Origin: a virus | Direction: 5' to 3' (one strand) | DNA: 64,000 nucleotides | IMG/VR virus record: IMGVR_UViG_3300020185_004014 | Coordinates: 2,620-66,619 of that record | Shown here: positions 1-64,000 of the stretch, in pieces | Layout of the letters: each line of letters starts with the position of its first letter | Numbering within the stretch: the first letter of the stretch is position 1 | Translations under genes and position numbers: made by a program | Notes under the pieces: generated by a model | Told to the model about the DNA's origin: nothing | Database searches by the model: none | The model's input: the letters and a program-made list of their open reading frames with translations, nothing else

Positions 1-114
1 CAAAATTGTTTTGGTATTGGAGCTAAGGTACCAACTACAACAAGTGATATAATAAAAATACAAGGTTATGGTATAAGAGGAGTAAGTTTTAGGGGAATAT
101 ATGAAATAGTATAA
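1..114 (+). CDS. 3' end of truncated virion-associated protein, probable paralogue of the next two ORFs
   Basis: Frame 1 open to TAA 112-114 (QNCFGIG...VSFRGIYEIV); C-terminus resembles FIRGTYLLL and KISGIYYTI of the next ORFs. Confidence 0.6.
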   Translation, partial: QNCFGIGAKVPTTTSDIIKIQGYGIRGVSFRGIYEIV

Positions 115-115
115 A

Positions 116-673
116 GTGAGCATATTTAATAACATAAAACTAACTTCTCCTCTTATTAGAGTAGGTAGTACAGAGAATATACCCCCCTTAGACTCAGGGT
201 CCCTAGAACAAGTAGCTACTATGGCCCCTATCATGGGGAGTTTCCGGGCTACTTTAAAAGGTGATGCTGGAGGGGTATATATTCCTTTAAAAATAACCCC
301 CCCTAGAACTACTAATAGTTATTATCCTGCTACATATCCTTATAATACTATACGATTAAAAGGAATAGCTCTTAAAGAACAAACTCCTAACATAGCAACA
401 GTTACAACAGGGTTTGATGTCTGGACTAATATAAGTAATCCTTTTATTGCAAATACAATTGAAGTCCCAACTACATCCACAGACACAATCCAATTCCCCA
501 TAGTAGGAGCAAATGATACCTTCCCCCTTCAGTCAGGAGCTACTTTTACAGATAACTCCCCTTATAATCAAATATTAGTATCCTGGAATGGGGATGGTTT
601 AAGGTTAGATTTTCAACAATCCCTCCAAACAAATGAACCTTATTTTATAAGAGGCACATATTTATTACTATAA
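116..673 (+). CDS. hypothetical virion-associated protein (beta-rich)
   Basis: 185-aa ORF, GTG start, coupled to next ORF by TAATG, in structural region. Confidence 0.6.
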   Translation: MSIFNNIKLTSPLIRVGSTENIPPLDSGSLEQVATMAPIMGSFRATLKGDAGGVYIPLKITPPRTTNSYYPATYPYNTIRLKGIALKEQTPNIATVTTGFDVWTNISNPFIANTIEVPTTSTDTIQFPIVGANDTFPLQSGATFTDNSPYNQILVSWNGDGLRLDFQQSLQTNEPYFIRGTYLLL

Positions 674-1167
674 TGATAGGTTTAAACAAATTACAACTTT
701 TTTCACCACCTTTAAATATTTCTTCTGAAGGTAAAGATTTTTATGCTCCTCTCGTAAGATCTTTTGGATCATTCTATTCCCCCTCCCAAATCCCACCAGA
801 GGGAGGTTATGAAACTTTTGAGTATTTAAGTGTAGATTTAAATATAAATAGCGAAAATAATGATACCAGTTACATATATAGAGGAGTATACATTGAAGGA
901 ATAATTAACCCTATTCTCCCCCAATCCCCTTATCGGAATCTTCCTTTTTTCCATTATGTCCTATATACATGGGACGGAAATGTACTTAACAATTTTGAAT
1001 TAATTGAAAATATTAACCCCTTTCTTGGTGAATCCCCCCTATCGGGAAATGGATTTACTGTAAATAATTCGTCCTTTTCATTAGATTTTAATATTGATCT
1101 TTCTTGGGTCTCCACTCCCCAAGACGATCCTCTATTTAAAATATCAGGAATATATTATACAATTTAA
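673..1167 (+). CDS. hypothetical virion-associated protein, probable paralogue of 116..673
   Basis: N-terminus NKLQLFSPPL vs NNIKLTSPL; shared xIxGxY C-terminus. Confidence 0.6.
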   Translation: MIGLNKLQLFSPPLNISSEGKDFYAPLVRSFGSFYSPSQIPPEGGYETFEYLSVDLNINSENNDTSYIYRGVYIEGIINPILPQSPYRNLPFFHYVLYTWDGNVLNNFELIENINPFLGESPLSGNGFTVNNSSFSLDFNIDLSWVSTPQDDPLFKISGIYYTI

Positions 1168-1181
1168 AAAATACACTAGTT

Positions 1182-2618
1182 ATGCCTACATTCGGAACAA
1201 TAGCATCAATCATAGCAAGCTCAGGTTCAATACCCACTTCATCATTTCAAATTTTACCTTTCTATGTAGCCGATCCTTCATATGGATTAGGAAGCACTTC
1301 TTCTATTGCTGCTAGTATAAATGCTAATATACTTACTCAAAGCAGTGCAGGGGTATCAGCAGAAATGACTTTTAACCTTTCTTCACCCCAAACTTCTAAC
1401 ACATCAGGAACCCCCATACTAATACTATCCGCTACAGGAAGCGTAAACGAACCTAGAGTAGGCATAGGAATCGCAGCTAGTGATGCTTTATATAGCCTGT
1501 TAGATATAAGATCCCCTACAGGTTCAGTTCCTGCTTCTATCATTCTTAGAACTAATGAAGATGGGATAATCGAAGTAGGGGAAGAAACAGGTAGAATCAC
1601 GTTTGCCATAGAATCTTCATCCTATTTAAATACCGGATTTATAGCGAGTGGTTCAACAGCTGCTATATATTCTAGAGTAATAGGCAGCTCTCCTCAAGGA
1701 ACTTATGGATCTTTAATTTTTGAGGTTAATGATGCCAGTAATATTACTTCTCCTACTAAAGCTGTAGAAATAGGATATGGTTTAGGTGCTTCTAGTACTG
1801 AAGTAGGAATTCATATGTCTGGAACTTTAGAACTTGGAAGTACTTTTCCTTATTTGAGTATTGTAGAATCTAGCACATCTAACCAAGTAGTTTATTTAGG
1901 AACAACTACTAGTCCAGGTGCTCCCTTTGACCAAGGTGAACTTTTTATAAAAGATGGAGGAACTACAACTATTAGATTGGATAGTAATGGAGATTCTTAT
2001 ATAAACACAGGAAATAATTTCTCAATAGGAACTACAACTGCAACAGAAAAACTAACAGTAGATGGTAATATAAGTGTTACAGGAACTGTAGATGGAGTAG
2101 ATGTATCTACTTTAAAAAGTGATTTTGACACTTTAGAGGGAAAAACTCTAGTTTCAAGCTCAGCCCAAATTAGTGTTAATGAATTAGATGGTCAGTATAT
2201 AGAGTATCTTACTCGTGATTCGGTTTATACTAATAATTCCTATGAAGGTGAAATACTTAAGTTTGGAGCTGGTTCCTCTATGTCTTTTGGTCAGCTTAGA
2301 TATATGACCGCCGCAGGCTCCCCCCTTGCCGCACGATGGGCTAATACCGATGCCGATGCAGAGTCAACAACTGCTGGTATGCTAGGTATTGCATTAGGAA
2401 CAAGTGCTACTACGGATGGTTTCCTCTTAAAAGGGGTTATTTCATTTGCAAATAGCTTTGATCCAGGAGATACACTTTATGTGAGTCTAACAGCTGGAGA
2501 AATAACGAATGATATTAGTTCTTACACTACAGGCGACATAGTTCGCATAGTAGGGCATGCTATGAGTACAGGTCTAATTTATTTCAATCCTTCACCTGAT
2601 TATATAGAATTAAGTTAA
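1182..2618 (+). CDS. virion fibre/decoration protein
   Basis: S/T/G-rich; fibre motif IGTTTATEKLTVDGNISV; C-terminal GMLGIALG...GDTLYVS...GDIVRIVG module seen in phage structural proteins. Confidence 0.65.
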   Translation: MPTFGTIASIIASSGSIPTSSFQILPFYVADPSYGLGSTSSIAASINANILTQSSAGVSAEMTFNLSSPQTSNTSGTPILILSATGSVNEPRVGIGIAASDALYSLLDIRSPTGSVPASIILRTNEDGIIEVGEETGRITFAIESSSYLNTGFIASGSTAAIYSRVIGSSPQGTYGSLIFEVNDASNITSPTKAVEIGYGLGASSTEVGIHMSGTLELGSTFPYLSIVESSTSNQVVYLGTTTSPGAPFDQGELFIKDGGTTTIRLDSNGDSYINTGNNFSIGTTTATEKLTVDGNISVTGTVDGVDVSTLKSDFDTLEGKTLVSSSAQISVNELDGQYIEYLTRDSVYTNNSYEGEILKFGAGSSMSFGQLRYMTAAGSPLAARWANTDADAESTTAGMLGIALGTSATTDGFLLKGVISFANSFDPGDTLYVSLTAGEITNDISSYTTGDIVRIVGHAMSTGLIYFNPSPDYIELS

Positions 2619-2619
2619 T

Positions 2620-3591
2620 ATGGCTATAGCTAATAAAATAAACAATATCTCAATTTCAACTATGTCTAAACTGCAAGGGGTATCCCTGGCAAGCATAGGA
2701 AAAATTACAGGTATTAATAGAACATCAAACCAACCTTCTATCATCACAACTAATCTAGTACAACATTTAGATGCTGGTGATTCTAATAGTTATAGTGGTA
2801 CTGGTACTACATGGTTTGACCTAACTTCAAATAATGTAGATGGTATTTTTAGAGGGTCCCCCACCTATAGTTCTACTGAGGGAGGTGGTTCTTTTTATTT
2901 TGATGGTGTTGATGATGCTATAAAATTTGATTATGATGATGCCGCCCCTATTCGTATTGGAGAAGAGTCTGGGGAGGTTGATTGTATTACATCCCCCAAT
3001 AGTTGTACAAGAACATATGGTAACCTCTCTTCTTATGGAGGTATAACTTTTCAAGCATGGGTTAGGACAGCAGGCACTGGACATTTTAGATTTTTCAATA
3101 ATAACATGTCTGTTACTACTTCAGAGGCAACAAGTAACAGGTATAAGTATTACCAAGGAGTAAACCTAGTAATAGCGTCGGACGGTAGGGTAATTTGCCA
3201 CCTCATGGATGGTAACGGAGGAAACTCTGGTGCTGATAGAAGAGGCAAGAGATCGTTAGCTTCAGGATTTTCTAGCTACCTAGGATCTTGGGCAAATGTA
3301 GCCTATGTAATACCTGGTGATACAGTAACGGACATCTCAAACATAAAAATTTATGTTCAGGGTATAGAAGTATCAACATACGGGACTGATAATGGATCCG
3401 GATCGGGTTTAGGATATAGGGCTAAATTCTCCACTAGCCAGGGGAGTGATTATCATGGAGGACTTATGCTCTCAGCAGGCAACTTTGCTAATGGTTATAT
3501 GGCCCAAACTTTAATGTATAACGACACTTTAACAGACGCTGAGGTCTTACAAAATTTTAACGCAACAAAAACAAGATATGGTTATTCCTGA
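2620..3591 (+). CDS. LamG/concanavalin A-like domain virion protein
   Basis: LVQHLDAGDSNSYSGTGTTWFDL, FYFDGVDD and YNDTLTDAEVLQNFNATKTRYG are typical of phage LamG proteins. Confidence 0.85.
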   Translation: MAIANKINNISISTMSKLQGVSLASIGKITGINRTSNQPSIITTNLVQHLDAGDSNSYSGTGTTWFDLTSNNVDGIFRGSPTYSSTEGGGSFYFDGVDDAIKFDYDDAAPIRIGEESGEVDCITSPNSCTRTYGNLSSYGGITFQAWVRTAGTGHFRFFNNNMSVTTSEATSNRYKYYQGVNLVIASDGRVICHLMDGNGGNSGADRRGKRSLASGFSSYLGSWANVAYVIPGDTVTDISNIKIYVQGIEVSTYGTDNGSGSGLGYRAKFSTSQGSDYHGGLMLSAGNFANGYMAQTLMYNDTLTDAEVLQNFNATKTRYGYS

Positions 3592-3838
3592 CGATTCTCG
3601 ACGATATGTAATTATTAGGACTGCAGATAAATCAAACGTTAATTTTACTGAAGTTTTAGAAGATGAAAACTACTTACGATATTCTCTTGATGGGGTTTAC
3701 TTCATTGTAAAGTTTGAAGGAAACACTCCCCCCAGTATATTAGCTTTATCCCCAACCGAATACACTTATGGAGAAATACAATCCCTTTTAGAAGGACCAA
3801 ATTGGAAACCTGACGAAGAAGGAGGACTTATTGATTAA
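3578..3838 (+). CDS. hypothetical protein of a type often found next to LamG genes
   Basis: 86 aa; VNFTEVLE...LRYSLDG...VKFEG pattern. Confidence 0.65.
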   Translation: MVIPDDSRRYVIIRTADKSNVNFTEVLEDENYLRYSLDGVYFIVKFEGNTPPSILALSPTEYTYGEIQSLLEGPNWKPDEEGGLID

Positions 3839-3861
3839 ATTTGTTTTTTTAAATTAAAATT

Positions 3862-4149
3862 ATGGCTACAAAAACACCTTTTAATTGGGATAATGCAAAC
3901 TTTATATGGAGTCAAAATCCTTATACTTGGGATGATGTTGCTTTAGTTAAAGAAGTAGTAAGTGCTGGTTCTTCCTACCAAGAAGTTTTTAAAGATAAAA
4001 AAAAGAAAGAAAAGTTTATTAAACTCATCTGCAAAGTTGAAGGCACCGAATATAAAGAAACCAAAAAGATTAAGAAAAGGCAAATACGTATAACGGACAT
4101 ATCCCTAGTTGCTAAAGAAGTATTAGGCATTGACATAAAAATAGAATAA
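3862..4149 (+). CDS. hypothetical protein
   Basis: 95-aa ORF with A-rich start context; W-repeat N-terminus, basic C-terminus. Confidence 0.65.
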   Translation: MATKTPFNWDNANFIWSQNPYTWDDVALVKEVVSAGSSYQEVFKDKKKKEKFIKLICKVEGTEYKETKKIKKRQIRITDISLVAKEVLGIDIKIE

Positions 4150-4151
4150 TA

Positions 4152-4733
4152 ATGTATAAACTATTTACAGATAAAACTGAACTCTTTGAGTGTAATATAA
4201 AATTAGAAGGTGCCTCTTTAAAAAAAAGCCATGCTCGTTTATTAATTGAGTCTGAATCTGAAGATATAGCTTTAGTATTTAAAGGAACCATCACAACAGA
4301 TGGCAAATGTAAAATCCCAGTAAAAAAACTAAAGGGTCTTCTTCCTGAAAATACGGGGGGTAATATAAAATTAGAGGTAATAGCAGAAGATACATATTTT
4401 ACTCCTTGGGAATCCAAATTTACTGTAGATGCAGCTAGGAAAATTACTGTGGAAGTAAAATCTCAACAAGCTGAAAATATTATAATGGAGGAATCATCTC
4501 CCAAAGTCTCTGTAAGTAATATTAACGAAAGCGTGTCTATTTACGAAAGGGAACATATCGTTAAACTACTACGTCTATTAATAAAGGAAGATATTAATCT
4601 TAATAACCTTTCTGTAAAAAAAGATAGACTTAATAATTTAATAGGAACTTACCTCCAAGAAAATAGCATTGATAAAAAACAAAATAAAAATATTATCGAA
4701 GGCTTACTTAAAGGGTTATCTAAAATAAAGTAA
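4152..4733 (+). CDS. hypothetical protein (structural module)
   Basis: 193-aa ORF tightly packed between neighbours. Confidence 0.65.
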   Translation: MYKLFTDKTELFECNIKLEGASLKKSHARLLIESESEDIALVFKGTITTDGKCKIPVKKLKGLLPENTGGNIKLEVIAEDTYFTPWESKFTVDAARKITVEVKSQQAENIIMEESSPKVSVSNINESVSIYEREHIVKLLRLLIKEDINLNNLSVKKDRLNNLIGTYLQENSIDKKQNKNIIEGLLKGLSKIK

Positions 4734-4734
4734 T

Positions 4735-6675
4735 ATGGCTGGACCCTTTGACTTTAAAGGTCAAAAAATACAAGATACCTATGGTAGAGTAGTACAAATA
4801 GCTACTGGCAGTCTTTACGATGGTAAAGGTACACTTATTAATGCTAATATACAAGCAATAGCAGATGCGTCAGATCAACGTCAATCTGAATCTATCGAGC
4901 TGTCTGCTATATCTTCGAGTGTAGTTGAATTACAACACTTTAGTTCATCGTTAGACGCTAATTTTGCTACGGACGCTGAACTATCAGCACTGTCATCATC
5001 TATTTTAGTAACTACTAATAATTTAGCTGATGATATAGATGAAAATGAAGAAGAACTTGATAACCAAGGTGCAAGAATAGCAACATTAACAGCAGCAACT
5101 TCTTCTTATGTAACTTTTCCATATACAGGAAGTGCTATAATTACTGGTAGCTTAATACTAACAGGAAGTATATTTGCTGAAACAACAGCTGGATCCCAAA
5201 CCTTAGTAATAAAATCTGCAGATGCTAGTATAAATAATAATGCTAGTGTGTATATTGGTAATACTACTAACCCCACAGTTAGAAATGTTGCAATTGGTTA
5301 CATCAATTCCCCTAGATATGATAGTGTTCAAATAGGTGGTAGAAATGTAGGTGGGGGAATAGGTGGTGTAGCTATAGGAGATAGTGCTGCTAGTAATAAT
5401 AGTACTTATTCTACAATAGCAATTGGAGGTAGTGCAAATAGATTTTCAAATGGCGATATTGGTATAGGTCAAAGTGCATTATATAATGATGGTAATGTTT
5501 ATGGGAGTGCAGGAACCATAGCAATTGGTCACAACTCAGGAAATGGACAAGATGGTACCCAAAATGTTATACTAGGCTCCCAAGCTGCTAGAAATTCTTT
5601 AGGAATTAATAGCATTTTTGTAGGTTACCACTCAGGCAGATATAATATAGGTAGCAACAGTGTTATTTTAGGACATAGTGCTGGTTATAATGTTACTGGC
5701 TCAAATAATGTACTACTAGGCTACCAAGCCGGCTACAATCTTACAGGTTCAAACCAACTCATAATTGCTAACAATAGCTCATCTGCTCTCATAACAGGTG
5801 ACTTTGAAAATAATACCTTAGACATTTCAGGCTCTTCAACCATCATTGGTTCAGGGAATAATCCTTTAAATACAATCTTTTCAGTAAAAAATCCTTTTAG
5901 TTCTCAAACTAATTTATTTAATATAGGAGAAAAAGGTGATATTGCTTTTCAAGGAGGTCCCTTTAGTAATAGATTTATAAGTTCAATATACCCTGAAATG
6001 AGACTATGGGGTGGTCAGGGTACTATAGGATTTGATGGAGGTAGTTTCCTTTTAAGAGCAGGAAAAAGATTTGCTATTCAACATCACCCCGGTTATACCG
6101 AAGGTATTAGGTTTGGAACATTTGGTGGTAGCTATTATGCTGGTTTTTACAATCAAAAATTAGGCATTGGAACCTCATCCCCAAGTGAAAAGCTTACAGT
6201 AAACGGAAACATCAGTGCAAGTGGTAACTTTATAACAGATTCCCACATTACAGCTTCAGGTTCAGTTAGCGCCTCAACATACTATGGCGACGGCTCTAAT
6301 CTCACAGGTATCTCAACTACCCCTTTCCCTTACATAGGAAGTGCTGTAATAACAGGCTCTCTTACAGTATCCGGATCTGTAGTTGACTTCACCTCAGCAT
6401 CAACAGTTAATCTAAATATAGATTCTTTACCTCTAATAAATCCTATAGTAGAGTATTTAGATGTTACCTCTAGTATTGCTAGTGGTACAACTCTAACTTT
6501 ACCTAATAACCTTTCATATATTTCTTCGTCAACATATGAATATATTGAAATATTTATGAACGGACTAAGAATAAGGTATGATAGAGATTTTGTTCCTATG
6601 TCTAATACCACAATACAAACCCAAATCACTTTCCCTTCAGGAAGTGAGTTAACATTTAAATCCCTAAAAAGATGA
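4735..6675 (+). CDS. tail-fibre-like protein with YadA-like beta-roll repeats
   Basis: FPYTGSAIITGSL repeats, (V/A)AIG and NVxLG repeats, IGTSSPSEKLTVNGNISASG. Confidence 0.8.
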   Translation: MAGPFDFKGQKIQDTYGRVVQIATGSLYDGKGTLINANIQAIADASDQRQSESIELSAISSSVVELQHFSSSLDANFATDAELSALSSSILVTTNNLADDIDENEEELDNQGARIATLTAATSSYVTFPYTGSAIITGSLILTGSIFAETTAGSQTLVIKSADASINNNASVYIGNTTNPTVRNVAIGYINSPRYDSVQIGGRNVGGGIGGVAIGDSAASNNSTYSTIAIGGSANRFSNGDIGIGQSALYNDGNVYGSAGTIAIGHNSGNGQDGTQNVILGSQAARNSLGINSIFVGYHSGRYNIGSNSVILGHSAGYNVTGSNNVLLGYQAGYNLTGSNQLIIANNSSSALITGDFENNTLDISGSSTIIGSGNNPLNTIFSVKNPFSSQTNLFNIGEKGDIAFQGGPFSNRFISSIYPEMRLWGGQGTIGFDGGSFLLRAGKRFAIQHHPGYTEGIRFGTFGGSYYAGFYNQKLGIGTSSPSEKLTVNGNISASGNFITDSHITASGSVSASTYYGDGSNLTGISTTPFPYIGSAVITGSLTVSGSVVDFTSASTVNLNIDSLPLINPIVEYLDVTSSIASGTTLTLPNNLSYISSSTYEYIEIFMNGLRIRYDRDFVPMSNTTIQTQITFPSGSELTFKSLKR

Positions 6676-6971
6676 GTCACGTACCACATGTCCCCTTACT
6701 AGATCTTTTGTCTGAAAATATAATGTTTTTATATGGTTCACTCCATCAAAGTGATATTACATACGATCTTGAAAATGGCTTAATGACATTAAATGGAGCA
6801 AGTATATCTTACGATGAAAGTACTATAGATAATAATATAGAAACTATAAATAATTTAATACAAGAATATAAAAATGAAAATGAAGAAGAACATATTAATA
6901 TAATTACTATGTTAGATGACATACAAAAAGTTTTATTAGACGCTAAAGATAGACTTTCATGGCTACAATAA
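6672..6971 (+). CDS. hypothetical acidic protein
   Basis: 99 aa, overlaps both neighbours. Confidence 0.55.
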   Translation: MSHVPHVPLLDLLSENIMFLYGSLHQSDITYDLENGLMTLNGASISYDESTIDNNIETINNLIQEYKNENEEEHINIITMLDDIQKVLLDAKDRLSWLQ

Positions 6972-9900
6972 GATCAGTATTTTCCCCAGGAACAACATTT
7001 AATGTTTTAGATCCTAATGCTTGGGTTGGAGGAGTAGTCCCTGGTCCTAATGACATAGCCCAAATTGGGGAAAATGGAGATTATAGAGCATCCATTCATA
7101 CGGACAGATCTCCTTATAGCACCTATGCTCCTCCTTTTTCAGGTTCTACTATAGTAAAAAACCAAGGAAGTGTTATTTTCCCTTGGGAAGGAAATGATGT
7201 TACTATTCCTGTTAATTCAAACGCTTATAATTTTAATAATGAGTATCAATGGCCCAATACTAATGGGAGTTTTTTAATATACCCCAGGCAAAATACTCCT
7301 GATTTAAGGTTTCCTATTAAAATAGATTATATAAGTAAATCTATAGATAATACTTACACTTTTCAATCCTGCAGTATTGATAGAACTTATAGTAATTGGG
7401 TATATAAAACTGGGTCTGATGATTTATATGATGCAGATCTAGATGAAAAAGGATACCCTAAAGAAATATATACTGTTGTAAGATATAATGATTATGTGTA
7501 TCCACTTCATACTAAATTTGAGTTAACAGGTTCTGATACTTGGCACGTAGGCCAAATTGAAACCTTAGAAAGATGCCATTTTACCCTAAAAGATAATGCC
7601 ACTTTAAAATTAGATGGCTCTACTGTAAACCCTAATGCTATTTACAACAATTCGGACTCTTATAACAATGAGATTAGGATTTTAAATAACGCTACTTTAG
7701 AATTAACTGGTAGTACCCAAAGAACCAATGCTGGCTTTTATTTTTATAATAGGGGAAACTCTTTTAACTTAATCCAAATCTCAGGAAGTGATTTAAACCC
7801 TGTTACTACTTTATCCCAATCCGCTAATGCTGGAGATAGTGTAATAACATTAACTAATACTTCAAGTATAGGAGAGGGGAGTATAATAAGTATCGATAAC
7901 TTTAAAGAACCTCCTCCTAAGTACAGTGCCCCTGTATGGGATGATTCCCACAACCCCTATGGGTATCAGGGCCCCATAACTTACCCCACTGGTTCTTTAT
8001 TTTCTTGGAGAAATGCTGCAAGAGGAGGCATAAATGTAGTTGAAGGTCTTACAGATAAGACAAACGAAGTTGTTCAAGTCATATCCCAATCAGACCACGA
8101 TTATACTATTGCTAAGTTATTTGGTAAAGAAGGTAAAATACAAGAAGATTTAGGAACTTATACTTATGAACAATTTGTTCAAACTTTTAGTGGAAGTTTA
8201 CCTATTCCTTATGAAGGAAGCAAAAGAGCAGTATTAATAGATTCTTTACATAAAGACTTCCAACCTGGAGAAAAACTAATAATAAGTAGATCTAAAGTAG
8301 TGGATATTCTCTACCAGGACTATTATTTATCAGAATCTTTATTTCTAGATTTTACTAATGGAGCAACCACAGAATCAATACATGTATCTCCCTATTCAGG
8401 ATATACGGGGTCAATTGTAGATGTTACTACAAATGGTAATTATCACCTTTATTATGAAAATTATTTTAGGGCATCTCAACATTGGGTTACTACCCCCCGG
8501 ACAGGTTCGGATGGAGTAACTGTTACTTCTTCTCTTCATATAGAACAAGGGGCTGAAAATTTCCCTTACCAAACCAATAACCCCGACTACCAGTATTCAT
8601 ATTTTTTACTCCCTAACACTTATTTTCATGAAGGGGAAATAACTATAAACTATGACAGAAACCAAAATTTAAATGGGCAATGTAGAACCCAAGCAAGACT
8701 TTATTGTATTTTAGGTCATGGCCATAGATCTAATGGTTTATACCCCAACCAGGGTAGTGTATATAGTAGTACACAACTATATAATTTTGGTAATCAAGAT
8801 AGATACAATTATATTGGAGGAAGATTAGACCAAGGTTCTTCAACATTAATAGGGATGAGAACCTCAAGTTCATTAGGGTTCCCGGGACTTATGTTTCCTA
8901 ATGCCACAGATGATTATGGAAGAAATTCTCAAGATGGTTACAAACAGGGGAAATTTACTTTTAAAGTAGATATTAAAAAAGGTCTAGCCAGTGGGTCTTT
9001 TAATGGTCAGCCTACTAGTGTACAACACAATGTTCAAGTTGATAGACAACCTATTTTATTTCATGCTCGTAGCTCAATTAATATATTTGATATTAGAGTA
9101 AAAGAATATTATCAACTAGTTTTATTGGATACTGAAGAATCTTTTGATTATAAAGATGAAGTACTAGAAGGAGCACGATTAGAATATAACCAAACAGCAG
9201 GAAAACGTGTAAGAGCAAGTGGTAATAGGATAAAAGATCCTTTAGGTTATAGAAATCTAACTCGTGATATAAAACAAAACGGTAAAGAAGCTACCATATT
9301 ACCTTATATGCATAGTTGTACCACCACAGTGGCACAAGATGGAAATTATAATAGTTTTTACAATTTTGCTAGTAGCCAAACCCACGGTGGAGAATTAATA
9401 GACCATTATCTTCCTATATATGATTATGGTCCTTATCGATATGAAAAAACTGGAACGGGGTTTTATGTGATCTATGATTTACAAACTGAAGTCTCTATGT
9501 CTGCTTTAGCATTTAAAAGTTATTATGACTATAACTATGAATACACAGAAATGGCTGGAGAGCCTGTAGGAATAGAAGTTTCTAATGATTTAGAAAATTG
9601 GACAACTGTATATGCTCCTACTAATGACCCTCGTTATACCACAAGAGGGGGGCAACTTAGATTTTATGATTTTACTAGTGGTAGCATTTCTGCTCGCTTT
9701 GTTAAATTTTCTAAAAATGGATCTTCTCGCACTACTAGAAACATTATTAGCTACTTAGGTTTATATAATTTCTACGATGAAAACAATCAGGATATGGGTA
9801 ATACCATAGAATTATACAATGCTGATATGTTTGAAGTAGGAGATAGAATATTTTTTCACGAAGCTAAACAACCATATCATGGAGCCGCTCGTTTTAACTA

Positions 9901-11623
9901 TGGAAATAACCAATCATACCCCGGAGTAGCTTGGCAAACCTTCCCAGGAGTAAGAGCAGGTACTACTACAGATGATGATGTATGTGGTGGTTTAACATAT
10001 CTACATACTATTACAGCTAAAAATGGTAATAGAATAACTCTTGATAGAAAAGTAGCAAATTATCCTATTTATAAAGATACCTTTGTATACAAATGGAATC
10101 AAGGTAGTATTAATTTTAAAGGTAATCATACTAATTTAGGAACTTGGTATAATAGAAGATTTTACCAAGGAGGAAATAATAACTATCAATGCATAAATGC
10201 TAATTTTGATCACACTTACGTATTTAGCGGATTGGATGGGGGTGGGGCTGATAATAGTGTTTTAAATACTATAGCTGAAAATGTATCTATAAATAACGTA
10301 GATGATGGTAATAGTAATGGATTAGGTGCTAATTTAATTAAAAATTGTAACCTAGTTGGAGGAGGATCGAGTGCAGGAATAGGAGGACAAAACAATCAAT
10401 ATGGATTGGGGTTATATAATGTATTAGTATTTAATAATGTTTTACATAATTTTTCTTGGAGACCAAATGGTACTTTTGGTCCTAGGATAGCATCTTATAT
10501 AAATCATTATACTTTTAACTATAATAGACATTATGGGCAGGCTATTCAATATATAATGTCCCTAGATACTTCAACAAATATACAAGTACCTCAAGTTTAT
10601 AACTATAAACATAATTTTGTAGAAGCTACTAATAGTGATTCTTTTACTTATATGAAATCTTATTTGGCATTAGAAAGTTTATCTCAAAATTTTAAAAATG
10701 TATCCTATAAAGATAATTATACATTTTTCACCTACAGAAGAATGAACGGACATGGAAGTGGGTATGCTTCTCAAGCTAGAGCAGTTATAGCACAAAATAA
10801 TCCTAATTTAGAACCATTTAAATATTATGGTTTAGGATCTGATTCTTTTTATCTACATAAAAGTATGTACAACTATGGGTCTCTTATCCCCCAGAATAGT
10901 CAAATAGGGGCTCCTGATTTATATAAAAACAATCCCCTCACTAAACGTGATGATTTAGTATTATTTTCTAGACAGTACCCCATGGCTACCATATGTAAAG
11001 AAGAGTCCGGAAGGTATGGAATTTACCCTATAGATAATGCAGGATATGCAGTAAACAACCAGGCTAATTATAATCATCCTTTTCTTTATTATTGTAAATT
11101 TAGTATATATGATACTCAAGATTTAAAAATTTACACTAATTTTGATTATTTTAGACCCCAATATTTTGGGTATAGTGGGAATTCTTGGGACAATAATAGA
11201 ATTAGACGAGGGCAATATGTTGAAAAATCATATTATCCTCGAGTAACATTATTACATGGTGATACTAAAAAAATTATAGGTAAGGAAGAACTTTCTTATT
11301 ATGGGGAAAACACTTTAACTTACAATAAAACCCACACCCTGACCCCAGGAGATTACATATTTACTTTATCTTATGAAGATACTTCTATGTGGCGTGCTAT
11401 TCAAATATTTAATCATGGACCTATAAAATTTAATTTATTTTCTACAAAACCCTCCAAAGCAGAGGTTCATTATAATAATTGGAATGTTTATGAACTTTTG
11501 GATGGCAAATCCCTAACCCCCACAGAAGACATGGTAGCAACTAATGCTGGAAAATTCAAACCGTTGAGAGCATCTAATACTCTCCCCACAGGAAATATAA
11601 AAATAAGAACACTCAAGCTATGA
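6959..11623 (+). CDS. large virion protein with F5/8 type C (discoidin)-like domain and beta-helix-like regions
   Basis: 1554 aa, N/Y/G-rich; IYDLQ...IEVSNDLENWTTV...ARFVKF discoidin signature. Confidence 0.65.
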   Translation: MATIRSVFSPGTTFNVLDPNAWVGGVVPGPNDIAQIGENGDYRASIHTDRSPYSTYAPPFSGSTIVKNQGSVIFPWEGNDVTIPVNSNAYNFNNEYQWPNTNGSFLIYPRQNTPDLRFPIKIDYISKSIDNTYTFQSCSIDRTYSNWVYKTGSDDLYDADLDEKGYPKEIYTVVRYNDYVYPLHTKFELTGSDTWHVGQIETLERCHFTLKDNATLKLDGSTVNPNAIYNNSDSYNNEIRILNNATLELTGSTQRTNAGFYFYNRGNSFNLIQISGSDLNPVTTLSQSANAGDSVITLTNTSSIGEGSIISIDNFKEPPPKYSAPVWDDSHNPYGYQGPITYPTGSLFSWRNAARGGINVVEGLTDKTNEVVQVISQSDHDYTIAKLFGKEGKIQEDLGTYTYEQFVQTFSGSLPIPYEGSKRAVLIDSLHKDFQPGEKLIISRSKVVDILYQDYYLSESLFLDFTNGATTESIHVSPYSGYTGSIVDVTTNGNYHLYYENYFRASQHWVTTPRTGSDGVTVTSSLHIEQGAENFPYQTNNPDYQYSYFLLPNTYFHEGEITINYDRNQNLNGQCRTQARLYCILGHGHRSNGLYPNQGSVYSSTQLYNFGNQDRYNYIGGRLDQGSSTLIGMRTSSSLGFPGLMFPNATDDYGRNSQDGYKQGKFTFKVDIKKGLASGSFNGQPTSVQHNVQVDRQPILFHARSSINIFDIRVKEYYQLVLLDTEESFDYKDEVLEGARLEYNQTAGKRVRASGNRIKDPLGYRNLTRDIKQNGKEATILPYMHSCTTTVAQDGNYNSFYNFASSQTHGGELIDHYLPIYDYGPYRYEKTGTGFYVIYDLQTEVSMSALAFKSYYDYNYEYTEMAGEPVGIEVSNDLENWTTVYAPTNDPRYTTRGGQLRFYDFTSGSISARFVKFSKNGSSRTTRNIISYLGLYNFYDENNQDMGNTIELYNADMFEVGDRIFFHEAKQPYHGAARFNYGNNQSYPGVAWQTFPGVRAGTTTDDDVCGGLTYLHTITAKNGNRITLDRKVANYPIYKDTFVYKWNQGSINFKGNHTNLGTWYNRRFYQGGNNNYQCINANFDHTYVFSGLDGGGADNSVLNTIAENVSINNVDDGNSNGLGANLIKNCNLVGGGSSAGIGGQNNQYGLGLYNVLVFNNVLHNFSWRPNGTFGPRIASYINHYTFNYNRHYGQAIQYIMSLDTSTNIQVPQVYNYKHNFVEATNSDSFTYMKSYLALESLSQNFKNVSYKDNYTFFTYRRMNGHGSGYASQARAVIAQNNPNLEPFKYYGLGSDSFYLHKSMYNYGSLIPQNSQIGAPDLYKNNPLTKRDDLVLFSRQYPMATICKEESGRYGIYPIDNAGYAVNNQANYNHPFLYYCKFSIYDTQDLKIYTNFDYFRPQYFGYSGNSWDNNRIRRGQYVEKSYYPRVTLLHGDTKKIIGKEELSYYGENTLTYNKTHTLTPGDYIFTLSYEDTSMWRAIQIFNHGPIKFNLFSTKPSKAEVHYNNWNVYELLDGKSLTPTEDMVATNAGKFKPLRASNTLPTGNIKIRTLKL

Positions 11624-14600
11624 AATTCCAAATATTAAATAATGAAGAATTAGGTTTTTTTGATAACAATGGTGATAAAAAAGCCGTTTTAAAATTATCT
11701 GGATCTGATTTTATATTAGACCCCGTAGATACAGGAGCTAATATAATAATGGGTCAAGGGGAAACTGTTAATGATTTAGAATTAGGTATAGTTTCTACTC
11801 CTATTAATATGACATTTTTAGGAGGAGGTACTATATCTTCAAATACTGGTACTTTATATATAGGGGATGGGGTTAATAGTGATAAAGTCGTACTAACAGG
11901 GGTAACAATTTCATCCTCAGTAAATTTTGCTGCCGGCCTCACAGGCTCATTTCAAGGTAGTTTCTCGGGAGATGGGAGTAATATAACAGGTATTACAGCA
12001 ACTACTGCTCCTGGTGGTAATAATAAAACAATACAATTTAACGATAATAATACTGCTACCGGAGGAAATAGCAATTTTACATTTGACAAAACCACAGATA
12101 CTGTAGAACTTACAGGAAGCTTAAATGTAAGTGGTTCTGCAAGTGCTGATTTTTTCTTTGGTGATGGTTCTGGTTTAACAAATATTGTAGGAGCTTTCCC
12201 CTTTACAGGTAGCGCAGGAGTAAGTGGTTCTGTAATAGTAGAAGGACCTGTTACTGCTAGTGGATTTTCAGGTGACGGATCTGGATTAACAAATGTAGCT
12301 GGGGTATTCCCATTTACAGGCAGTGCAGGTATAAGTGGCTCTTTAGATGTAAATGGTAATGTTACTGCTACTGAATTTTATGGCAACGGTACTAATATTA
12401 CAGGTGTAACCTCTACATTTGCCCCCACAGGTCAAGATAAATCCCTTCAATTCAATAAAGGAGGAACCGAAATATCAGGTAGTGGTGGTTTATTATTTGA
12501 TTATGATAATGATTCTCTTTATGTAGCACAAGCAGTCACTGCTAGTGAATTTACAGGACACGGCTCCTTAAACACTCCTTTTATAGGAAATGCTGAAATT
12601 ACAGGAAGTGCTATAATTTCTGGTAGTTTAAAGGTAACTGGTAGTTTAGAAATAACAGGTTCAGTTAGTGCTTCTAGTTTAAATATAGGAAACGAATTAA
12701 AAATTAATGGCCAAGCGGAACAAAGTGGAGATACCAGGGTTGGTATAGGTAATATTACTAACCCTACTTTTAGACAAATTGCCATAGGATCTGTAATTTC
12801 ATCTAATGCATCTAATAGTGTAATGATTGGTGGTAGAGGTGTAGGAGGGGGGGGAGGATCAATAGTAATAGGAGATTCTGCAGCAAGTAATAATACTAAC
12901 AGTAATATTGTAGCTGTGGGGAATAGTTCAAATAGATTTGCAGGCGCAGGGGGTGTTTTTGTAGGAAACGACGCTGGCTATCTTGGGGGTAGTTATTCAA
13001 CAGGTTTAGGATCCTCCGCAGGAGCTTATTTAAGAGGAACCTATAATGTTTCAATAGGGAATTTAGCAGGTAAAGGTGTAGCATATGTTTCAGATGTTGA
13101 ATATAACACATTTATAGGGGCTAAAAGTGGAGAATCTATAACCTCAGGAAGTGGGAATGTGTTTATAGGATACGAGGCGGGGGCTAGTGAAGTTACAAGT
13201 TCAAATCAACTCATAATTGCTAATAATAGTTCATCCGCTCTTATTAGCGGTGATTTTAGTACTAAAACAATTGAACTCCCAGGAAATAGCTTTAAAGTAG
13301 GCACCAGCAAACCTGCTGGTCCTGTTTTTGAGGTAGGGAAGGGACCCATATCTAGTTATACAACAGACTTGATTTTACGCCCCCAAGCAAACTCCGCTTA
13401 TAATTTCCATTATTGGGGTATTATTAGGTGGGATCCATCTGGAACTAATGGAGGTTTAAGATTATTAAGTGGGGATTACATAAACTCAGTACAAATAGGA
13501 ACAGGTTTATCAGGTTCTCCCACAGAATACATTATAGCTAATTTTACAAATTCAGGAGTAAGAATAGGAGATAGATCTACTCCTAACGCAGACTTAGATG
13601 TAAATGGAACTGCTATAGTAAGCGGAAATTTAGAGGTTAAAAACACTACCACAGATACAGGAGCTACAACTTTCGAAATAAAAAATAGTAATGGTGCTAC
13701 ATGTTTTAGAGTAAAAGATAATGGTCTTGTAGGTATAGGTTTAGGATCTAATGGAACTTTTAATATTGATGATAATGGGGGAAATAGGACTATAAATGTC
13801 ATGAATTATGAGATTGTAGATCCTATATATAGTTTCAATATCACTGCGGGTGGAACATCCATAAACACCAACTCAGATACCCAAAATGTTGCTATAAACA
13901 CAGTTAAATTTCAAAGGGGAAGTGGAGTAGATACTAATACCCCTAATACTCAAGCTTGGGAAATGGTAATGCCTACAAGTGCGGGTCACATTCGAAATTA
14001 TAATATAATAAGGGGCAATGACTACTCCTCAGGTCAAGGATCTGCAGGAGGACCTCAAATGAATATATTTGCAGGAAGCGGAAGTGCTGGATGGGGTGAT
14101 TTAGTACTCCAACACGATTTTGATCAAAGTAGAGGTAATGTTGGTATAGGAAAAGAACCTAACTATACTTTAGATATACAAAACGGTATTAGTTCTAACC
14201 TAAGATTAGGTAGTACTACTAGTAATCAAGGTGAACATAAAATAGGGTTTGGTTTCCATGATGGAGATAATGCTATGGGGGTTGCTATTATAGGTAAAGC
14301 GGATGGATCCTCTGGAAAAGGAACTTTATCTTTTGCTGCCCACAGCGGAGGGGATAATAATTCGGCTTCATATGCTGATAGGGCTTTAGAAATAGATTCC
14401 AATTATGTTACCACTTACACACCTGTAAGAGCTAAAAATGACTTATTTACAATAGGAGGCTCTAACACAGGGGATGTAGGATTATTTTTACATGAAGAAA
14501 CTAGAACAGCTATAGTATCTAAATTATTAGGAGCAAGTAATACTAGTGATATAAGATTAGTCACAGGTATACCTAAAAATGGAGGCATAGTGTCTGCCTC

Positions 14601-14802
14601 TGCTAACCAATATGCTCGTTTAACTATTACTCAAGATGGAAACACTGAAATTAGTGGCAGCTTAACTGTAGGTGGGTCTGATGTTGATTTTAATAATTTA
14701 CCCACCTCTAACCCTGGAGTAGCAGGCCGCTTATACCAAACAGGAAGTGCAGCTATAGGAGCCACTGCCGGATTCCAAGTCGTTTTAATATCAGAAGGAT
14801 AA
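11620..14802 (+). CDS. long tail-fibre protein
   Basis: 1060 aa; GDGSGLTN/FPFTGSAG repeats, IQFN motifs, NxxIG beta-roll, GNVGIG. Confidence 0.8.
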   Translation: MKFQILNNEELGFFDNNGDKKAVLKLSGSDFILDPVDTGANIIMGQGETVNDLELGIVSTPINMTFLGGGTISSNTGTLYIGDGVNSDKVVLTGVTISSSVNFAAGLTGSFQGSFSGDGSNITGITATTAPGGNNKTIQFNDNNTATGGNSNFTFDKTTDTVELTGSLNVSGSASADFFFGDGSGLTNIVGAFPFTGSAGVSGSVIVEGPVTASGFSGDGSGLTNVAGVFPFTGSAGISGSLDVNGNVTATEFYGNGTNITGVTSTFAPTGQDKSLQFNKGGTEISGSGGLLFDYDNDSLYVAQAVTASEFTGHGSLNTPFIGNAEITGSAIISGSLKVTGSLEITGSVSASSLNIGNELKINGQAEQSGDTRVGIGNITNPTFRQIAIGSVISSNASNSVMIGGRGVGGGGGSIVIGDSAASNNTNSNIVAVGNSSNRFAGAGGVFVGNDAGYLGGSYSTGLGSSAGAYLRGTYNVSIGNLAGKGVAYVSDVEYNTFIGAKSGESITSGSGNVFIGYEAGASEVTSSNQLIIANNSSSALISGDFSTKTIELPGNSFKVGTSKPAGPVFEVGKGPISSYTTDLILRPQANSAYNFHYWGIIRWDPSGTNGGLRLLSGDYINSVQIGTGLSGSPTEYIIANFTNSGVRIGDRSTPNADLDVNGTAIVSGNLEVKNTTTDTGATTFEIKNSNGATCFRVKDNGLVGIGLGSNGTFNIDDNGGNRTINVMNYEIVDPIYSFNITAGGTSINTNSDTQNVAINTVKFQRGSGVDTNTPNTQAWEMVMPTSAGHIRNYNIIRGNDYSSGQGSAGGPQMNIFAGSGSAGWGDLVLQHDFDQSRGNVGIGKEPNYTLDIQNGISSNLRLGSTTSNQGEHKIGFGFHDGDNAMGVAIIGKADGSSGKGTLSFAAHSGGDNNSASYADRALEIDSNYVTTYTPVRAKNDLFTIGGSNTGDVGLFLHEETRTAIVSKLLGASNTSDIRLVTGIPKNGGIVSASANQYARLTITQDGNTEISGSLTVGGSDVDFNNLPTSNPGVAGRLYQTGSAAIGATAGFQVVLISEG
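12160..12341 (+). repeat. intragenic tandem duplication with 111-nt (37-aa) period
   Basis: GDGSGLTNIVGAFPFTGSAGVSGS at ~12160 and GDGSGLTNVAGVFPFTGSAGISGS at ~12271. Confidence 0.75.
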
Positions 14803-14807
14803 AAATT

Positions 14808-14816
14808 AATATTTAT
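14808..14816 (+). promoter_or_regulatory. AATATTTAT motif (candidate phage late promoter)
   Basis: Intergenic, 14 nt before ATG 14831; motif recurs upstream of several genes. Confidence 0.4.
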
Positions 14817-14830
14817 AAATAAAATAGATT

Positions 14831-15172
14831 ATGCATAAACTAACTTCAAACCAATCTGTAATATATAACTCGGAAAATCAATCTTCGGGTGTATTAGAGA
14901 TTATTCCCGAACAAATTATTTATCAAAATGATGGCTCTAACCACCATAATGTAATGTTAATATTTCCTATAAAAGTTAGTGAAACTAACACTTTTGTGGG
15001 AGGTTTAAATTATATTTTAAATGAAGATGAATGGGATACTTTCTTTGCTTCTTTAACTTTAACCTCTACTAACGAGTTTGATAAACAAGAAGAAGCAGCT
15101 TTGTTATACGCTAAATCCCAAATAGAGGGAAATTGGGGATTAACAGCTGATGATTGGATTTATTCAAGTTAA
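14831..15172 (+). CDS. hypothetical protein, possibly fibre-associated
   Basis: 113-aa ORF directly after the fibre gene. Confidence 0.6.
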   Translation: MHKLTSNQSVIYNSENQSSGVLEIIPEQIIYQNDGSNHHNVMLIFPIKVSETNTFVGGLNYILNEDEWDTFFASLTLTSTNEFDKQEEAALLYAKSQIEGNWGLTADDWIYSS

Positions 15173-15174
15173 GT

Positions 15175-15205
15175 TTTGAACCCCGAATTCCATTTCATAT
15201 ATTGA
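15175..15205 (+). promoter_or_regulatory. Bacteroidota sigma70-type (-33/-7) promoter, likely leaderless
   Basis: TTTG-N19-TATATTGA ending 3 nt before GTG 15209. Confidence 0.6.
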
Positions 15206-15208
15206 AGT

Positions 15209-16465
15209 GTGTTTTGGCTTGTAGAAACTAACGAACAATTAGCCCAACTTAGGGCAAAGGATTTTAAGAACGTTTTTGTTGAACCTATATGGTCCAATGA
15301 AAACGTTCATCCTTACCATAGGGGAATACAAGGTTTCTACATAAGGGAAATCAACCATAGAAAAGGATTTATAGTAATATTACAACATAGTGAAGCTACT
15401 AGCTGTGGTATGGATGAAATTTATGAGCTCATATATAGCTTTGATGAGATATTTGTAAGGGATAGGAAAGCATTTATAAACATAGCACCTAGCCAAAAGC
15501 TTAGCGACATAGACTATATATATCCTACGGATATCCCAGACTCATTTCCATGCCACGAGTTTTTTTATAGGCAATACCCCAATATAGGTAATATAGGTAG
15601 CATTATCCCGATAGTAAAGCATTATGAACGTTGTGAAACGATATTTAACGCGGTTAAACATGTGTTTTCCATGGAGAAACCACCACACTTTGAGTTTTAT
15701 AACACTAAGGCTACAAATGTGTTCTATTGGATTGAACAAGAGGGAATTAAGGCAGATCCCGAGTTATTTGAAAAGTATTTTAAAGCTAATGTTACTCCTT
15801 GGGACCATGTTTACACGTGTTTTAACCTAAAAACAACTACTACACGTCCCTCAAACACTTATGGTGGTGTAAATTATATGGCGTTGGATAAAAAAAGTGG
15901 TTGTCGAGAAGCGTTTATACCTAAGAATGACTTTTTGTTAGAGATTGATATTAGTGCCTACCACCCAACATTGGCGGCACAATTAGTAGATTATGAATTT
16001 GAGCATGAAGATATACACCAAGCATTTGCTGACATGTATGGGGTGGATTATAAAAAGGCTAAGGAGTTAACTTTTAAGCAGCTATATGGAGGGGTATTTA
16101 AAGAGTATAAAGAGTTAGAGTTCTTTAAGCGTGTAGAAAAATATATAGAGGATATAAGTAGTAAAGAAGAGTACAAGTGTAAGTCTGGATATGTTTTTAA
16201 AACAGATATGAAACCTCAAAAGCTGTTTAATTACATACTTCAAAATACCGAAACGTATTATAATATACTTATACTTGAGGAAATGATACATATACTTAAG
16301 AACAGTGAAACTAAGATTGTTCATTATACTTATGATTCATTCTTGTTAGATGTAAACAAGTCAGAAAAGGATATAATAATGTCTATCCTAGAGATATTTG
16401 GGAGGTATGGATTCTCCACCAAAATGGAGGCAGGTAGTAATTATAATTCTTTGGAAAGGGTGTAA
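15209..16465 (+). CDS. polA: family A DNA polymerase-like protein (compact)
   Basis: TTTTRPS, motif A EIDISAYHP, motif B KAKELTFKQLYGG, NYILQ, motif C YTYDSFLLD. Confidence 0.85.
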   Translation: MFWLVETNEQLAQLRAKDFKNVFVEPIWSNENVHPYHRGIQGFYIREINHRKGFIVILQHSEATSCGMDEIYELIYSFDEIFVRDRKAFINIAPSQKLSDIDYIYPTDIPDSFPCHEFFYRQYPNIGNIGSIIPIVKHYERCETIFNAVKHVFSMEKPPHFEFYNTKATNVFYWIEQEGIKADPELFEKYFKANVTPWDHVYTCFNLKTTTTRPSNTYGGVNYMALDKKSGCREAFIPKNDFLLEIDISAYHPTLAAQLVDYEFEHEDIHQAFADMYGVDYKKAKELTFKQLYGGVFKEYKELEFFKRVEKYIEDISSKEEYKCKSGYVFKTDMKPQKLFNYILQNTETYYNILILEEMIHILKNSETKIVHYTYDSFLLDVNKSEKDIIMSILEIFGRYGFSTKMEAGSNYNSLERV

Positions 16466-16472
16466 TATTTAT
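16464..16472 (+). promoter_or_regulatory. AATATTTAT motif (candidate late promoter)
   Basis: At the polA stop, upstream of ATG 16490. Confidence 0.35.
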
Positions 16473-16489
16473 ACGTAAACCCCCCAACC

Positions 16490-16876
16490 ATGAACAACAA
16501 GCTATTTTGTACCTTTACCTCTCTTGAAAATATGGAGAGGACATTATTAGAGGTAAAATCTAGCTACGACATACTCTATAAGAAGATTTTTGTTTTGTAT
16601 ATAAAGAGTAACGACGAATATGTTTGCACATATAATGTAGAGCCGAGCAGCGTAGAGAGAATTTTACCCGAAACCATATTAGTACATAGAAAAAAAGAGT
16701 CTAATACTTTATATACAATCAATGCACTTAACGAGTTAATTAAATCCCTAAACGGAGGGGTGGTTGATGTACGTTATAGGGTTAATTGGCAACACTATAG
16801 AAATACCATTTTGCTAACCCAGCACAATGAGTTAAACCAATTAAAGACAAAGATCCACAAGATTATTGAGCTCTAA
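16490..16876 (+). CDS. hypothetical phage protein
   Basis: 128-aa ORF between polA and ssb. Confidence 0.7.
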   Translation: MNNKLFCTFTSLENMERTLLEVKSSYDILYKKIFVLYIKSNDEYVCTYNVEPSSVERILPETILVHRKKESNTLYTINALNELIKSLNGGVVDVRYRVNWQHYRNTILLTQHNELNQLKTKIHKIIEL

Positions 16877-16884
16877 TTTTTTTT

Positions 16885-16893
16885 AATATTTAT
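16885..16893 (+). promoter_or_regulatory. AATATTTAT motif (candidate late promoter)
   Basis: Intergenic, upstream of ATG 16910. Confidence 0.4.
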
Positions 16894-16909
16894 CAATAAA
16901 AAATATATT

Positions 16910-17359
16910 ATGAACTTTGATTTTAAAAAATATTTAGCAGAAGGTGGTGTTCAAGGTTATTTGCTAACTGAAAACACTTTAGGTGCTCTAGCTAAAGCAT
17001 CCCAAGAAAAACCCCTCTCAGATGAGGATAAACAGGCACTTGCATCCCCTGTGTCGGCTTTAGATTTAGTAACTAATGCTAAACTTCATAATATTTTACC
17101 TAAACTTCCGGAGTTAGTAAAAAAATATAATGTAAAGTTTATTCCCCATAAAAAACCATTTAAAGGAGTAGAACCTCTTCATGTAGCCTTATTTCTAAAG
17201 TACTTTAAAAATACCGGTTTGATGAAAACTGAGGATTTAAAAGGAAAGTGGATTTATATGGAAGACGAGACCTTTAAAAAACAAATTCCCGGGACAGCAA
17301 AACAGTTTGGTTTAAGTGATGGAGAACTTGATGCCGCTCTTCAAATGCTTAAAAAATAG
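16910..17359 (+). CDS. hypothetical protein, candidate internal head protein
   Basis: N-terminal MNFDFKKYLAE; own upstream motif and downstream terminator. Confidence 0.6.
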   Translation: MNFDFKKYLAEGGVQGYLLTENTLGALAKASQEKPLSDEDKQALASPVSALDLVTNAKLHNILPKLPELVKKYNVKFIPHKKPFKGVEPLHVALFLKYFKNTGLMKTEDLKGKWIYMEDETFKKQIPGTAKQFGLSDGELDAALQMLKK

Positions 17360-17381
17360 TCTTAAAAAAATATTTAAAATT

Positions 17382-17409
17382 AAGCTTGGCTTCGGTCAAG
17401 CTTTTTTTT
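17382..17409 (+). terminator. intrinsic terminator with C(UUCG)G tetraloop
   Basis: AAGCTTGGC-TTCG-GTCAAGCTT followed by a T-run. Confidence 0.85.
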
Positions 17410-17416
17410 ATATTTA
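17385..17416 (+). promoter_or_regulatory. sigma70-type promoter overlapping the terminator, upstream of ssb
   Basis: CTTG-N20-TATATTTA. Confidence 0.55.
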
Positions 17417-17445
17417 GTAAAAGTTATATTTTAAACAGTTACATT

Positions 17446-18258
17446 ATGGATTTAAATGCAATTCGCAGTAAGCTGAATTCCCTGCAGCAACAAAACAAGG
17501 GAAATGGAGGTTCTAACCAGAGCCTATTTTGGAAACCAAGCATTGGTAAACAGGTAGTACGTATTGTACCCAATAAGTTTAACAAAGCAAATCCTTTTAC
17601 GGAAGTATACTTCCATTATGGGATTGGTGAACGTGTTATGATTTCACCCATTAATTATGGTGAAAAGGACCCCATTGTGGAGTTCGCGAAACAACTTCGC
17701 ACAACCAGTGACAAAGAGAACTGGCGTTTGGCTAAAAAGCTTGACCCCAAAATGCGTATCTTTGTTCCTGTGATTGTTCGTGGTGAAGAAAGTGAAGGTG
17801 TCAAACTTTGGCAGTTTGGTAAAAATACTTACCTCGAATTCTTGTCACTTGCTGACGATGATGATATTGGTGATTTCACTGACATCCATCAGGGACGTGA
17901 TATTACAGTTGATACTGTAGGCCCCGATGTTACAGGAACTGCTTATAACAAGTCCTCGGTTCGTGTAAAGACAAAGCAAACTCCACTTGGTGATGCTGAC
18001 CAAATTCAGGGATGGTTGGAAAACCAATCAAACCCAACTGAGGTGTTCAAGCGTTATTCGTTCGAGGATATGAAAAATAACCTTCAATCCTTCTTGGCTC
18101 CTGAAGAACAGGAACAAGAGCAGGTTACAGGTAATATTCCTGATTCAAAGGGAGACGATCTCCCTTTTGATAAAGGGGGGTCTCAAAACAATTATGCTCT
18201 AAAGACTCCCCTAACGAAAACGAGCAAAGCAGACCAATTTGATCAATTATTTAACTAA
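17446..18258 (+). CDS. single-stranded DNA-binding protein (T4 gp32-like)
   Basis: ATG 17446 preferred over TTG 17386; FWKP...VRIVP...YFHY...DPI...GVKLWQFG, acidic tail ending FDQLFN. Confidence 0.8.
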   Translation: MDLNAIRSKLNSLQQQNKGNGGSNQSLFWKPSIGKQVVRIVPNKFNKANPFTEVYFHYGIGERVMISPINYGEKDPIVEFAKQLRTTSDKENWRLAKKLDPKMRIFVPVIVRGEESEGVKLWQFGKNTYLEFLSLADDDDIGDFTDIHQGRDITVDTVGPDVTGTAYNKSSVRVKTKQTPLGDADQIQGWLENQSNPTEVFKRYSFEDMKNNLQSFLAPEEQEQEQVTGNIPDSKGDDLPFDKGGSQNNYALKTPLTKTSKADQFDQLFN

Positions 18259-19337
18259 TGCCTAGAGGAAAAAAAGCATCACTAACGGAGGCAGTCTCCC
18301 AAGAACTTAAAGCAGGTTTTGACCTTAATAAATTTAAGGAAAAGAAAATGCTTAATGCTAATGCTAAGTTCAAGCCCCAACAATGGATACCACTTTCCCA
18401 AGCATTCCAGGATGTAACTTCAATCCCTGGCATCCCTGCAGGACATATTGTCTTGTTAAGAGGCCATTCTGATACCGGTAAGACAACCGCCTTGATTGAG
18501 GCGGCTGTCTCCGGTCAGAAAAGGGGAATACTCCCTGTGTTTATTATCACAGAGATGAAATGGAGTTGGGAACATGCTAAGCAAATGGGTCTAGAAATCA
18601 ACGAAGTAGTTGATAAAGAAACAGGTGAAGTTACTGATTATAATGGTAATTTCATTTATGTAGATAGAGAAGCTATTCATTCAATTGAGGATGTAGCAGC
18701 GTTTATTTTAGATTTGATTGATGAACAGAAAAAAGGTAACCTACCTTATGACCTATTGTTCCTATGGGACTCAATTGGTTCAGTCCCTTGTGAAATGTCT
18801 ATCAAATCAAATAAAAATAACAATGAGTGGAATGCTGGTGCTATGTCAACTCAATTTGGTAATAGTGTAAACCAACGCATTACTCTTTCCCGTAAAGAAA
18901 GTAGCCCACATACTAATACATTGGTGTGTATTAATAAAGTATGGACTCTTAAACCTGAATCACCTATGGGTCAACCCAAGTTGATGAATAAGGGTGGGTA
19001 TGCTATGTGGTTTGATTCAACATTTGTAGTTACATTTGGTAATGTAATGTCAGCAGGTACATCTAAAATTAAAGCAATTAAAGATGGCAAGCAGGTAGAA
19101 TTTGCTAAACGTACTAATCTACAAATTGACAAAAACCACATTAATGGAGTTACTACTAGAGGTAAAATTGTTATGACGCCTCATGGGTTCATTAATGATG
19201 ATGATAAAGAAATTAAAGCCTATAAAAACGACCATGCAGAAGCTTGGAGGGAAGTTTTAGGAGGTGTAGATTTTGACATTATTGAAGAAGATCAAGAAAT
19301 ACAAGATATTTCTCACTTCGCAAAAGAACCTGACTAA
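18258..19337 (+). CDS. RecA/UvsX-like recombinase
   Basis: Walker A GHSDTGKT, LFLWDSIG, INKVW, KGG. Confidence 0.85.
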   Translation: MPRGKKASLTEAVSQELKAGFDLNKFKEKKMLNANAKFKPQQWIPLSQAFQDVTSIPGIPAGHIVLLRGHSDTGKTTALIEAAVSGQKRGILPVFIITEMKWSWEHAKQMGLEINEVVDKETGEVTDYNGNFIYVDREAIHSIEDVAAFILDLIDEQKKGNLPYDLLFLWDSIGSVPCEMSIKSNKNNNEWNAGAMSTQFGNSVNQRITLSRKESSPHTNTLVCINKVWTLKPESPMGQPKLMNKGGYAMWFDSTFVVTFGNVMSAGTSKIKAIKDGKQVEFAKRTNLQIDKNHINGVTTRGKIVMTPHGFINDDDKEIKAYKNDHAEAWREVLGGVDFDIIEEDQEIQDISHFAKEPD

Positions 19338-20374
19338 TGAATAAGAAGGATTATTTGGAGATGCTCAATAACATTGAGCAAGGGGAACCTACTGCCAAAC
19401 CAGGACAACATGAGAGAGTGGTGTTTATTGATGGGTTAAATTTATTTTTGCGTAATTTTGCTATGCTTAAATTTGTTAACCATACTGGAACACATATAGG
19501 GGGGTTGTCTGGGTTTTTACGTTCGTTGGGAGCCCTTATCAACCAAATTCAACCTACTTCTATATATATAGTATTCGATGGAGTGGGTGCCTCCACTAAT
19601 AGGAGGTACCTACTCCCCGAATATAAGTCGGGTAGAAATTTGAGTAGAATTACTAATTGGGATATTTTTGATAGCATTGATGATGAAAATGACTCCAAAG
19701 TGGATCAAATTACACGACTGATCCAATACTTAAAATGCTTACCAGTTAAAGTAGTTTCTATAAATAAAGTAGAAGCGGATGACATTATAGCTTACATGTC
19801 AAAAGATATGGCTAAACGCTTTAATACTAAGTCATATATTGTTTCTAGTGATAGAGATTTTCTCCAATTGGTAGATGATAATGTAACAGTTTACCGTCCT
19901 ATAGAACGAGAATTTTATAGTCCTGTTACTGTACAAGAAAAATTTGGTATTGTCCCTGAAAATTTTATACATTATAAGGTATTATTAGGAGATGCTTCTG
20001 ATAAAGTACCTGGTGTTAAAGGTTTAGGTAAAAAAGGTGTATTGAAACGTTTCCCTGAATTGGCTGACGGACCTATGCCCTTTGATAGGTTGTTTGATTT
20101 AAGCGAAAAACGTCTTAAAGAGAGTGTAGTTTATGCTAGGGTGATTCAAAACTGGGATCAATTACTTAATACTAAAAAAATCATGGACTTAGAAATTCCA
20201 ATGGTATCTGATGAAGAAAAAGAATTTTTATCACAGTTTCCCGAGGAACCTTTAAATGAACTTCGTATACTTGAGTTTATGAGTTTATACAACGAAGATG
20301 GTATGACCCATATTATTAAAAACACCGAGTTTTGGTTAAAAGATACATTTACAAGATTAGTTTATGACGCTTAA
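19337..20374 (+). CDS. 5'-3' exonuclease / flap endonuclease (T4 RNase H, Pol I N-terminal family)
   Basis: IDGLN, VFDG, YKSGR, EADD, SSDRDFLQL, GDASDKVPGVKGLG. Confidence 0.9.
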   Translation: MNKKDYLEMLNNIEQGEPTAKPGQHERVVFIDGLNLFLRNFAMLKFVNHTGTHIGGLSGFLRSLGALINQIQPTSIYIVFDGVGASTNRRYLLPEYKSGRNLSRITNWDIFDSIDDENDSKVDQITRLIQYLKCLPVKVVSINKVEADDIIAYMSKDMAKRFNTKSYIVSSDRDFLQLVDDNVTVYRPIEREFYSPVTVQEKFGIVPENFIHYKVLLGDASDKVPGVKGLGKKGVLKRFPELADGPMPFDRLFDLSEKRLKESVVYARVIQNWDQLLNTKKIMDLEIPMVSDEEKEFLSQFPEEPLNELRILEFMSLYNEDGMTHIIKNTEFWLKDTFTRLVYDA

Positions 20375-21725
20375 TAGTCTCTCCACATATGGTACTGCCT
20401 TTCAAGTAAAGGTTTTATCCTCCTTACTCACACATAAGGAATTCCTTCAAAATATACATGATGTATTAACTGAGGAATATTTTGATAATACTGCCCATAA
20501 ATGGATTATAGGGCAAATATTAGATTATTATGAACAATACCATACAACACCAACAATGGAGGTGTTGAAGGTAGAAATGAAAAAAGTTGAAAATGAAGTA
20601 TTGCAACTATCTATTAAAGAACAACTTAGAGAGGCATACCAGTCTTCAAACGAAGATTTAGAATATGTTGAAAACGAATTTTCATCTTTTTGTAAAAACC
20701 AACAACTTAAAAAAGCTCTCCTTAATTCCGTTGACCTTCTTAATTCTGGTGATTTTGAGTCTATTAGGAACCTTATTGATAGTGCTTTAAAAGCAGGTGC
20801 TACTAAAAACATAGGACATGAATATATTAAAGATACTGAAGCACGTTATAGGGAAGATGCAAGAGCAGTTGTACCAACCCCTTGGGATAAATTTAATGAC
20901 CTTATGCAGGGGGGTCTGGGTAATGGAGACTTTGGTCTTATTTTTGGCAATCCTGGGGGAGGTAAGTCGTGGACTTTGGTTGCAATGGGGGGCCACGCCG
21001 TTAAACTAGGTTTTAATGTAGTTCACTATACGTTAGAATTAGGCGAAGATTATGTAGGACGACGCTATGATGCCTTCTTCACAAATAAGCCAGTAGATAC
21101 ACTATTTAAAAATAGGGATAAAGTAGATGACGTAGTAAAAGAACTACCAGGTCAGCTTATTATTAAGGAATATGCCCCTGGTCAAGCTACTATAAATACT
21201 ATACGTGCTCATATCCAAAAATGTGAGGATTTGGATTTTAAACCTGACTTGGTAATCATTGATTACGTAGACCTTCTCTCATCAAAAAAGCGAACCCAGG
21301 ATCGTAAGGGAGAAATTGACGATATTTATGTTAGCACTAAAGGTCTTGCTAAGGAACTACAGTTACCTGTTTGGTCTGTTTCCCAAGTAAATAGAGCTGG
21401 AGCAAAGGATGATGTAATCGAGGGCGATAAAGCTGCTGGGAGTTATGATAAAATCATGATTACTGATATAGCAATATCACTCTCACGAAAACGAGAAGAT
21501 AAAGTAAATGGCACAGGTAGATTCCACATTATGAAAAATAGATACGGCATGGATGGAATGACCTACTCGGTAGTTGCTGATACTTCAACTGGACACTTTG
21601 AGGTTACAGACCATCATTTTGATGATAGTGATAGCCCCCAACCAGTCCAAAGACTAGAAGGGACAAGTATGAATACTCTGGATCGAGACCAATTAGCGCA
21701 ACAATTTTTCCAACTTAATTCTTAA
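20364..21725 (+). CDS. dnaB: replicative DnaB-like helicase
   Basis: GNPGGGKS, TLEL, IIDYVD, SQVNR, KNRYG. Confidence 0.9.
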   Translation: MTLNSLSTYGTAFQVKVLSSLLTHKEFLQNIHDVLTEEYFDNTAHKWIIGQILDYYEQYHTTPTMEVLKVEMKKVENEVLQLSIKEQLREAYQSSNEDLEYVENEFSSFCKNQQLKKALLNSVDLLNSGDFESIRNLIDSALKAGATKNIGHEYIKDTEARYREDARAVVPTPWDKFNDLMQGGLGNGDFGLIFGNPGGGKSWTLVAMGGHAVKLGFNVVHYTLELGEDYVGRRYDAFFTNKPVDTLFKNRDKVDDVVKELPGQLIIKEYAPGQATINTIRAHIQKCEDLDFKPDLVIIDYVDLLSSKKRTQDRKGEIDDIYVSTKGLAKELQLPVWSVSQVNRAGAKDDVIEGDKAAGSYDKIMITDIAISLSRKREDKVNGTGRFHIMKNRYGMDGMTYSVVADTSTGHFEVTDHHFDDSDSPQPVQRLEGTSMNTLDRDQLAQQFFQLNS

Positions 21726-21737
21726 TAACCAAACCAA

Positions 21738-22718
21738 ATGACAAGTAAATTACTTACTGAAAGGATTGTATATAAACCTTTCGAATACCCAGAGGCAGCA
21801 GATTACTGGCTTAAACAACAGCAAGCCCATTGGATTCATACTGAAGTCCCAATGATGAGTGATATTAATGATTGGAAACAAAATTTAAACGAAACTGAAA
21901 AGAATATAATTGGGTCTATCCTTAAGGGATTTGCCCAAACCGAAACAGTAGTAAATGACTACTGGACGGGTCTGGTAACTAAATGGTTTAGGAAACCAGA
22001 AATCATAGCAATGGCGACCACCTTTGGGGCTATGGAAACAATACACGCCGAAGCATATTCACTATTAAATGAAGAACTTGGACTTGATGACTTCTCGGAA
22101 TTCCTTGAAGATGAAACTACGATGGCTAAAATTGAAAACCTTATGTCTGTTAGGGATAGTTTTGGTGATGAAAAAGATTGGCATGAAATTGCTAAGTCAC
22201 TCGCTATCTTTTCCGCATTTACCGAGGGAGTTAACTTATTTAGTTCCTTCGCCATACTCTTATCTTTTAAAATGCGAAACAAGCTTAAGGGAGTGGGTCA
22301 AATTGTTGAATGGAGCATTAGAGACGAATCAATGCACTCCGAAGCGGGATGCTGGTTATTTAGAACACTTATCGAGGAAAACCCTGAGCTCAAGACTCCG
22401 GAACTCCAAACCGCAATAACTGAAGCTGCCCTTCTTTCCTTACAACTTGAACTTGATTTTATTGAAAAAGTATATGAAATGGGAGATTTAGAAGGATGTA
22501 ATAAAGAAGATTTAATCTCATTTATTAAGCATAGAGTTAATACTAAAATGGGTGATCTCGGTTACGAAGGTGTAGTTAATGGGATTGATCCAAATGCACT
22601 TAAAAGAATGAAATGGTTCGATAGCTTATCAGCAGGAAAACAACACACAGACTTCTTTGCAAGTCGAGTAACTAACTATTCTAAGGGCAACATGTCCTGG
22701 GATGAATCAATATTTTAA
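21738..22718 (+). CDS. nrdB: class I ribonucleotide reductase beta subunit
   Basis: ETIHAEAY, EGVNLFSSF, RDESMH, TDFF...NYSK. Confidence 0.93.
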   Translation: MTSKLLTERIVYKPFEYPEAADYWLKQQQAHWIHTEVPMMSDINDWKQNLNETEKNIIGSILKGFAQTETVVNDYWTGLVTKWFRKPEIIAMATTFGAMETIHAEAYSLLNEELGLDDFSEFLEDETTMAKIENLMSVRDSFGDEKDWHEIAKSLAIFSAFTEGVNLFSSFAILLSFKMRNKLKGVGQIVEWSIRDESMHSEAGCWLFRTLIEENPELKTPELQTAITEAALLSLQLELDFIEKVYEMGDLEGCNKEDLISFIKHRVNTKMGDLGYEGVVNGIDPNALKRMKWFDSLSAGKQHTDFFASRVTNYSKGNMSWDESIF

Positions 22719-22721
22719 ATT

Positions 22722-24431
22722 ATGGACGGAAATTTAGTAGCAGATACAACCCAATGGGTTAAGGGTAAAGATTACCCTGAATGGATGGATGAAGTTGGTG
22801 TAGCAACCATCTCTAAGGGATACTTATTACCAGATGAAACACCCCGAAAAGCATACCGGAGAGTTGCAAAGGCAATCGCGGAAAGAATACATCGCCCTGA
22901 ACTTGAAAGTAAGTTTTATAAATACATTTGGAACGGTTGGATTGGGCTTGCTAGCCCTGTACTCTCAAACACCGGTACAGATCGTGGCTTACCCATTTCT
23001 TGTTTTGGGATTGATACACCTGATTCTGTCCGTGGGATTGGTCTTACAAATGCGGAACTTATGAAATTAACCGCCCTTGGCGGGGGTGTAGGCATTTCAA
23101 CTAGTAGAATACGCCCAAGAGGAACTACAATTACGGGTAATGGTAAATCCGAAGGAGTAGTACCATGGTGTAAAATCTATGATTCTGCCATTATAGCCAC
23201 AAACCAAGGTTCAGTCCGTAGAGGGGCTGCTTCCGTAAACTTAGATATTAACCACCCTGATATCAAAGAATTTATGCAAATTCGAAGACCAAAGGGTGAC
23301 CCAAATAGACAATGTCTTAATCTCCACCAGTGTGTAGTAGTAGATGATTCGTTTATGAGACGTCTCCAAGATAGGGATTCGGAAGCTATGTCACTATGGC
23401 TTGATATATTGAAGACAAGAGTAGAGACAGGGGAACCGTACATTATGTTTAAGGACAACGTTAACAAAAATAATCCATTGGCATATGCCATGAATAATTT
23501 AGATGTTAGCATGACCAACATCTGTACTGAAATTACCCTTCATACTGATGAAGAGCATAGTTTTATCTGCTGCCTCAGTTCTCTTAATCTTGCAAAATAT
23601 GATGAATGGAAAGATACAGATGTAGTAGAAACATCTATCCGTTTCTTAGATGGTGTAATGCAAGAGTTTATTGACAAATCTAATGGTAAAGATTCTCTTA
23701 TTAGAACTCATAGACATGCTTTAAAAGGTAGAGCATTAGGTCTGGGAGTAATGGGTTGGCACTCACTTCTCCAAAAGAAAAACCTACCATTTAATTCTAT
23801 AGCTTCAACAGCATGGACCCACACCATTTTTAGTGATATTAGAAGTAAAGCTGAAGCAACTTCTAGAGAATTAGCCCAAGAATATGGAGAACCAGTATGG
23901 TGCAGAGGAACAGGCATGAGAAATACTCATCTACTAGCCATTGCCCCCACTGTATCTAATTCACGACTAAATAGCTGCTCAGCGGGTATTGAACCCATTC
24001 CTGCTAATATTTACACTTTTAATGGTGCTAAAGGAACTTTTATTGTAAAAAATAAAGAGCTAGAATGCTTATTAGAGGGTAAGGGATATAACACTGAAAA
24101 AGTTTGGGACCAAATACTAGCAGATAATGGCTCGGTTCAAAATCTTTCGGATAATATATTAACCCCTGATGAGAAGGAGATATATTTAACTTTTAGTGAG
24201 GTAAATCAACTTGAATTAGTTAGACAAGCTGCTATTAGGCAAAAATATATTGATCAAACCCAATCCTTAAATCTTTCATTTGACCCTACAGACTCCCCAA
24301 AATGGATTAACCAATGTCATATGGAAGCTCATAGATTGGGAATTAAAACGCTCTATTATTTACGTACAGACAGCGTTATAAAAGGCGATTTGGGCAGTAG
24401 AACAGCAGAATGCGTTTCTTGTGACGGTTGA
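22722..24431 (+). CDS. nrdA: class I ribonucleotide reductase alpha subunit (no ATP cone)
   Basis: SPVLSN, PISCF, NICTEI, AIAPT, IDQTQSLN, KTLYY, C-terminal CVSC. Confidence 0.93.
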   Translation: MDGNLVADTTQWVKGKDYPEWMDEVGVATISKGYLLPDETPRKAYRRVAKAIAERIHRPELESKFYKYIWNGWIGLASPVLSNTGTDRGLPISCFGIDTPDSVRGIGLTNAELMKLTALGGGVGISTSRIRPRGTTITGNGKSEGVVPWCKIYDSAIIATNQGSVRRGAASVNLDINHPDIKEFMQIRRPKGDPNRQCLNLHQCVVVDDSFMRRLQDRDSEAMSLWLDILKTRVETGEPYIMFKDNVNKNNPLAYAMNNLDVSMTNICTEITLHTDEEHSFICCLSSLNLAKYDEWKDTDVVETSIRFLDGVMQEFIDKSNGKDSLIRTHRHALKGRALGLGVMGWHSLLQKKNLPFNSIASTAWTHTIFSDIRSKAEATSRELAQEYGEPVWCRGTGMRNTHLLAIAPTVSNSRLNSCSAGIEPIPANIYTFNGAKGTFIVKNKELECLLEGKGYNTEKVWDQILADNGSVQNLSDNILTPDEKEIYLTFSEVNQLELVRQAAIRQKYIDQTQSLNLSFDPTDSPKWINQCHMEAHRLGIKTLYYLRTDSVIKGDLGSRTAECVSCDG

Positions 24432-24440
24432 CATATGTAT
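24432..24440 (+). promoter_or_regulatory. CATATGTAT variant of candidate late promoter
   Basis: Immediately after the nrdA stop, upstream of the holin-like gene. Confidence 0.3.
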
Positions 24441-24464
24441 ACCCGAATTTCAAAACAAATTATT

Positions 24465-24641
24465 ATGAAAGAAAAAACATTAGGAATTATTAGACACGCT
24501 TTAACCTTTGTAGGTGGTGTCTTAGTAACACAAGGTGTCCTTGATGATGCCATGTTTATGGAATTATTTGGTGCAGTAATGACACTCGTTGGTGGTGTTT
24601 GGTCTGTAGTAGATAAAGTTAAGCCTGAAGCAGAAGCTTAA
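24465..24641 (+). CDS. putative holin (two transmembrane segments)
   Basis: MKEKTLGIIRHALTFVGGVLV...GGVWSVVDK; ATG 24465 preferred. Confidence 0.65.
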   Translation: MKEKTLGIIRHALTFVGGVLVTQGVLDDAMFMELFGAVMTLVGGVWSVVDKVKPEAEA

Positions 24642-24661
24642 GAAGTAAACAATTAACTTGT

Positions 24662-24704
24662 GAGGGTCTAATCAGTTATAAAATACTGGTTAGACCCTCT
24701 TTTT
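24662..24704 (+). terminator. intrinsic terminator
   Basis: GAGGGTCTAATCAGT-loop-ACTGGTTAGACCCTC followed by TTTTT. Confidence 0.85.
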
Positions 24705-24716
24705 ATCTAAAAATAA

Positions 24717-24983
24717 ATGAAGTCACCTATAACATTTGAACAGTTTACCAAAAATCCAGTTGCAGCAATAGCATTCGCAGCGCTAGCAGTAATAGGGTAT
24801 TTGTATGTGGACATGATGGATATTCATGAATCCCAACTCGAAAATTTAGAATCTTCTTGTGTGCAGAGAATCGAGGATCATAAGGAAAGGATTGAATCCT
24901 TAGAAGAGACCATTCTTAGATATGAAGATAAACTAGAAGCCATTAACGAAAAGTTACTAGAATGTTTAGATACAAACAACTAA
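24717..24983 (+). CDS. membrane-anchored coiled-coil protein (inner spanin-like)
   Basis: N-terminal TM, heptad-rich C-terminus with Cys. Confidence 0.5.
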   Translation: MKSPITFEQFTKNPVAAIAFAALAVIGYLYVDMMDIHESQLENLESSCVQRIEDHKERIESLEETILRYEDKLEAINEKLLECLDTNN

Positions 24984-25504
24984 TATTTGTAGTATTATTA
25001 ACCGGTTGTACTACACAAGCGGGAGAAACTACACACCAACCTTTAGAACTCCCTATAGAATCTACCAAATTCCATCCTAATGATGATTTGTTAGCAACAG
25101 TAGAAGCTACTCTAGATGTAGCTGATGAAGCTATTGAAGGAATTCTTGAGGAAAAAATAAAAACCAAAAACAAAATTTCTACACTCCAGAATACTGTGGA
25201 CTATGAAGAATCTTTACTTGAAAATTTAGAGGGTTCTTTAGGAGCCAAAGATAGTTTACTTCTTGCCTATCAATCAACAAATCAAGTTCTTGGAGAAAAA
25301 GTTCAAGAAATAGAAAATAACCTAAATCATGCATTACATAGATGTAGTAATGAATGTTACCCTACAATCATAAAATTGAATCAAGAAAATCAAGATTTGT
25401 TATATAGCATTGATTCTTTACAAACTTGGGTTTTTTATTTGGATTCATTAATTTCCACCAATAGGAGGTTAAGCAAAAAACTCACCCCACATGAAATTAG
25501 ATGA
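24962..25504 (+). CDS. coiled-coil lipoprotein (outer spanin-like)
   Basis: Lipobox LLTGC after a short hydrophobic stretch; overlaps the upstream gene. Confidence 0.5.
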   Translation: MFRYKQLIFVVLLTGCTTQAGETTHQPLELPIESTKFHPNDDLLATVEATLDVADEAIEGILEEKIKTKNKISTLQNTVDYEESLLENLEGSLGAKDSLLLAYQSTNQVLGEKVQEIENNLNHALHRCSNECYPTIIKLNQENQDLLYSIDSLQTWVFYLDSLISTNRRLSKKLTPHEIR

Positions 25505-25799
25505 TGATACAAGTTTTGGAATTAATATTAAATGGTTAATTCAAATTGTAGTAGGTGTTGGAGGAGCAGTTTGGGGTTATTTTACTATAATGGCTGCCAT
25601 TTCCCATCTCGAAATTGAAACAATGAGACACAACCAGGAAATAGAGCTTAATTCTGAATTTAGGATTAAATGGCCTAGAGGAGAAATGGGGTCTTTACCT
25701 GATGATGCAGAACAAAATTTAAGACTTAATCATTTAGAAAGAGATTTAGAATATCTTGAAGTATTAGTTGATGAGTTAAGACAAAAAAATTGTAATTAA
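25491..25799 (+). CDS. membrane protein with coiled coil
   Basis: TM segment WLIQIVVGVGGAVWGY, C-terminal heptads. Confidence 0.6.
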   Translation: MKLDDDTSFGINIKWLIQIVVGVGGAVWGYFTIMAAISHLEIETMRHNQEIELNSEFRIKWPRGEMGSLPDDAEQNLRLNHLERDLEYLEVLVDELRQKNCN

Positions 25800-25800
25800 A

Positions 25801-26166
25801 ATGGTTTTATATTATTATAATGCTAAACTCGATAGAGTTGTAGACGGTGATACCATAGATGCTATGGTTGACTTAGGTTTCACTACTTGGAAACATGTAC
25901 GGATTCGCCTAAACGGAATAGATGCTTATGAATCTCGAACTAGAGACCTAGTAGAAAAAGCAAAAGGTTTAAAAGCTAAAGCACGAGTAGAAGAACTTTT
26001 AGCTCTTACAGAAGGTAAGTTTTTTTTATTCTCTAAAGGTGTAGACAAATACGGTAGATGCTTAGGTGATGTTAGAATAGAACCTAATATCCATAACCAT
26101 ATTAATTTAAGTGAAAGGTTATTAGCTGAAAATCTAGCAGTGCCCTATTACGGAGGTAAAAGATAA
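25801..26166 (+). CDS. thermonuclease (SNase-like)
   Basis: RVVDGDT, RIRLNGIDAYE, DKYGRCLG. Confidence 0.9.
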   Translation: MVLYYYNAKLDRVVDGDTIDAMVDLGFTTWKHVRIRLNGIDAYESRTRDLVEKAKGLKAKARVEELLALTEGKFFLFSKGVDKYGRCLGDVRIEPNIHNHINLSERLLAENLAVPYYGGKR

Positions 26167-26167
26167 G

Positions 26168-26199
26168 TTTGGGAACTTAAATTTTATTTCGTATATTCA
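26168..26199 (+). promoter_or_regulatory. sigma70-type promoter, likely leaderless
   Basis: TTTG-N20-TATATTCA ending 4 nt before ATG 26204. Confidence 0.65.
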
Positions 26200-26203
26200 C
26201 CTC

Positions 26204-26704
26204 ATGCACACGATTGAGGATATTGAAAAACAGTTATCTCAACTTCAAAAGTTGAATTACAATCAATTTTTTTGGTGGCGCCGTTGGGGTCGAAAATCCC
26301 AACCACTTCACAATTATTCTCCCCTGATTGAAAAAATCCGCAATGGGGATTATGATCCAAGCCCATATCTTTTTCAAATTTATTATTGTAATTGGGAAAT
26401 TGAACAAAAGTACAAACAGTTTGAAGGCGATAGTCGTGCTCAAGCTTCCGAAACTCGTGTTGATAAAGAACGCCGTCGACGTCTTACTGCTGACCACGAA
26501 AAATATGAAAAAGAAAATCTTGCCCAATTGCAAAAAGATTTTCTTACGGTTTTTCGTATGACCAAAACAGATTACAAAAGAGATTCAATTGAGGTTGGAG
26601 GCACGCCTGAGGAATTTTATAATTATTGTGATGACACTTACGGCCGATTCAATCGTCCCTCAAATATACCCCGTAGAGGTCGACCACCAAAAATTAAACA
26701 ATGA
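26204..26704 (+). CDS. hypothetical protein with C-terminal AT-hook
   Basis: C-terminal PRRGRPPK. Confidence 0.7.
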   Translation: MHTIEDIEKQLSQLQKLNYNQFFWWRRWGRKSQPLHNYSPLIEKIRNGDYDPSPYLFQIYYCNWEIEQKYKQFEGDSRAQASETRVDKERRRRLTADHEKYEKENLAQLQKDFLTVFRMTKTDYKRDSIEVGGTPEEFYNYCDDTYGRFNRPSNIPRRGRPPKIKQ

Positions 26705-27519
26705 GTATACAAGCAACAGTAAAAGGAGTAAAAGTTTCACATGAAACCCCCTTTGCATACCTCCAATCAAGTTTGGAGTATAATGATTATGATTATCTCC
26801 TTCCTCACCTATATGATGAATACAAGGAATATAAAGAATTCTTCCAAAGAGATAATCATAGGGGAAGACGTTATATTATAATGGATAATTCCCTTCATGA
26901 ATTGGGGGTGCCTTATTCAAAGGGTAGAATGATTTCTATTATTGAAGAAATTAAACCCGATGAATTCATAGTGCCAGATGCTTGGGAAGATGCTACTTTG
27001 TCTATGAGACAAGCTAAAGAGTGGAGTTTTATTGAGTTACCTAAAGGAGTAACTAAAGTTGCGGTAGTTCAAGGTAAATCGTTTGATGACGTAGTAAAGT
27101 GTTATCAAACGTATAAATGGCTGGGTTATACGAAGATTGCATTCTCATATGGGGCTAGCTATTATAACGATATATTCCCACACCCCAATAAGGATGTAGG
27201 TAAAGCTTTAGGCAGGCAATTAGTTATTAGCAAAATGATTAATATGGGTCTTATAGGAAAAACCGATAGAATCCACCTTTTAGGTTGTTCTCTTCCACAG
27301 GAATTCTTATATTATAAAGATATAAAACAAATAGAAACTATAGATACATCCAACCCAGTAATGGCGGCCTTTGATGGTACCTTATATAAGGGTTGGGGGT
27401 TAAACTCCAAACCCAAAACTAAAATTGATGAAGTAATCAACTCAGAATGGGATGAAAGTATCTATGAAGGAATAAAACATAACACTACATATTTTAAATT
27501 AATTAATAATATAACATGA
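26701..27519 (+). CDS. TGT/DpdA-like guanine transglycosylase-fold protein
   Basis: IIMDNS, VAVVQG, IHLLGC, IDTSNP match the order of TGT/DpdA motifs (DSG, IVQG, HLLG, DS); overlaps queC. Confidence 0.6.
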   Translation: MSIQATVKGVKVSHETPFAYLQSSLEYNDYDYLLPHLYDEYKEYKEFFQRDNHRGRRYIIMDNSLHELGVPYSKGRMISIIEEIKPDEFIVPDAWEDATLSMRQAKEWSFIELPKGVTKVAVVQGKSFDDVVKCYQTYKWLGYTKIAFSYGASYYNDIFPHPNKDVGKALGRQLVISKMINMGLIGKTDRIHLLGCSLPQEFLYYKDIKQIETIDTSNPVMAAFDGTLYKGWGLNSKPKTKIDEVINSEWDESIYEGIKHNTTYFKLINNIT

Positions 27520-28313
27520 AAAAACAAGCAGTACTATCATTAAGTGGAGGTATGGATAGCTCCACTGTGTTACTTAGGTTATTGGCGGATGGCTATGAAG
27601 TAACAGCACTATCCTTTGACTATGGGCAGAAACACAGAGTAGAACTTGAACGAGCCCAAGCACTAGTAGATTATCTTAACGATAATGGTCAAAATGTAAA
27701 ATATGGAACTATTAAGCTTGATGGTTTGGCTCCTATGCTCAACAGTGCCCTTGTAGAAGGTGGTGATGAAGTACCTGAAGGTCACTATGAGCAAGAAAAC
27801 ATGAAAGAAACAGTTGTTCCTAACCGCAACAAAATATTTTCTTCAATTATTCAAGCAGTAGCATTATCAATAGCAAATGAAAAAAATACAGAGGTCCATA
27901 TTGCGATGGGTATTCATGCAGGTGATCACGCAATTTACCCTGATTGCAGACAAGAATTCAGGGACGCTGACTATACAGCCTTCACCGAAGGCAATTGGGA
28001 CGCTGAGCGCGTTAGCTATGTTACCCCTTATCTTAATGGGGACAAGTATGATATCTTGGTCGACGGGGCCAAGTGCTGCAACGAATTGGGGTTACAATTT
28101 GGAAGCGTTTATAAGAACACAAATACTAGTTACAAGCCCATTAATATTGATGGTACTTGGTACAGCGATTATAAATCTGCTTCATCGGTGGAAAGGGTTG
28201 AAGCTTTTCTCAAATTGGGAAAACCAGATCCGGTATCATATGCTGATGAATCAGGACCTGTTACCTGGGACGTTGTACAGAAGCATGTTAAAAACATTTT
28301 AGCTGAAGCCTAA
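27516..28313 (+). CDS. queC: 7-cyano-7-deazaguanine synthase
   Basis: SGGMDS, FDYGQKH, VPNRN, YPDCR. Confidence 0.93.
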   Translation: MKKQAVLSLSGGMDSSTVLLRLLADGYEVTALSFDYGQKHRVELERAQALVDYLNDNGQNVKYGTIKLDGLAPMLNSALVEGGDEVPEGHYEQENMKETVVPNRNKIFSSIIQAVALSIANEKNTEVHIAMGIHAGDHAIYPDCRQEFRDADYTAFTEGNWDAERVSYVTPYLNGDKYDILVDGAKCCNELGLQFGSVYKNTNTSYKPINIDGTWYSDYKSASSVERVEAFLKLGKPDPVSYADESGPVTWDVVQKHVKNILAEA

Positions 28314-28771
28314 TGTTTATATCAACTAAAGTATTTGACGGATTTAGCTGTGTGTTCCGTCAAGCTAAAGCAGAAGGTACACATTGTAGATTTCTCCATG
28401 GATATGGAATCAGCTTTAAAGTATGGTTTGAAGGTGAACCCGATGAACGTAATTGGGTTTGGGATTTCGGGGGTATGAAACGTGCTAAAACCGAAATTGA
28501 TGGTATGAGTGCTAAAATGTGGATGGATCATATGTTCGATCACACTATGCTTGTAGCAACTGATGACCCTTTCCTTGAATCATTTAGAAGGATGGATGAA
28601 GCAGGTGTAATCCAACTTAGAGAAATACCAGCAACAGGTGCAGAAAAATTTGCTGAGTATATTTATGGTAAGCTTAACCCATTCGTTCAGGAAGAAACCA
28701 ATGGTAGAGTTAGAGTTAAACAAGTAGAATTTAGAGAACATGGAAAAAACACAGCAATTTATGCTGAATAA
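28313..28771 (+). CDS. queD: 6-carboxytetrahydropterin synthase
   Basis: HCRFLHGY, DFGG, FDH, REHGKNTA. Confidence 0.88.
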   Translation: MFISTKVFDGFSCVFRQAKAEGTHCRFLHGYGISFKVWFEGEPDERNWVWDFGGMKRAKTEIDGMSAKMWMDHMFDHTMLVATDDPFLESFRRMDEAGVIQLREIPATGAEKFAEYIYGKLNPFVQEETNGRVRVKQVEFREHGKNTAIYAE

Positions 28772-28805
28772 ATAAAAGTTAATAATCAAAATCAAAATCA
28801 AAATT

Positions 28806-29441
28806 ATGAAAAATGTTTTAATGGCCCTTGGGTTGGCCTTAACTACCCTAGTTAGTTCTGCACAAACAACAGTTGTAGATATTATTGTAAATAGTGAAGA
28901 TCACACTTTGTTAGAAGCTGCAGTTGTAGAAGCCGGATTAGTTGAAGCTTTAAGTGATACAACAGGTACATTTACAGTATTTGCACCGACTGATAGTGCA
29001 TTTATTGCGTTAGCAACTTCACTTCAACTCGAACCTACTGACCTATTAGAGCTACAAAATTTAACAGATATTCTTTTATATCACGTACTTCCGGAAGTAT
29101 ATTTAGGAGAGGTGCTTCTTCCACCATCAATTAATTCTATGTTAACCACTTTACTCCCTGAAGAACCAATGTACATACAATCAGATGGCATGACTATTAC
29201 AATAAATGGCATAGCTTCAGTAACTGTGGCAGATCTTATTACTGACAATGGTGTTGTTCATGTTATTGATGCAGTTCTTGTACCTAATAGTACCAACTCA
29301 GTATCAGAGCTAGAAAATAAAATCCCACAAAATAATATTTACTACAATATTATGGGTCAAGAAATTGATAGTTATGATCAAATCCCTTTTAACTCCATTT
29401 ACATTAAAAATGGTGAAAAGTTCTTAAAGATCGAAAGATAA
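28806..29441 (+). CDS. fasciclin (FAS1) protein with signal peptide and T9SS-like C-terminal domain
   Basis: Signal peptide ending SSA-Q; TVFAPTDSAF, ILLYHV, NGVVHVIDAVL; tail YYNIMGQEI...IYIKNGEKFL. Confidence 0.85.
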   Translation: MKNVLMALGLALTTLVSSAQTTVVDIIVNSEDHTLLEAAVVEAGLVEALSDTTGTFTVFAPTDSAFIALATSLQLEPTDLLELQNLTDILLYHVLPEVYLGEVLLPPSINSMLTTLLPEEPMYIQSDGMTITINGIASVTVADLITDNGVVHVIDAVLVPNSTNSVSELENKIPQNNIYYNIMGQEIDSYDQIPFNSIYIKNGEKFLKIER

Positions 29442-29442
29442 T

Positions 29443-30216
29443 ATGCTTAAAAGGATAGAAGATTACGATAAAGTATTACCTGTATTAGAGGTATATCGAT
29501 GCGTGCAAAGTGAGGGCTCCCGTTTCGGGCGCCCCACTATTGCCGTTCGAACCACAGGATGCACTCATAGGTGCTACTTTGGTGAAGGTGGATGGTGCGA
29601 CAGTTGGTACACATCAATTCACCCTGAAAAAGGTACATTTACATTTAATGACATTATCAATATTTATGATGAGAACCCTCAAGTAAAAGAGATGATGTTA
29701 ACAGGGGGTTCACCAACAATGCATCCTGCTTTAGTAAATGAACTTACCCACTTTGCCAACGAAAGAGGAATCCTCATTACAATTGAAACCGAAGGGTCTC
29801 ACTTCGTGGAAACGGATTTTCCACTTGGTCTCATATCCCTTAGCCCTAAGTTTTCTAATTCTATCCCTGTTGTGGGTGTTACTACTCCCGGTGGTAAAGT
29901 TGTTGATGAAAGGTTTGTCAAACAGCATAACAAGTTTAGACTCCATTATGAAAATATTCAAAAAATGATCGACTTCCATAGTGACTATCACTATAAACCA
30001 GTGTGGGATGGAACTGATGAAGGTTTAGCCGAAATTGAAGAATTTAGAGTTAAAATGGATATTCCTAAGGACAAAACATTCGTAATGCCAGCAGGTGATA
30101 CAAGAGAAACATTAATTGAAATGTATCCCAAAGTATTTGAGATGGTAGCAGAGCATGGTTATAATATGACTGGTCGTGATCACATTATAGCATATGATAC
30201 AGAACGAGGAGTATAA
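29443..30216 (+). CDS. queE: 7-carboxy-7-deazaguanine synthase (radical SAM)
   Basis: VQSEG...GRPTIAVRTTGCTHRC...WCDS, LTGGSP, IETEG, SLSPK. Confidence 0.9.
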   Translation: MLKRIEDYDKVLPVLEVYRCVQSEGSRFGRPTIAVRTTGCTHRCYFGEGGWCDSWYTSIHPEKGTFTFNDIINIYDENPQVKEMMLTGGSPTMHPALVNELTHFANERGILITIETEGSHFVETDFPLGLISLSPKFSNSIPVVGVTTPGGKVVDERFVKQHNKFRLHYENIQKMIDFHSDYHYKPVWDGTDEGLAEIEEFRVKMDIPKDKTFVMPAGDTRETLIEMYPKVFEMVAEHGYNMTGRDHIIAYDTERGV

Positions 30217-30241
30217 TATCTGAATACAAAATAAAATTGAG

Positions 30242-30266
30242 AAAGGCACCTTTGGGTGCCTTTTTT
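30242..30266 (+). terminator. intrinsic terminator
   Basis: AAAGGCACC-TTTG-GGTGCCTTT followed by TTT. Confidence 0.85.
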
Positions 30267-30275
30267 AATATTTAT
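30267..30275 (+). promoter_or_regulatory. AATATTTAT motif (candidate late promoter)
   Basis: Directly after the terminator, upstream of ATG 30301. Confidence 0.4.
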
Positions 30276-30300
30276 TATAGAACGTTTTAAACAACAAGCT

Positions 30301-32277
30301 ATGAATAAATTATTTACTTTACTTTTACTGTTACTAACTCTTCCCCTTTTTGGACAAGATAGATGTGGAACCGATATATTATTTGAACAACAACTACAAG
30401 ATCCCAAATTTAAACGAAGCTATTTAAAACTTGAAAAATTAGCAAAGAAGGCAGAAGAAGCTAAAAAAGTTTTATCTATGCCTGATCTTCCCATTACAAT
30501 TCCTGTAATAGTTCATGTAATTCACTTTGGTGAACCTTACGGAACTGATTACCATTTACCTGTGGAATTTATACAAGAAGCTTTTGATAATTTAAATGAT
30601 AATTTTGCGGGAGAATTTAGTGATGACCCTACAACAAATACTCAAATAGACTTTTGTATAGCAAATGCTTCTACTGATGGAGAACCTATTGAAGGTATTA
30701 GATATTACGACTGGGATAATTTAGATATAGAGGAGTGGGATGCTACCGCTTTTTATAATAACCATATTGCAGTATCTAATTTATTGGGGTATGATAGGAA
30801 TAATTATTGTAATGTGTTTGTTGCCCCTTTTGGTAGCCCTTTAGGATTTGCTTACCTCCCCTCGTCTAATTTTGGGGTTTTTGTAGGTACTAATGCTTTT
30901 GGTATTACTAATACAGGGAATTATGGGTTAAATAGAACTTTAGTCCATGAAATGGGGCACTATTGTGGATTATACCACACATTCCATCAAACAAATACAT
31001 GTACTCCTACTAATACTAATTGTACATCACAAGGAGATAAAGTATGTGATACACCTATTACTACAGGAAACTTTGGGTGCCCCTTAAATGGGGGTGCTTG
31101 TGGGAATTCTTTAGTAGAGAATTTTATGGATTATACTAATGATGGATGTATGGATAGTTTTACTCAAGGGCAATCCTTAAGGATGTTATCACAACTAGAA
31201 ACCTTTAGACCAGGAGTGGTAAATAATAGTTTGGCATGTGGGGCTATTAATGGAGTAGATGTAGGGGTAAGTGGTTTAGCAGTACCTGATATTGGATGCT
31301 CTAATATTAAAGATATAACTTTTAATTTACAAAATTTTGGGGATAGTATAAGTGAAGCTACTATTAATTATTCTATAAATGGTGAAGATAATTTTATTAC
31401 TTGGATGGGTAATTTAGGCTTTGCTGAAAGTGAGATAGTGACTATACCTAATATTAATATGGGGTATGGTATTGTTGATATAGAGGTTAATGTAGAAGCA
31501 TTAGGTGACGTATATGAAGATAATAATATTAATACCCTCCAAATTAATAATTATGAAGGTACTTTTATAGACATTACTATAGAATTTGATGCTTTACCTT
31601 ATGGATTCGAATGGAGTCTATATAACTCAGATACTGAGGAATTAATTGATGAGGGGGGTTACTATGATAATGAGATATACGCATGTGAGGTTGAAACTAA
31701 CACCTATTGCTTAGAAGAAGGGAATTATGTTTTAGTTTTAGAAGACCTATTCGGAAATGGTATGTTTTACCCTTGTGGGGGTCCAACTTCTATTATAAAT
31801 GGTAATGATACTCTAAACACAGTAACAGGAAATTGGGGAGATGAAGAGATATTACCTTTTTATGTAGGTCCTCCTGACCCTTGCCCCCTATCAGATTGCC
31901 CTTGGGATGTAGATGGGAATGGGTACGTTTGGACTAATGACATACTTGTGATATTACAATATTATGGACTCGAAACAGAATGTAGTCCTTTTGATATTAA
32001 CCAAGATGGTGTAGTAGGAGTTGATGATATATTAGATGCTATTGCTAACTTCAACACAGAATGTACTACTGGTGAATTAACACCTGAAGGGGGATTTGAT
32101 GCTTTTTTGAAAAATGAACAAGAGGGTAAATTAGTAACAACTACTTTATATAACATGATGGGTCAAAAGGTCCAAGAGGGAAACCACCTAGACACAGGTA
32201 TATATATTATAGTTAAAGAATGGAATGTCCCTGAAGTGGGTGTTTTTGTTACTAAAGAAAAAATCTTCCGTGAATGA
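30301..32277 (+). CDS. secreted M43 (pappalysin/ulilysin-type) zinc metalloprotease with dockerin-like repeats and T9SS type A C-terminal domain
   Basis: Signal peptide; RCGT Cys-switch; IPVIVHVI; HEMGHYCGLYHTF; NFMDY Met-turn; DVDGNG/DINQDG EF-hand pair; LYNMMGQKV...TGIYII tail. Confidence 0.9.
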   Translation: MNKLFTLLLLLLTLPLFGQDRCGTDILFEQQLQDPKFKRSYLKLEKLAKKAEEAKKVLSMPDLPITIPVIVHVIHFGEPYGTDYHLPVEFIQEAFDNLNDNFAGEFSDDPTTNTQIDFCIANASTDGEPIEGIRYYDWDNLDIEEWDATAFYNNHIAVSNLLGYDRNNYCNVFVAPFGSPLGFAYLPSSNFGVFVGTNAFGITNTGNYGLNRTLVHEMGHYCGLYHTFHQTNTCTPTNTNCTSQGDKVCDTPITTGNFGCPLNGGACGNSLVENFMDYTNDGCMDSFTQGQSLRMLSQLETFRPGVVNNSLACGAINGVDVGVSGLAVPDIGCSNIKDITFNLQNFGDSISEATINYSINGEDNFITWMGNLGFAESEIVTIPNINMGYGIVDIEVNVEALGDVYEDNNINTLQINNYEGTFIDITIEFDALPYGFEWSLYNSDTEELIDEGGYYDNEIYACEVETNTYCLEEGNYVLVLEDLFGNGMFYPCGGPTSIINGNDTLNTVTGNWGDEEILPFYVGPPDPCPLSDCPWDVDGNGYVWTNDILVILQYYGLETECSPFDINQDGVVGVDDILDAIANFNTECTTGELTPEGGFDAFLKNEQEGKLVTTTLYNMMGQKVQEGNHLDTGIYIIVKEWNVPEVGVFVTKEKIFRE

Positions 32278-33809
32278 AAAAGTTAATATTAATTTTACTA
32301 CTTTTACCCTTTAATTTATTAGGTCAATGTGATGTAGCAATTACTGATGTAAACCTTAATACTTATGAGGTTACTATTGAAGTAATTAACTCTGAAGGAT
32401 GCACAGCTAATGGACCTGGTGGAGTAGATGGTGCTGTAACCATGTTACAGATAGGATACCACTTACCAGAAGCCATTGATCCTAATAATGAAGTTGTAGA
32501 TTTATTAACCCTACCTGATGCTCCTTGTAGCCCCCAATGGGTAGCCAATGGGTTCACTTTAGGAATGGTAGCAAACCAATACTCGGGATGGTGGTATAGC
32601 CCAACAGCAACCGTTACTTTTGACCCGGATTTAATGGGGGATGGTTTGGTAACAGGTGATGTGGTAGTAGTTCCACTTAATCCCCCTGGAGATTATGTAA
32701 ATACCCCATACCCCTTAGCGGAATGTGGTGATGATTTAATTGACTATTGGTTGTCTGAAGGTGAATGTATTGAATTTGTTGTATGGCAGTTAAATTATGG
32801 TGCTACTTGGCATACTGCTAATGGAGGATGGGCTGAAACTGCTAATGGCTACGTGCCTGACCCCTCTACTTACCAAGACCCTAACTGTAATAATTCATGG
32901 TACTTATGTAGAGATGAAAACCCAGGAGCAGCTGTAGCAAACCCTGATTTTTGTGAAACTATTTTAGACGAATGTAACGATCCCATAGCATGTAATTACA
33001 ATGAAAATTGGGGTGAACCTGGTGGGTTTTGTATATATTGTGATACACCTAATGGTGAAGAACTGTGTGAGGAGTATCAAAATGTAGGGGGTTATTGGAA
33101 TTTCTATTTTAATGCTTTTGACTGTTTAGAAGAAACAGAAAATGATACTATCTATATAGAATTACCTCCTGATACTATTATAGTTACTGAAATAGATACT
33201 ATTTATATAGAGTTACCTTCTGATACAATATATGAAATTGATACTCTTATAATTACTGTTACTGAAGTAGATACTTTATATATAGAATTACCTCCTGATA
33301 CTATTACTATAATAGAAATGGATACTCTTTATATAGAGTTACCCCCTGACACAATCATAGAAACTGAATTTATATTTGTAACTGATACTATAGTTGAAAC
33401 TGAATTTATAGTGTCAGTGGATACAGTTTATGTACTTTACACTGATACAGTTACAGTATATGAGTTTATAGAAATAAACTGTGAAACAGGATTACCTTGT
33501 AGTGAATTTAGAAATGAATGTAGTATTTACATACCAAATGCTTTCACCCCAGACAATGATGGGTATAATGATGCTTGGGAAATAGTGTTAGACCCTGAAT
33601 GTTGGACTGATGTTAAAGCTAAAGTAATAAGTAGATGGGGGGATGTTGTATGGGAATCTAACGATCCCAACAATTTAATTTGGAATGGCAGTTATGAAGG
33701 GGGAGATTATTATGTACAAGAAGAAATGTATATGTGGGTGTTTCAAGCACGAAAAAAAGGAACAACTGAAATTAAAGACTTAAAAGGATATATTACAGTT
33801 ATACGTTAA
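32274..33809 (+). CDS. secreted acidic Cys-rich protein with T9SS type B (gliding-motility-associated) C-terminal domain
   Basis: Signal peptide; CNDPIACNY; IYIPNAFTPDNDGYNDAW...SRWGDVVW...WNG...KGYITVIR. Confidence 0.88.
   Translation: MKKLILILLLLPFNLLGQCDVAITDVNLNTYEVTIEVINSEGCTANGPGGVDGAVTMLQIGYHLPEAIDPNNEVVDLLTLPDAPCSPQWVANGFTLGMVANQYSGWWYSPTATVTFDPDLMGDGLVTGDVVVVPLNPPGDYVNTPYPLAECGDDLIDYWLSEGECIEFVVWQLNYGATWHTANGGWAETANGYVPDPSTYQDPNCNNSWYLCRDENPGAAVANPDFCETILDECNDPIACNYNENWGEPGGFCIYCDTPNGEELCEEYQNVGGYWNFYFNAFDCLEETENDTIYIELPPDTIIVTEIDTIYIELPSDTIYEIDTLIITVTEVDTLYIELPPDTITIIEMDTLYIELPPDTIIETEFIFVTDTIVETEFIVSVDTVYVLYTDTVTVYEFIEINCETGLPCSEFRNECSIYIPNAFTPDNDGYNDAWEIVLDPECWTDVKAKVISRWGDVVWESNDPNNLIWNGSYEGGDYYVQEEMYMWVFQARKKGTTEIKDLKGYITVIR
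33144..33360 (+). repeat. four intragenic DT(I/L)YIELP(P/S)DT repeats (stalk)
   Basis: Units start at 33144, 33195, 33270 and 33321 (51-nt spacing within pairs). Confidence 0.85.
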
Positions 33810-33841
33810 CTTGATTTTTTAAATTTTTATATTTACTTTTA
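33810..33841 (+). promoter_or_regulatory. possible sigma70-type promoter for the thyX operon
   Basis: CTTG-N20-TACTTTTA. Confidence 0.4.
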
Positions 33842-33859
33842 TGGTAAATTATTAACTAA

Positions 33860-34510
33860 ATGAAAGTCACACTATTAAATGTTACCCCAAATGCTGAAGA
33901 CCACATTGTGGAGGTTGCACGTGTATCTAGTTCACGTAAGGATAAGAAAGCTAAACCGGAAGGCCTTTTATCATACCTGGTACGACACAAACACTGGTCA
34001 CCGTTTGAGCATGGGCACGCAACCTTCGAGATTGAAACTTCCAAAGCCATCGGTATCCAGCTCATTCGTCACCGTTCCTTTTCTTTTCAAGAGTTTAGTC
34101 AACGATATCAAGATGTTAATAAGCTAGAAGACATTTTTGAGCCAATTGAACTTAGAGCACAATGTGAAGACAACAGACAAAGCTCAACAGAAGTAATTGA
34201 CCCTTCTCTCCTTGCTTCAGGAGGTCCCATTAAAATCAGTACGATGATTGAAAATCACTTAACATCAGCACACAACTTATATAATAATTTATTAAAAGTG
34301 GGTGTTGCACGTGAACAAGCTCGTATGATTCTCCCACTTGCTACAACTACTAAAATTCATATGACAGGTAGTATTCGTAGCTGGATTCATTTTCTTGAAT
34401 TGAGGGATGATGAACATGCCCAAAAAGAAATTCAATTAATAGCTAAAGAAATCAAAAAACACTTTGCTAAAGAATTCCCAGTAATAGCTAAGGCCCTAGG
34501 GTACGTATAA
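33860..34510 (+). CDS. thyX: FAD-dependent thymidylate synthase
   Basis: HWSPFEH, RHRSFSFQEFSQRY, AREQARMILP, HAQKEI. Confidence 0.95.
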   Translation: MKVTLLNVTPNAEDHIVEVARVSSSRKDKKAKPEGLLSYLVRHKHWSPFEHGHATFEIETSKAIGIQLIRHRSFSFQEFSQRYQDVNKLEDIFEPIELRAQCEDNRQSSTEVIDPSLLASGGPIKISTMIENHLTSAHNLYNNLLKVGVAREQARMILPLATTTKIHMTGSIRSWIHFLELRDDEHAQKEIQLIAKEIKKHFAKEFPVIAKALGYV

Positions 34511-34512
34511 GC

Positions 34513-34956
34513 ATGAAACATTTATTTGTATTATTTAATTTAGTTTTTTTAGTTGTTATTGGTTGCCATTCCCAAAAAATAGGGTATGAGTTAAGAACAA
34601 ACGGTAAATCATACCTTACTATAAGTCATAAAATACACGATAAAGGTGGATTAGAATTAAGACACAAAACTGACTTAGGCGAAAACCGATTTACTTATAG
34701 ACACAATTTTAAAGTAACAGACAAAGTAGTGTTTAGTGTTCCACTTCACTACAAAAAAGAAAAAAACGAACCTACTTGGGAACCTCGTTTAATTTATAAA
34801 TTTGATAAATTTAAACTTTGGGTGCAACAAGAATTTTGGTTTGACGAGATATATAATTTAGCAATCGCAACCGACATACCTTATAAAAATTATGTTTACC
34901 GAGTTGGTTGGGATACATCAAACACAATACGATTTAGAATTTCAATTAAAATTTAA
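34513..34956 (+). CDS. small exported protein, probable outer-membrane beta-barrel
   Basis: Signal peptide; alternating amphipathic strands with aromatics; ends FRISIKI. Confidence 0.5.
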   Translation: MKHLFVLFNLVFLVVIGCHSQKIGYELRTNGKSYLTISHKIHDKGGLELRHKTDLGENRFTYRHNFKVTDKVVFSVPLHYKKEKNEPTWEPRLIYKFDKFKLWVQQEFWFDEIYNLAIATDIPYKNYVYRVGWDTSNTIRFRISIKI

Positions 34957-34965
34957 CACAACAAA

Positions 34966-35904
34966 ATGAGTTTATTAGCAATGGTAGGTTTTGCACTTGC
35001 CGGTTATTCAGTTATCGCTAACGATAGCGTTCAAACATTAGGCACTTGGATTGCCTCTAACAGAGAAAAATTTAAATGGTACGTAATGTGGGCTGCTGCC
35101 TCAGCAGTAATGATAGGCACCTTAGTTTATGGATGGGTTACATATGATGGAGATATTTCATTTGGAAGATTAACCAAAATACCATTCCAAGAAGTACAAT
35201 GGTATCATGCATTAGCTCCATTAGCACTAGTTGCTCTTACTAGAAAAGGTATTCCTGTATCCACTTCATTCCTTGTACTTTCAGCATTTGCTTCTACTTT
35301 TGTACTTGAAAAAATGCTACTTAAAAGTGTAGTAGGATATGGATTGGCAGCTATTGCAGCTTATACTTTATGGTTTATTGTTTCAAATTTCTTTAATGAA
35401 GACAAAGACATTAAAGAAGAAAATAAAAAATATTGGAGAATAGGACAATGGTTTACTACAGGTTTCCTTTGGTTCACTTGGCTTTCACATGATGTAGCTA
35501 ATATTGCTGTATTCCTCCCCCGCCAACTTTCAGTTGTAGAACTTATAGGAGTAATTACTTTCTTTACAGCTGGTTTAGGATGGATTTTCTACCAACAAGG
35601 GGGTAAAATTCAACAAATTGTTCTTGACAAACAAAACACTAAATATGTTAGATCAGCTACCTTTATTGATTTAGTGTATGCTTTCCTATTACTTTATTTT
35701 AAACAGATAAATAACATTCCTATGTCAACTACTTGGGTATTTGTTGGATTGTTGTGTGGTAGAGAATTAGCATTGAATACATACCTTACTAAAAAGGGTA
35801 ATCTTAAACAAGTATTCCCAATTGTTGCTAAAGACTTCCTTAAACTTTTAGTTGGACTGGTAGTATCAGTTGCAATTGTATTGTTAATACATTACGTTTT
35901 ATAA
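34966..35904 (+). CDS. PiT/PHO4-superfamily-like inner-membrane transporter
   Basis: Multi-TM; duplicated IANDSVQT / SHDVANIA and PVSTS / PMSTT motifs resemble PiT GANDxAN and PxSTT. Confidence 0.65.
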   Translation: MSLLAMVGFALAGYSVIANDSVQTLGTWIASNREKFKWYVMWAAASAVMIGTLVYGWVTYDGDISFGRLTKIPFQEVQWYHALAPLALVALTRKGIPVSTSFLVLSAFASTFVLEKMLLKSVVGYGLAAIAAYTLWFIVSNFFNEDKDIKEENKKYWRIGQWFTTGFLWFTWLSHDVANIAVFLPRQLSVVELIGVITFFTAGLGWIFYQQGGKIQQIVLDKQNTKYVRSATFIDLVYAFLLLYFKQINNIPMSTTWVFVGLLCGRELALNTYLTKKGNLKQVFPIVAKDFLKLLVGLVVSVAIVLLIHYVL

Positions 35905-35918
35905 TAAATTATCTTTTC

Positions 35919-35962
35919 ATTGCTATGGCAGTCACAGTCATTACTGGGTCTGTCATAGCAAT
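35919..35962 (+). other. long intergenic RNA hairpin
   Basis: ATTGCTATGGCAG pairs with CTGTCATAGCAAT (13 bp, one G-U), plus an inner CAGT/ACTG stem. Confidence 0.7.
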
Positions 35963-35983
35963 TATTTTAAAAAACAATAAAAA

Positions 35984-36457
35984 ATGAAACTAAGTAAAAA
36001 TCTATCACTAAGTGAAGTAATTAAATCAAACACTGCTTTACGTAGGGGTATTGATAACACTCCCACAGAAAGCCATATCAAAAACTTAAAGTATGTGGCT
36101 GAAAAAGTGTTCCAACCTATTAGAGATCATTTTGATGCCCCCATTTACATCTCAAGTGGCTATAGAAGTCAGGCACTAAATGAAGCTATTGGGGGGTCTA
36201 CCCGTAGTTTCCACTCCCATGGAATGGCACTTGATTTAGACCAAGATGATAGGAATCGAGGAGTTAGTAATGCTGATGTTTTCTTTTATATTAAAGAATG
36301 TCTTCCCTTTACTGAATTAATTTGGGAATTTGGTGATGAAAATAATCCTAATTGGGTTCACGTAGCAATTGCTAAAGGAAGGGAAGATGAAAAGAATACT
36401 AAAATTGCTAAAAAAGTAGATAATCGAACTATTTATAGTAAATTTGATTTAAAATAA
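35984..36457 (+). CDS. endolysin, peptidase M15 family
   Basis: SSGYRS, SFHSHGMALD, WVHV. Confidence 0.85.
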   Translation: MKLSKNLSLSEVIKSNTALRRGIDNTPTESHIKNLKYVAEKVFQPIRDHFDAPIYISSGYRSQALNEAIGGSTRSFHSHGMALDLDQDDRNRGVSNADVFFYIKECLPFTELIWEFGDENNPNWVHVAIAKGREDEKNTKIAKKVDNRTIYSKFDLK

Positions 36458-36460
36458 TAC

Positions 36461-36483
36461 AGGGGGGACGTAAGTCCCCCTTT
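36461..36483 (+). terminator. GC-rich hairpin with GUAA tetraloop (terminator or 5' stabiliser)
   Basis: AGGGGGGAC-GTAA-GTCCCCCTTT. Confidence 0.7.
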
Positions 36484-36533
36484 GTGTCACATAAATACAA
36501 TCCAATTTAATTTTTAACCAAAAACAAAAACAA

Positions 36534-39272
36534 ATGAGACAAATCTCAAAATTTGCTTTAGTGGGAGTTCTTTGCATGATCTCTTCACTATCCTTTGCCC
36601 AAATTACGGGTAAAGTCACTGATGCTACTACAGGCGATGGCCTACCTGGAGCAACAGTTTTAATAGAAGGTAACACTACTGGTATTTCAACCACTGTAGA
36701 TGGTACCTTTAAACTAGATGCTACACCAGAGGGAACTTTGGTGGTCAGCTTTATCGGTTATGAAACTGCTAATTTGACAGCTAAAACTGATATGGGAAAT
36801 ATTTCCTTACAACCTACAGCATTAGGCTTAGCAGCAGCTTCAGTTGTTGCTAATGTAATTGATGTAGCTAAGGTTAGAGAAACCCCTGTAGCTGTATCTA
36901 CAATCTCCCCTCAAGAGATTGCACTAAAAGTAGGAAACCAAGAGTTTCCTGAAATTATGAATTCCACCCCTGGTGTTTATGCTACAAAGCAGGGAGGTGG
37001 ATATGGTGACTCACGTATTAGTTTACGTGGTTTTGACCAACGTAACACATCTTTCCTTATTAATGGTCAACCTGTTAATGATATGGAAAATGGGTGGGTT
37101 TATTGGTCCAATTGGCAAGGTCTAACTGATGTTGCCTCTGGTATCCAAATCCAAAGAGGTTTAGGTGCTTCTAGACTCGCAGTGCCTTCTGTTGGAGGTA
37201 CTGTTTCTATTTTCACTAAAGCTGCTGATAAAGAACAGGGTGGTAGTGTTTCCCAAACCATTGGTAACGATGGTTACACTAAAACTTCTGCTAACTATAA
37301 TAGTGGTAAAAATGAAAACGGATGGGCTACATCTTTCTTGTTAAGCAAATGGGCTGGTAACGGCTATGTTGACAACACCTCAGGAGAGGGTTGGACATAC
37401 TTTGGTGCTGTAGGTTATGAACCAGAAGGATCAAAACATGCCCTTAATTTATCTGTTTTAGGAGCAGGTCAGTGGCACCATCAAAGAGATGTTTGGGTAT
37501 CAATCCGTGACGCTCAAACTTTTGGAGAACAAAATAGTGATGGTATTAATACCCGTTGGAATTCAAATGGAGGTACTTTAAATGGTGAGGAGTTTAGCAT
37601 GCGTAGAAATTTCTATAATAAACCACTTGCTACTTTTAACTGGGATTGGGATATTAATGAAAATCTAGCCCTCAATACTTCACTTTACGGCTCAGCTGGT
37701 AGAGGTGGTGGAACAGGTCCTCGTGGTAAAAATTACAATGTCCACCCTTATAGAAAGGATTTGTATGAATTTATGTACGAGGATAGTATTACACAATTCC
37801 GTAATGAGGATGGTACTATTGATTTTGATGCTATTGTTGCTGATAACCAAGCGGGTGCCAGTGCTGGATATGGAACAGGTGATTCATTGTTAATGGGTAG
37901 TGATTTTTATGGCCAGTTAATTGGTTCTAATGGTTATAATGAAAATGGTGTTTACAAAAGTGGTATGGTTCGTAGAGCTTCTATGAATTCACATGACTGG
38001 GTAGGTGCAATTTCAAACCTCGAATATGATAAAGATAATTGGAGAGCATCTATTGGTTTAGATCTTCGTAGATATAAAGGATATCACTATCGTACTATTA
38101 ATAACTTAATGGGATTTGATGCTTATTACTCTACAGGTAATGATAACAGTAACGGTCAATTTGTTAATACAACTGTTGAAGCTAGCCCATTCCAAAACAC
38201 CGGTTTAAACGGTCCTAAAATTGATTACTACAATGTTGGTAATGTTGGATGGGCTGGTGTCAATGGTTTAGTTGAATACAGTGATGACGATAAATTAACA
38301 GCAGTTGTCCAAGCTGGTCTATCTAACCAATCTTTCCAACGTGAAGATTATTTCGACCAAGCACAAAACCCCATCTCAGAAACTGCCAACTTAACTGGAG
38401 GGTATCTCAAGGGAGGTGCTAACTATAACTTAGATGAGGCTAGTAACGTATTTTTTAATGCCGGCTTTATCTCACGTCAACCTAACTTTGGAGGTGTTTT
38501 CCCAAGCTATGCTAACAATATTAATGACGAACTCCAAAATGAAGAAATTACATCATTTGAGTTAGGATATGGTTATAATAGTGATGTATTAACACTTAAT
38601 GCTAACGTTTATGCTACTACATGGGGTAATAGGTTCCGTTCATTATCTTTGACAAACGCTCAAGGTATTGATGGATTTGCCCAATTTAGGGACATTGACG
38701 TGCAGCATAATGGTGTTGAACTAGAAGGCGTTTATCGTCCAACTAACCGTTTAAAAGTTAAAGGTGCTCTATCTATAGGTGATTGGAGATACACTAAGAA
38801 CTTTGAAGCTGAATTGTTTGATGACCAACAGCAATCTATTGGTACTGGTACTCTTTACACTGAAGGTGCTAAAGTTGGTGATGCTGCTCAATTTGTAGCG
38901 AATGCCGGTGTAGATTATAGAATCGGAAATAATATTAATGTTGACTTAGCCTATAGATTTGTAGATGGGTTATACGCTGATTATGGAATTACTGATTCTG
39001 ATTTTGCTAATCCTGATAACTTAGGTGCTTTGAAATTACCTTCATATGGTTTGGTAGATTTGGGTGCAACAGCTCGTTTTAATCTGTTTGACCACGATGC
39101 TTCATTCAGAGTTAACTGTAATAACTTACTAAATACAACCTATATCGCTGAGTCTAATACTAACATCCATGCTGATGAAAATTCAACTACATGGAACGGT
39201 GTTGACACACAGAACTTTGTATGGTTTGGATTTGGGCGCACTTGGAATGCTTCGTTGAAATACACATTCTAA
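36534..39272 (+). CDS. TonB-dependent outer-membrane receptor (Bacteroidota type)
   Basis: Signal peptide; ITGKVTDA...LPGATV...SFIGY N-terminal domain; plug ETPVAVS...PGVY...LRGF; C-terminal GRTWNASLKYTF. Confidence 0.93.
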   Translation: MRQISKFALVGVLCMISSLSFAQITGKVTDATTGDGLPGATVLIEGNTTGISTTVDGTFKLDATPEGTLVVSFIGYETANLTAKTDMGNISLQPTALGLAAASVVANVIDVAKVRETPVAVSTISPQEIALKVGNQEFPEIMNSTPGVYATKQGGGYGDSRISLRGFDQRNTSFLINGQPVNDMENGWVYWSNWQGLTDVASGIQIQRGLGASRLAVPSVGGTVSIFTKAADKEQGGSVSQTIGNDGYTKTSANYNSGKNENGWATSFLLSKWAGNGYVDNTSGEGWTYFGAVGYEPEGSKHALNLSVLGAGQWHHQRDVWVSIRDAQTFGEQNSDGINTRWNSNGGTLNGEEFSMRRNFYNKPLATFNWDWDINENLALNTSLYGSAGRGGGTGPRGKNYNVHPYRKDLYEFMYEDSITQFRNEDGTIDFDAIVADNQAGASAGYGTGDSLLMGSDFYGQLIGSNGYNENGVYKSGMVRRASMNSHDWVGAISNLEYDKDNWRASIGLDLRRYKGYHYRTINNLMGFDAYYSTGNDNSNGQFVNTTVEASPFQNTGLNGPKIDYYNVGNVGWAGVNGLVEYSDDDKLTAVVQAGLSNQSFQREDYFDQAQNPISETANLTGGYLKGGANYNLDEASNVFFNAGFISRQPNFGGVFPSYANNINDELQNEEITSFELGYGYNSDVLTLNANVYATTWGNRFRSLSLTNAQGIDGFAQFRDIDVQHNGVELEGVYRPTNRLKVKGALSIGDWRYTKNFEAELFDDQQQSIGTGTLYTEGAKVGDAAQFVANAGVDYRIGNNINVDLAYRFVDGLYADYGITDSDFANPDNLGALKLPSYGLVDLGATARFNLFDHDASFRVNCNNLLNTTYIAESNTNIHADENSTTWNGVDTQNFVWFGFGRTWNASLKYTF

Positions 39273-39292
39273 TAGCGTATAATACAATTTTA

Positions 39293-39326
39293 AGAAGGCT
39301 ACTCCCTTAACGGGGAGTAGCCCTCT
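39293..39326 (+). terminator. hairpin after the TonB receptor gene
   Basis: GGCTACTCCC-TTAACG-GGGAGTAGCC; weak U-tract. Confidence 0.65.
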
Positions 39327-39346
39327 AAATTTTATATTTTTACCAA

Positions 39347-39655
39347 ATGATTAAAATTTTTGAAGAAAGTACCCTCCAACAAGATTTGGATACAAATCAA
39401 AAACTTTACCTTTATTTTTATTCTACTAGCTGTGGACCTTGTAAAATAACAACCCCCTTAATAGAAGAATTTGGGAATACTACTAATAATATAGTATATC
39501 CTATAGCCTCCTTTGAAGGAGAGGAATTACAAAAACAGCTAAATGTAGCAGCCTACCCTAGTATAATTGTAATAAAAAATAATAAGGTAGTAAAAGGAGC
39601 AATTGGACAAGAAGAAGTAAAAAAAATTATAGAAAATGACCCCAGCAATAAGTGA
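39347..39655 (+). CDS. thioredoxin-like protein
   Basis: FYSTSCGPCK, cis-Pro AAYPS. Confidence 0.85.
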   Translation: MIKIFEESTLQQDLDTNQKLYLYFYSTSCGPCKITTPLIEEFGNTTNNIVYPIASFEGEELQKQLNVAAYPSIIVIKNNKVVKGAIGQEEVKKIIENDPSNK

Positions 39656-40148
39656 AAAAGAGTTAGACTTTAAATTAAAGTTAATCGCTAAAAAAATAAA
39701 TGACGAACATAAAGATGATCCTGTTCCTGTAGTACTTGTTTGTATTTTAAATGGAGGATTTATGTTTTTTAGTGATTTAGTAAAACAAATCACGGTACCA
39801 ATTGAAATAGATTTTATTAGGTGTAAGTCTTATCTTGGAAGACAACAAGGTGATTTAGTTATTACTAAAGATCTAGAAACTAAAATTAAAAACAAACATG
39901 TTTACCTTGTGGATGATATCTTAGACTCAGGGAATACTATGAAAGCGGTATCTAAATTTTTGCAAGTAAAAGAACCTAAATCTATTACCCCAATTGCGGC
40001 CATTTATAAAGAAAACGGGGATTTTGATAAAGTACTTCATATATTACATCAACCAACTGATTCCACATCTAACCCATGGTATATAGGGTATGGTATGGAT
40101 GATGAAAATGGACATAATAGAAATTTAAGCACAATTTATATAATTTAA
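39636..40148 (+). CDS. hpt: hypoxanthine/guanine phosphoribosyltransferase
   Basis: CILNGGFMFFSDL, VYLVDDILDSGNT PRPP motif, IGYGMD. Confidence 0.9.
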   Translation: MTPAISEKELDFKLKLIAKKINDEHKDDPVPVVLVCILNGGFMFFSDLVKQITVPIEIDFIRCKSYLGRQQGDLVITKDLETKIKNKHVYLVDDILDSGNTMKAVSKFLQVKEPKSITPIAAIYKENGDFDKVLHILHQPTDSTSNPWYIGYGMDDENGHNRNLSTIYII

Positions 40149-40844
40149 ATGGAAAATAAAAGAAGAAAGTTGCACAACGATATTGAGTGTGTGCCTGTGG
40201 GTTATGCCAATGGATCAGCAATGGATCGACCCCTTACATCTCATGAAAAGGAGGTAATGATTAATGAAGCAGCAGATGCTTATAGTAAATTTTTAGATGC
40301 CTTAAAATGTGATTGGAGAAACGACCCTAATTCAATGGAAACACCTAAAAGGGTAGCTAAAGCATATGTAAATGACTTATGGGCGGGTAGGTATAACGGA
40401 TTCACAGATATTACGTCTTTTCCTAGTGATGGTTATGACGGTATTGTCATTGAACGTAATATTCCCCTTACTAGTATGTGTTCCCATCATCACCAAACTA
40501 TTAGAGGTGTTGTTCATATTGGTTACGTCGCAGGAGCCGAAGGAAGAGTAATTGGTTTATCTAAACTTAACCGAATTGTAGAACATTTTGGAAGAAGGGG
40601 AGCAATCCAAGAACAACTCACCTCAGCTATCCATGGGGGTGTAGAAAAGGTATGTGAAGGTAATTTAGGAGTTATTGTTACTATAGTTGCTACCCACAAC
40701 TGCGTAAGTTGTAGAGGCATTAAACATTCAGGAGCAGCTATGGTAACAACTAAAGCATCTGGTGTATTTAGAGATGATACAAATCAAGCACGTAAAGAAT
40801 TTTTCGATAGCTTGAAAATTAACAATGGAGGACATCAAATTTAA
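40149..40844 (+). CDS. folE: GTP cyclohydrolase I
   Basis: ETPKRVAK, SMCSHH, GLSKLNR, QEQLT, HNCVSCRG. Confidence 0.95.
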   Translation: MENKRRKLHNDIECVPVGYANGSAMDRPLTSHEKEVMINEAADAYSKFLDALKCDWRNDPNSMETPKRVAKAYVNDLWAGRYNGFTDITSFPSDGYDGIVIERNIPLTSMCSHHHQTIRGVVHIGYVAGAEGRVIGLSKLNRIVEHFGRRGAIQEQLTSAIHGGVEKVCEGNLGVIVTIVATHNCVSCRGIKHSGAAMVTTKASGVFRDDTNQARKEFFDSLKINNGGHQI

Positions 40845-40849
40845 AAGTT

Positions 40850-41368
40850 ATGAATAAACAGTTAGAATTATTTACAAAAGTTCCATTTGTGGACGAGGTA
40901 GAAGAGTTTAATGATTTAATGAATAAACCCAATAATTATGAACCTATTATACCCGAAACAAAAGAATGGGAGTTCGTTTACAACTTCGTATTGGAAGAAC
41001 TTGAAGAATATAGAGAGGCATGTCAACGAGGTGACATCGTTGAAGTTTTGGACGCTTTGTGCGACATTGCTTATGTCTCATTGGGGAATGGAACTATGCT
41101 ACACGGTCTTAAGGATAAAATTTGGCCCGCCTATCAAGAAGTCCAAGCCTCTAACTTATCAAAAGCTTGCTCGACTGAAGATGAAGCACGAGCAACAGTT
41201 GAAAAAAGATCCGAAGAGCAAGGTGAGTCCTGCCACTATGAAAAGGTTGGTAGTAAGTATATTGTTTATCGCACGCGTGACCGTAAAGTAATGAAAAATA
41301 TTAACTACTTTAGACCAGACCTCAAACAGTTTTTTACTGAAAATGAAATAAAAAATGTCACTACGTGA
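40850..41368 (+). CDS. MazG-like all-alpha nucleotide pyrophosphohydrolase
   Basis: EELEEY, EVLDALCDIAYV, EVQASNLSK, KVMK...YFRPDL. Confidence 0.8.
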   Translation: MNKQLELFTKVPFVDEVEEFNDLMNKPNNYEPIIPETKEWEFVYNFVLEELEEYREACQRGDIVEVLDALCDIAYVSLGNGTMLHGLKDKIWPAYQEVQASNLSKACSTEDEARATVEKRSEEQGESCHYEKVGSKYIVYRTRDRKVMKNINYFRPDLKQFFTENEIKNVTT

Positions 41369-41681
41369 TTATGAGGGTTGGAGACGTTACTCTAAATGGA
41401 AGCGTGAAAACCGTGATGCTTGGGAACGTAGTATTAAAAAACAAGAACAAATGAGTGATGGACTAACAGAAGCTTTAAAAGGAGCTAAGTATACACGGCA
41501 TAAAGCCATACCCGTAAAAAATATCAGCCAAATGCCAGACCAAAAATGGCATCGTATAGTTTCATTTGTTAAGTCTGGGGTACGTATATTGGGGTATTGT
41601 TTTATTCCTTTTAATTTAATAATCGCCACAATTTTACTTATAATTAGTGAAGTTGTAGGCATAATCGAAGAATTAGTATGA
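41355..41681 (+). CDS. small membrane protein
   Basis: C-terminal hydrophobic HRIVSFVKSGVRILG...GIIEELV. Confidence 0.6.
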   Translation: MSLRDYEGWRRYSKWKRENRDAWERSIKKQEQMSDGLTEALKGAKYTRHKAIPVKNISQMPDQKWHRIVSFVKSGVRILGYCFIPFNLIIATILLIISEVVGIIEELV

Positions 41682-41929
41682 AAAAATTATTATACTTTAG
41701 CGCGCCATGGTGCTCACCTTGTAAAACACTAGGCCCTATCATGGAACAAGTAAGCCAACAAGTTAACGTTAAAAAAATTAATGTTGATGATAGCCCTGAA
41801 ATGGCATCTCATTATGGAGTACGAAACGTCCCCACTGTAATTTCAATCACAGAACTTGGGGAAGAAAAAGGTAGACTTGTAGGAGTACAATCAGGTCAAA
41901 CCTATATCGATATGTATAATCAAATTTAA
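41678..41929 (+). CDS. trxA: thioredoxin
   Basis: FSAPWCSPCK, INVD, VRNVPT. Confidence 0.85.
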   Translation: MKKLLYFSAPWCSPCKTLGPIMEQVSQQVNVKKINVDDSPEMASHYGVRNVPTVISITELGEEKGRLVGVQSGQTYIDMYNQI

Positions 41930-42972
41930 TGTTTAAGAAGCTACAAGAGAGAATATTCCCCTTTGTAATAGCCTTAAGTGCCCTATCAGTATCGGCATCT
42001 GCAGCATTTTACTCAGTCACTGGACTAAGTAAATTGTTTGCAGGTGCTTCAACTGAGGTGTTCATAATGGCGGGGTCATTAGAAATTTCTAAACTTGTAA
42101 TAGCTTCACTATTATACCAATATTGGGATACTCTTAATAAATTACTTAAAATTTATTTAAGTATAGCTTGTTTAGTATTAATATTGATAACATCTGCTGG
42201 TATTTATGGGTTCTTATCGGCTGCTTATCAAGAAACTGCGGCCCTAGCGGGTAATATTGATGCTCAAATTTCTTTAGTAGAAGTTAAAAGGGATAATATT
42301 CAAGAACAGTTAGCGGTTTATAATGAAGAAAAATCTTCTATTAACGAGGCCGTAACTGAATTAAGATCGGGGTTATCCAACAATGTAATACAGTATAAAG
42401 ACAAGGAAACCGGTGAGATTATAACAACTACTTCATCTTCTACTCGCAGAGCATTAGAAAAACAACTTGATCAGGCTATTGATAGACAAACTAAAATTAA
42501 TAATAAAGTTGACGAACTGAATACCCAACTATTTGAATATGAAACTGAAATAGTTGAAATCCAATCAGGGAGTGAAGTTGCAAGCGAGCTAGGTCCCCTT
42601 AAATACCTCTCTGGATTAACAGATGTAGGTATGGATTCTATTATAAATTATCTTCTTTTAATAATAATTTTTGTTTTTGACCCTTTGGCCATAGCTTTAG
42701 TAGTAGCTGCAAATTTTGCTTTTGCCCAATTAAAATCTAAAAATAAACCTAATGAGGCTTTAAAGCAAGCCTATGAAAGACATAAAAAAGAAGTTATAAA
42801 AGAAGAGGATTTAGATTTAGATGAATTAGTATTAAAAAGTCAAGTTTCAAAAATCAAAAAGGAGAAACCATTAGAGGTATACGGGGAAACTAATCCCCCA
42901 TCAACCCAATCCCCCCCTCCTCCACCTCCTCATTCTTTTAAAAAAAAAAGAGGAGCAACCCCACAGATTTAA
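41929..42972 (+). CDS. membrane protein, TM-coiled coil-TM architecture
   Basis: Three N-terminal TMs, long heptad region, ELGPLKY, IFVFDPLAI. Confidence 0.7.
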   Translation: MFKKLQERIFPFVIALSALSVSASAAFYSVTGLSKLFAGASTEVFIMAGSLEISKLVIASLLYQYWDTLNKLLKIYLSIACLVLILITSAGIYGFLSAAYQETAALAGNIDAQISLVEVKRDNIQEQLAVYNEEKSSINEAVTELRSGLSNNVIQYKDKETGEIITTTSSSTRRALEKQLDQAIDRQTKINNKVDELNTQLFEYETEIVEIQSGSEVASELGPLKYLSGLTDVGMDSIINYLLLIIIFVFDPLAIALVVAANFAFAQLKSKNKPNEALKQAYERHKKEVIKEEDLDLDELVLKSQVSKIKKEKPLEVYGETNPPSTQSPPPPPPHSFKKKRGATPQI

Positions 42973-42992
42973 CAATAGATTATAATTAAGTT

Positions 42993-44678
42993 ATGTTTAA
43001 GAAATGCTACGCTGAGTATGCTGGTAAGAACCAGTATAAGATACACCTATGGGAGGAGAATGATTACAATATTATTCCTTACCGCGTCCCCGCTTATATA
43101 GAGTGTTCTGAAAATGAAGCCGAATACCAAGGTCTAAAGGGTGAATGGTTAAAAAAGACTTATAACTGGGATAAAGACAATCCACGTCTTCATTTTCATG
43201 ATATGCCTGCTTACCAAAAATTTCTTATTGAAAAATATGGGGTTGATGATAATATATCTAAAGGACACCGTGAAGTATTTTTTGATATAGAGATTGAAAT
43301 GGGTGGGGCACTTACAGAAGAATATATCCAATCTGCTCCCAAACCAGTAACATCAATTGCTTGGTATGATAAAACCCCTGATGAATGGGTTATCCTTATT
43401 TTAGATAAGAAAGGCCAAATTAAACATACTAAGGGGCATAAAGAAATCATCCCTGTAGCTACTGAAGAAGAACTATTAGCCACATTTATTGAGAAGTTTA
43501 GAGAAATTAATCCCGATATTCTCGTAGGGTGGAATAGTGACTATTTTGATATTCCTTATCTCTATTTTAGAATTTGTAATGTGTTAGGGGAGGAATTTGC
43601 TAATGCTTTATCTCCTATAGATGTTGTAAAGGATGAAAGTCAATGGAACCGCAATGGATGGCTTAACATTGCGGGAGTTGAATCACTAGACTATATGAAA
43701 TTACATAAAAAGTTTAGTTTTAGAGATGAACCATCAATGAGGTTAGATGCCATTGGAGAAAAATATGTTAATTTAGGTAAGATTGAGTACGATGGTAATC
43801 TAGATAGACTATTTGAAGATGACATCCAGAAGTTTATTCAATATAACTTTAGGGATGTAGAAATACTTAAAGAACTTGATGAAAAATTTGAATATATTGG
43901 TCTAGTAAAAAACCTATCACATAAGGGTAAACACAACTATGGGGAGGTATATGCTAACACCAAAACCCAAGACGGAGCCATCTCAGCTTACTTGCTAAGC
44001 CAGAACATTATTCCTCCTTCTCGGGATAGAAATCCTATATTTAAAAAAGGGTATGCTGGTGGGTATTTATTTTGCCCCCAGGCGGGTCTTTATAAGTATA
44101 TGTTTGATGAGGATTTAACTTCATTGTATCCTTCTATTATTATGTCCCTTAATATAGGTAAAGAAACTTATGTAGGTAGAATATTAGATTTATTTGATGA
44201 TAGAAATAATCGTTTAGGATTAAATGATTTACAAGCAATGGATCCTGATAAAAAATTATGTGTTGAAAATCCCCAACGCAAACAAACTTATATTGAGTGT
44301 GGTAAAATTATTGAAACTATAACAACTAATAACCTAGCCATATCAGCAAATGGGGTAATGTTTAGAACTGATAAACAATCAGTGCTGTCAACCATACTTG
44401 CTAAATGGTTTGATGAAAGAGTAGAATACAAAGGTTATATGAAAAAAGCATACAAATCTGGTAATAAAGAAAAGGGTGCATTTTGGCACCAACGTCAACA
44501 CACCATGAAAATTTTGTTGAACAGTTTGTATGGTGCAACCGCCCTTGGTAGCTTTAGATATGGAAATGTAATTTTAAGTGAAGCTATAACTTTAAGTGGT
44601 CAACGCATTATTCAAGAGAGTGCTTTATGTGCCAATCGACACATGAACAAAGTAATTAAAAATGAAATAACATTATGA
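42993..44678 (+). CDS. family B DNA polymerase, N-terminal part (3'-5' exonuclease, motifs A and B)
   Basis: FFDIE, GWNSDYFDIPY, YNFRDV, YAGGY, DLTSLYPSII, KILLNSLYG, ITLSGQ; no DTDS. Confidence 0.92.
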   Translation: MFKKCYAEYAGKNQYKIHLWEENDYNIIPYRVPAYIECSENEAEYQGLKGEWLKKTYNWDKDNPRLHFHDMPAYQKFLIEKYGVDDNISKGHREVFFDIEIEMGGALTEEYIQSAPKPVTSIAWYDKTPDEWVILILDKKGQIKHTKGHKEIIPVATEEELLATFIEKFREINPDILVGWNSDYFDIPYLYFRICNVLGEEFANALSPIDVVKDESQWNRNGWLNIAGVESLDYMKLHKKFSFRDEPSMRLDAIGEKYVNLGKIEYDGNLDRLFEDDIQKFIQYNFRDVEILKELDEKFEYIGLVKNLSHKGKHNYGEVYANTKTQDGAISAYLLSQNIIPPSRDRNPIFKKGYAGGYLFCPQAGLYKYMFDEDLTSLYPSIIMSLNIGKETYVGRILDLFDDRNNRLGLNDLQAMDPDKKLCVENPQRKQTYIECGKIIETITTNNLAISANGVMFRTDKQSVLSTILAKWFDERVEYKGYMKKAYKSGNKEKGAFWHQRQHTMKILLNSLYGATALGSFRYGNVILSEAITLSGQRIIQESALCANRHMNKVIKNEITL

Positions 44679-44938
44679 GTTTAAAACCACAATCAATACG
44701 AAATAACGTAAAAATTCTCTGTAATGATGATCCTATCTCTAAACAGGAAATTATAGATATGAGTGCCCTTTGGAGTGAAAAACAAATCATTTTCTTTAAA
44801 AAAATGTTAAAACAGGGAGGTACTGCTAAAATTAATAATACAAAATTTAAAATTATTATTGATGATCCTATTTTAACCTCTAGAGGAGAAAAAGATGGAG
44901 GTATAATACAAGTTCCTGACGCTGATACTAGATTTTAA
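44675..44938 (+). CDS. hypothetical protein between the two PolB parts
   Basis: 87 aa; ATGA and TAATG overlaps with both polymerase ORFs. Confidence 0.7.
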   Translation: MSLKPQSIRNNVKILCNDDPISKQEIIDMSALWSEKQIIFFKKMLKQGGTAKINNTKFKIIIDDPILTSRGEKDGGIIQVPDADTRF

Positions 44939-45864
44939 TGATACACTTAGAAGAAACCCCGTGGTGGATTTGTGATGAGGGTGATTATAACTTCTGTGCC
45001 TATGTGGATACAGACTCTAATTATTTTAATGCTGAACCTCTTTTAAAACATTTATATCCTAATTTTGAGGAAATGAGTGATGAAGAAAAAGATAATGTAT
45101 TAGAACAAGTAGCACTCAAGTACCAAGACATTATCACAGCTGATTATGATAGATTGGCTAGGGATTGTTTTAATATACAAGAGCACCGTCTTGAAATGAA
45201 AACTGAGTGCGTTATTCGTTCTGCATATTTTAGAGCTACCCGTAGATATGCACAGTGGATAACTAAACAAGAGGGTATTGCTAAAGAATCACTTGATGTT
45301 AAGGGACTTGAATTTAAAAAAGCTAATTTTCCCCCTATATTTGGAGAGTTTTTTAATGATATCTTAGAACAGATTCTAAAAGGTGCTGAACAAAAACATA
45401 TTGATAAGTTAATTATGGATTTTAGAAACCATGTTATGTCTAAAGATTTAGATATTGTCCAACTAGGCAACCCAACATCAGTAAAAACACTAAATGAGTA
45501 TGTAGTTCGTAAACCCCGAGCAGGAGAAGTGATGACTGAATTAAAAAAAGGTGCTCCTGTTAATGTCAAAGCAGCAGTAAAATATAATGATTTACTTAAC
45601 TTTTGGGGTATAAAAGACCATAGTGAAATAGTACAAGGTGATAAAATCAAATGGATATACCTAAAAGATAACCCTTACAAAATTGAACAATTAGGATTCC
45701 TAACCTTTGACATGCCAGATAAAATTCGTACATTCCTTGAAGACCATGCTGATAGGAAGAAATCATTTGAGACTATACTACAAAGTAAGTTAGAAAATTT
45801 TTATCGTGATCTTGGTTGGACCCTTAACTTGAACCCTAATATTAACAAATTCTTTAGTTTCTAA
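44938..45864 (+). CDS. family B DNA polymerase, C-terminal part (motif C and thumb)
   Basis: AYVDTDS, RRYA, VKGLE, GDKIKWIYL, C-terminal FFSF clamp-binding-like motif. Confidence 0.9.
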   Translation: MIHLEETPWWICDEGDYNFCAYVDTDSNYFNAEPLLKHLYPNFEEMSDEEKDNVLEQVALKYQDIITADYDRLARDCFNIQEHRLEMKTECVIRSAYFRATRRYAQWITKQEGIAKESLDVKGLEFKKANFPPIFGEFFNDILEQILKGAEQKHIDKLIMDFRNHVMSKDLDIVQLGNPTSVKTLNEYVVRKPRAGEVMTELKKGAPVNVKAAVKYNDLLNFWGIKDHSEIVQGDKIKWIYLKDNPYKIEQLGFLTFDMPDKIRTFLEDHADRKKSFETILQSKLENFYRDLGWTLNLNPNINKFFSF

Positions 45865-46616
45865 TGATATCAAAAAATAAATTACAATCAGTTATCTCTA
45901 AGTACCATCTTGGGGGTAAAGTAGAATCAGTTAAGTGGGTAGTTGAAGGAAATACTTTAACTATTGATTTTATGGCTCCCACTAAAGATATGATAGGTAG
46001 AGTAATAGCATGGGAATTCCCCATTGCCCAAGATGGCACCCTGGCCATTTTTAATACCAGCCAACTTAACAGATTAATGGGGGTGTTAACCGGTGATTTA
46101 GTACTTGATGCTGAAAAAACTAAAGCAGTATTAACTAAACTAAACATCCAAGATGCTAAGTCTACTATTAACTATTCACTTGCTGATCCACTTATGATAC
46201 AAAAAGTAGGTGAAGTAGATGAAAATGTTGAATGGCAAGTAAACGCTACTCTTGAAAATGAAGATTTTCACACTTTTGTTAGAGCAGCAAATGCTATCCA
46301 AGGGAATGAAATTGTAGCCCTTACCCCTACAGAAGATATTGTGGGTAGCAATGTGCTTCAATTTACATTTGGTGAGCGAATGGAGTTTTCCAATAAAGTA
46401 GAATTCCATGTAGCTGCTAACTTTGAGGATAACGTTAGACAGGATAATAAAATCCCTTTCAGTAGCGAAATGTTACGAGAAGTATTTAATGCCAATAAAA
46501 CGTCAGATGAATGTCAACTAAGTTTTACGGATACTGGTCTTTTACGCCTTATATTTAGATCCGAAGATGAAAACATAGACTCTACATACTTCGTTGTACG
46601 AAAAGCAGATTATTAA
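45864..46616 (+). CDS. DNA sliding clamp (gp45/beta-clamp-like)
   Basis: 250 aa, coupled to PolB-C; GLLRLIF...STYFVVR C-terminus; clamp loader nearby. Confidence 0.7.
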   Translation: MISKNKLQSVISKYHLGGKVESVKWVVEGNTLTIDFMAPTKDMIGRVIAWEFPIAQDGTLAIFNTSQLNRLMGVLTGDLVLDAEKTKAVLTKLNIQDAKSTINYSLADPLMIQKVGEVDENVEWQVNATLENEDFHTFVRAANAIQGNEIVALTPTEDIVGSNVLQFTFGERMEFSNKVEFHVAANFEDNVRQDNKIPFSSEMLREVFNANKTSDECQLSFTDTGLLRLIFRSEDENIDSTYFVVRKADY

Positions 46617-46623
46617 TATTTAT
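46615..46623 (+). promoter_or_regulatory. AATATTTAT motif (candidate late promoter)
   Basis: 4 nt before ATG 46628. Confidence 0.4.
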
Positions 46624-46627
46624 TGAC

Positions 46628-46969
46628 ATGCAAAAAGAAGAAACAACATACGGGGAAATGGCATTTGGAACCCCTGCTTGGAAAGTAGGACCTATAGAAG
46701 GTTTTCTTAAAAGAAAATTCCCTAATGAAGATAAAGATATAGATGCTTTTTTATATAATGAAGCCCCTACAACAAATTCTGAAAGATTAGAATACAACGG
46801 GTTTTATAAAGGGTGGGATGGCTCAGATAGTGAAATTCAACCTTTAGAAATGACAGACCTAGAAGCAGAAGCTTATTTTGTTAAGGACTATAATAGGTTT
46901 AAAGAGGAAAAAAACCTAAACGAATGGACAAAGCGCCAATGGCAGCTTCGTGCAGGAATTATTAAATAA
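46628..46969 (+). CDS. hypothetical protein, candidate head-associated protein
   Basis: 113 aa, C-terminal LNEWTKRQWQLRAGIIK. Confidence 0.6.
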   Translation: MQKEETTYGEMAFGTPAWKVGPIEGFLKRKFPNEDKDIDAFLYNEAPTTNSERLEYNGFYKGWDGSDSEIQPLEMTDLEAEAYFVKDYNRFKEEKNLNEWTKRQWQLRAGIIK

Positions 46970-47001
46970 TTTGGTAATTTTCTAAAAGTTTCGTATATTT
47001 A
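46970..47001 (+). promoter_or_regulatory. sigma70-type promoter of hsp20
   Basis: TTTG-N20-TATATTTA with TTCG extension. Confidence 0.65.
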
Positions 47002-47006
47002 TTAGT

Positions 47007-47538
47007 GATCTTAGGACACCAATCTAGTTATCGTATTATTAACCGTCACCTTAGGGGACACAAAACAAAACAAAATGACACATTTAATGTTAAACCCGGA
47101 CTTTGCAAGTCCACTTGACGTACTCGTCAAAAACTTTTTCGACTCACAAGGCAAATTTGAAGCCCCAAGTCGCCCAAACGTAACACATCCCATTGATGTG
47201 TTTGAAGATGAAAACGGTCTTACACTCGAAGTAGCTTGTACCGGCATCGATAAAAAAGACGTAAAAATTAGTATTGAAGGAGATATCCTTAGACTTTCTT
47301 ATGATAAAGGAAAACCCATGCCTAAAAAGGAAGAAAATGGGGTCCGATACTATCATGCAGGTATTAAAAAAAGCAATTTTAATTTAGGCTGGAAAATCTC
47401 TCGTAGATTTAACCTAACCAAATCCAGTGCTGAAATGGTGAATGGTTTACTTGTACTTAGTATTCCTTTTGCTACTGAAGCAAAACCTAAATCAATTACT
47501 ATAAAGTAATCCACTTTAGGGTTGGTGTCCTGAAGATC
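47007..47538. repeat. imperfect inverted repeat bracketing hsp20 (arms 47007-47025 and 47519-47538)
   Basis: GATCTTAGGACACCAATCT pairs with GGGTTGGTGTCCTGAAGATC: 19 bp, one bulge, two G-U. Confidence 0.8.
47075..47509 (+). CDS. small heat-shock protein (Hsp20/alpha-crystallin)
   Basis: PIDVFE, GIDKKDVKISIEGDIL, AEMVNGLLVLSIP, PKSITIK (IxI motif). Confidence 0.92.
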   Translation: MTHLMLNPDFASPLDVLVKNFFDSQGKFEAPSRPNVTHPIDVFEDENGLTLEVACTGIDKKDVKISIEGDILRLSYDKGKPMPKKEENGVRYYHAGIKKSNFNLGWKISRRFNLTKSSAEMVNGLLVLSIPFATEAKPKSITIK

Positions 47539-47552
47539 CCTTCGTATATTCC
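47521..47552 (+). promoter_or_regulatory. sigma70-type promoter upstream of orf-groES-groEL
   Basis: GTTG-N20-TATATTCC with TTCG extension. Confidence 0.55.
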
Positions 47553-47575
47553 CGCATAAAGCAAAAATAAGTTAC

Positions 47576-47829
47576 ATGAATCACATCAAAGACCCCATTC
47601 TGGGAGAATATTTCATCCAAATTGATGATTACAATTACTCAGCGTTTAAAACTATTACGCCTGATAGTGGGATTACGTATGATCATAACATTGGTCATTT
47701 TTCTAGTTTAGGAAATGCCCTTAAAAGGATTGCCGAGCATAAAGTTCGTCAACAATCCTATAGTAGTATTAGAACTTATATTACTGAATTAAATAACATT
47801 TATAACGAATTTAAACAAAACTTTTTGTA

Positions 47830-47830
<1 letters not shown>
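47576..47830 (+). CDS. hypothetical protein
   Basis: 84 aa, coupled to groES. Confidence 0.65.
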
Positions 47831-49739
<1,909 letters not shown>

Positions 49740-49749
49740 TTTTAGCTAA

Positions 49750-50025
49750 ATGGCTGAATTTGAAACAATAGAGCAAAAGCAATTAATTGCTAAAAGAGTA
49801 CCCCCAGGGGATTCTTGGAAGTTGATGGACGACCCAAATGGGGTCGTCCACTCTTCCCTCACAGAAACTCTAGAGACATATTTCCAAAAGACTAAATTTA
49901 ATAAAGCATTTTATTTAGATCCTATTGGAAGTGCTTTGTATGCTGTAGATAGAGTAGAAATTGAGGTTGAGCAAGAACCAGTTAAGGAATATAGTTTTTA
50001 CGGAGAATTCAAACAAGGAAGATAA
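49750..50025 (+). CDS. hypothetical protein
   Basis: 91 aa, IAKRVPPGDSW. Confidence 0.65.
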   Translation: MAEFETIEQKQLIAKRVPPGDSWKLMDDPNGVVHSSLTETLETYFQKTKFNKAFYLDPIGSALYAVDRVEIEVEQEPVKEYSFYGEFKQGR

Positions 50026-50939
50026 TGGAAAATTCACTTTGGGTTGAAAAATATCGCCCTGATGTACTTACAAATTATGTAGGTAATGAACACTTAAAAA
50101 ACATTGTTAAGCGATATTTAGAAGAGAATGATATTCAAAATCTAATCTTCTATGGACCCGCTGGCACAGGAAAAACAACACTTGCTAAACTCCTTGTTAA
50201 AAATCTCGATTGTGAGCATCTTTATATTAATGCCAGTGATGAAAGAGGCATTGAGACTATTAGGGATAAAGTATCGGGGTTTGCTAGTACGATGTCGTTT
50301 AAACCACTTAAAGTGGTTATTTTGGATGAGGCTGATTTTCTTACTATCCAAGCGCAAGCTTCTCTCCGGAATGTTATTGAAACCTTTTCAAAGAGCACTA
50401 GGTTTATTTTAACTTGTAATTATGTAGAGCGTATTATTGACCCCCTACAATCCCGTTGCCAAGTACTTAAAATTGTACCCCCTAGTAAAGGTGAGGTTGC
50501 TAAACATATTTTTAGTATCCTTTCAAAGGAGAATGTACAACATAGTACAGACCACCTTAAAGATTTGGTAAATCAATACTACCCAGATGTACGTAAAATG
50601 CTTAACGTATGTCAGATGTCTGCTAAAGAGGGTGAACTTATTTTAGATAAACAAACCCTTGTATCTTCCAATTACATTGATAAAGTAATTGAATTGCTTC
50701 CTAATAAAAAATCATTTAAGCAAATTCGTCAAGTTATTGCCGATTCCAATGTAAATGATTTTGAAGCGCTATATAAAGCTTTATATGCGCGTATGGACGA
50801 GTATACATCACGCCCCGCAGAAGCTATTATTATTATTGAAGAATATATGTACCATTCAAATTTTCGTATTGATAAAGAGATAAATATAATGGCGTGTATT
50901 TCTAAACTACTTGAAGTCTCTGGTAAAGTTGTTATATAA
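50025..50939 (+). CDS. clamp loader AAA+ subunit (gp44/RFC-like)
   Basis: WVEKYRP, GPAGTGKTT, LDEAD, QSRC. Confidence 0.93.
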   Translation: MENSLWVEKYRPDVLTNYVGNEHLKNIVKRYLEENDIQNLIFYGPAGTGKTTLAKLLVKNLDCEHLYINASDERGIETIRDKVSGFASTMSFKPLKVVILDEADFLTIQAQASLRNVIETFSKSTRFILTCNYVERIIDPLQSRCQVLKIVPPSKGEVAKHIFSILSKENVQHSTDHLKDLVNQYYPDVRKMLNVCQMSAKEGELILDKQTLVSSNYIDKVIELLPNKKSFKQIRQVIADSNVNDFEALYKALYARMDEYTSRPAEAIIIIEEYMYHSNFRIDKEINIMACISKLLEVSGKVVI

Positions 50940-51141
50940 AGATTTAATACAATTTGGAGACCGAACATTTCTATTGTATCGTACCGTTAAGGTTACAGAT
51001 AAAATAGAACCTAACACACTAAAAGAACATTGGCACTGTGATACGGTGCTAAAAAAAGAAAACTTATACTATTTTTGTAACGAAATTAAAGAAATAAACT
51101 ATGAAGAAATCAGACATGACAACCCAACAACCACAACTTGA
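50911..51141 (+). CDS. hypothetical protein
   Basis: 76 aa, fills the gap between overlapping neighbours; start uncertain. Confidence 0.55.
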   Translation: MKSLVKLLYKDLIQFGDRTFLLYRTVKVTDKIEPNTLKEHWHCDTVLKKENLYYFCNEIKEINYEEIRHDNPTTTT

Positions 51142-51343
51142 TTTGGGCAAAACCACTTCCATTACAACCGAATCTGGAGGTGAAATTTTTAAGCAAGGAT
51201 TCATCCTGCGCAAAGTATCCCGTTTCATCACAGGTGGAGAAGACGCTGTCCTCCCCATTCCAGTATTTTATGATGGGGAAACAGGTAAAATCTACTCAGA
51301 AACTCTCCCACCTGAATTGAGAGACGAGTATGACACTTTTTGA
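51101..51343 (+). CDS. hypothetical protein
   Basis: 80 aa, FILRKVSRF...PIPVF; start may be 51116. Confidence 0.65.
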   Translation: MKKSDMTTQQPQLDLGKTTSITTESGGEIFKQGFILRKVSRFITGGEDAVLPIPVFYDGETGKIYSETLPPELRDEYDTF

Positions 51344-51740
51344 TTGGCTCAAAGAGCTAACAGGTAAAAAACGAGATTGGGACTCCTTCACCGATAAGGA
51401 GAAGGAGTCCTTTAATCCTTATATGGTTAATAGATTTATATCTATGCATCAACCATTTGCTGAATTAGCAAATTACGTACAAACTATACCTTATACTGAA
51501 AAAGAAAAATATTATAAGGTGTATTGTGGTTTACTTCCCAAACAAAATGTTTGGTTAAAATATATTAAATCAAGTATGAAACAACCTAATAAAAAATTGT
51601 TAGAAACAATTGCTTCTTTATATGAGGTTTCTACTGCTCAAGCAGTGGATTGGGTAAATATACTTGATAAAAAGTACATTAAAGAAGCTTTACAACAACA
51701 AGGCTTACAAAAAGATGAAATCAAAGAATTATTTAAATAA
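51330..51740 (+). CDS. clamp loader small subunit (gp62-like)
   Basis: LFDWL, FNPYMVNRFIS, WLKYIK. Confidence 0.7.
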   Translation: MTLFDWLKELTGKKRDWDSFTDKEKESFNPYMVNRFISMHQPFAELANYVQTIPYTEKEKYYKVYCGLLPKQNVWLKYIKSSMKQPNKKLLETIASLYEVSTAQAVDWVNILDKKYIKEALQQQGLQKDEIKELFK

Positions 51741-51743
51741 AAA

Positions 51744-52472
51744 ATGACAACTTTAGCACTACCTACTTATAATTCTTCCCCTATACTTTGGCTCCAACTA
51801 GAAAGTCTTTGTAGGCAAGAAACCCAATATGAATGGGAACTTATAGTTTGTGAAGATCCCTCTAAACATTATGCTGGGGAATCTTATTTAGATTCTTATA
51901 GATATAAGTTAGAAAAAGCAGGATGTAAACAAATCACCTACATCAGTTTAGATAGGTGGGTTCCTTTAAGTTATAAATGGAAATTATTAGCTTCTTTAGC
52001 AGAAGGGGATAATTTTTTATTAGTTGCTTCTGATAATTATTCTCCTCCTAATAGGATTGAAACTACAGTAGAATATTTAAAATCTTATGATTGGGTAGAT
52101 TGGTCTCACGGAGTATTTTTAGATTTAGATAGTGGAAAATCAGCAAAGTGGAATAGACCAAACTCCTCTTTAACAGGATTATATATGGGTACTAAAACCA
52201 AATTTATAAAACCCCTTCAAGGTCCCTATCCTAAAAAAAATATTGATAATTGGATAAGAAACCAACAAAAAATAAATAATAGAAAATCCATAGAAGAAAC
52301 CCCTCAAGGAATTCATACGGATGGAGCTAATCAAATATCTTTAAATAGGAAGAAATTATACGATGATCTTGCTTTTTTTACTCGATATTGGTCTAATCTG
52401 GATAATCTTATCCCCCAAGAAGTTATTACTAAATTAAAATTTAATTTTCCTAAAATAAGAACTAATGGATAG
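51744..52472 (+). CDS. GT2-like glycosyltransferase (divergent)
   Basis: LALPTYN, LESLCRQ, WELIVCED, ASDNYS in place of DxD. Confidence 0.65.
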   Translation: MTTLALPTYNSSPILWLQLESLCRQETQYEWELIVCEDPSKHYAGESYLDSYRYKLEKAGCKQITYISLDRWVPLSYKWKLLASLAEGDNFLLVASDNYSPPNRIETTVEYLKSYDWVDWSHGVFLDLDSGKSAKWNRPNSSLTGLYMGTKTKFIKPLQGPYPKKNIDNWIRNQQKINNRKSIEETPQGIHTDGANQISLNRKKLYDDLAFFTRYWSNLDNLIPQEVITKLKFNFPKIRTNG

Positions 52473-52665
52473 TATTGTAAAATCAGTTATAGAACAATTT
52501 ACTAAACGAGCAGAGTTTGGTAAAGAAAAGTATGGTGTTGATTTGGATAGAGAGGATTTAGTATTTGGGGAATGGGTTACTCATATGAAAGAGGAACTTA
52601 TGGACGCTATACTTTATTTAGAAAAATTAGAAAAATTATATAATAATGGGAAAAGAACAGAATAA
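52465..52665 (+). CDS. small MazG-like helical protein
   Basis: GKEKYG...EELMDAILY. Confidence 0.55.
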   Translation: MDSIVKSVIEQFTKRAEFGKEKYGVDLDREDLVFGEWVTHMKEELMDAILYLEKLEKLYNNGKRTE

Positions 52666-53206
52666 TAAATGGTATAATACTGCATTTAAAAATTCACACA
52701 GTTATCATCAATCTTGGGATAAAGTAAATCCTTCTTATAAAATCTTATGGGAAAAGTCTATTGATCTTCTTATCCAAAATAATATTAAGAATATTTTAGA
52801 TATAGGATGTGGGATGGGGCAAATGGCTGAATTAGCCCATACCCATAACATCCAATATAAAGGTATAGATTTCTCAGAGTATGCTATTGAATTTTGCAAA
52901 AATAAAAATTACCTAAACCAAACTTTTGAAGTAGCTGATGCTTTAAAATATAATTATAAAGATGAAATAGAAGGCTATACAACCCATGAATTTTTGGAAC
53001 ATATTAAAGGTGACCTTCAAGTATTAGATAATTTAAAACCTAACAAATTTATTTTGCTTTCAGTCCCTAACTTTGATAGTGCAGGTCATGTTAGATGGTT
53101 TATAGATATAAAAAATGTCCAAGATAGATATTCTCCATATATTAAAAATTTCATTGTTGAAAAAGTTACACCACAACATTATCTTGGGTGGGGATATACC
53201 ATATAA
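52646..53206 (+). CDS. class I SAM-dependent methyltransferase
   Basis: ILDIGCGMG, GIDFS, EFLEHI, SVPN. Confidence 0.88.
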   Translation: MGKEQNNKWYNTAFKNSHSYHQSWDKVNPSYKILWEKSIDLLIQNNIKNILDIGCGMGQMAELAHTHNIQYKGIDFSEYAIEFCKNKNYLNQTFEVADALKYNYKDEIEGYTTHEFLEHIKGDLQVLDNLKPNKFILLSVPNFDSAGHVRWFIDIKNVQDRYSPYIKNFIVEKVTPQHYLGWGYTI

Positions 53207-53208
53207 GA

Positions 53209-54144
53209 ATGACTAAAAAACCCCAAATACTTAAGGAGATACAAAATAAGGAATTGCCTGAGGTAAATTATGCTTACCAAAAAACAATTTCTTACTCCCA
53301 AATGTCAATGTACAGGAGTTGCCCACACAAGTGGGCACTTCAGTATAAAGATGGACATTACCAGAATGAGCAATCTATTCATTTTACTTTTGGTACTGCT
53401 ATGCATGAAGTAATCCAAGATTGGCTTACAGTATTATATGAGCAGTCAGGGGTAAAAGCAGATGCTATAGATTTAGAGGAACAATTTCAAGAAAAATTCA
53501 TAGGATTATATAAAGAAGGTTATACTAAAAACAAGGACACTCACTACTCATCCCCAGAGGAATTACGTGAATTTTTTGAAGATGGAGTAGCCATACTTGA
53601 CTTTTTAAAAAAGAAACGTAAACATTACTTTAGAAACCGGGGTTGGCATCTTGCAGGCATCGAATTACCTATTGTAATGAACGTTGGTAACAATTTGGTA
53701 TACAAGGGCTTTATTGACCTCGTATTATACCATGAACCCACAAATAAATTTTATGTATACGATATAAAAACGTCTACTAGAGGATGGAATGTTAAAGCTA
53801 AGTCTGATGAAACTAAACAGATGCAGCTTGTACTTTACAAAAAGTTTTTTAATGAACAGTATGGGATCCCACTTGAAAATATAGAAGTAGAATTTTTTAT
53901 TGTACGTAGAAAAGTATGGGAAAGCAGTGAATACCCCATTCATAGAGTACAACTCCATAGACCGGCTGCAGGTAGAAATAAGCTAAGAAAAGCGGATCGC
54001 ATATTAGAAGAATTTATTAGTGATTGTTTTACCCCTAAGGGAAAATATCAAGATAAAGAACACCCCAAAGTAGTATCATCTATGTGTAAGTGGTGCCCTT
54101 TTAATGATAATAAAGAATTATGCAATAAACACGTATCTTCTTGA
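53209..54144 (+). CDS. PD-(D/E)XK exonuclease (Cas4/AddB-like, probable Fe-S)
   Basis: SYSQ...CP, FGTAMHE, GFID, DIKT, QLVLY, CKWCPF...C; ATG 53209. Confidence 0.85.
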   Translation: MTKKPQILKEIQNKELPEVNYAYQKTISYSQMSMYRSCPHKWALQYKDGHYQNEQSIHFTFGTAMHEVIQDWLTVLYEQSGVKADAIDLEEQFQEKFIGLYKEGYTKNKDTHYSSPEELREFFEDGVAILDFLKKKRKHYFRNRGWHLAGIELPIVMNVGNNLVYKGFIDLVLYHEPTNKFYVYDIKTSTRGWNVKAKSDETKQMQLVLYKKFFNEQYGIPLENIEVEFFIVRRKVWESSEYPIHRVQLHRPAAGRNKLRKADRILEEFISDCFTPKGKYQDKEHPKVVSSMCKWCPFNDNKELCNKHVSS

Positions 54145-54151
54145 CTCCATA

Positions 54152-54160
54152 CATATTTAT
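54152..54160 (+). promoter_or_regulatory. CATATTTAT motif (candidate late promoter)
   Basis: Intergenic, upstream of ATG 54188. Confidence 0.4.
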
Positions 54161-54187
54161 ATACGCAAATTATATAAAATATACATT

Positions 54188-54376
54188 ATGAGTAAAAAAG
54201 ATTTAACATTAACAAGCGTAAAAATCCAAAGTGATTTATTTGAAGAGTTTAAAGTAGCATGTGTTAGACATAAGTTTTCTTTCCAAAAACTTGCTGACCG
54301 ATGTGTTCATTTGTACCTTACAGACGAGGACTTTAAACGACAAGTTCACAATCACATTAATTTAGATTTAAAATAA
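54188..54376 (+). CDS. ribbon-helix-helix-like small DNA-binding protein
   Basis: LTSVKI strand followed by two helices (DLFEEFK, SFQKLADRCVHLYL). Confidence 0.6.
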   Translation: MSKKDLTLTSVKIQSDLFEEFKVACVRHKFSFQKLADRCVHLYLTDEDFKRQVHNHINLDLK

Positions 54377-54385
54377 AAATAAAAA

Positions 54386-55837
54386 ATGGTTACGAAAATG
54401 AAAGGATATGTTCCCAAAGAGGAACGTAAAAAAATACTTCTGATGTGCGATGACATTAGAACCCATTCAGGGATAGCAACTGTTGCTAAAGAAATAGTAC
54501 TTCACACTGCACATAAGTATAACTATTTAAACATAGGGGCAGCTATCAAACACCCAGAAGCGGGTCAAAGACTTACTTTGAACTCTGATATATCTCAAGC
54601 CACAGGCATTCCAGATCCTTCTGTAGAAGTAATCCCTAATGATGGTTATGGGAACCCAGATTTATTGAGGCAACTCATTAAGCATGAGAAACCTGATGCC
54701 ATTTTTATAATTACAGATCCTAGATATTGGACTTGGTTGTTTCAAATGGAAAATGAAATTAGGAAACATACCCCTATAATTTATCTAAATATTTGGGATG
54801 ATTATCCTGCTCCTTTATATAATAAGGAATATTATGAATCATGTGATTTATTAATGGGTATCTCTAAACAAACTGTTAATATTAATAAGTTGGTATTAGG
54901 GGATAAAGCAGAAAATAAGATTATTTCCTATGTACCCCATGGATTAAATGATAAAGCATTTTATCCCATTGACGAGTCCCATGCTGAGTATGATAAACTT
55001 AAAAAATTTAAAACTGAATTATTTAAGGGTAAAGAATATGAGTACGTAGTCCATTTTAATTCTAGAAACATTAGAAGAAAACAAATTCCTGATACCATAT
55101 GGGCTTATAAGCAATTCATAGATAGACTAACTTTAGACCAAGCCCAAAAATGTGCCATGGTTTTACACACACAAGTTGTAGACAACAATGGAACTAATTT
55201 AAAGGCTGTAGTAGAAATGCTTTGTGGGGATGATGAGAAATACAACATTATCTTCTCAGAAAAAAAACTCCCAACTGCCCAGATGAATTATTTATATAAT
55301 TCTACTGATGTACAAATCCAACTTACTTCTAATGAAGGTTGGGGTCTAAGTTTAACTGAAGCTTTACTTGTAGGTAATCCTATTATAGCCAATGTTACAG
55401 GAGGGATGCAAGACCAAATGCGTTTTATTGATGAAAAGGGAGAATGGTTTACACCTAGTAAGGAAGTCCCCTCTAACCATAGAGGTACTTATAAACAGCA
55501 TGGTAAGTGGGCTTTCCCAGTCTTCCCCACTAATATCTCTATTCAAGGATCAGTTCCTACCCCCTATATTTTTGATGACAGATGCAACGCCTCAGATGCA
55601 GCGGACAGTATTTCTGAAGTTTGGGAAATGGGTTCTGTAGAAAGAAAATTTAGGGGAAATTCAGGAAGAGAATGGGCTTTAGGAGAAGAAGCAGGATTTA
55701 CTTCTGAAAAGATGGGCTATAGAGTTATAGATAACATTGAACGTTTATTTACCACCTGGAAACCCCGAGAAAAATACGAATTAATTAAGATAGAAGCTGG
55801 GAAGCCTAAGAAAATGTTACATACCTTAGAATACTAA
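54386..55837 (+). CDS. GT4 (GT-B) glycosyltransferase
   Basis: SGIATV, VPHGL, NIRRKQ, NEGWGLSLTEA, GGMQD. Confidence 0.88.
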   Translation: MVTKMKGYVPKEERKKILLMCDDIRTHSGIATVAKEIVLHTAHKYNYLNIGAAIKHPEAGQRLTLNSDISQATGIPDPSVEVIPNDGYGNPDLLRQLIKHEKPDAIFIITDPRYWTWLFQMENEIRKHTPIIYLNIWDDYPAPLYNKEYYESCDLLMGISKQTVNINKLVLGDKAENKIISYVPHGLNDKAFYPIDESHAEYDKLKKFKTELFKGKEYEYVVHFNSRNIRRKQIPDTIWAYKQFIDRLTLDQAQKCAMVLHTQVVDNNGTNLKAVVEMLCGDDEKYNIIFSEKKLPTAQMNYLYNSTDVQIQLTSNEGWGLSLTEALLVGNPIIANVTGGMQDQMRFIDEKGEWFTPSKEVPSNHRGTYKQHGKWAFPVFPTNISIQGSVPTPYIFDDRCNASDAADSISEVWEMGSVERKFRGNSGREWALGEEAGFTSEKMGYRVIDNIERLFTTWKPREKYELIKIEAGKPKKMLHTLEY

Positions 55838-55842
55838 TAAAA

Positions 55843-57129
55843 ATGGAAATAAGACCACTATTTATAATAAGCTGCCCTATTGATACCTATTCGGGTTATG
55901 GAGCACGCTCTCGAGATTTAGTTAAAGCTATTATTAGCTTTGGTAAATATAATGTACAAATCCTTCCCCAAAGATGGGGAAATTGTCCTTGGGGATTTAT
56001 TGAGGATCACCCCGAAGATTGGGGATTCCTTACCCCTCACCTTCTCCCCCCTGTAAACCAACTCCCATCAAAACCTGCGGTTTGGGCCCAAATTTCAGTA
56101 CCTAATGAATTCCAGCCTATGGGGGAATATAATATAGGATTTACTGCAGGTATTGAAACTACGGTTTGTGATCCTAAATGGATTGAGGGGTTAAATAGAA
56201 TGGATGTTAATTTTGTTTCTTCAGAACACTCAAAAAAGATTTTCCAAGATAGTAAATTTGAAAAAAGAGATCCTAGAACTGAAACTACAGTAGGTAGCAT
56301 TGAGTTAGAAAAACCTGTAGAAGTATTGTTGGAAGGGGCAAATTTATCTACTTATTTACCTAAATCTTCTACTTTCAATTTAGATTCTGTAGAAGAAGAT
56401 TTTGCTTACTTATTTATGGGCCATTGGATGTCAGGGGCTATAGGAGAAGATAGAAAAAATGTAGGAATGTTAGTCCATTCATTTTTAGAAACTTTTAAAA
56501 ATAAAAAGAAATGCCCTGCTTTAATATTAAAAACAAGTGGTGCAGGTTCTTCTTATATGGATAGAGAATCTATTATTGATAAAATTGATTTTATTAGGAA
56601 TAATGTTAAAGATGCTCGTTCCCTTCCCAATATTTACCTTTTACATGGAGAATTTACTGATAAAGAAATAAATGAACTTTATAACCATAAAAAGATAAAA
56701 GCTTTAGTTAGTTTAACTAAAGGAGAGGGATTTGGTAGGCCTTTACTTGAATTTAGTTTAACCAAAAAACCCATTATTACGACAAACTGGTCAGGTCATC
56801 TAGACTTCTTATCCCCAGAATTTACTACTTTAATTAATGGGGAATTAAAACCAGTCCATCAATCTGCACTTGTTCCAAATATAATTTTACCTGAAAGCCA
56901 ATGGTTTTCTCCTAACGTGTATGAATTTATGCACTACTTAAAAGATATGTTTGAGGATTATAAACCCTATAAGGAAAAAGCAACACGTCAAGCCTATAAA
57001 AGTAAAACAGAATTTAGTTATGAAATAATGGAATCCAAACTTCATAACTTTATTAAAAACGCCATCCCAGCTTCCCCCACACAAATCAAATTGAAATTAC
57101 CCAAACTCAAAAAATTAGAAAATGTCTAA
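55843..57129 (+). CDS. GT4 (GT-B) glycosyltransferase
   Basis: SGYG, DRKN, GEGFGRPLLEF, WSGHLDF. Confidence 0.88.
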   Translation: MEIRPLFIISCPIDTYSGYGARSRDLVKAIISFGKYNVQILPQRWGNCPWGFIEDHPEDWGFLTPHLLPPVNQLPSKPAVWAQISVPNEFQPMGEYNIGFTAGIETTVCDPKWIEGLNRMDVNFVSSEHSKKIFQDSKFEKRDPRTETTVGSIELEKPVEVLLEGANLSTYLPKSSTFNLDSVEEDFAYLFMGHWMSGAIGEDRKNVGMLVHSFLETFKNKKKCPALILKTSGAGSSYMDRESIIDKIDFIRNNVKDARSLPNIYLLHGEFTDKEINELYNHKKIKALVSLTKGEGFGRPLLEFSLTKKPIITTNWSGHLDFLSPEFTTLINGELKPVHQSALVPNIILPESQWFSPNVYEFMHYLKDMFEDYKPYKEKATRQAYKSKTEFSYEIMESKLHNFIKNAIPASPTQIKLKLPKLKKLENV

Positions 57130-57547
57130 GGATAAATTAACAATATGCCCCCGTTGTGGAAGTGATGCTTGCTATGAACAAGATATGGGATCTGATTATG
57201 TTATAAATCTATGTTATGGGTGTGGGTTTACCACTAATACCCTTATGCATTCTGAAAGTAAATTTTTAGAGGAACAAATAGAAGTACTCCCGGAGTTATA
57301 TAAAGATCTTATTTATGTAAGTGATGACGGATTAAATTGGATGCCCTCTGCTGTAAATAACCCTGAAAAAGGGATGGTATATGCTGATGGGAAAAACCCC
57401 AAAGAGTGGAAGTGGGCAGCTGTAAAAGCCTTATCAAATGATGGGGATAAGCCTAAAATGGACATGAAAAATTTAAAACACTTTAGTGAAAAAGACTATA
57501 TGGAAGCTTTAGATTATATTGGGATGTTTGAAAAAGTAAAAAAATGA
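57122..57547 (+). CDS. zinc-ribbon protein
   Basis: CPRCG...CYGCG. Confidence 0.65.
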   Translation: MSKDKLTICPRCGSDACYEQDMGSDYVINLCYGCGFTTNTLMHSESKFLEEQIEVLPELYKDLIYVSDDGLNWMPSAVNNPEKGMVYADGKNPKEWKWAAVKALSNDGDKPKMDMKNLKHFSEKDYMEALDYIGMFEKVKK

Positions 57548-58275
57548 AGAATTGTGTAGTAATCCCTGGTTATAACAATTATAAAGAAAAGTTACCTTTT
57601 GGATTAAAATCTTGGGAGTATTATTGTAATAAATATAATTTAGAATTAACTGTCCTAGATAGTGAAAGTTCTTTTAATCGCAACCAAGCAATTTGGCAAT
57701 GTTGGTTTGATATAGAAAAGATTTTTACTAAACATGATAGGATGCTTTTAGTAGATTTAGATACTATAGTAAGGTGGGATACTCCTAACTTATTTGAAAT
57801 ATTCTCCTCCCATTTTAATTGCATCAATCATTGCCCACATTTTGGAGAATCGCCGGGTGAATATCATTATGAGGAATGGAAAAACTTTATAGATTTTATT
57901 CCTAATAACTCATTTTATTTCAATACAGGAGTACTTCTATTTAATAAATCTCATTATAAAACTATTAAAAAATATCTACTTCCTTATTATGAATATTATA
58001 TGGATCAAGAGTTAGTAGGAAACAACCCCCCTCCTAATAAACAACGTTTAAGTGCTTATGAACAAACCCCTATAAATTTAGTAGTACAAAAACATTTAAC
58101 ATCCGAAATAAGATTTAAACCTCTTCTTTTTAATGACTTAGTTATGACTAAGTATAATGATTATAAATTTATTGATGAATCATATATATGGCATTTTACG
58201 GGTAATAACATGGGTAATGATAGAGCACAAGTAATGAACCAAACCTGGAACCAGGTAAAACAATATTATAAATGA
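57544..58275 (+). CDS. GT-A fold glycosyltransferase (GT8/GT34-like)
   Basis: VDLD, FNTGV, EQTPIN, WHFTG. Confidence 0.75.
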   Translation: MKNCVVIPGYNNYKEKLPFGLKSWEYYCNKYNLELTVLDSESSFNRNQAIWQCWFDIEKIFTKHDRMLLVDLDTIVRWDTPNLFEIFSSHFNCINHCPHFGESPGEYHYEEWKNFIDFIPNNSFYFNTGVLLFNKSHYKTIKKYLLPYYEYYMDQELVGNNPPPNKQRLSAYEQTPINLVVQKHLTSEIRFKPLLFNDLVMTKYNDYKFIDESYIWHFTGNNMGNDRAQVMNQTWNQVKQYYK

Positions 58276-58916
58276 AAATAAGTTATCAAATATTATGTAA
58301 AAATGAAGATAGTTCATTAGAAAAATTATTAGATTTTTTAGTAACTCACAAAAGAGATGAGGATGAAATTAATGTGTGTAGAGATAGTTTAGGTAAAAAT
58401 CCCACAACTCTACAAGTAATTGATAATTTCAAAAACCACATTAATTACTTCGAAAGAGAAATTACCCACACCATTCACAACCAAAAAAATTGGCTAGCTG
58501 AACAAGCTTCAGGGGATTACCTATTCTATTTAGATGCTGATGAATTACTATATGAAGAATTTATTAGTGCCCTCCCAACTATTATCGAAACTAACCCTGA
58601 TGTTGATATTTACTTCCTTCCTCGAATAAACATTGTGGAGGGAATTACCCAAGAATACATTAGCCAAAGAGGATGGCAAGTAAATGAAAAAGGATGGATC
58701 AACTTCCCAGACGTACAAGATAGACTATTCAAACATGGTGGAGGAATAAAATTTAATGAAATTCCTCATGGTAGATTGCTAAATGAGGGTAAAAAATATT
58801 CTTTCCTACCTGCAGAAGAATTGTACTCTATTATCCATATTAAATCGTTTGAAAAGCAAACAAGTGATAATAGCTGGCATGATAATAAAGAGAGGGAATT
58901 AGGATTACGTAAGTAA
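58272..58916 (+). CDS. GT2 glycosyltransferase
   Basis: CKNE, QKN, LDADE, PRIN, PDVQDRLF. Confidence 0.82.
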   Translation: MKISYQILCKNEDSSLEKLLDFLVTHKRDEDEINVCRDSLGKNPTTLQVIDNFKNHINYFEREITHTIHNQKNWLAEQASGDYLFYLDADELLYEEFISALPTIIETNPDVDIYFLPRINIVEGITQEYISQRGWQVNEKGWINFPDVQDRLFKHGGGIKFNEIPHGRLLNEGKKYSFLPAEELYSIIHIKSFEKQTSDNSWHDNKERELGLRK

Positions 58917-58917
58917 A

Positions 58918-59640
58918 ATGGGTAAAATTTTAACTATTATTCCTGTCTATAATAAAGAAGAATTTTTAGAGGGGGCAATTGAAAGTGTACTTCAACAAAC
59001 CCATAAAAATATAGAGCTAGTACTTGTAGATGATTGTTCTACTGATAAGTCTCTAGAAATAGCTAAATCATATGAACATTTAGATAATGTAACAATACTA
59101 CAAAATTCTGAAAATAGAGGGTGCTATTATACTATTAATAGAGGATTAGAGCATTTTAAAGATAAAGAATGGGATTACTTCACGGCGCATGGTGCTGATG
59201 ATCTTTCGGATGTAACTAGGTTTGAAACTCTTTTAAAATATTTTGATAAACCTAATTTATTAGGCTTAAAGTCTACTTACATAAGAGTCAATACTGATTT
59301 AGAACCCCAAATAGATCCCCAAAGTGGTCAATACCGAATACGTGCTTCTGAAGGAATAGCTATGTTCCCTAGAAAAACATTTGAAATTTTAGGTTATTAT
59401 GACAATACTAAAGTTTCTGGGGATACTGATTACTGGTGGAGGTGTGAAGCTTATTGTAAAATTAATCCCACATATACTTTAACAGAGTCTTTAGAGCATT
59501 TATATTTGGCTATAGTACATGGGGAAAATTTAACTACAAAAATACCCCCCTCTACTAGAGGGGGATACTTCCAAAAATCTCGGAATGAAATACAGCAAAT
59601 GATTCAAACTGGTAATTTTTACAGAAATATTTTTAAATAA
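58918..59640 (+). CDS. GT2 glycosyltransferase
   Basis: IIPVYN, VDDCSTD, NRG, GADD, GDTDY. Confidence 0.88.
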   Translation: MGKILTIIPVYNKEEFLEGAIESVLQQTHKNIELVLVDDCSTDKSLEIAKSYEHLDNVTILQNSENRGCYYTINRGLEHFKDKEWDYFTAHGADDLSDVTRFETLLKYFDKPNLLGLKSTYIRVNTDLEPQIDPQSGQYRIRASEGIAMFPRKTFEILGYYDNTKVSGDTDYWWRCEAYCKINPTYTLTESLEHLYLAIVHGENLTTKIPPSTRGGYFQKSRNEIQQMIQTGNFYRNIFK

Positions 59641-59654
59641 AAATAAACACTTGC

Positions 59655-59663
59655 AATATTTAT
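59655..59663 (+). promoter_or_regulatory. AATATTTAT motif (candidate late promoter)
   Basis: 4 nt before ATG 59668. Confidence 0.4.
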
Positions 59664-59667
59664 TATT

Positions 59668-60015
59668 ATGGATAAGGAAAAGAAAAAACGTGAAATCCTT
59701 TCTGTGGAAATACTTTATGATGATAAAGAAGATTTAGATATATTAACTGAATCTGAAGATTTCCACAAATTATTGTTTGATGAAGTTGTAACTGGAATAG
59801 GGGAAGCATTAGAAACCAATTCTACTACAGCTAAAATAATTTATATACCTAATCTAGAATGCTCTGTAACCATATACAGACGTAATTTTAAAGCCGCTAT
59901 CGAGGGGGTTATTAAATTTTATGAAAAACAGGAAGATTATAAAAAATGTGCTGAATTAGTTAAATTAAAGGAAAAGGTTGATGGGACAAAAAAAAGAAGT
60001 AAAGGAGATTCTTGA
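59668..60015 (+). CDS. protein with C-terminal UVR-like motif
   Basis: FYEKQEDYKKCAELVKL. Confidence 0.6.
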   Translation: MDKEKKKREILSVEILYDDKEDLDILTESEDFHKLLFDEVVTGIGEALETNSTTAKIIYIPNLECSVTIYRRNFKAAIEGVIKFYEKQEDYKKCAELVKLKEKVDGTKKRSKGDS

Positions 60016-60397
60016 ATCTATTTTAGGTACTACTATTCATTTTACTAGTGATAAAGCAGATGCTGCAACTAGGATAAAAAATGAATTTATTAGAATAATG
60101 GATATGTTTGAAGAAGCTTGGCAACGTCAACACGATTTATATTCTAACTACAAAATAGATACTTCTTCAATGGATGATATATTTTTTCAAGTTATAGAAA
60201 GTTTAATCCATTTTTGTTTTGAACCCCTAGCAGCTGAAGCAATATTATTTTACGTATACACTAGGTTTGATAGTGGTGAAGAGATAGTACCTTTTTTAGA
60301 TGATGAAGGGGTAGAACATATTTTCAATAATAAAGAAGAATTATGGGATTATTTAGTAGATTTAAGAATTAAAATAGATAAAAATGCCAAAAGCTAA
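59978..60397 (+). CDS. hypothetical acidic protein
   Basis: 139-aa ORF overlapping both neighbours. Confidence 0.6.
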   Translation: MMGQKKEVKEILESILGTTIHFTSDKADAATRIKNEFIRIMDMFEEAWQRQHDLYSNYKIDTSSMDDIFFQVIESLIHFCFEPLAAEAILFYVYTRFDSGEEIVPFLDDEGVEHIFNNKEELWDYLVDLRIKIDKNAKS

Positions 60398-61007
60398 ACC
60401 CCTAAGCAAACAGCAGATACAAGCAGCTATGAATAAGACTATGTCTAATAGAGCGGCTTCAAGATACTTAGGGGTATCCTACATTCATTACAAAAAATGG
60501 GCTCAAAACTATGACAGTGAAACCCATGAAAATTTATTTGAACAACATAAAAACCAATCAGGTAAAGGTATACCTAAATTTTTAAATGGTAGTGTAAAAC
60601 AACCTGCTGTATTGGATATTATAGAAGGTAGAGTTGACAGCTCCCACTTCTCAGCATCTAAAATCCGTGAGAGGATGATAGGGGAAGGTTATCTAAACGA
60701 TTGTTGTTCCAATTGTAATTTTAATGAACGAAGGGTATTAGACTATAAAGTTCCGTTAATAATGAACTTTAAAGACGCTAATAAAAAAAACTATAAGCTG
60801 GATAATGTAGAACTTCTTTGTTACAACTGCTATTTTTTAACAGTAGGGGATATATTTAGTGACAAACAGATTCAAACAATGGAGGAACACAAACCAGTTA
60901 ATGAAGGTAAAGTAGATTGGGAAATTAATGATTACCACTTACAACGCTTAAAAGAACTAGGTTTGGGAGATGATGAAAATGAATTTGATTTAATATCAAG
61001 AATATGA
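60384..61007 (+). CDS. HTH plus degenerate HNH/zinc-finger protein
   Basis: SNRAASRYLGVSY HTH; CSNC...NYKLDNVELLCYNC. Confidence 0.7.
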   Translation: MPKAKPLSKQQIQAAMNKTMSNRAASRYLGVSYIHYKKWAQNYDSETHENLFEQHKNQSGKGIPKFLNGSVKQPAVLDIIEGRVDSSHFSASKIRERMIGEGYLNDCCSNCNFNERRVLDYKVPLIMNFKDANKKNYKLDNVELLCYNCYFLTVGDIFSDKQIQTMEEHKPVNEGKVDWEINDYHLQRLKELGLGDDENEFDLISRI

Positions 61008-61717
61008 ATGACGTAATTGAATGGTCCGGGTATAAATGGTTAACCCAAGAAAGGTGGGGACGAGTTCATAAGGATAAGTCCTACTGTTGGTATGATCCTA
61101 GTGCAGTAGAAATTACTCTAAAAAACCATCTAAATCTAAAAACCCAGTATAACCCCAAAGAATTCCCTGAGTTAGGAATTAGATCTAAAATGGGAGTAGG
61201 GTTAGTTTCATGTGCCACAGAATTTGGTCCTGGAACTTTTGAAATAGAAGCCAAATTACCCTATGGCAAACATTTATGGCCAGCCTTTTGGATGTGGAGC
61301 TGGGATAGTTGGCCACCTGAGATTGACATATTTGAAGGTTATTCACATAAAAATCCTAATTATTTTAGATTTAATTGGAATAAGCCCTGGTGTTTTTGGA
61401 ATGTGGACACTAATGTTCATTATAATGAATATGAAACAGGTAAAAATAAAATGGTAGGGTCCAAAAGTCATTATATGGGTTTTAAAGACCCTACAAAACA
61501 TTTTATAAAGTATAAATTAAAATGGACTAAAGAAGGTTTATATTTTTTCTATGATAATAGGTTAGTACGTGTTATAGAGGATATGGCTGTAATGAATCAA
61601 ATAAGCACCACTAAAATGAATGTTGTAATAAATAATCATGTCACACAAGATTTACCTTACTCTAAAGTACCACTTAGTAACTTTATTATAAAATATTTTA
61701 AGTATGAAGAAGCGTAA
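61004..61717 (+). CDS. glycoside hydrolase family 16
   Basis: GTFEIEAKLP, WPAFWM, catalytic EIDIFE, FFYDN. Confidence 0.88.
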   Translation: MNDVIEWSGYKWLTQERWGRVHKDKSYCWYDPSAVEITLKNHLNLKTQYNPKEFPELGIRSKMGVGLVSCATEFGPGTFEIEAKLPYGKHLWPAFWMWSWDSWPPEIDIFEGYSHKNPNYFRFNWNKPWCFWNVDTNVHYNEYETGKNKMVGSKSHYMGFKDPTKHFIKYKLKWTKEGLYFFYDNRLVRVIEDMAVMNQISTTKMNVVINNHVTQDLPYSKVPLSNFIIKYFKYEEA

Positions 61718-61859
61718 ACATCAAAAGTTAGTAACTGATTACGAAAAGCAAAAAAGTAAACACCTTGAAAAGCTTGCAACAAAAAGCTTGGAGAATGATG
61801 AAAAGATGCTTAAATTCAAGTCAAAAGAAATAAAAGGAGATTATCTTGACTTATTTTGA
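61704..61859 (+). CDS. small basic hypothetical protein (51 aa, not in ORF track)
   Basis: MKKRKHQKL...GDYLDLF; fills the gap exactly. Confidence 0.6.
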   Translation: MKKRKHQKLVTDYEKQKSKHLEKLATKSLENDEKMLKFKSKEIKGDYLDLF

Positions 61860-61860
61860 T

Positions 61861-62172
61861 ATGCCATATGTTAAGCAAATAAAAGTAGAAACGTATGAGG
61901 AATTTCTCGCTATGGCTAAAACTAAAGATTTTATGTTGGCTAAAGGAATTGTAGAAAAAGTATTAAGTAACTTGAATACCAAGAAAAAAGAAATACCTGT
62001 GTTCGAAGTAGAAGTGGGGGAAGAAGGGGCTATTTATACCTTATCCATGGCAACATCTGAATTTGTAGATATTTTGGAAAAAAACCTTGCTCATTATGAG
62101 CGTGAAGAAGAGTATGAAGATTGTACAAAAATTATTAAAGCAATAACCTATTTAAAATCAAAAAATGGCTAG
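61861..62172 (+). CDS. protein with C-terminal UVR-like motif, probable paralogue of 59668
   Basis: HYEREEEYEDCTKII; ATG 61861. Confidence 0.6.
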   Translation: MPYVKQIKVETYEEFLAMAKTKDFMLAKGIVEKVLSNLNTKKKEIPVFEVEVGEEGAIYTLSMATSEFVDILEKNLAHYEREEEYEDCTKIIKAITYLKSKNG

Positions 62173-62305
62173 GAAAATCAGCGCATTAGAAAATGCCCCC
62201 AGCAACAACAAAGTGAACCGGCCTGGTGTTCACGCTAAAACCAGAACCAGCAACAATAAAAATTCTAAACATTATAAAAAAGCCTATAAAGGTCAAGGAA
62301 GATGA
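62165..62305 (+). CDS. small basic peptide ending YKGQGR (46 aa, not in ORF track)
   Basis: MARKISALE...SKHYKKAYKGQGR. Confidence 0.65.
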   Translation: MARKISALENAPSNNKVNRPGVHAKTRTSNNKNSKHYKKAYKGQGR

Positions 62306-62475
62306 GTAAAAATAGCCCCCACCAAAGGTTAGAAACGTTCAAAGATTGGGACCGCTTTATGGAGAATGAATCTCCTGCTTACAAAGAGCGCAAGAAGAAA
62401 AAATCAAAAAAGCCAGGTTACCTCCCCCCTGAGGAAGAGGATCTTCAAGATTACTATAGTGGTAAACGTAAGTGA
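62302..62475 (+). CDS. small hypothetical protein (57 aa, not in ORF track)
   Basis: MSKNSPHQRL...YYSGKRK; ATGA-coupled to the previous ORF. Confidence 0.55.
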   Translation: MSKNSPHQRLETFKDWDRFMENESPAYKERKKKKSKKPGYLPPEEEDLQDYYSGKRK

Positions 62476-62743
62476 TCCCCAAATAGTAAGTGTAGAAGAA
62501 GCTATAAAGGCCATGTCCGAAGAGGACTTGGCTTTTGTAGCTACCTACTACCCTATGATGCTTAAAGATATGTGTTTAATGCTATCTTTAGAGGACCAAC
62601 TAAAAAAGGAAAATAAAAAGGTTAGTCATATGACCGTCATAGCAAAACCGAGGGAGCGTAAAAATTTATTCTTATATTTATGGAATAAGTTTAAGCAATG
62701 GCAATTTTTCAAATTTGGGAAGACGGAAAATACCGAGAGGTAA
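62459..62743 (+). CDS. hypothetical protein
   Basis: 3' part of track ORF 62366..62743; GTG 62459 avoids a long overlap. Confidence 0.45.
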   Translation: MVNVSDPQIVSVEEAIKAMSEEDLAFVATYYPMMLKDMCLMLSLEDQLKKENKKVSHMTVIAKPRERKNLFLYLWNKFKQWQFFKFGKTENTER

Positions 62744-63123
62744 TACAAGAATCTTCACAATTTAAGTATAAACCTAAAGGACACAAGTTTGTGAATGTAC
62801 AACGCTTGACATATGAGCATGAACATAGTTGGATGCCTCCTTCACTTATAGTGAATAATGGTAAAAAATATATTATCCCTAATTGGGATGAGGTACATCC
62901 CAAAACCAGACTAAGTGACATTAGGTGGGAACGTCCTGAGGCTAAACCTAAGGAACCTGAAATGGTGATTAAGGAATTTACTTCTAAAAGTAACCCTGAT
63001 ATTACTTATGAGGCACGTAAAGTAACTTTGCCTACTGGAAAAATACAATATAGCTGTACATGTCCTGGGGTATGGAGAGCAAAAGACAGAAAATGTCGTC
63101 ATATCAAAGATTTGGAATCCTGA
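62698..63123 (+). CDS. SWIM zinc-finger protein
   Basis: SCTCPG...CRHI. Confidence 0.75.
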   Translation: MAIFQIWEDGKYREVIQESSQFKYKPKGHKFVNVQRLTYEHEHSWMPPSLIVNNGKKYIIPNWDEVHPKTRLSDIRWERPEAKPKEPEMVIKEFTSKSNPDITYEARKVTLPTGKIQYSCTCPGVWRAKDRKCRHIKDLES

Positions 63124-63142
63124 ATCTCAATTCGTATATTTA
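63111..63142 (+). promoter_or_regulatory. sigma70-type promoter
   Basis: TTTG-N20-TATATTTA with TTCG extension. Confidence 0.65.
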
Positions 63143-63159
63143 GTAAATAAGATAAGGAA

Positions 63160-63453
63160 ATGAGGAATAAACAACATAATAGTCGCCGTCGCCGTAGGGA
63201 TTATAATAGTACAATGAACAACCTAGCTTATGCTATGGTTAGGGGTGATGTTAATTCTGTTAAAGATTGTTTTGAAAGGATAACACGTTATGGTGGGACG
63301 ATGAGTCGTCGTGACTGTGAGCAATTCCTTAGAGAGTTTAGAGCAGAAATGGAAGAGAAAGTTCCTAGCAAACAGCAACGTTCAGTAGGTATGGAAAAAT
63401 CCAAGCGGAATCGTGAAATGCGTGAACTGAAAAGGCTAATGGAAAAAGGATAA
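63160..63453 (+). CDS. basic hypothetical protein
   Basis: 97 aa, R-rich. Confidence 0.6.
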   Translation: MRNKQHNSRRRRRDYNSTMNNLAYAMVRGDVNSVKDCFERITRYGGTMSRRDCEQFLREFRAEMEEKVPSKQQRSVGMEKSKRNREMRELKRLMEKG

Positions 63454-63469
63454 AATTTCCGCAAAAGGA

Positions 63470-63501
63470 TTTGGGATCCGGAAATTCAGTTCGTATATTC
63501 A
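63470..63501 (+). promoter_or_regulatory. sigma70-type promoter upstream of small ORF and tRNA cluster
   Basis: TTTG-N20-TATATTCA with TTCG extension. Confidence 0.65.
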
Positions 63502-63524
63502 TGGGGTAAGGTTAAGGCAGAGAA

Positions 63525-63614
63525 ATGACAGATTTTCAAATTTATTGTTGGAGTTTTTTGAGTTTGGTGGTTGTTTTTAATATTTATACTTACTTTAAGT
63601 ACATTAAAAAATAA
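63525..63614 (+). CDS. 29-aa single-TM peptide
   Basis: MTDFQIYCWSFLSLVVVFNIYTYFKYIKK downstream of a promoter. Confidence 0.4.
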   Translation: MTDFQIYCWSFLSLVVVFNIYTYFKYIKK

Positions 63615-63625
63615 AATAAAAATAT

Positions 63626-63711
63626 GCTCGGGTGGTGAAATAGGTAGACACGAGGGACTTAAAATCCCTTTCGCCGAACGGTGAGTGCGGGTTCGAGCCC
63701 CGCCCCGAGTA
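63626..63711 (+). tRNA. tRNA-Leu(UAA)
   Basis: GCTCGGG/CCCGAGT acceptor stem, CT-TAA-AA loop, long variable arm, TTCGAGC T loop; CCA not encoded. Confidence 0.93.
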
Positions 63712-63720
63712 CAAAAGCAT

Positions 63721-63794
63721 GCCCCCTTAGCTCAGTGGATTAGAGCAACGCACTTCTAATGCGTAGGTCACAGGTTCAAGTCCTGTAGGGGGTA
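63721..63794 (+). tRNA. tRNA-Arg(UCU)
   Basis: GCCCCCT/AGGGGGT acceptor stem, ACGCA-CTTCTAA-TGCGT, TTCAAGT. Confidence 0.95.
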
Positions 63795-63843
63795 CTAAGT
63801 TCTTTATGTATTGAGATAAATTAACATTCGTTTGAAATAATAT

Positions 63844-63917
63844 GCGCTTGTAGCTCAGCTGGTTAGAGCGTCCGACTCATAATCGGCAGGTCCTAGGTTC
63901 AAGCCCTAGCAGGCGCA
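63844..63917 (+). tRNA. tRNA with CAU anticodon (Ile2-like or elongator Met)
   Basis: GCGCTTG/CAGGCGC, CCGA-CTCATAA-TCGG; paired G1-C72 argues against initiator. Confidence 0.9.
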
Positions 63918-63923
63918 CTATTT

Positions 63924-64000
63924 CGTCCGGTATCTCCTCAAGCTTATACCTTGTAGAAAGAGTAACTGGTTACATATGGGTTCAATCCCCATCCGGACGA
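63924..64000 (+). ncRNA. tRNA-like RNA without a canonical D arm; UAU in a 7-nt loop
   Basis: CGTCCGG/CCGGACG acceptor stem plus A; ATGGG-TTCAATC-CCCAT T arm; CAAG-CTTATAC-CTTG; GTAA-CTGG-TTAC hairpin. Confidence 0.75.

Follow-up and report, generated by a model that had tools for sequence, protein, structure and literature searches.

An uncultured Bacteroidota phage encodes a type B sorting domain protein beside two proteins with shortened, putatively type A-derived tails

Introduction

Does a phage use its host's type IX secretion system (T9SS) to bring its own proteins to the surface of the infected cell? The question is raised by a locus in a window of 64,000 nucleotides, positions 2,620 to 66,619 of the IMG/VR virus record IMGVR_UViG_3300020185_004014. 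A first-pass annotation had proposed three T9SS substrates at this locus: a fasciclin protein and an M43 metalloprotease with type A-like C-terminal sorting domains (CTDs), and a protein with a type B CTD. The features concerned are as follows.

28806..29441, + strand: fasciclin (FAS1) protein, 211 aa (PF02469, 87.2 bits)
29286..29438, + strand: short fasciclin tail of about 50 aa, motif YYNIMGQ...PF.SIYI...K
29443..30216, + strand: QueE, between the fasciclin and M43 genes
30236..30269, + strand: terminator-like hairpin (15 pairs with a T run) separating QueE from the M43 gene
30256/30301..32277, + strand: M43 zinc metalloprotease, 658 aa from ATG 30301 (PF05572, 53.7 bits)
31876..32100, + strand: putative dockerin/EF-hand-like calcium-binding repeats of M43 (Dockerin_1 and EF-hand_7 sub-threshold)
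32065..32274, + strand: predicted shortened type A-derived tail of M43, last 70 aa (hhalign)
32274..33809, + strand: type B CTD protein, 511 aa (PF13585 and TIGR04131 above cut-off)
33528..33806, + strand: type B C-terminal sorting domain (HMMs and fold comparison)
33860..39272, + strand: remaining variable island with ThyX, a 147-aa OMP-like protein, a PHO4-like membrane protein, an M15 endolysin and a TonB-dependent receptor

Results

Phage contig and gene order

The source contig has a CheckV completeness of 49% and matches PHROGs for DnaB, RNR, a UvsX-like protein, QueC/D/E, ThyX, an endolysin, a polymerase and a clamp loader. It has no terminal repeat, and its start falls within a repeat gene. 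Nearly all ORFs of at least 110 aa (63/66) are located on the + strand, and the G+C content is even across the window (0.31-0.39). The TonB receptor of the phage shows 60-71% identity to receptors of Flavobacteriales MAGs, and the five marine Flavobacteriales genomes holding its closest relatives were used as candidate host-lineage genomes. The window represents about half of the genome of an uncultured tailed phage, for which marine Flavobacteriales are the candidate host.

The three ORFs of the first-pass annotation were all found at their places, with QueE, absent from that annotation, between the first two. The gene order QueC-QueD-fasciclin-QueE-M43-type B-ThyX-OMP-PHO4-like recurs in independent viral contigs of 100-110 kb, and this synteny in related phages excludes the host chimera that had been named as a possible objection. 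Relatives keep QueD and QueE adjacent where here the fasciclin gene sits between them. In the relatives L013-L015 the genes from M43 to the receptor are missing and QueE abuts a homologue of the gene at 39636, and other relatives have these genes in other combinations. Most neighbour genes are 77-96% identical in the relative L004, compared with which the most diverged genes are type B (53%), a lipoprotein-like gene at 24962 (64%) and M43 (65%). As judged from the sequences, this mosaic island beside the 7-deazaguanine (Que) genes probably encodes proteins destined to leave the cytoplasm. The order QueD-fasciclin-QueE is present on one DNA contig of 1201 nt from run X1, and contigs from RNA libraries of two studies cover the M43 and type B genes and bridge their junction; such libraries can hold DNA, and this coverage is no more than a hint of expression.

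In agreement with the first-pass annotation, the 66.6 kb contig contains no T9SS machinery and gave no PF11751 match at E<=1 for a PorP/SprF partner; a PorP/SprF gene was also not found in two closer relatives. The system of the host would therefore have to be used. All five candidate host-lineage genomes encode PorP/SprF proteins, with 1-7 per genome.

Signal peptides and gene coupling

Signal peptides ending before Gln, as claimed originally, are predicted for all three proteins: the N-termini read SSA/Q (fasciclin), LFG/Q (M43) and LLG/Q (type B), and the three are among the 7 of 60 ORFs flagged by our own K/R-plus-hydrophobic heuristic, which is not SignalP. Across 39 aligned type B homologues the residues Q18, C19 and D20 are invariant. 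The description of the type B gene as coupled to M43 also held, the stop of M43 and the start of type B overlapping as ATGA (32274-32277). The hairpin upstream of M43 overlies the GTG at 30256, which makes the ATG at 30301 the likelier start. Among 80 type B loci, an M43 gene is located directly upstream in 4 and downstream in 1; in 2 further loci, on two viral contigs, a single ORF joins the M43 catalytic domain to the type B protein and begins with a signal peptide and the protease domain. With no M43 gene close to type B in the remaining 73 loci, the pairing with a protease is not general.

The type B protein

The 511-aa protein carries a complete, bona fide type B CTD. It passes the cut-offs of both PF13585 (49.6 bits, cut-off 27) and TIGR04131 (38.1 bits, cut-off 35), the latter being the check proposed for this domain, and the CTD was recovered with 41.6 bits in a six-frame scan of the contig. 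A structural model of the CTD (pLDDT 81-92) superimposes on the NucA CTD with Z 9.2 and an rmsd of 2.1 over 74 of 75 residues, and resembles the other solved T9SS CTDs of PorZ (Z 8.5), PorU (8.2), FspA (8.1) and RemA (7.9). The protein consists of an N-terminal domain (residues 19-235), a Cys-rich ACNY module, a stalk (291-400) and the CTD (419-511). The stalk is built from the repeat DTxYxELPPDT, with 12 DT[ILV]xx units in residues 291-395, and TRF reported periods of 126 and 27. With 89 D+E against 11 K+R and with 18 Cys, the protein is acidic and Cys-rich as first described. Its family comprises 379 clusters, and relatives are encoded in at least 284 IMG/VR stretches; among the matches listed, 115 of 120 relatives match PF13585, with divergence down to 30% identity. 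The N-terminal domain was seen in viral records only: it was found in 0 of 301 genomes of the family Flavobacteriaceae, with 4 of 5 viral controls matched.

The M43 and fasciclin proteins and their tails

The M43 protein is composed of a signal peptide, a catalytic domain with the motif HEMGHYCGLYH at residue 216, a middle domain, a dockerin/EF-hand-like module and a shortened type A-like tail. The dockerin-like repeats that had been claimed are backed by D/G positions invariant in 22 homologues, but they stay below the cut-offs of Dockerin_1 (15.5 bits, cut-off 22.9) and EF-hand_7 (19.3, cut-off 30). A total of 212 M43 homologues was found. Among the best 120 of these, none of the 76 closest has PF18962, whereas the following 44, with named cellular records among them, have it in 36 cases.

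In the fasciclin protein a signal peptide (residues 1-19) and a FAS1 domain (34-160) precede the tail (about 161-211). Of 22 viral fasciclin loci, 17 encode this short tail at the C-terminus, and the passengers ahead of it vary (a single FAS1, a pair of FAS1, or FAS1 with a Cys-rich insert); in 3 of the 22 a canonical type A CTD replaces it at the same place.

The claim of two type A CTDs failed by the curated models. The fasciclin tail alone gave no TIGR04183 or PF18962 match even at E<=10, the M43 tail reached 13.8 bits with TIGR04183 (E 0.044, cut-off 23) and had no PF18962 match, and a six-frame scan of the contig with the type A models returned no match. A relationship was found by profile-profile comparison, and the type A derivation of both tails is drawn from this kind of evidence only. 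Using hhalign, the M43 tails aligned to 33 canonical CTDs with a probability of 93.2% (P 2.9e-7), columns 9-60 of the tail profile corresponding to columns 27-89 of the 91 columns of the CTD profile, and 0 of 30 shuffle controls exceeded 1%. The fasciclin tail aligned to the M43 tails with 90.6%, again with clean shuffle controls, and matched the M43-tail profile with E 1.7e-5 among 303 frames. Directly compared with canonical CTDs it gave 7% in hhalign and E 0.65 in hmmsearch, and its predicted tie to them runs through the M43 tails only. By this profile evidence, what both tails retain of the type A CTD is homologous to its last two-thirds; they are a shortened derivative that lacks the PNP strand and some 12 residues from the interior of the canonical domain.

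The residues G33, Y47 and K66 of the M43 tail are invariant, and the short tails as a group do not vary at the near-terminal Lys or at the Gly of the YN..G motif; a near-C-terminal Lys is almost invariant in CTDs according to the accessible text of Lauber et al. (PMC10994853). The model of the M43 tail (pLDDT 81.6) has one helix and three strands and differs from the seven-stranded sandwich common to solved CTDs. Fold searches with this tail gave no significant match (best Foldseek E 0.13, best VIA Z 4.7).

The tail profile matched 424 representatives at E<=1e-3, and in most of the best 150 of these the match is C-terminal. A Pfam scan of the 86 listed matches of at least 150 aa assigned a family, typical of cargo, to 38, including M43 (8), C10 (2), CBM6/35, LamG, pectate lyase and LRR_5; PF18962 lay under the tail-profile match in 6 of the 86. 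The Dockerin_1 cut-off was passed by three tail-profile matches, two of them M43 proteins. No short-form tail was found in cell proteins of the five candidate host-lineage genomes, the sole match, in one Flavobacteriaceae genome, being a canonical LYPNP-type CTD (E 4.9e-5).

Discussion

Since the tails appear to be derived from T9SS signals, the phage probably uses the T9SS of its host to decorate or alter the surface of the infected cell. The original interpretation is supported in part, by the phage origin of the DNA, the type B CTD and the absence of own machinery, but two of the three CTDs fail the HMMs. We consider it reasonably likely that three exported proteins with T9SS-derived tails modify the infected-cell surface or its surroundings, and that this best explains the locus as a whole. 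The type B protein would be exported by Sec, pass the SprA translocon of the host, be taken over by a host shuttle of the PorP/SprF type and stay on the surface, where a repeat stalk, which varies in length, would hold out its N-terminal domain. M43, probably translated from the same message in view of the ATGA overlap, would be exported via its short tail and act beside or on the type B protein; the fused forms in two viral contigs argue for a surface-displayed protease. The module would alter the cell surface or its immediate surroundings during infection. It may cut surface proteins, receptors or adhesins for instance, so that other phages would be excluded and progeny would not be caught on cell debris. 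Alternatively it may digest outside protein for uptake, which would fit the adjoining TonB receptor. The fasciclin protein would add an adhesion domain.

It may instead be that only the type B protein is T9SS cargo and that the other two tails are eroded type A CTDs with a lost secretion signal, the M43 and fasciclin proteins staying in the periplasm or on the inside of the outer membrane, or the tail having acquired a different role, for example in binding the envelope. Such erosion would account for the failure of both tails with the curated models, the missing PNP strand and internal residues, the lack of a seven-stranded sandwich in the M43 model and the absence of short-form cell proteins from the five genomes. 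It is also in line with the available text of Mizgalska et al. (PMC11285876), according to which secretion of RgpB needs CTD integrity and stops when packing of the CTD on the upstream domain is disrupted. Erosion is hard to reconcile with conservation at the extreme C-terminus behind differing passengers across the 424 representatives, with the invariant Lys and Gly, with the canonical CTD at the same place in homologous fasciclins and with the plastic, hydrophobic translocon pocket described in the accessible text of Lauber et al. (PMC10994853), and we regard it as unlikely, though worth keeping in view.

A virion or lysis-associated role of the type B protein, as fibre or decoration by way of an Ig-like C-terminal domain and the repeat stalk or in an action on the outer membrane at lysis, appears quite improbable. 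Its N-terminus looks like a Sec signal peptide with an invariant Q-C-D after the cleavage site, and virions are assembled in the cytoplasm; its CTD passes the curated type B cut-offs down to 30% identity, and the fused forms open with a signal peptide and a protease domain. What speaks for such a role is the M15 endolysin homologue that shares the locus in 17 of 80 viral loci, the restriction of the N-terminal domain to viral records, and a 66 kb phage, complete by direct terminal repeats, in which type B immediately precedes, on its upstream side, ORFs read by eye as terminase- and portal-like. The idea that the region is a host-phage misassembly or a misclassified bacterial fragment is close to refuted. 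The genes do resemble bacterial surface proteins, the TonB receptor is close to those of Flavobacteriales MAGs, and the contig starts inside a repeat gene and lacks a terminal repeat; yet QueD and QueE enclose the fasciclin gene, the island has same-strand phage genes on either side, G+C is even, several independent viral contigs as well as contigs of other runs show the same gene order, and the type B N-terminal domain was found in none of the 301 bacterial genomes.

The first-pass annotation knew of no characterised example. This holds for experiments, but the idea itself has been published: in a phage from metagenomes, Bellas et al. 2020 (Nat Commun 11:4403, PMC7468147) report three cargo genes with type A CTDs, and they suggest that the host T9SS is hijacked and that superinfection is excluded. 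As far as the available text of that paper goes, their 'Cryophage' likewise is a Bacteroidota phage with three variable T9SS-CTD genes and no T9SS machinery, and at our locus, too, cargo genes belong to the most diverged of the block. In the 'Cryophage', from glacier cryoconite, the cargo proteins with recognised type A domains are an endoglucanase, a GH39 and a PA14 protein, whereas our locus is marine and has a type B family with a viral-only passenger, a shortened tail that fails the HMMs and a protease/anchor gene pair with fused forms. The type B family, the shortened tail and this pair are new relative to the accessible text of Bellas et al.; both cases are known from sequence. Of the 12 type B substrates of F. 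johnsoniae, 3 are encoded without a neighbouring shuttle gene and rely on the orphan shuttle Fjoh_1677, as given in the available sections of Paillat et al. 2025 (PMC12618676). The phage protein resembles these substrates in that no PorP/SprF gene is adjacent and the shuttle would lie elsewhere, but in our case the cargo would come from the phage genome and the shuttle from that of the host.

Cellular M43 proteins of Flavobacterium, Formosa and Chryseobacterium share the catalytic domain (25-30% identity) and the signal peptide with the phage enzyme, and their C-terminal sorting domain is homologous to its tail; the full PF18962 domain of most of the more distant listed proteins gives way to a dockerin-like module in the phage-like, closest ones. 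Cohesin-dockerin pairs display enzymes on a surface scaffold, the cellulosome. The locus recalls this arrangement in that a dockerin-like enzyme is encoded beside a putative surface-anchored stalk protein and fused to it in relatives, but the type B N-terminal domain has no cohesin match and Dockerin_1 stays below its cut-off. Morons are phage genes that alter the host envelope, such as Lom and Bor of lambda or the Gtr genes of O-antigen conversion. Like these, the genes described here are phage-borne, variable and dispensable, with products predicted for the host envelope; morons use Sec, Bam or inner-membrane routes, whereas here the Bacteroidota-specific T9SS would serve.

The three genes are located in tailed phage DNA

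The window covers positions 2620-66619 of a linear contig of 66,619 bases (IMG/VR virus record) without a terminal repeat and with a CheckV completeness of 49%. Its 5' end falls within an ORF with collagen-like G-x-T repeats (contig positions 2-2194, upstream of the window), and this long repeat was probably the cause of the assembly break. With the exception of three minus-strand ORFs, which overlap longer ORFs of the other strand, all 66 ORFs of at least 110 aa are encoded on the plus strand, and the G+C content is even along the window (0.31-0.39). The features relevant for the analysis are as follows.

Features of the window (positions in the window)
1-3600: ORFs behind the collagen-like repeat, probably fibre or structural proteins; match to phrog_8510 'virion structural protein' at 2620-3591
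24962-25504: lipoprotein-like ORF with LLTGC lipobox, coiled-coil-like
26701-28771, 29443-30216 and 40149-40844: 7-deazaguanine set (QueC, QueD, QueE, GTP cyclohydrolase I)
28806-29441: fasciclin protein
30301-32277: M43 protease, 658 aa
32274-33809: protein with a type B C-terminal domain, 511 aa
34513-34956: 147-aa OMP-like protein with lipobox-like N-terminus (VIGC), 92.5% conserved in relatives
34966-35904: 312-aa multi-pass membrane protein, match to PHO4 phosphate transporters (35.9 bits, cut-off 33.7)
36534-39272: TonB-dependent receptor with CarboxypepD_reg, Plug and barrel domains and a Q-rule signal peptide
42993-44678 and 44938-45864: split DNA polymerase, N- and C-terminal parts of phrog_262, separated by about 260 bases
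47075-49739: phage-encoded GroEL (phrog_5725, E 1e-163) and Hsp20
51744-59640 and 61004-61717: glycosyltransferase cluster (GT2, GT8, GtrB-like) and a GH16 glycoside hydrolase without signal peptide
63626-63918: tRNA genes Leu-taa, Arg-tct and Met-cat

A PHROGs search with 60 ORFs identified replication and nucleotide genes (DnaB-like helicase, both RNR subunits, UvsX-like recombinase, SSB, exonucleases) and, in addition, QueC/QueD/QueE, GTP cyclohydrolase, ThyX, an M15 endolysin, a clamp loader, GroEL and Hsp20. Terminase, portal and capsid families were not matched in this half-genome, and phrog_8510 was the sole structural match. The replication and lysis genes, the viral classification and the synteny with viral contigs identify the window as DNA of a tailed phage. 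One ORF of the 7-deazaguanine set matched phrog_19058 and, weakly, DUF6610, and is possibly DpdA-like by its position. By analogy with Flavobacterium phage immuto, the set suggests that the DNA of this phage is modified; DpdA is annotated in immuto. The glycosyltransferases and the GH16 enzyme are further genes which could alter surface polysaccharide.

Among deposited phages, blastn returned 12 records, which matched only the QueD/QueE genes (phage immuto, Cellulophaga phage phiST and relatives) and the ThyX gene; the genes for the fasciclin protein, the M43 protease and the type B protein found no match. Using tblastn against the same phages, the protease matched one record (29.6% identity over residues 104-318), the type B protein matched the genomes of two huge uncultured phages with its C-terminal domain only, and the fasciclin protein matched none. 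Analysis of the three proteins and four neighbours with PADLOC identified no defence family, apart from a LeoA match of 13.1 bits to the gene at 24962.

The gene block is conserved in related phages

The order QueC-QueD-fasciclin-QueE-M43-type B-ThyX-OMP-PHO4-like recurs in viral contigs of 100-110 kb, so that the block is indeed present in related phages. Independent assemblies agree with the linkage as well: a DNA contig of 1201 nt from sequencing run X1 spans QueD-fasciclin-QueE, and contigs from RNA libraries of two further studies, which may contain DNA, cover the M43 and type B genes and bridge their junction. Parts of the stretch were uncovered in RNA run X18, a result that allows no inference of silence. 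Judged by its synteny in several viral contigs, the region is not a host chimera.

The block behaves as a mosaic island. In three related loci (L013-L015) QueE is followed directly by the counterpart of the gene at 39636, so that the stretch from the M43 gene to the TonB receptor is an insert. The related locus L121 is without the fasciclin gene and L120 shows another combination. A run X1 contig joins 28763 to 29446 and thus QueD directly to QueE, as expected for a fasciclin-less variant, but this joint is weak evidence, as it rests on one contig with a side of 29 letters; the loss in L121 is independent of it. Within the related locus L004 most neighbours are 77-96% identical, and the most diverged genes are those of the M43 protease (65%), the type B protein (53%) and the gene at 24962 (64%). 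The latter seems to encode another fast-evolving exported protein, because its neighbours exceed 90% identity in relatives. The most conserved gene of the island is the PHO4-like gene, whose product is 96% identical in relatives. No Pfam family reached its cut-off with the 147-aa OMP-like protein, which belongs to all-viral Atlas clusters; the nearest named lead was PF24653 'cyanophage outer membrane protein-like beta barrel' (0.92).

The three proteins share features of exported proteins

The first-pass annotation had described signal peptides ending before Gln, and an N-terminus with K/R and hydrophobic residues followed by Gln was found in all three proteins. This assignment is based on our own heuristic (K/R plus hydrophobic N-terminus) and not on SignalP. 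The heuristic flagged 7 of 60 ORFs, the other four being the lipoprotein-like ORF, the 147-aa OMP-like ORF, the TonB receptor and the ORF at 41929. The N-terminus of the type B protein reads MKKLILILLLLPFNLLG/Q, and Q18 is invariant in 39 sequences. A Gln after the cleavage site agrees with the Q-rule of Bacteroidetes.

All three proteins are very acidic, with D+E/K+R ratios of 27/5 (fasciclin), 97/24 (M43) and 89/11 (type B), and contain 0, 19 and 18 Cys residues, respectively. The start codon of the type B gene is located inside the stop of the M43 gene (ATGA overlap); the description of the type B protein as coupled, acidic and Cys-rich was thus correct. For the M43 protease the ATG at 30301 is the likelier start, since a terminator-like hairpin (30236-30269) covers the GTG at 30256.

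A type B C-terminal domain in a frequent viral protein family

The 511-aa protein was thought to carry a C-terminal domain (CTD) of type B, a type IX secretion system (T9SS) sorting signal, and this assignment is sound at the level of profile and model. The protein exceeds the cut-offs of PF13585 (49.6 bits, cut-off 27) and of TIGR04131 (38.1 bits, cut-off 35), a six-frame scan of the contig gave 41.6 bits, and the match covers residues 419-511, the extreme C-terminus. The AlphaFold model shows the CTD as a beta-sandwich with a pLDDT of 81-92 and the repeat stalk with a pLDDT of 31-36. In a VIA-wide comparison the CTD model resembled the solved T9SS CTDs of NucA (Z 9.2, rmsd 2.1, 74 of 75 residues), PorZ (Z 8.5), PorU (8.2), FspA (8.1) and RemA (7.9), which by their entry titles and the literature are CTDs of type A cargo, PorU or PorZ; none of them is labelled type B. 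Solved T9SS CTDs occupied ranks 2, 4, 6, 7, 10, 12 and 13. The VIA rows were taken up by the CTD and gave no fold for the N-terminal passenger domain, which also matched no Pfam family at E<=10 and reached Atlas scores of at most 0.77, below the level of a lead. Foldseek against the PDB found nothing at E<=1e-3, neither for this model nor for that of the M43 tail.

The family of the type B protein is frequent. Its 379 clusters (E<=1e-3) include 115 of 120 listed ones with PF13585 as the only Pfam family, and relatives are encoded by at least 284 IMG/VR stretches; among the listed members the longest contig has 292 kb. The Atlas cluster which matches the passenger domain is labelled 'Viruses 100%', and a search with this domain alone gave no match in 301 genomes, a sample of the family to which the Polaribacter genome belongs, with four of five viral positive controls detected. 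A family gene is also present in the complete 66 kb phage genome of locus L132 (direct terminal repeats, 100% completeness). There it is located just upstream of ORFs resembling terminase and portal. An M15 endolysin homologue shares the locus with the type B gene in 17 of the best 80 loci (L125-L191), which belong to other phage lineages.

The first-pass annotation had seen no PorP/SprF partner, and a PF11751 search at E<=1 found no such shuttle gene in the contig or in its relatives G001 and G002 (69-74% complete). According to a study on F. johnsoniae (PMC12618676), a shuttle gene is adjacent to 9 of 12 type B substrates, which makes this arrangement usual and not obligatory, and the remaining three lack such a neighbour and use Fjoh_1677, itself an orphan shuttle. 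The missing gene therefore does not exclude function. The idea that the 147-aa OMP-like protein could shuttle the type B CTD was dropped, because nothing beyond its neighbourhood pointed to this role.

Receptors encoded by marine Flavobacteriales MAGs and by a Polaribacter chromosome share 60-71% identity with the TonB receptor of the phage, and for this reason the host lineage was taken as marine Flavobacteriales. All five searched candidate genomes of this lineage contain PorP/SprF genes (one to seven per genome). Relatives of the receptor are encoded by 598 genome stretches, and a SusD-like partner was not seen beside the receptor gene. The 270 kb viral contig of locus L031 (G003, positions 132000-151900; CheckV 88%), which contains the fasciclin family, has a gene for a PorP/SprF protein (154.9 bits); at a distance of about 7 kb, beside an HNH endonuclease, it encodes a protein of 998 aa with a type B CTD. 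Unless the stretch is a host fragment or a chimera, this phage may come with a shuttle of its own.

The M43 protease and the fasciclin protein end in a shortened type A-derived tail

The identity of both enzyme and adhesion-type domains was clear. The protease matches PF05572 (53.7 bits, cut-off 23) and its zinc motif HEMGHYCGLYH at residue 216 fits HExxHxxGxxH, with H216, E217, H220 and H226 invariant; the fasciclin protein matches PF02469 at residues 34-160 (87.2 bits, cut-off 22). The dockerin-like repeats reported for the protease are sub-threshold: the excised module scored 15.5 bits with Dockerin_1 (PF00404) and stayed below the cut-off of 22.9. Three library proteins matched by the tail profile, two of them M43 proteins (P0282 and P0324) and the third P0317, scored 24.5-26.9 bits.

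A type A CTD had been proposed for the protease and a short type A-like CTD for the fasciclin protein, and the curated profiles did not bear this out. Neither whole protein matches TIGR04183 or PF18962. The M43 tail alone reached 13.8 bits with TIGR04183 (E 0.044, cut-off 23) and gave nothing with PF18962 at E<=10, and the fasciclin tail gave nothing with either profile at this threshold. TIGR04183 was also without a match in the contig scan and in five related viral records, in which the positive controls were equally silent, so that the result in these records carries no information.

Comparison with homologues indicated what these tails are. The 76 closest of 120 listed M43 homologues (30-90% identity) contain no PF18962; the next 44 contain it in 36 cases, including named proteins of Flavobacterium, Formosa and Chryseobacterium. 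Tails of the closest group keep the motifs YN..GQ.V and GIYI...KKI; they are without the YPNP strand, and between the two motifs they are shorter by about 12 residues. Alignment of 31 M43 tails with 33 canonical CTDs by hhalign gave 93.2% (P 2.9e-7) over 51 columns, with tail columns 9-60 placed on columns 27-89 of the 91 columns of the CTD profile, and none of 30 column shuffles exceeded 1%. A Lys near the end is invariant (K66 in 22 tails, K654 in 22 full-length M43 homologues); Lauber et al. (PMC10994853) describe the near-C-terminal Lys of type A CTDs as almost invariant and functionally important. The model of the tail (pLDDT 81.6) consists of one helix and three strands, and the seven-stranded 3+4 sandwich was not seen. 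VIA-wide no Z value of at least 5 was obtained; T9SS CTDs made up 7 of the top 50 rows with Z 3.4-4.5 (HBP35 4.5, RemZ 4.1, NucA 3.8, RemA 3.7, PorU 3.6, RgpB 3.5, mirolase 3.4), and those of RemZ, NucA, RemA and RgpB align to the model over their last 44-49 residues. Foldseek (PDB) found nothing significant for the tail model.

The fasciclin tail is connected to the canonical CTDs by way of the M43 tail. Compared directly with canonical CTDs, fasciclin tails gave 7% in hhalign and E 0.65 in hmmsearch with the canonical profile; seven fasciclin tails aligned to the M43 tails with 90.6% (P 1.3e-6), and none of 30 column shuffles exceeded 3.5%. Of all 303 stop-to-stop frames in the contig, only those of M43 and fasciclin were matched by the M43-tail profile (fasciclin E 1.7e-5; next frame 0.44). 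In 17 of 22 viral fasciclin loci the short tail is located at the end and is preceded by one FAS1 domain, by two of them or by a Cys-rich insert, and in 3 of the 22 a canonical type A CTD is found at the same place (E 1e-11 to 2.5e-13). The 25 proteins retrieved with the fasciclin tail in a word-based search were all close fasciclin relatives, a result that is uninformative on modularity.

A profile of 22 tails matched 424 of 1.84 billion representatives at E<=1e-3, and in most of the 150 listed representatives the match sits at the C-terminus. The Pfam scan of 86 listed matches of at least 150 aa left 48 without a family; the other 38 include M43 (8), C10 (2), LamG (5), CBM6/35, Fib_succ_major, pectate lyase, Big_2, LRR_5 and esterases, which, by family, are typical secreted cargo. 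PF18962 was found under the tail match in 6 of the 86. In the five candidate host-lineage genomes the profile had a single match (E 4.9e-5), to a protein with a canonical LYPNP-type CTD at its end. Taken together, these profile comparisons show that both tails derive from a type A CTD and share a shortened form of it; that they act as export signals is inferred. If the short tail works, it would also mark approximately how little of a type A CTD the translocon still accepts.

Split and fused forms of the protease and the type B protein

Among the best 80 type B loci an M43 gene is located directly upstream in four, three of them from one lineage, and downstream in one; in two further loci both genes are fused.

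Fused ORFs in related viral loci
L184, 2070-4976: 969 aa
L186, 1035-3887: 951 aa

In both fused ORFs a signal peptide is followed by the catalytic domain of M43 (profile positions 4-322), and behind it stands the type B protein in full length, including its QCD-like start and the CTD. The middle domain of the split protease is missing from them, as are its dockerin-like module and its short tail, and these missing parts would be the ones which a free-standing protease needs for export and re-attachment.

Such an arrangement raises the possibility, which we regard as rather unlikely, that the M43 and type B proteins are docking partners and form a split, two-part and phage-specific surface-protease module, which is delivered by the T9SS of the host and shaves the surface of the infected cell. 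The type B protein would then provide anchor and stalk, with its N-terminal domain as docking platform. The protease would be exported alone by a minimal tag, about 50-60 residues long and derived from a type A CTD, and would dock via its dockerin-like calcium module, and the fused forms of other phages would represent the one-chain version of the same device. As a result the infected cell would shave its surface proteins, receptors included. As 73 of the best 80 type B loci have no M43 gene, the type B protein also serves a function independent of the protease.

Comparison with known phage and T9SS cargo

Overall, the observation that this phage encodes candidate T9SS cargo was largely right, and the interpretation is plausible as far as sequence comparison reaches. 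In Flavobacteriia, which play a major part in degrading the material of algal blooms, the surface, the motility and the breakdown of polymers are shaped by T9SS cargo. By supplying this system with cargo of their own, phages would reprogramme the infected cell's surface and add a further layer to phage-host and phage-phage competition.

The first-pass annotation had known of no characterised example. This holds for bench work: a literature search, outside of which lay most subscription journals and supplementary gene tables, found neither a type B CTD reported in a phage nor a bench test of phage T9SS cargo. The general idea, on the other hand, is already in print. In the work of Bellas et al. 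2020 (PMC7468147), a metagenomic 'Cryophage' carries three variable genes for type A CTD cargo. For phages of Porphyromonas gingivalis, Q-rule signal peptides were noted, with no mention of the T9SS in the accessible portion of the article (Matrishin et al. 2023, PMC10367356).

Compared with these systems, three elements appear to be new: a large family of putative type B cargo with a passenger domain that was seen in viral records only, a tail derived from the type A CTD in shortened form and common to two passengers, and a protease/anchor pair that occurs in split and in fused form. Two of them could serve as natural probes of the T9SS, since the type B CTD would have to find a shuttle encoded by another genome and the shortened tail may mark a minimal export signal, and both are suited to the existing reporter assays of F. 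johnsoniae.

Follow-up and report, generated by a model that had tools for sequence, protein, structure and literature searches.

A phage 6-oxopurine phosphoribosyltransferase paired with GTP cyclohydrolase I: a candidate guanine supply module for DpdA3-type 7-deazaguanine DNA modification

The window, the whole stretch of DNA that was analyzed, comprises 64,000 nt of the viral record IMGVR_UViG_3300020185_004014 (record positions 2,620 to 66,619), an uncultured contig, and is a fragment of a DpdA3-type 7-deazaguanine phage. ORF calls place genes for a hypoxanthine-guanine-type phosphoribosyltransferase (HPRT), a GTP cyclohydrolase I (FolE) and a MazG-like protein in a single tight operon on the plus strand. 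The first gene of the operon encodes a thioredoxin (thioredoxin 1, 39347-39655; 102 aa, CGPC motif, PF00085 at 47.3 bits), and its end overlaps by 20 nt the start of the gene for the HPRT-type 6-oxopurine phosphoribosyltransferase (PRTase; 39636-40148; 170 aa). The HPRT stop codon, TAA, directly abuts the ATG of folE, which encodes a type IA GTP cyclohydrolase I (40149-40844; 231 aa, phrog_2197), and a 5-nt spacer separates folE from the gene for a MazG-like all-alpha NTP pyrophosphohydrolase (40850-41368; 172 aa, PF01503, phrog_671). There follow orf108 (41355-41681), whose small, conserved product has a hydrophobic C-terminus and matches nothing in Pfam, NCBIfam or PHROG, and thioredoxin 2 (41678-41929; 83 aa, CSPC motif, PF00085 at 54.3 bits). 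An earlier sequence-only reading had put the HPRT end at 40148, the folE start at 40149 and the MazG-like gene 5 nt after folE, with a thioredoxin on either side; the ORFs lie at exactly those positions and both thioredoxins match PF00085. Upstream, between a TonB-receptor cassette and the operon, a 10-bp inverted repeat read from the sequence (GGCTACTCCC / GGGAGTAGCC, plus strand, 39297-39322) encloses a 6-nt loop and precedes a T-rich run. A terminator scan made no call for this hairpin, so its function is inferred; it probably marks the operon boundary. An Rfam scan near the operon detected no riboswitch and no other family.

The other genes for a deazaguanine pathway lie upstream on the same strand. 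FolE matches PF01227 at 140.1 bits (cut-off 27), carries the zinc-site motifs CSHHH and NCVSCRG in its translation, scores below the NCBIfam equivalog cut-off (136.9 versus 181.6) and is 62% identical to FolE of Flavobacterium phage immuto; it is assigned as the first enzyme of preQ0 synthesis. QueC (27516-28313), QueD (28313-28771) and QueE (29443-30216), each recognized by Pfam and NCBIfam and 62 to 69% identical to the immuto proteins, are predicted to constitute the remainder of the preQ0 pathway, and a fasciclin-domain gene (28806-29441) is inserted between QueD and QueE. Immediately before QueC lies a homolog of the DpdA3-family guanine transglycosylases (26701-27519; phrog_19058), with 41% identity to immuto DpdA3 (E 1e-57) and 35% to the CP220 homolog. 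A tblastn search with this protein retrieved immuto, 14 Campylobacter phage records and phiST-like records, which relates it to the DpdA3 subfamily. The Pfam TGT model (PF01702) found no match on the whole record, DpdA included, so that DpdA is recognized through the immuto comparison only. A class I ribonucleotide reductase (RNR), small and large subunits, is encoded at 21738-24431 (plus strand; PF00268 at 222.6 bits and PF02867 at 339.4 bits). The genome context claimed by the sequence-only reading (queCDE, a DpdA-like gene and RNR) was thus located in full, with the correction that its "two polymerases" are two pieces of one split family-B DNA polymerase (42993-45864, plus strand): the first ORF (42993-44678) has Pfam DNA_pol_B and exonuclease domains, the second (44938-45864) matches phrog_262 positions 565-852, and an 87-aa ORF lies between them. 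There is no kinase beside DpdA in the window (orf166 lacks a P-loop), no kinase family among 21 neighborhood clusters, and PF02223 gave weak matches on the clamp loader only. QueF, DpdN and the AAA_28 kinase are not found within reach in the window's clade, the genome being ~49% complete, and on this ground preQ0 or one of its derivatives is the probable final base.

Family matches, fold and motifs identify the HPRT as a genuine 6-oxopurine phosphoribosyltransferase. It matches Pfam Pribosyltran at 78.7 bits and the E. coli/Salmonella Hpt sequence with an E value of 1e-22; its score against NCBIfam TIGR01203 (HGPRTase), 119.8 bits, lies under the 150-bit equivalog cut-off, so membership should hold at family level with functional equivalence uncertified. 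An AF2 model (pLDDT 88.4) shows a type I PRTase fold with a hood and aligns by Foldseek with E. coli Hpt (PDB ID: 5KNX; E 4e-17, TM 0.87, rmsd 2.1, 172 columns). The predicted fold is shared with bacterial Hpt (PDB IDs: 1G9S, 1J7J and 5KNX) and Gpt (XGPRT, PDB ID: 1A95) at TM 0.85 to 0.89, as are the PRPP motif, the Ser-Tyr loop, the acidic triad and a Lys or Arg at the O6 position; the window protein differs in being phage-encoded, in its identity of only ~31% and in a remodeled hood. It carries VYLVDDILDSGNT and KSY, aligned with the E. coli Hpt motifs, and thus has a PRPP-binding acidic motif, a flexible-loop Ser-Tyr and an Asp at the position of the N7 general base, whose roles we take to be those described for the human and T. 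cruzi enzymes. Among 62 distinct phage relatives, LNG, SY (S65, Y66), D94, D97, G99, T101 and R162 are invariant, and all 62 keep the acidic residue that lines up with the catalytic Asp acting at N7. We considered LNG as a diagnostic HPRT motif and rejected it, the aligned solved HPRTs having R, T or K there. The base-binding hood is remodeled in the window's subgroup, in which 'TDSxFDPW' replaces 'GFxIxDEW': distant phage members read 'YGFxIxDEWVVGYG', the subgroup 'QPTDSxFDPWYIGYG' and the window itself 'TDSTSNPW', with N at a position where 54 of the 62 relatives have D. A pattern scan of 185,579 species genomes found no close cellular homolog; its four close matches all lie in MAG contigs, and for this reason no cellular donor could be named. 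Isolate records yielded 18 weak HPRT-type matches.

The MazG-like protein matches PF01503 (PRA-PH) at 36.6 bits (cut-off 21.3) and is 82% identical to its immuto counterpart. The metal-binding motifs EExxE...DxxxD (E49, E50, E53, D68 and D72) show no variation across 28 sequences, which together with the fold places it in the all-alpha NTP pyrophosphohydrolase superfamily (MazG/HisE/dimeric dUTPase). Sequence searches against solved structures gave nothing significant, and it was the fold search alone, with an AF2 model of pLDDT 91.8, that returned a match: DR2231 of Deinococcus radiodurans (PDB IDs: 2YEU and 5HVA; E 1.9e-4, TMq 0.56-0.60). The two share the all-alpha fold at 17 to 21% identity, and the phage protein differs in having a conserved C-terminal extension of a helix and a beta-hairpin. 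DR2231 was crystallized with dUTP/dUMP analogs and is no known dGTPase. Neither PF00692 nor PF08761 dUTPases were found in five related records, including one that is 100% complete and immuto, and the MazG-like protein may for that reason be nothing more than a dUTPase; that it is a plain dUTPase, which the sequence-only reading had listed among the outcomes that would count against it, is a live possibility. On the most conservative reading, the gene would supply the phage's dUTPase or a house-cleaning enzyme. Related phages have it in a constant position, between FolE and DpdA3, so that it may instead have a pathway-specific role, for example hydrolysis of (d)GTP or deaza-NTPs. Members of the family are present in 208 isolate records, many from Microbacterium or Corynebacterium phages, and in Tenacibaculum phage PTm1, the one record whose neighborhood was inspected, the gene lies outside any que context. 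The window's protein has no pairwise similarity to phiST MazG. A supposed second dUTPase-like gene in phiST was dropped, since CGPG_00068 is gp039 by gene order. MazZ, a MazG-type enzyme known from Z-genome phages, is specific for guanine nucleotides. In cyanophage S-2L it forms a triad with PurZ and the dATP triphosphohydrolase DatZ (PMC8342488), in which, as in the window, a base-synthesis enzyme lies beside MazG- or HD-type dNTP-pool enzymes; the S-2L route is pre-replicative, however, and the window's protein is nearest in fold to DR2231, not MazZ.

[quoted passage not shown] Immuto also shares the gene order PRTase, FolE, MazG. The window differs in that its PRTase is Hpt-type, whereas that of immuto-type clusters is Gpt-like, and in that its polymerase is the split PolB, where the DpdA3 isolates have PolA. 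We sampled the pairing of PRTase and cyclohydrolase from both sides in viral contigs; because these are redundant samples of few phage lineages, the locus counts are not independent events. Starting from the HPRT (the best 80 of 90 relatives, 37 to 90% identity), a GTP cyclohydrolase I is the gene directly after it in 60 of the 68 loci whose downstream sequence reaches 900 nt or more (53 FolE1 and 7 FolE2); in the other eight, the cyclohydrolase is farther downstream (4), upstream (3) or absent (1). A pathway gene accompanies this HPRT clade in 80/80 loci, and DpdA is present in 38 of the 43 that extend 8 kb upstream. Starting from DpdA3 only (80 contigs, of which 71 extend 700 nt or more beyond the cyclohydrolase on its upstream side), a PRTase precedes the cyclohydrolase in 71/71 loci, 59 times Gpt-like and 12 times HPRT-type, and lies within 300 nt of it in 66/71. 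The Gpt-like proteins match xanthine/guanine PRTases (NCBIfam PRK09177, E 2.4e-16; Sulfolobus GpT-1/2; E. coli XGPRT), so two different 6-oxopurine PRTase families, both with canonical PRPP and acidic motifs kept, alternate in one slot. In the window itself, the HPRT-FolE pair is still together with 9.4 kb of cargo genes lying between it and QueE; in phiST, the PRTase is ~20 kb from FolE. Among isolates, FolE of Brevundimonas phage MaInes adjoins an annotated xanthine PRTase, and its relative StAshley also has a PRTase match. No PF00156 protein is present in the DpdA3 phages CP220, MA9V-3 and BSTP12, so a DpdA3 system as such can do without the PRTase.

The two activities also occur in one polypeptide. 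In 14 isolate records (Vibrio 7, Stenotrophomonas 3, Pseudomonas 2 and Sphingomonas 2), a PRTase match falls inside a CDS annotated as GTP cyclohydrolase I, and 50 of the best 80 viral-contig relatives have an in-frame N-terminal PRTase-like extension of FolE. The FolE domain (PF01227) begins at residue 118 in Stenotrophomonas gp47 and at residue 117 in orf32 of Vibrio phage VpKK5. Residues 1-117 of gp47 resemble the immuto PRTase in one pairwise comparison (E 9e-13, DDIIDSGDT motif kept), and it is on this match that we call the fused domain PRTase-like, its match to the PDB being a weak one to XGPRT (E 0.29-0.4). The short Gpt-like and the fused forms are missing ~20 to 25 residues, which from alignment comparison we take to be the flexible loop, and these proteins may be regulatory rather than catalytic. 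Adjacency, two-sided non-orthologous displacement and fusion strongly support a functional link between a guanine-type PRTase and the deazaguanine pathway, and the HPRT-FolE-MazG block is, as judged from gene arrangement, not a product of chance. The co-occurrence of hpt with folE, que and dpdA genes, which the sequence-only reading had named as a check, is seen in these counts, and a distribution of hpt independent of que genes clearly fails for this HPRT clade.

The best explanation of the block would be that its genes are transcribed together and supply a DpdA3-type 7-deazaguanine DNA modification system. We favor, at a probability of about 0.6, a role for the PRTase in returning guanine, from base exchange or host breakdown, by way of GMP to the GTP used by FolE. 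HPRT would combine free guanine and PRPP into GMP, host kinases would raise GMP to GTP, and FolE, translated from the next codon after HPRT, would commit GTP to preQ0 via QueD, QueE and QueC. DpdA-catalyzed exchange would be the source of guanine, one per deazaguanine inserted, with degraded host nucleic acid a possible further source, and removal of guanine would draw a reversible exchange toward completion. Since one GTP is spent per inserted base, such a recycling loop would be stoichiometrically closed. GMP is two kinase steps below GTP, and therefore adjacency or fusion of PRTase and FolE cannot mean channeling. Guanine recycling appears to fit best because DpdA accompanies the HPRT in nearly all loci that reach far enough upstream, because the PRTases are 6-oxopurine enzymes with canonical motifs and because their partner consumes GTP; the guanine source and the PRTase substrate are themselves inferred. 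Of the two models that the sequence-only reading had offered, recycling and a pre-replicative route, the wiring of PRTase to pathway common to both is strongly supported, recycling is preferred, and the pre-replicative route found no direct support.

That pre-replicative route would resemble the TubE/ToyH clusters of Streptomyces: the PRTase would join finished CDG or preQ0 to PRPP, kinases and RNR would produce the dNTP, the MazG-like protein would remove dGTP and the polymerase would incorporate the analog. In the tubercidin cluster, TubE, a PRPP transferase making the CDG ribonucleotide, is encoded with GCH-I, QueD and QueE homologs and a Nudix hydrolase (PMC6112128), and the window likewise encodes a PRTase with GCH-I, QueD, QueE and a nucleotide hydrolase, as well as RNR. 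The likeness is one of gene content. The Streptomyces clusters are transglycosylase-free and make free nucleosides, and the lack of a nucleic-acid insertion enzyme used as a criterion for such clusters (bioRxiv 10.64898/2026.04.15.718813) contrasts with the DpdA in the window and in 38/43 loci, which would be superfluous here. The remodeled hood and the complete replacement reported for immuto and phiST (PMC10516641) would suit this route, yet CP220, reported in the same paper to be 100% replaced, has no PRTase. A change of substrate would moreover be needed in two unrelated 6-oxopurine PRTase families, the N7-acting acidic residue is invariant, no nucleotide kinase family occurs within 10 kb of HPRT in the 80 loci, and the fold nearest to the MazG-like protein was crystallized with dUTP/dUMP analogs. 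TubE is a precedent for ribosylation of a 7-deazaguanine by a purine-type PRTase (PMC6112128), which keeps the route in consideration, and we hold it to be quite unlikely. The opposite view, that there is no specific link and that HPRT, the MazG-like protein and the thioredoxins are generic nucleotide-supply genes whose synteny was inherited within a replication and nucleotide-metabolism region, gains from the location of the block among RNR, ThyX, thioredoxins and polymerase, from the wide spread of the MazG family (including the PTm1 copy outside a que context), from PA5oct-like jumbo phages that have a gpt match for which the match listing shows no tie to que genes, and from the possibility that the MazG-like protein is simply a dUTPase. 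It is nonetheless unlikely: the slot upstream of the cyclohydrolase persists though both occupants swap (Hpt/Gpt and FolE1/FolE2), the pair stayed intact despite the cargo before it in the window, PRTase and FolE are fused in unrelated phages, and no locus of the HPRT clade lacks a pathway gene.

The modified base could also enter by exchange in the nucleotide pool, where the MazG-like protein would convert dGTP to dGMP, DpdA3 would exchange the base of this free nucleotide, a linked kinase would rephosphorylate the product for incorporation by the polymerase, and the PRTase would only salvage the released guanine. The order in DpdA3-sampled loci, FolE, MazG, DpdA3, (DpdN) and an AAA_28 kinase-like gene, is suggestive of this (MazG in 77/80, AAA_28 in 74/80), as are the order FolE, MazG, hypothetical gene, AAA_18 protein and DpdA3 in phiST and the flanking of CP220 DpdA3 by an HD-plus-P-loop protein and an AAA_28 homolog (32% identity to that of immuto, E 9e-20). 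However, the P-loop partner may just as well assist DNA exchange as an ATPase, the part that DpdB plays for bacterial DpdA. TGT-family enzymes, furthermore, are known to act on polynucleotides, and the window's clade has no kinase near DpdA, the AAA_28 homolog being absent from the window's record and from two of four larger relatives and present, far from the cluster, in only two of five. The reported finding of ADG nucleoside in the cytoplasm of CP220-infected cells and the reported failure to reconstitute DpdA3 in E. coli (PMC10516641) speak for pool exchange, while the published view is of a post-replicative modification; overall, we judge the proposal very improbable. Taken together, entry of the DpdA3-phage deazaguanine through the nucleotide pool, whether by a TubE-like PRTase or by DpdA3 exchange on MazG-supplied dGMP with a P-loop kinase, is unlikely. 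Were it true, full substitution of the genome would be reached by a new pre-replicative route with the PRTase/cyclohydrolase/pyrophosphatase block at its center.

Phage genomes with 7-deazaguanine serve as a model of viral escape from restriction through altered DNA chemistry. The genes published for such systems are FolE, QueD, QueE, QueC, optional QueF and tailoring enzymes, and DpdA; our analysis adds an accessory, a widely conserved 6-oxopurine PRTase tied or fused to GTP cyclohydrolase I. The main texts of two key phage-deazaguanine papers make no mention of a PRTase, and their supplementary gene tables (Data S1) may list one. The presence of this PRTase suggests that removal and reuse of guanine are part of sustaining high levels of replacement, and the pyrophosphatase and kinase-like gene that travel with DpdA3 offer a handle on how some phages attain 100% replacement. 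The PRTase-cyclohydrolase pair should also be a useful marker for annotating such systems in metagenomes.

Beside the block, wide conservation extends to thioredoxin 2 only. Its cluster occurs in 51/81 loci versus 8/81 for that of thioredoxin 1, which is no conserved part of the arrangement; the cluster of orf108 occurs in 32/81. Thioredoxin 2 is probably the reductant for the phage RNR.

The viral contig holding the window is linear and 66.6 kb long, with an estimated completeness of 49%, and every sizeable ORF lies on the plus strand. Among cultured phages, Flavobacterium phage vB_FspM_immuto and the Cellulophaga phiST group are closest to it, and a host in the Bacteroidota is indicated by cargo genes of the T9SS-sorted, SusC-like and fasciclin types. 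The block that a sequence-only reading had delimited was recovered with ORFs at exactly the proposed positions: a Hpt-type phosphoribosyltransferase (PRTase), HPRT (39636-40148), whose stop codon directly precedes the ATG of FolE (40149-40844), and, after a 5-nt spacer, a MazG-like gene (40850-41368). One thioredoxin ORF (39347-39655) lies upstream; orf108 and a second thioredoxin ORF (41678-41929) follow. Judged by family matches, the block assignments are solid at the family level, HPRT and FolE both scoring below the NCBIfam equivalog cut-offs. A 10-bp hairpin (39297-39322), which received no call in a terminator scan, lies between the operon and an upstream cargo cassette. The wider context anticipated by the same reading was also located, namely DpdA (26701-27519; 41% identity to immuto DpdA3, E 1e-57, and 35% to the homolog of Campylobacter phage CP220), QueC, QueD and QueE (27516-30216, family matches) and a class I RNR (21738-24431, family matches). 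Its "two polymerases" are a single family-B DNA polymerase broken into two ORFs, between which lies a small ORF of 87 aa (42993-45864); relatives show this split and the small ORF as well (cluster in 21 loci). orf166 (26204-26704), which has neither a family match nor a P-loop, overlaps the start of DpdA, is kept alongside it in 35/81 loci and may be a DpdA partner.

The suggestion that hpt is tied to the deazaguanine pathway was borne out by co-occurrence. Among 80 viral-contig loci with an HPRT 37 to 90% identical to that of the window, 79 also carry folE1, que or dpdA genes (one or more), and the remaining locus (L049) carries FolE2, as deduced from the combined neighborhood tables. Where 900 nt or more of sequence is available downstream of HPRT (68 loci), the next gene is a GTP cyclohydrolase I in 60 (FolE1 in 53; FolE2, PF02649, which is unrelated to FolE1, in 7); in the other eight it lies 0.7 to 2.2 kb farther downstream (4 loci), upstream (3) or is absent (1). 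The MazG-like gene follows in 52/56 loci with at least 3 kb downstream, and DpdA is present in 38/43 loci that extend 8 kb or more upstream. In 16 loci (for example L036, 3794-4198) a gene for a 4HBT-family thioesterase is found between QueE and HPRT; immuto also has an annotated thioesterase.

A sample independent of the PRTase, drawn with immuto DpdA3 (the DpdA subfamily of immuto, CP220 and phiST) as query, gave 80 contigs at 65 to 100% identity, with the order QueD, QueE, ..., PRTase, FolE, (DUF4494), MazG, DpdA3, DpdN, AAA_28, QueF, PolA. All 71 loci that offer 700 nt or more upstream of the cyclohydrolase carry a PRTase there, within 300 nt of it in 66; the short immuto type accounts for 59 and the HPRT type (44-49% identity to the window HPRT) for 12. 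The contigs are redundant samples from a limited number of lineages, and these counts measure constancy rather than as many independent events. The immuto type is Gpt-like; it matches the NCBIfam xanthine PRTase PRK09177 (E 2.4e-16) and, in the PDB, Sulfolobus GpT-1/2 and E. coli XGPRT. Since Hpt and Gpt, and FolE1 and FolE2, alternate in their slots, both partners have been non-orthologously displaced with the arrangement kept. In both phage clades, several separate sub-lineages have FolE2 where the others have FolE1 (L023, 10510-11469; L050, 10583-11611; L063, 10554-11558; L117; L132). A DUF4494 protein of about 66 aa often sits between cyclohydrolase and MazG-like gene (L023, 11601-11801; immuto, 20547-20744), in 37/80 immuto-like loci and, within the HPRT set, in 13. 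Elsewhere the layout varies: in phiST some 20 kb separate FolE from a Gpt-like PRTase, which has a dNMP-kinase-like gene beside it, Brevundimonas phage MaInes has the order dNMP kinase, FolE, xanthine PRTase, and the record of its relative StAshley contains a PRTase match.

A PRTase-like domain is also found fused to FolE. A search of isolates with the Gpt-like protein returned 40 records, in 14 of which (Vibrio 7, Stenotrophomonas 3, Pseudomonas 2 and Sphingomonas 2) the PRTase match falls inside a CDS annotated as GTP cyclohydrolase I. In Stenotrophomonas phage gp47 (297 aa), a pairwise comparison matched residues 1-117 to the full length of the immuto PRTase (27% identity, E 9e-13); this part retains the RGG, DDIIDSGDT and FPWE motifs, and residues 118-296 are PF01227. 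Vibrio phage VpKK5 orf32 (300 aa) appears to share this two-domain build, with PF01227 at residues 117-293 and a PRTase match in its first part by database search. The N-terminal PRTase-like domain has no Pfam call and is absent from existing annotations of these cyclohydrolases. Of the best 80 viral-contig relatives of the fusion protein, 50 have the extension in frame at the N-terminus and the other 30 consist of FolE alone; the domain, of about 117 aa, is seen for example in L172 (4971-5864), L173 (4998-5900) and L175-L220. Around the isolate fusions the order is QueE, QueC, QueD, fusion protein, DpdA, PolA.

The window HPRT finds its best sequence kin in E. coli and Salmonella Hpt (E 1e-22), and its AF2 model (pLDDT 88.4) can be overlaid on the structure of E. 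coli Hpt with a TM of 0.87. Across 62 distinct phage HPRTs no variation occurs in the PRPP motif, in the Ser-Tyr loop, at R162 or at the third acidic residue, D97, which aligns with the Asp acting on purine N7; the O6-binding Lys position is K or R. The base-binding hood is canonical in distant clade members and remodeled in the window's subgroup, the window copy having N where 54/62 relatives have D. Metagenomes contain the clade in abundance (1479 clusters at E ≤ 1e-10, the best 120 all at least 78% identical). HPRT has no PHROG family match, and a pattern scan of species genomes gave no close cellular homolog.

The MazG-like protein is 54 to 94% identical across the set and 82% to immuto, far above the conservation of its neighbors, and retains the EExxE and DxxxD motifs. 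Its confidently predicted fold (pLDDT 91.8) best matches D. radiodurans DR2231 (E 1.9e-4, TMq 0.56-0.60, 17-21% identity), structures of which were solved with dUMPNPP and dUMP; a review credits MazG-like hydrolases of this kind with the ability to cleave dUTP (PMC5122711). Given this match, the lack of any trimeric or dimeric dUTPase in immuto, in the record containing the window and in three larger relatives (of which one is 100% complete), and the thymidylate synthases that these phages encode, it is a serious reading that the protein is the phage's dUTPase. Family members also exist outside a que context. In the immuto clade the gene sits between FolE and DpdA3, 160 to 271 nt upstream of the latter in 66/77 loci, and in phiST an all-alpha pyrophosphatase of a different Pfam family holds the same post-FolE place; the fixed place counts against a purely generic role. 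After DpdA3, 74/80 immuto-like contigs (L090-L169) encode an AAA_28 (NadR-kinase-like) P-loop protein, which could be a modified-nucleotide kinase or an ATPase partner of DpdA3. The region spans 21516-23520 in immuto and 7862-10355 in CP220, where gp057 is the homolog (32% identity, E 9e-20) and an HD + AAA_33 protein lies directly upstream of DpdA3.

The best-supported reading is a guanine loop, in which DpdA-catalyzed exchange would release free guanine, the PRTase would convert it to GMP, host kinases would raise GMP to GTP, and FolE and the Que enzymes would turn GTP into the deazaguanine base; removal of guanine would also drive the exchange forward. For this recycling route, already put forward from sequence alone, the protein families, folds and motifs are directly observed, as is an architecture that is conserved through displacements and even fused; the PRTase substrate, the guanine source and the pull on exchange are what we infer.

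The competing pre-replicative proposal, that the PRTase ribosylates a deazapurine base which the polymerase then incorporates, has a relevant precedent in TubE, the purine-type PRPP transferase of the tubercidin cluster, which specifically ribosylates 7-carboxy-7-deazaguanine (PMC6112128), and the remodeled HPRT hood would suit it. However, DpdA is constantly present, two different guanine-type PRTase families fill the slot, and CP220 does without a PRTase (no PF00156 protein was found in the DpdA3-homolog phages CP220, Chryseobacterium MA9V-3 and Bacillus BSTP12), so that this proposal is weakened and unproven. The 2023 NAR study defining DpdA3 reports that replacement is complete in CP220, in phiST and in immuto, and concludes that all these modifications are post-replicative (PMC10516641). 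Base exchange may, as a third possibility, take place on nucleotides: in the genomes of immuto-like phages, CP220 and phiST, DpdA3 has as neighbors a P-loop kinase-like protein and either a pyrophosphatase or an HD protein. It is just as likely that these neighbors are an ATPase helper and a dUTPase. The pre-replicative readings are as yet unproven and would be cheap to test. The pairing of PRTase and cyclohydrolase is a real, conserved accessory of a known system and apparently undescribed: the main text of PMC10516641 mentions no PRTase or salvage ("ribosyl" occurs only for PurN), that of a 2019 Nature Communications paper no phosphoribosyl, salvage or fusion, and a full-text literature search combining phage, deazaguanine or que, and phosphoribosyltransferase found nothing relevant.

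The HPRT-FolE pair is unbroken in the window despite about 9.4 kb of cargo genes (30256-39272) inserted between QueE and HPRT. The cassette encodes an M43 metallopeptidase-like protein (673 aa), a CHU_C/T9SS-sorted protein (511 aa), ThyX, the lipoprotein-like orf147, a PHO4-like membrane protein, an M15 peptidase and a SusC-like TonB-dependent receptor (912 aa) with CarboxypepD_reg, Plug and barrel domains. A complete outer-membrane receptor is unusual for a phage and is also present in two relatives (L007 and L022, 79-92% identity). Two stretches farther on (47830-49739 and 63626-63918) drew attention to phage-encoded GroES/GroEL, an Hsp20, several glycosyltransferases and a GH16 hydrolase downstream and to three tRNA genes (Leu-TAA, Arg-TCT and Met-CAT) at the window end.

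Follow-up and report, generated by a model that had tools for sequence, protein, structure and literature searches.

Bacterial mRNAs whose 5' and 3' UTRs are known to pair with one another are few, the examples named in the literature consulted being hbs, icaR and hilD, each from one organism. In Bacillus subtilis hbs, the 5' UTR pairs with a stretch past the ORF, and the duplex limits endonuclease access and stabilizes the primary transcript, as shown with compensatory mutations (Braun, Durand & Condon 2017, PMC5737220). In Staphylococcus aureus icaR, the 3' UTR pairs with the Shine-Dalgarno region, so that initiation is blocked (Ruiz de los Mozos et al. 2013, PMC3868564). A full-text literature search returned no description of a 5'/3' helix in an hsp20 mRNA.

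In the fold-back inhibition (fbi) of the hok/sok system, the 5' end of the full-length hok mRNA pairs with its 3' end to give a closed, stable form; here the gene encodes a toxin, an antisense RNA is involved, and activation proceeds by 3' trimming and refolding. RNase III stems flank the 16S and 23S rRNAs, where the sequences on either side of the product pair and cleavage excises the product from a longer transcript, and such sites also occur in the early mRNAs of phage T7. RNA thermometers, of which ROSE and Synechocystis hsp17 are examples, classically control small heat-shock genes: a weak local hairpin covers the ribosome-binding site and opens under mild heat.

We analyzed a 64,000-nt stretch of phage DNA (hereafter, the window) in which an hsp20 gene encoding a 144-aa small heat-shock protein (47075..47509, + strand; Pfam HSP20 PF00011, E = 3.5e-9) is flanked by two complementary arms. 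The 5' arm, GATCTTAGGACACCAATCT (47007..47025, + strand), comprises the first ~20 nt of the predicted hsp20 mRNA, and the 3' arm, GGGTTGGTGTCCTGAAGATC (47519..47538, + strand), starts 9 nt past the TAA stop codon (47507-47509), at an arm-to-arm distance of 493 nt. Re-inspection confirmed the arm coordinates and the pairing, with one bulge and two G-U pairs, that an earlier note on this DNA had given: the helix core, 47013-47022 with 47522-47531, is complementary at 10/10 positions, the outer part joins 47007-47012 to 47533-47538 with a bulged G47532 between it and the core, and the inner end consists of T47023-G47521 (G-U), C47024-G47520 and T47025-G47519 (G-U). The duplex of the arms alone has a computed energy of -29.3 kcal/mol. 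When pairing between the 75 nt upstream and the 50 nt downstream of each ORF was ranked across the 77 ORFs of the window, hsp20 came first (-31.1 kcal/mol; runner-up, -24.9), and 5/3000 random window pairs with the same spacing were as strong. The minimum free energy fold of 47005-47560 includes the long-range helix and is unusually stable (z-score -4.2; 0/100 shuffles equally stable), and the core motif has no other occurrence in the 66.6-kb record. The local hairpins that the single arms can form are weak (-2.4 kcal/mol for the 5' arm and -8.0 kcal/mol for the 3' arm), and the 3' one is missing in the clade L020-L025; a 'kissing loop' was dropped on these grounds.

The arrangement shares features with several of the systems above. 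As in hok, pairing of the 5' end with the 3' end of the full-length mRNA closes the message, here in silico; unlike hok, the ORF encodes an HSP20 chaperone, and neither an antisense element nor an alternative refolded form turned up for hsp20. Like an RNase III stem, the helix is about two turns long; the T7 sites, however, are local hairpins and the rRNA stems flank non-coding RNA, whereas the hsp20 helix is a putative cleavage site. With the thermometers of ROSE and Synechocystis hsp17 it shares the gene class, hsp20, and a structured 5' UTR, but it differs from them in being long-range and very stable and in leaving the start region uncovered. Complementary segments before and after the ORF, the arrangement of hbs and icaR, are present, and promoter geometry would place both on one RNA. 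In contrast to icaR (PMC3868564), the 5' arm lies far from the start codon, there is no Shine-Dalgarno sequence, and the 3' UTR does not pair with the start region. The likeness to hbs is in the layout of a short mRNA (<600 nt) in which the 5' UTR and a post-ORF stretch are paired (PMC5737220). The hbs duplex has 14 bp and -19 kcal/mol, compared with about 20 bp and about -30 kcal/mol for the hsp20 helix, and the hbs pairing is internal to the leader and just upstream of a terminator (PMC5737220), whereas the hsp20 helix begins at the predicted 5' end, is followed by no terminator and has a 3' arm that doubles as the next promoter. Moreover, hbs is a cellular Firmicute gene with a strong Shine-Dalgarno sequence and its duplex rests on compensatory mutations (PMC5737220), while hsp20 belongs to a phage of the Shine-Dalgarno-less Bacteroidetes and its helix rests on comparative support.

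The promoter predicted for hsp20 (46970..47001, + strand) consists of a TTTG(G) -33 box (46970-46974), a 20-nt spacer and the -7 box TATATTTA (46994-47001). The combination TTTGG-N15-TTCGTATATT has exactly 5 occurrences, on the + strand; the promoter 10-mer is enriched when up to 1 mismatch is allowed (17 found vs 8.8 expected), and the hsp20 promoter motif is kept in relatives. Flavobacterial -7 elements sit at -12..-5 (PMC9723704, PMC6847099). Because the -7 box occupies 46994-47001, this geometry puts the predicted +1 near 47006, in agreement with the earlier proposal that the 5' arm begins at about the transcription start site.

Downstream of hsp20, the DNA of the 3' arm also forms part of the next + strand promoter, providing its -33-like element (47521-47524) and the greater part of its spacer. 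The suggested overlap with the -33 box of that promoter is borne out: the arm spans both the -33-like TTGG and the spacer in the promoter-like site GTTG-N20-TATATTCC, whose geometry equals that of the hsp20 promoter, TTTG-N20-TATATTTA. The -7 box TATATTCC (47545..47552, + strand), recognized by motif and conservation, would serve an 84-aa ORF (orf84, 47576-47830), groES (47830-48117, Cpn10 family) and groEL (48114-49739), all on the + strand, the GroEL being 60% identical to that of Flavobacterium phage vB_FspM_immuto. As the predicted start site of this promoter is ~47557, its transcripts would lack the 3' arm. No terminator-like site lies on the + strand between the hsp20 stop and the next gene, as had been noted before: a local GC-rich hairpin followed by a T run is absent after hsp20, and ordinary hairpin and T-run terminators occur in other gaps of this phage.

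Between the 5' arm and the start codon lie three elements on the + strand. An AU-rich linker (47026..47044), defined by the alignments, varies in length among relatives. It is followed by a local hairpin predicted with RNAalifold (47045..47059; GUCACC-UUA-GGGGAC, with an internal A-G mismatch; -5.4 kcal/mol), which ends 15 nt before the ATG here and 13-16 nt before it across relatives. Among the 26 main-clade flank pairs, the second pair of this hairpin is U-A in 18, C-G in 6 and U-G in 2; a different stem, GAGU(A)GC-UUAG-GCACUC, occupies this place in the distant clade, and L145 has, by eye, GAG(A)GC-UUCG-GCCUC. The third element, immediately before the ATG, is the A-rich leader ACAAAACAAAACAAA (47060..47074), which lacks a Shine-Dalgarno sequence and is nearly invariant in the main alignment. 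Bacteroidetes are described as having no Shine-Dalgarno sequences and favoring upstream adenines (PMC6847099).

The arms are kept in every related hsp20 locus for which both flanks were present (42 loci, representing 33 distinct flank pairs), and 5 more divergent loci, beyond the 33 viral-contig flank pairs, likewise keep paired arms. RNAalifold predicts the long-range helix on 20 sequences. Mean column identity within each arm is 0.88, compared with 0.66 at third and 0.87 at second codon positions. With the 5' region trimmed at the predicted start site, the helix in the 33 flank pairs has a median of 20 bp (16-28), the length of about two turns (~20 bp) typical of RNase III stems, and a median energy of -31.3 kcal/mol (-36.4 to -19.1); its start falls between +1 and +9 of the predicted transcript, and the predicted duplex begins 0-8 nt past the stop in 32/33. 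In hsp20 genes of 38-47% identity the arms differ in sequence and yet pair: L059, L075 and L082 carry CTTTAGGGCGCC/GGCGCCCTAAAG, L145 carries CTAGGACACGCTAT/ATAGCGTGTCCTAG, and L149 carries AAGACTTTAGAGCGC/GCGCTCTAAAGTCTT, in which an otherwise invariant G-C pair has become A-U. Searched as DNA, 46600-48200 had no match among 50,697 phage records, and the Hsp20 protein gave distant matches only in that collection (Synechococcus phage S-PM2, 31%); the element is therefore absent from the cultured phages it contains. Judged by GroEL, vB_FspM_immuto is the closest named phage, and it has no hsp20 beside groES. At E values up to 10, Rfam yielded three matches at chance level (best E > 5) and neither a thermometer nor a known cis-element.

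Across 33 sequences, the arms paired in 94.4% of 540 cells, compared with 28-58% when the 3' partner was slid by 1-3 columns, and 17 cells carried a double change. Among 500 shuffles, none matched the observed double-change count, percent paired or covariation score, although this test can overstate the support because the sequences are related and the flank types have apparently recombined. In the 33 flank pairs, core pair p8 is A-U in 10, G-U in 11 and G-C in 12, such that a 5' A is opposite U in 10/10 cases and a 5' G is opposite U (11) or C (12); p4 is U-G in 16, U-A in 5, C-G in 6 and bulged in 6; and p10 is A-U in 25, G-C in 5 and mismatched in 3. On the hsp20 tree these pairs changed state 11 (p8), 11 (p4) and 4 (p10) times, and the change from G-C to A-U in the most distant locus (L149) adds a fourth covarying pair. 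Within the 12-bp core there were 33 wobble cells and 1 C-A. Because wobble outnumbers C-A 33 to 1, RNA of the + strand pairs better than that of the - strand: its duplex is the stronger in 29/33 flank pairs (mean -35.7 vs -29.5) and in 5/5 further loci, that is, 34/38 in all. The compensatory change asked of 5'/3' UTR pairing elements is provided here by natural covariation, and the conservation, compensatory changes and strong excess of G-U over A-C agree with the RNA-level pairing of the arms that the G-U pairs had originally suggested. As judged from sequence, compensatory change and strand bias favor a long-range RNA helix over a DNA repeat. Complementarity, conservation, covariation, strand bias and predicted stability are demonstrated for this helix.

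The covariation is confined to 3/17 pairs, plus the one in L149, and 5/17 helix pairs are invariant, a stronger constraint on sequence than base pairing by itself would demand. An independent-pairs test (treekit) yielded 2-4 usable pairs on well-supported branches, with a median p of 0.5-1 and never <0.25; none of these pairs goes the wrong way, but their number gives the test too little power to count as support. Natural defects also occur: p10 is G-A in L067 and L068 and A-A in L077, and p2 is C-A in L068. Among metagenome stretches with enough DNA, 4/29 were defective (C-A at p1 in L112, C-U at p1 in L131, C-A at p9 in L133, and a 1x2 loop in L144).

Marine RNA-library contigs from four runs extend over hsp20 and continue across its stop codon and 3' arm into the promoter that follows (47269-47570, 47390-47547), some of them beginning upstream of the predicted start site. 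Such bridging is compatible with read-through, with DNA carry-over possible in libraries of this kind, and assembled contigs cannot show transcript ends. The simplest explanation for the depth peaks at 47032-47085 and 47518-47571 is that contigs of many relatives add up on conserved stretches.

We consider it quite likely that the two arms form a helix in the + strand RNA and that this helix is under selection. The hsp20 transcript would then pair its first ~20 nt with the ~20 nt that start 9 nt past the stop, closing the whole ~0.53-kb message into a panhandle (about 20 bp, about -30 kcal/mol). Because hsp20 lacks a terminator and the 3' arm is located within the next promoter, both arms would occur together only on read-through RNA initiated at the hsp20 promoter or farther upstream; when orf84-groES-groEL are transcribed from their own promoter, the RNA would have neither. 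On balance we lean toward the combined reading that this + strand RNA helix delimits the hsp20 message, marking it off within a terminator-less chaperone operon, and sets its lifetime; processing or stability as the job of the helix is, taken for itself, a tentative assignment. The stem may mask the 5' end and obstruct 3' exonucleases, or it may be cut by an RNase III-type double-strand-specific RNase, which would yield a monocistronic hsp20 mRNA with paired ends. Here we infer the transcript ends, the formation of the helix in vivo and the nuclease step. The closest model for how the hsp20 helix may act is hbs. Searching the 76 window ORFs with Pfam gave no RNase III, recombinase or obvious regulator. 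Since the 3' arm starts within reach of the terminating ribosome, translation should open part of the helix.

The arms might instead be inverted copies of a DNA operator for a regulator of chaperone genes, one immediately after the start site of hsp20, its counterpart within the orf84-groES-groEL spacer, with the two promoters co-controlled, perhaps through a DNA loop. Positions just downstream of a start site and within a promoter spacer are classic for operators, the 5/17 invariant helix pairs would suit a protein-binding site, and co-evolution of both sites with the specificity of the protein could mimic covariation. The differences between the sites nearly all keep + strand G-U, however, with 33 wobble cells against 1 C-A in the core and 14 further G-U pairs in the L145-L149 duplexes, and the + strand pairs better in 34/38. 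The sites of L146 differ at 3 of about 13 positions and yet pair fully, and complementarity outside the shared core is lineage-specific while the total stays near 20 bp. Relatives that lack hsp20 speak on both sides: L099-L101, identical here, keep a 3'-arm-like promoter sequence with no 5' partner (best upstream duplex, -13.3 kcal/mol), and the sequence may therefore also matter for the promoter, whereas L085, L086 and L089 have a single promoter with an unrelated spacer and neither an arm nor any such site, which ties the arms to hsp20. No further copy of the site exists in the 66.6-kb record. Pfam detected no DNA-binding regulator among the 76 ORFs, a weak point given that many of them have no family. 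The CIRCE operator of HrcA is a 9-bp inverted repeat with a 9-bp spacer near a promoter; the hsp20 arms, by comparison, are 493 nt apart, and the local dyads around them are not conserved, the clade L020-L025 lacking the upstream half at the 3' site. We regard an operator as unlikely.

Similarly unlikely, in our estimate, is that the helix is real but works as a translational switch, a thermometer or an alternative pairing that sets the amount of Hsp20 in response to temperature or to translation itself. The gene belongs to the class classically targeted by thermometers, a conserved weak hairpin (-5.4 kcal/mol) stops 13-16 nt short of the ATG, and in most relatives the 3' arm begins 0-8 nt past the stop, where terminating ribosomes would melt part of the helix and couple it to translation. 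The proposal that the long-range helix is a thermometer nevertheless failed in silico: for RNAs with three different ends, the predicted pair probability of the core stays at 0.986-1.000 from 4 to 45 C, so that no melting is predicted in the physiological range, and neither the ribosome-binding region nor the start is sequestered. The A-rich leader is unpaired in all 33 flank pairs; in 25/33, where the duplex stays within the arm, the 5' arm stops 36-53 nt short of the ATG, and in the other 8/33 the fold adds pairs of the UTR hairpin, 14-18 nt before the ATG. In most relatives the core helix is located 41-53 nt ahead of the start codon. Rfam shows no thermometer family (best E > 5). A second partial copy of the 5' arm, TTAGGGGACAC, does lie at 47051-61, 13 nt before the ATG, as described previously, but its suggested role as a competitor for the 3' arm is not supported: it pairs weakly, at -13.5 kcal/mol compared with -29.3 kcal/mol for the long-range duplex, and shows A-C in 4/26 main-clade pairs. 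It is better read as the 3' half of the separately conserved local hairpin.

A further reading, which we hold to be improbable, takes the 3' arm as a two-in-one mark that serves as -33 element and spacer when DNA and, when RNA, is captured by the 5' end of hsp20. The capture could end the transcript remotely, as a 'split' terminator hairpin whose upstream half lies 500 nt away; alternatively, the looped message could return terminating ribosomes to the start.

Far less probable is that the arms are inverted repeats of an invertible DNA segment or terminal repeats of a mobile hsp20 cassette. Invertons have precedents in the phase variation of Bacteroidetes and in the G segment of phage Mu, and the locus does present a ~530-bp segment between ~19-bp inverted repeats, after whose inversion the next promoter would retain a TTGG element; hsp20 is also present or absent among related phages. 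On present data we rejected the inverton because hsp20 is oriented as groEL in 45/45 loci that have it, and because the predicted inverted junction had 0 exact matches in metagenome contigs, compared with 33 for the normal junction. Four RNA-library runs contained no strand-changing joint and no joint of any kind at the arms, no recombinase or transposase family was found in the 76 window ORFs (the record being about half of the genome), and the arms differ mutually in a G-U manner and by a bulge. A mobile cassette fits poorly with the one fixed position that hsp20 occupies in all relatives.

That the repeat is a chance match or the decaying relic of a promoter duplication, without function, is hardly credible: TTCGTATATT is common to the hsp20 promoter and the next promoter, and the 5' UTR contains a second, diverged copy of the promoter-plus-CTTAGG stretch, but the pairing ranks top of 77 genes, the arms are conserved as second codon positions are, and they are kept, with compensating changes, down to 38% Hsp20 identity.

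The + strand RNA helix, which we prefer to these alternatives, suggests a rare way to shape a bacterial-type mRNA, in which a helix joins both of its ends. It is the first such candidate found for a dsDNA phage and for Bacteroidetes, a group in which translation and promoters follow unusual rules. One stretch of DNA is here doubly constrained, as promoter spacer and as an arm of an RNA helix. Among uncultured marine flavobacterial phages, dozens preserve the helix although its sequence varies; they form a natural mutagenesis series, a ready-made disruptive and compensatory set for testing such a helix, with natural variants such as GGGCGCC/GGCGCCC and AGAGCGC/GCGCTCT. Should the ends or the lifetime of the hsp20 message be governed by the helix, the phage would tune one chaperone gene apart from the adjoining groES and groEL; and if the less probable two-in-one reading of the 3' arm were true, phages of the Shine-Dalgarno-less Bacteroidetes would carry a self-contained, terminator-free gene cassette made up of a promoter, the message ends and the next promoter.

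In the + strand RNA of hsp20 (47075-47509, + strand; Pfam HSP20), the 5' arm at 47007-47025 (+) can pair with the 3' arm at 47519-47538 (+), just as the earlier note had described. A perfect 10-bp core (47013-47022 with 47522-47531) is extended outwards by six pairs past one bulged G (47532), and inwards by three, two of them G-U and one C-G. The duplex of the arms alone has a predicted energy of -29.3 kcal/mol, and the helix is present in the minimum-energy fold of 47005-47560. When the 75 nt upstream of each ORF were paired with the 50 nt downstream of it, hsp20 ranked first among the 77 ORFs of the window (-31.1 kcal/mol vs -24.9 kcal/mol for the runner-up), and its score was matched by 5 of 3000 random pairs at equal spacing. 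No further copy of the arm motif occurs anywhere in the 66.6-kb record.

An Hsp20 search yielded 28 viral-contig loci and a GroEL search 80, of which 45 hold hsp20, always in the orientation of groEL. We compiled all hsp20 loci that have both flanks, namely the window, 24 first-set and 17 second-set loci (42 loci, 33 distinct pairs of upstream and downstream flanks), omitting second-set loci on first-set contigs as well as loci truncated within hsp20 or shortly ahead of it (L018, L026, L027, L028, L039, L054, L065 and L102). Both arms are present in all 33 distinct flank pairs, with a column identity of 0.88, as compared with 0.87 at second and 0.66 at third codon positions. After the 5' region was trimmed to the predicted start, helix length had a median of 20 bp (range 16-28) and its energy a median of -31.3 kcal/mol (-36.4 to -19.1). 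The helix starts between +1 and +9 of the predicted RNA, and in 32/33 flank pairs the duplex is predicted to start 0-8 nt past the stop codon. In distant loci, where Hsp20 is 42-47% identical, the arms read CTTTAGGGCGCC/GGCGCCCTAAAG (L059, L075, L082; perfect pairing), CTTCAGGGCGCC/GGCGTCCTGAAG (L079, L080; one G-U) or CTTCAGGACATC/GGTGTCCTGAAG (L061; one U-G), each type having its own additional pairs beyond the core. Five yet more distant loci from metagenome-assembled genomes (Hsp20 38-46% identity) have complementary flanks of new sequence; the arms of L145 are AGGACACGCTAT/ATAGCGTGTCCT, and in L149 (AAGACTTTAGAGCGC/GCGCTCTAAAGTCTT) a G-C pair that is invariant elsewhere becomes A-U. Distant relatives have altered the letters of the arms and retained the helix.

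RNAalifold predicted the long-range helix from 20 sequences. Across the 33-sequence alignment, 94.4% of the 540 cells of the 17-pair helix are paired, vs 28-58% after a 1-3-column shift of the 3' partner, and 17 cells have changed on both sides, vs 2.5 ± 1.4 in shuffles (observed value reached by 0/500). Among 12 structure-anchored core pairs (p1-p12) scored in the 33 flank pairs, six are invariant and the others vary as follows: p8 (A-U 10, G-U 11, G-C 12), p4 (U-G 16, U-A 5, C-G 6, bulged G 6), p10 (A-U 25, G-C 5, G-A 2, A-A 1), p11 (C-G 31, U-G 2), p2 (U-A 30, U-G 2, C-A 1) and p3 (U-A 31, U-G 2). On the Hsp20 protein tree the pair state changes 11 times at p8, 11 times at p4 and four times at p10, which implies that these pairs changed repeatedly or, as seems likelier, that flank types have recombined. 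Matching is kept despite these changes. A sign test on independent pairs, few in number and thus of low power, gave none in the wrong direction.

Several points count against the reading as an RNA helix. Some variants carry core defects: G-A in L067 and L068, A-A in L077 and C-A in L068. The common 5' arm was also found in 33 metagenome stretches, several of them the same contigs as in the viral set; 25 of the 29 with enough downstream DNA have the canonical 3' arm, and the other four have a terminal mismatch (L112, L131), an internal C-A (L133) or a 1x2 loop (L144). Five helix pairs never vary, an invariance exceeding what pairing alone demands.

The motif TTTGG-N15-TTCGTATATT, a predicted phage promoter class, has five exact copies, all on the + strand (26188, 46990, 47541, 63131 and 63490), and its 10-mer is enriched at <=1 mismatch (17 found vs 8.8 expected). 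Three copies (47541, 63131, 63490) have TCC-N-GAA in common within the spacer. Since the flavobacterial -7 element, TAnnTTTG, is described at -12 to -5 (PMC9723704, PMC6847099) and the hsp20 box lies at 46994-47001 (+), transcription of hsp20 would start near 47006, one base ahead of the 5' arm. By the same geometry, the next promoter (-7 box at 47545-47552, +) would start near 47557, 19 nt past the 3' arm. The 3' arm would therefore occupy both the -33 element of the next promoter and its spacer, and RNA from that promoter would lack this arm. No terminator-like site was found after hsp20. Plain hairpin and T-run terminators occur in other gaps of the phage (17360-17445, 24642-24716, 30217-30300, 36458-36533 and 39273-39346), several directly preceding a TATATTT-type -7 box; hsp20, in contrast, is terminator-less. 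A direct repeat of 72% over 25 nt (46991-47015 vs 47031-47055), relating the hsp20 -7 box plus CTTAGG to a stretch inside the 5' UTR, may be the relic of a tandem promoter duplication.

When words were sampled from 46600-48200, marine metatranscriptome runs contained 20-28% of them, and the contigs of these runs cover hsp20. Single contigs span the upstream gene, hsp20 promoter and 5' arm (46723-47036, run X1) or the hsp20 end, 3' arm and next promoter (47269-47570, run X2; 47390-47547, run X1). They are compatible with read-through RNA carrying both arms, though they show neither ends nor strand and the libraries may contain DNA.

Arm differences are nearly all of a type that leaves a G-U pair in + strand RNA: the core table has 33 wobble cells vs one C-A, and at p8 a 5' A faces U only (10/10) while a 5' G faces C as well as U. 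The duplex of the + strand is stabler than that of the - strand in 29/33 flank pairs (mean -35.7 vs -29.5 kcal/mol) and in 5/5 of the most distant loci. Neither two DNA sites bound by a protein nor the repeats of a rearranging DNA segment would show such one-sided tolerance. A further point against the RNA reading is that three hsp20-less loci that are identical here (L099-L101) keep a 3'-arm-like sequence straight after the upstream gene, a sequence that may also serve the promoter. Its 5' partner is absent, its best duplex reaches -13.3 kcal/mol, and the CCT that is invariant elsewhere reads CTT, with no compensation; these loci look like a clean deletion of promoter, 5' arm and ORF that spared only the 3'-arm-like promoter stretch. 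Other hsp20-less loci have a single promoter, whose spacer is unrelated, and no arm (L085, L086, L089), or an unrelated ~190-aa gene in the place of hsp20 upstream of an 84-aa ORF, again with no arms (L096-L098); presence of the hsp20 cassette thus varies among related phages. Inversion is disfavoured, as hsp20 has a single orientation in 45/45 loci and the predicted inverted junction has 0 exact matches in the metagenome collection vs 33 for the normal one. Four RNA-library runs showed no joint that changes strand, and a Pfam scan of 76 ORFs of the window found no recombinase family.

A thermometer, suggested in the earlier note, is not borne out: the predicted probability of the ten core pairs is 0.986-1.000 from 4 to 45 C, and is stable for RNAs ending at 47560, extending to 48120 or starting at the upstream gene. 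Nor does the partial second copy of the 5' arm (47051-47061) make a credible competitor for the 3' arm, their duplex reaching just -13.5 kcal/mol, with an A-C mismatch in 4/26 main-clade flank pairs. This copy is the 3' half of a local 5' UTR hairpin (GUCACC-UUA-GGGGAC; 47045-47059, +) that ends 15 nt ahead of the hsp20 ATG. Its second pair is U-A in 18, C-G in six and U-G in two of the main clade, the distant clade has the counterpart stem GAGU(A)GC-UUAG-GCACUC, and that of L145 has a UUCG loop; the hairpin itself is conserved, with compensating changes.

The 66.6-kb record, of which the window is part, is about half complete, and the closely packed genes of the window are all on the + strand. 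In the chaperone cluster, hsp20 is followed by the 84-aa ORF, groES and groEL; the named phage nearest in GroEL is Flavobacterium phage vB_FspM_immuto (60% identity). The promoters follow the TTTG/TAnnTTTG pattern, and the A-rich hsp20 leader lacks a Shine-Dalgarno sequence, both matching descriptions for Bacteroidetes (PMC6847099). A Bacteroidetes host would fit this promoter type and leader, the type-IX-secretion CTD and the TonB-receptor gene. The envelope genes are of host-like kind: an M43 peptidase, a type IX secretion CHU_C-domain protein and a 912-aa TonB-dependent receptor, SusC-like with a carboxypeptidase-regulatory-like N-terminus (30301-33809 and 36534-39272). A family-B DNA polymerase (42993-45864) is apparently split into a 561-aa part (exonuclease and polymerase start) and a 308-aa part (divergent C-terminal region), separated by an 87-aa ORF that matches no family. 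Genes for QueC, a 6-pyruvoyl-tetrahydropterin synthase-like protein, a radical SAM protein and GTP cyclohydrolase I (27516-30216 and 40149-40844), a 7-deazaguanine/queuosine-precursor set, suggest modified DNA bases, and three tRNA genes (Leu-TAA, Arg-TCT, Met-CAT) cluster at 63626-63918.

The hbs mRNA of B. subtilis offers the closest tested model for the hsp20 helix: in this message of <600 nt, a 14-bp 5'/3'-UTR duplex is reported to limit RNase Y cleavage and stabilise the primary transcript, as demonstrated by compensatory mutations (PMC5737220). In icaR of S. aureus, a 5'-3' duplex is reported to mask the ribosome site and to be cut by RNase III (PMC3868564). Because the helix of hsp20 exceeds both in length and strength, is 5'-terminal, and lies at the usual position of a terminator, the role that we favour for it is to set the ends and lifetime of the hsp20 message. 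It may instead act in translation or be coupled to ribosomes, as its inner end would be within reach of a ribosome that terminates on hsp20, or it may be a split terminator. No account of such an element turned up in full-text searches on phage hsp20 and long-range pairing, on Flavobacterium phage chaperones, or on bacteriophage mRNA, RNase III and long-range UTR interactions, and Rfam has no family for it. The helix belongs to a known but rare kind, intramolecular 5'-3' UTR pairing, in a form that is new. In the favoured role, it could protect both ends of the hsp20 message, provide a cutting site for a double-strand-specific RNase, or do both; either route would uncouple hsp20 from groES/groEL where transcripts read through.
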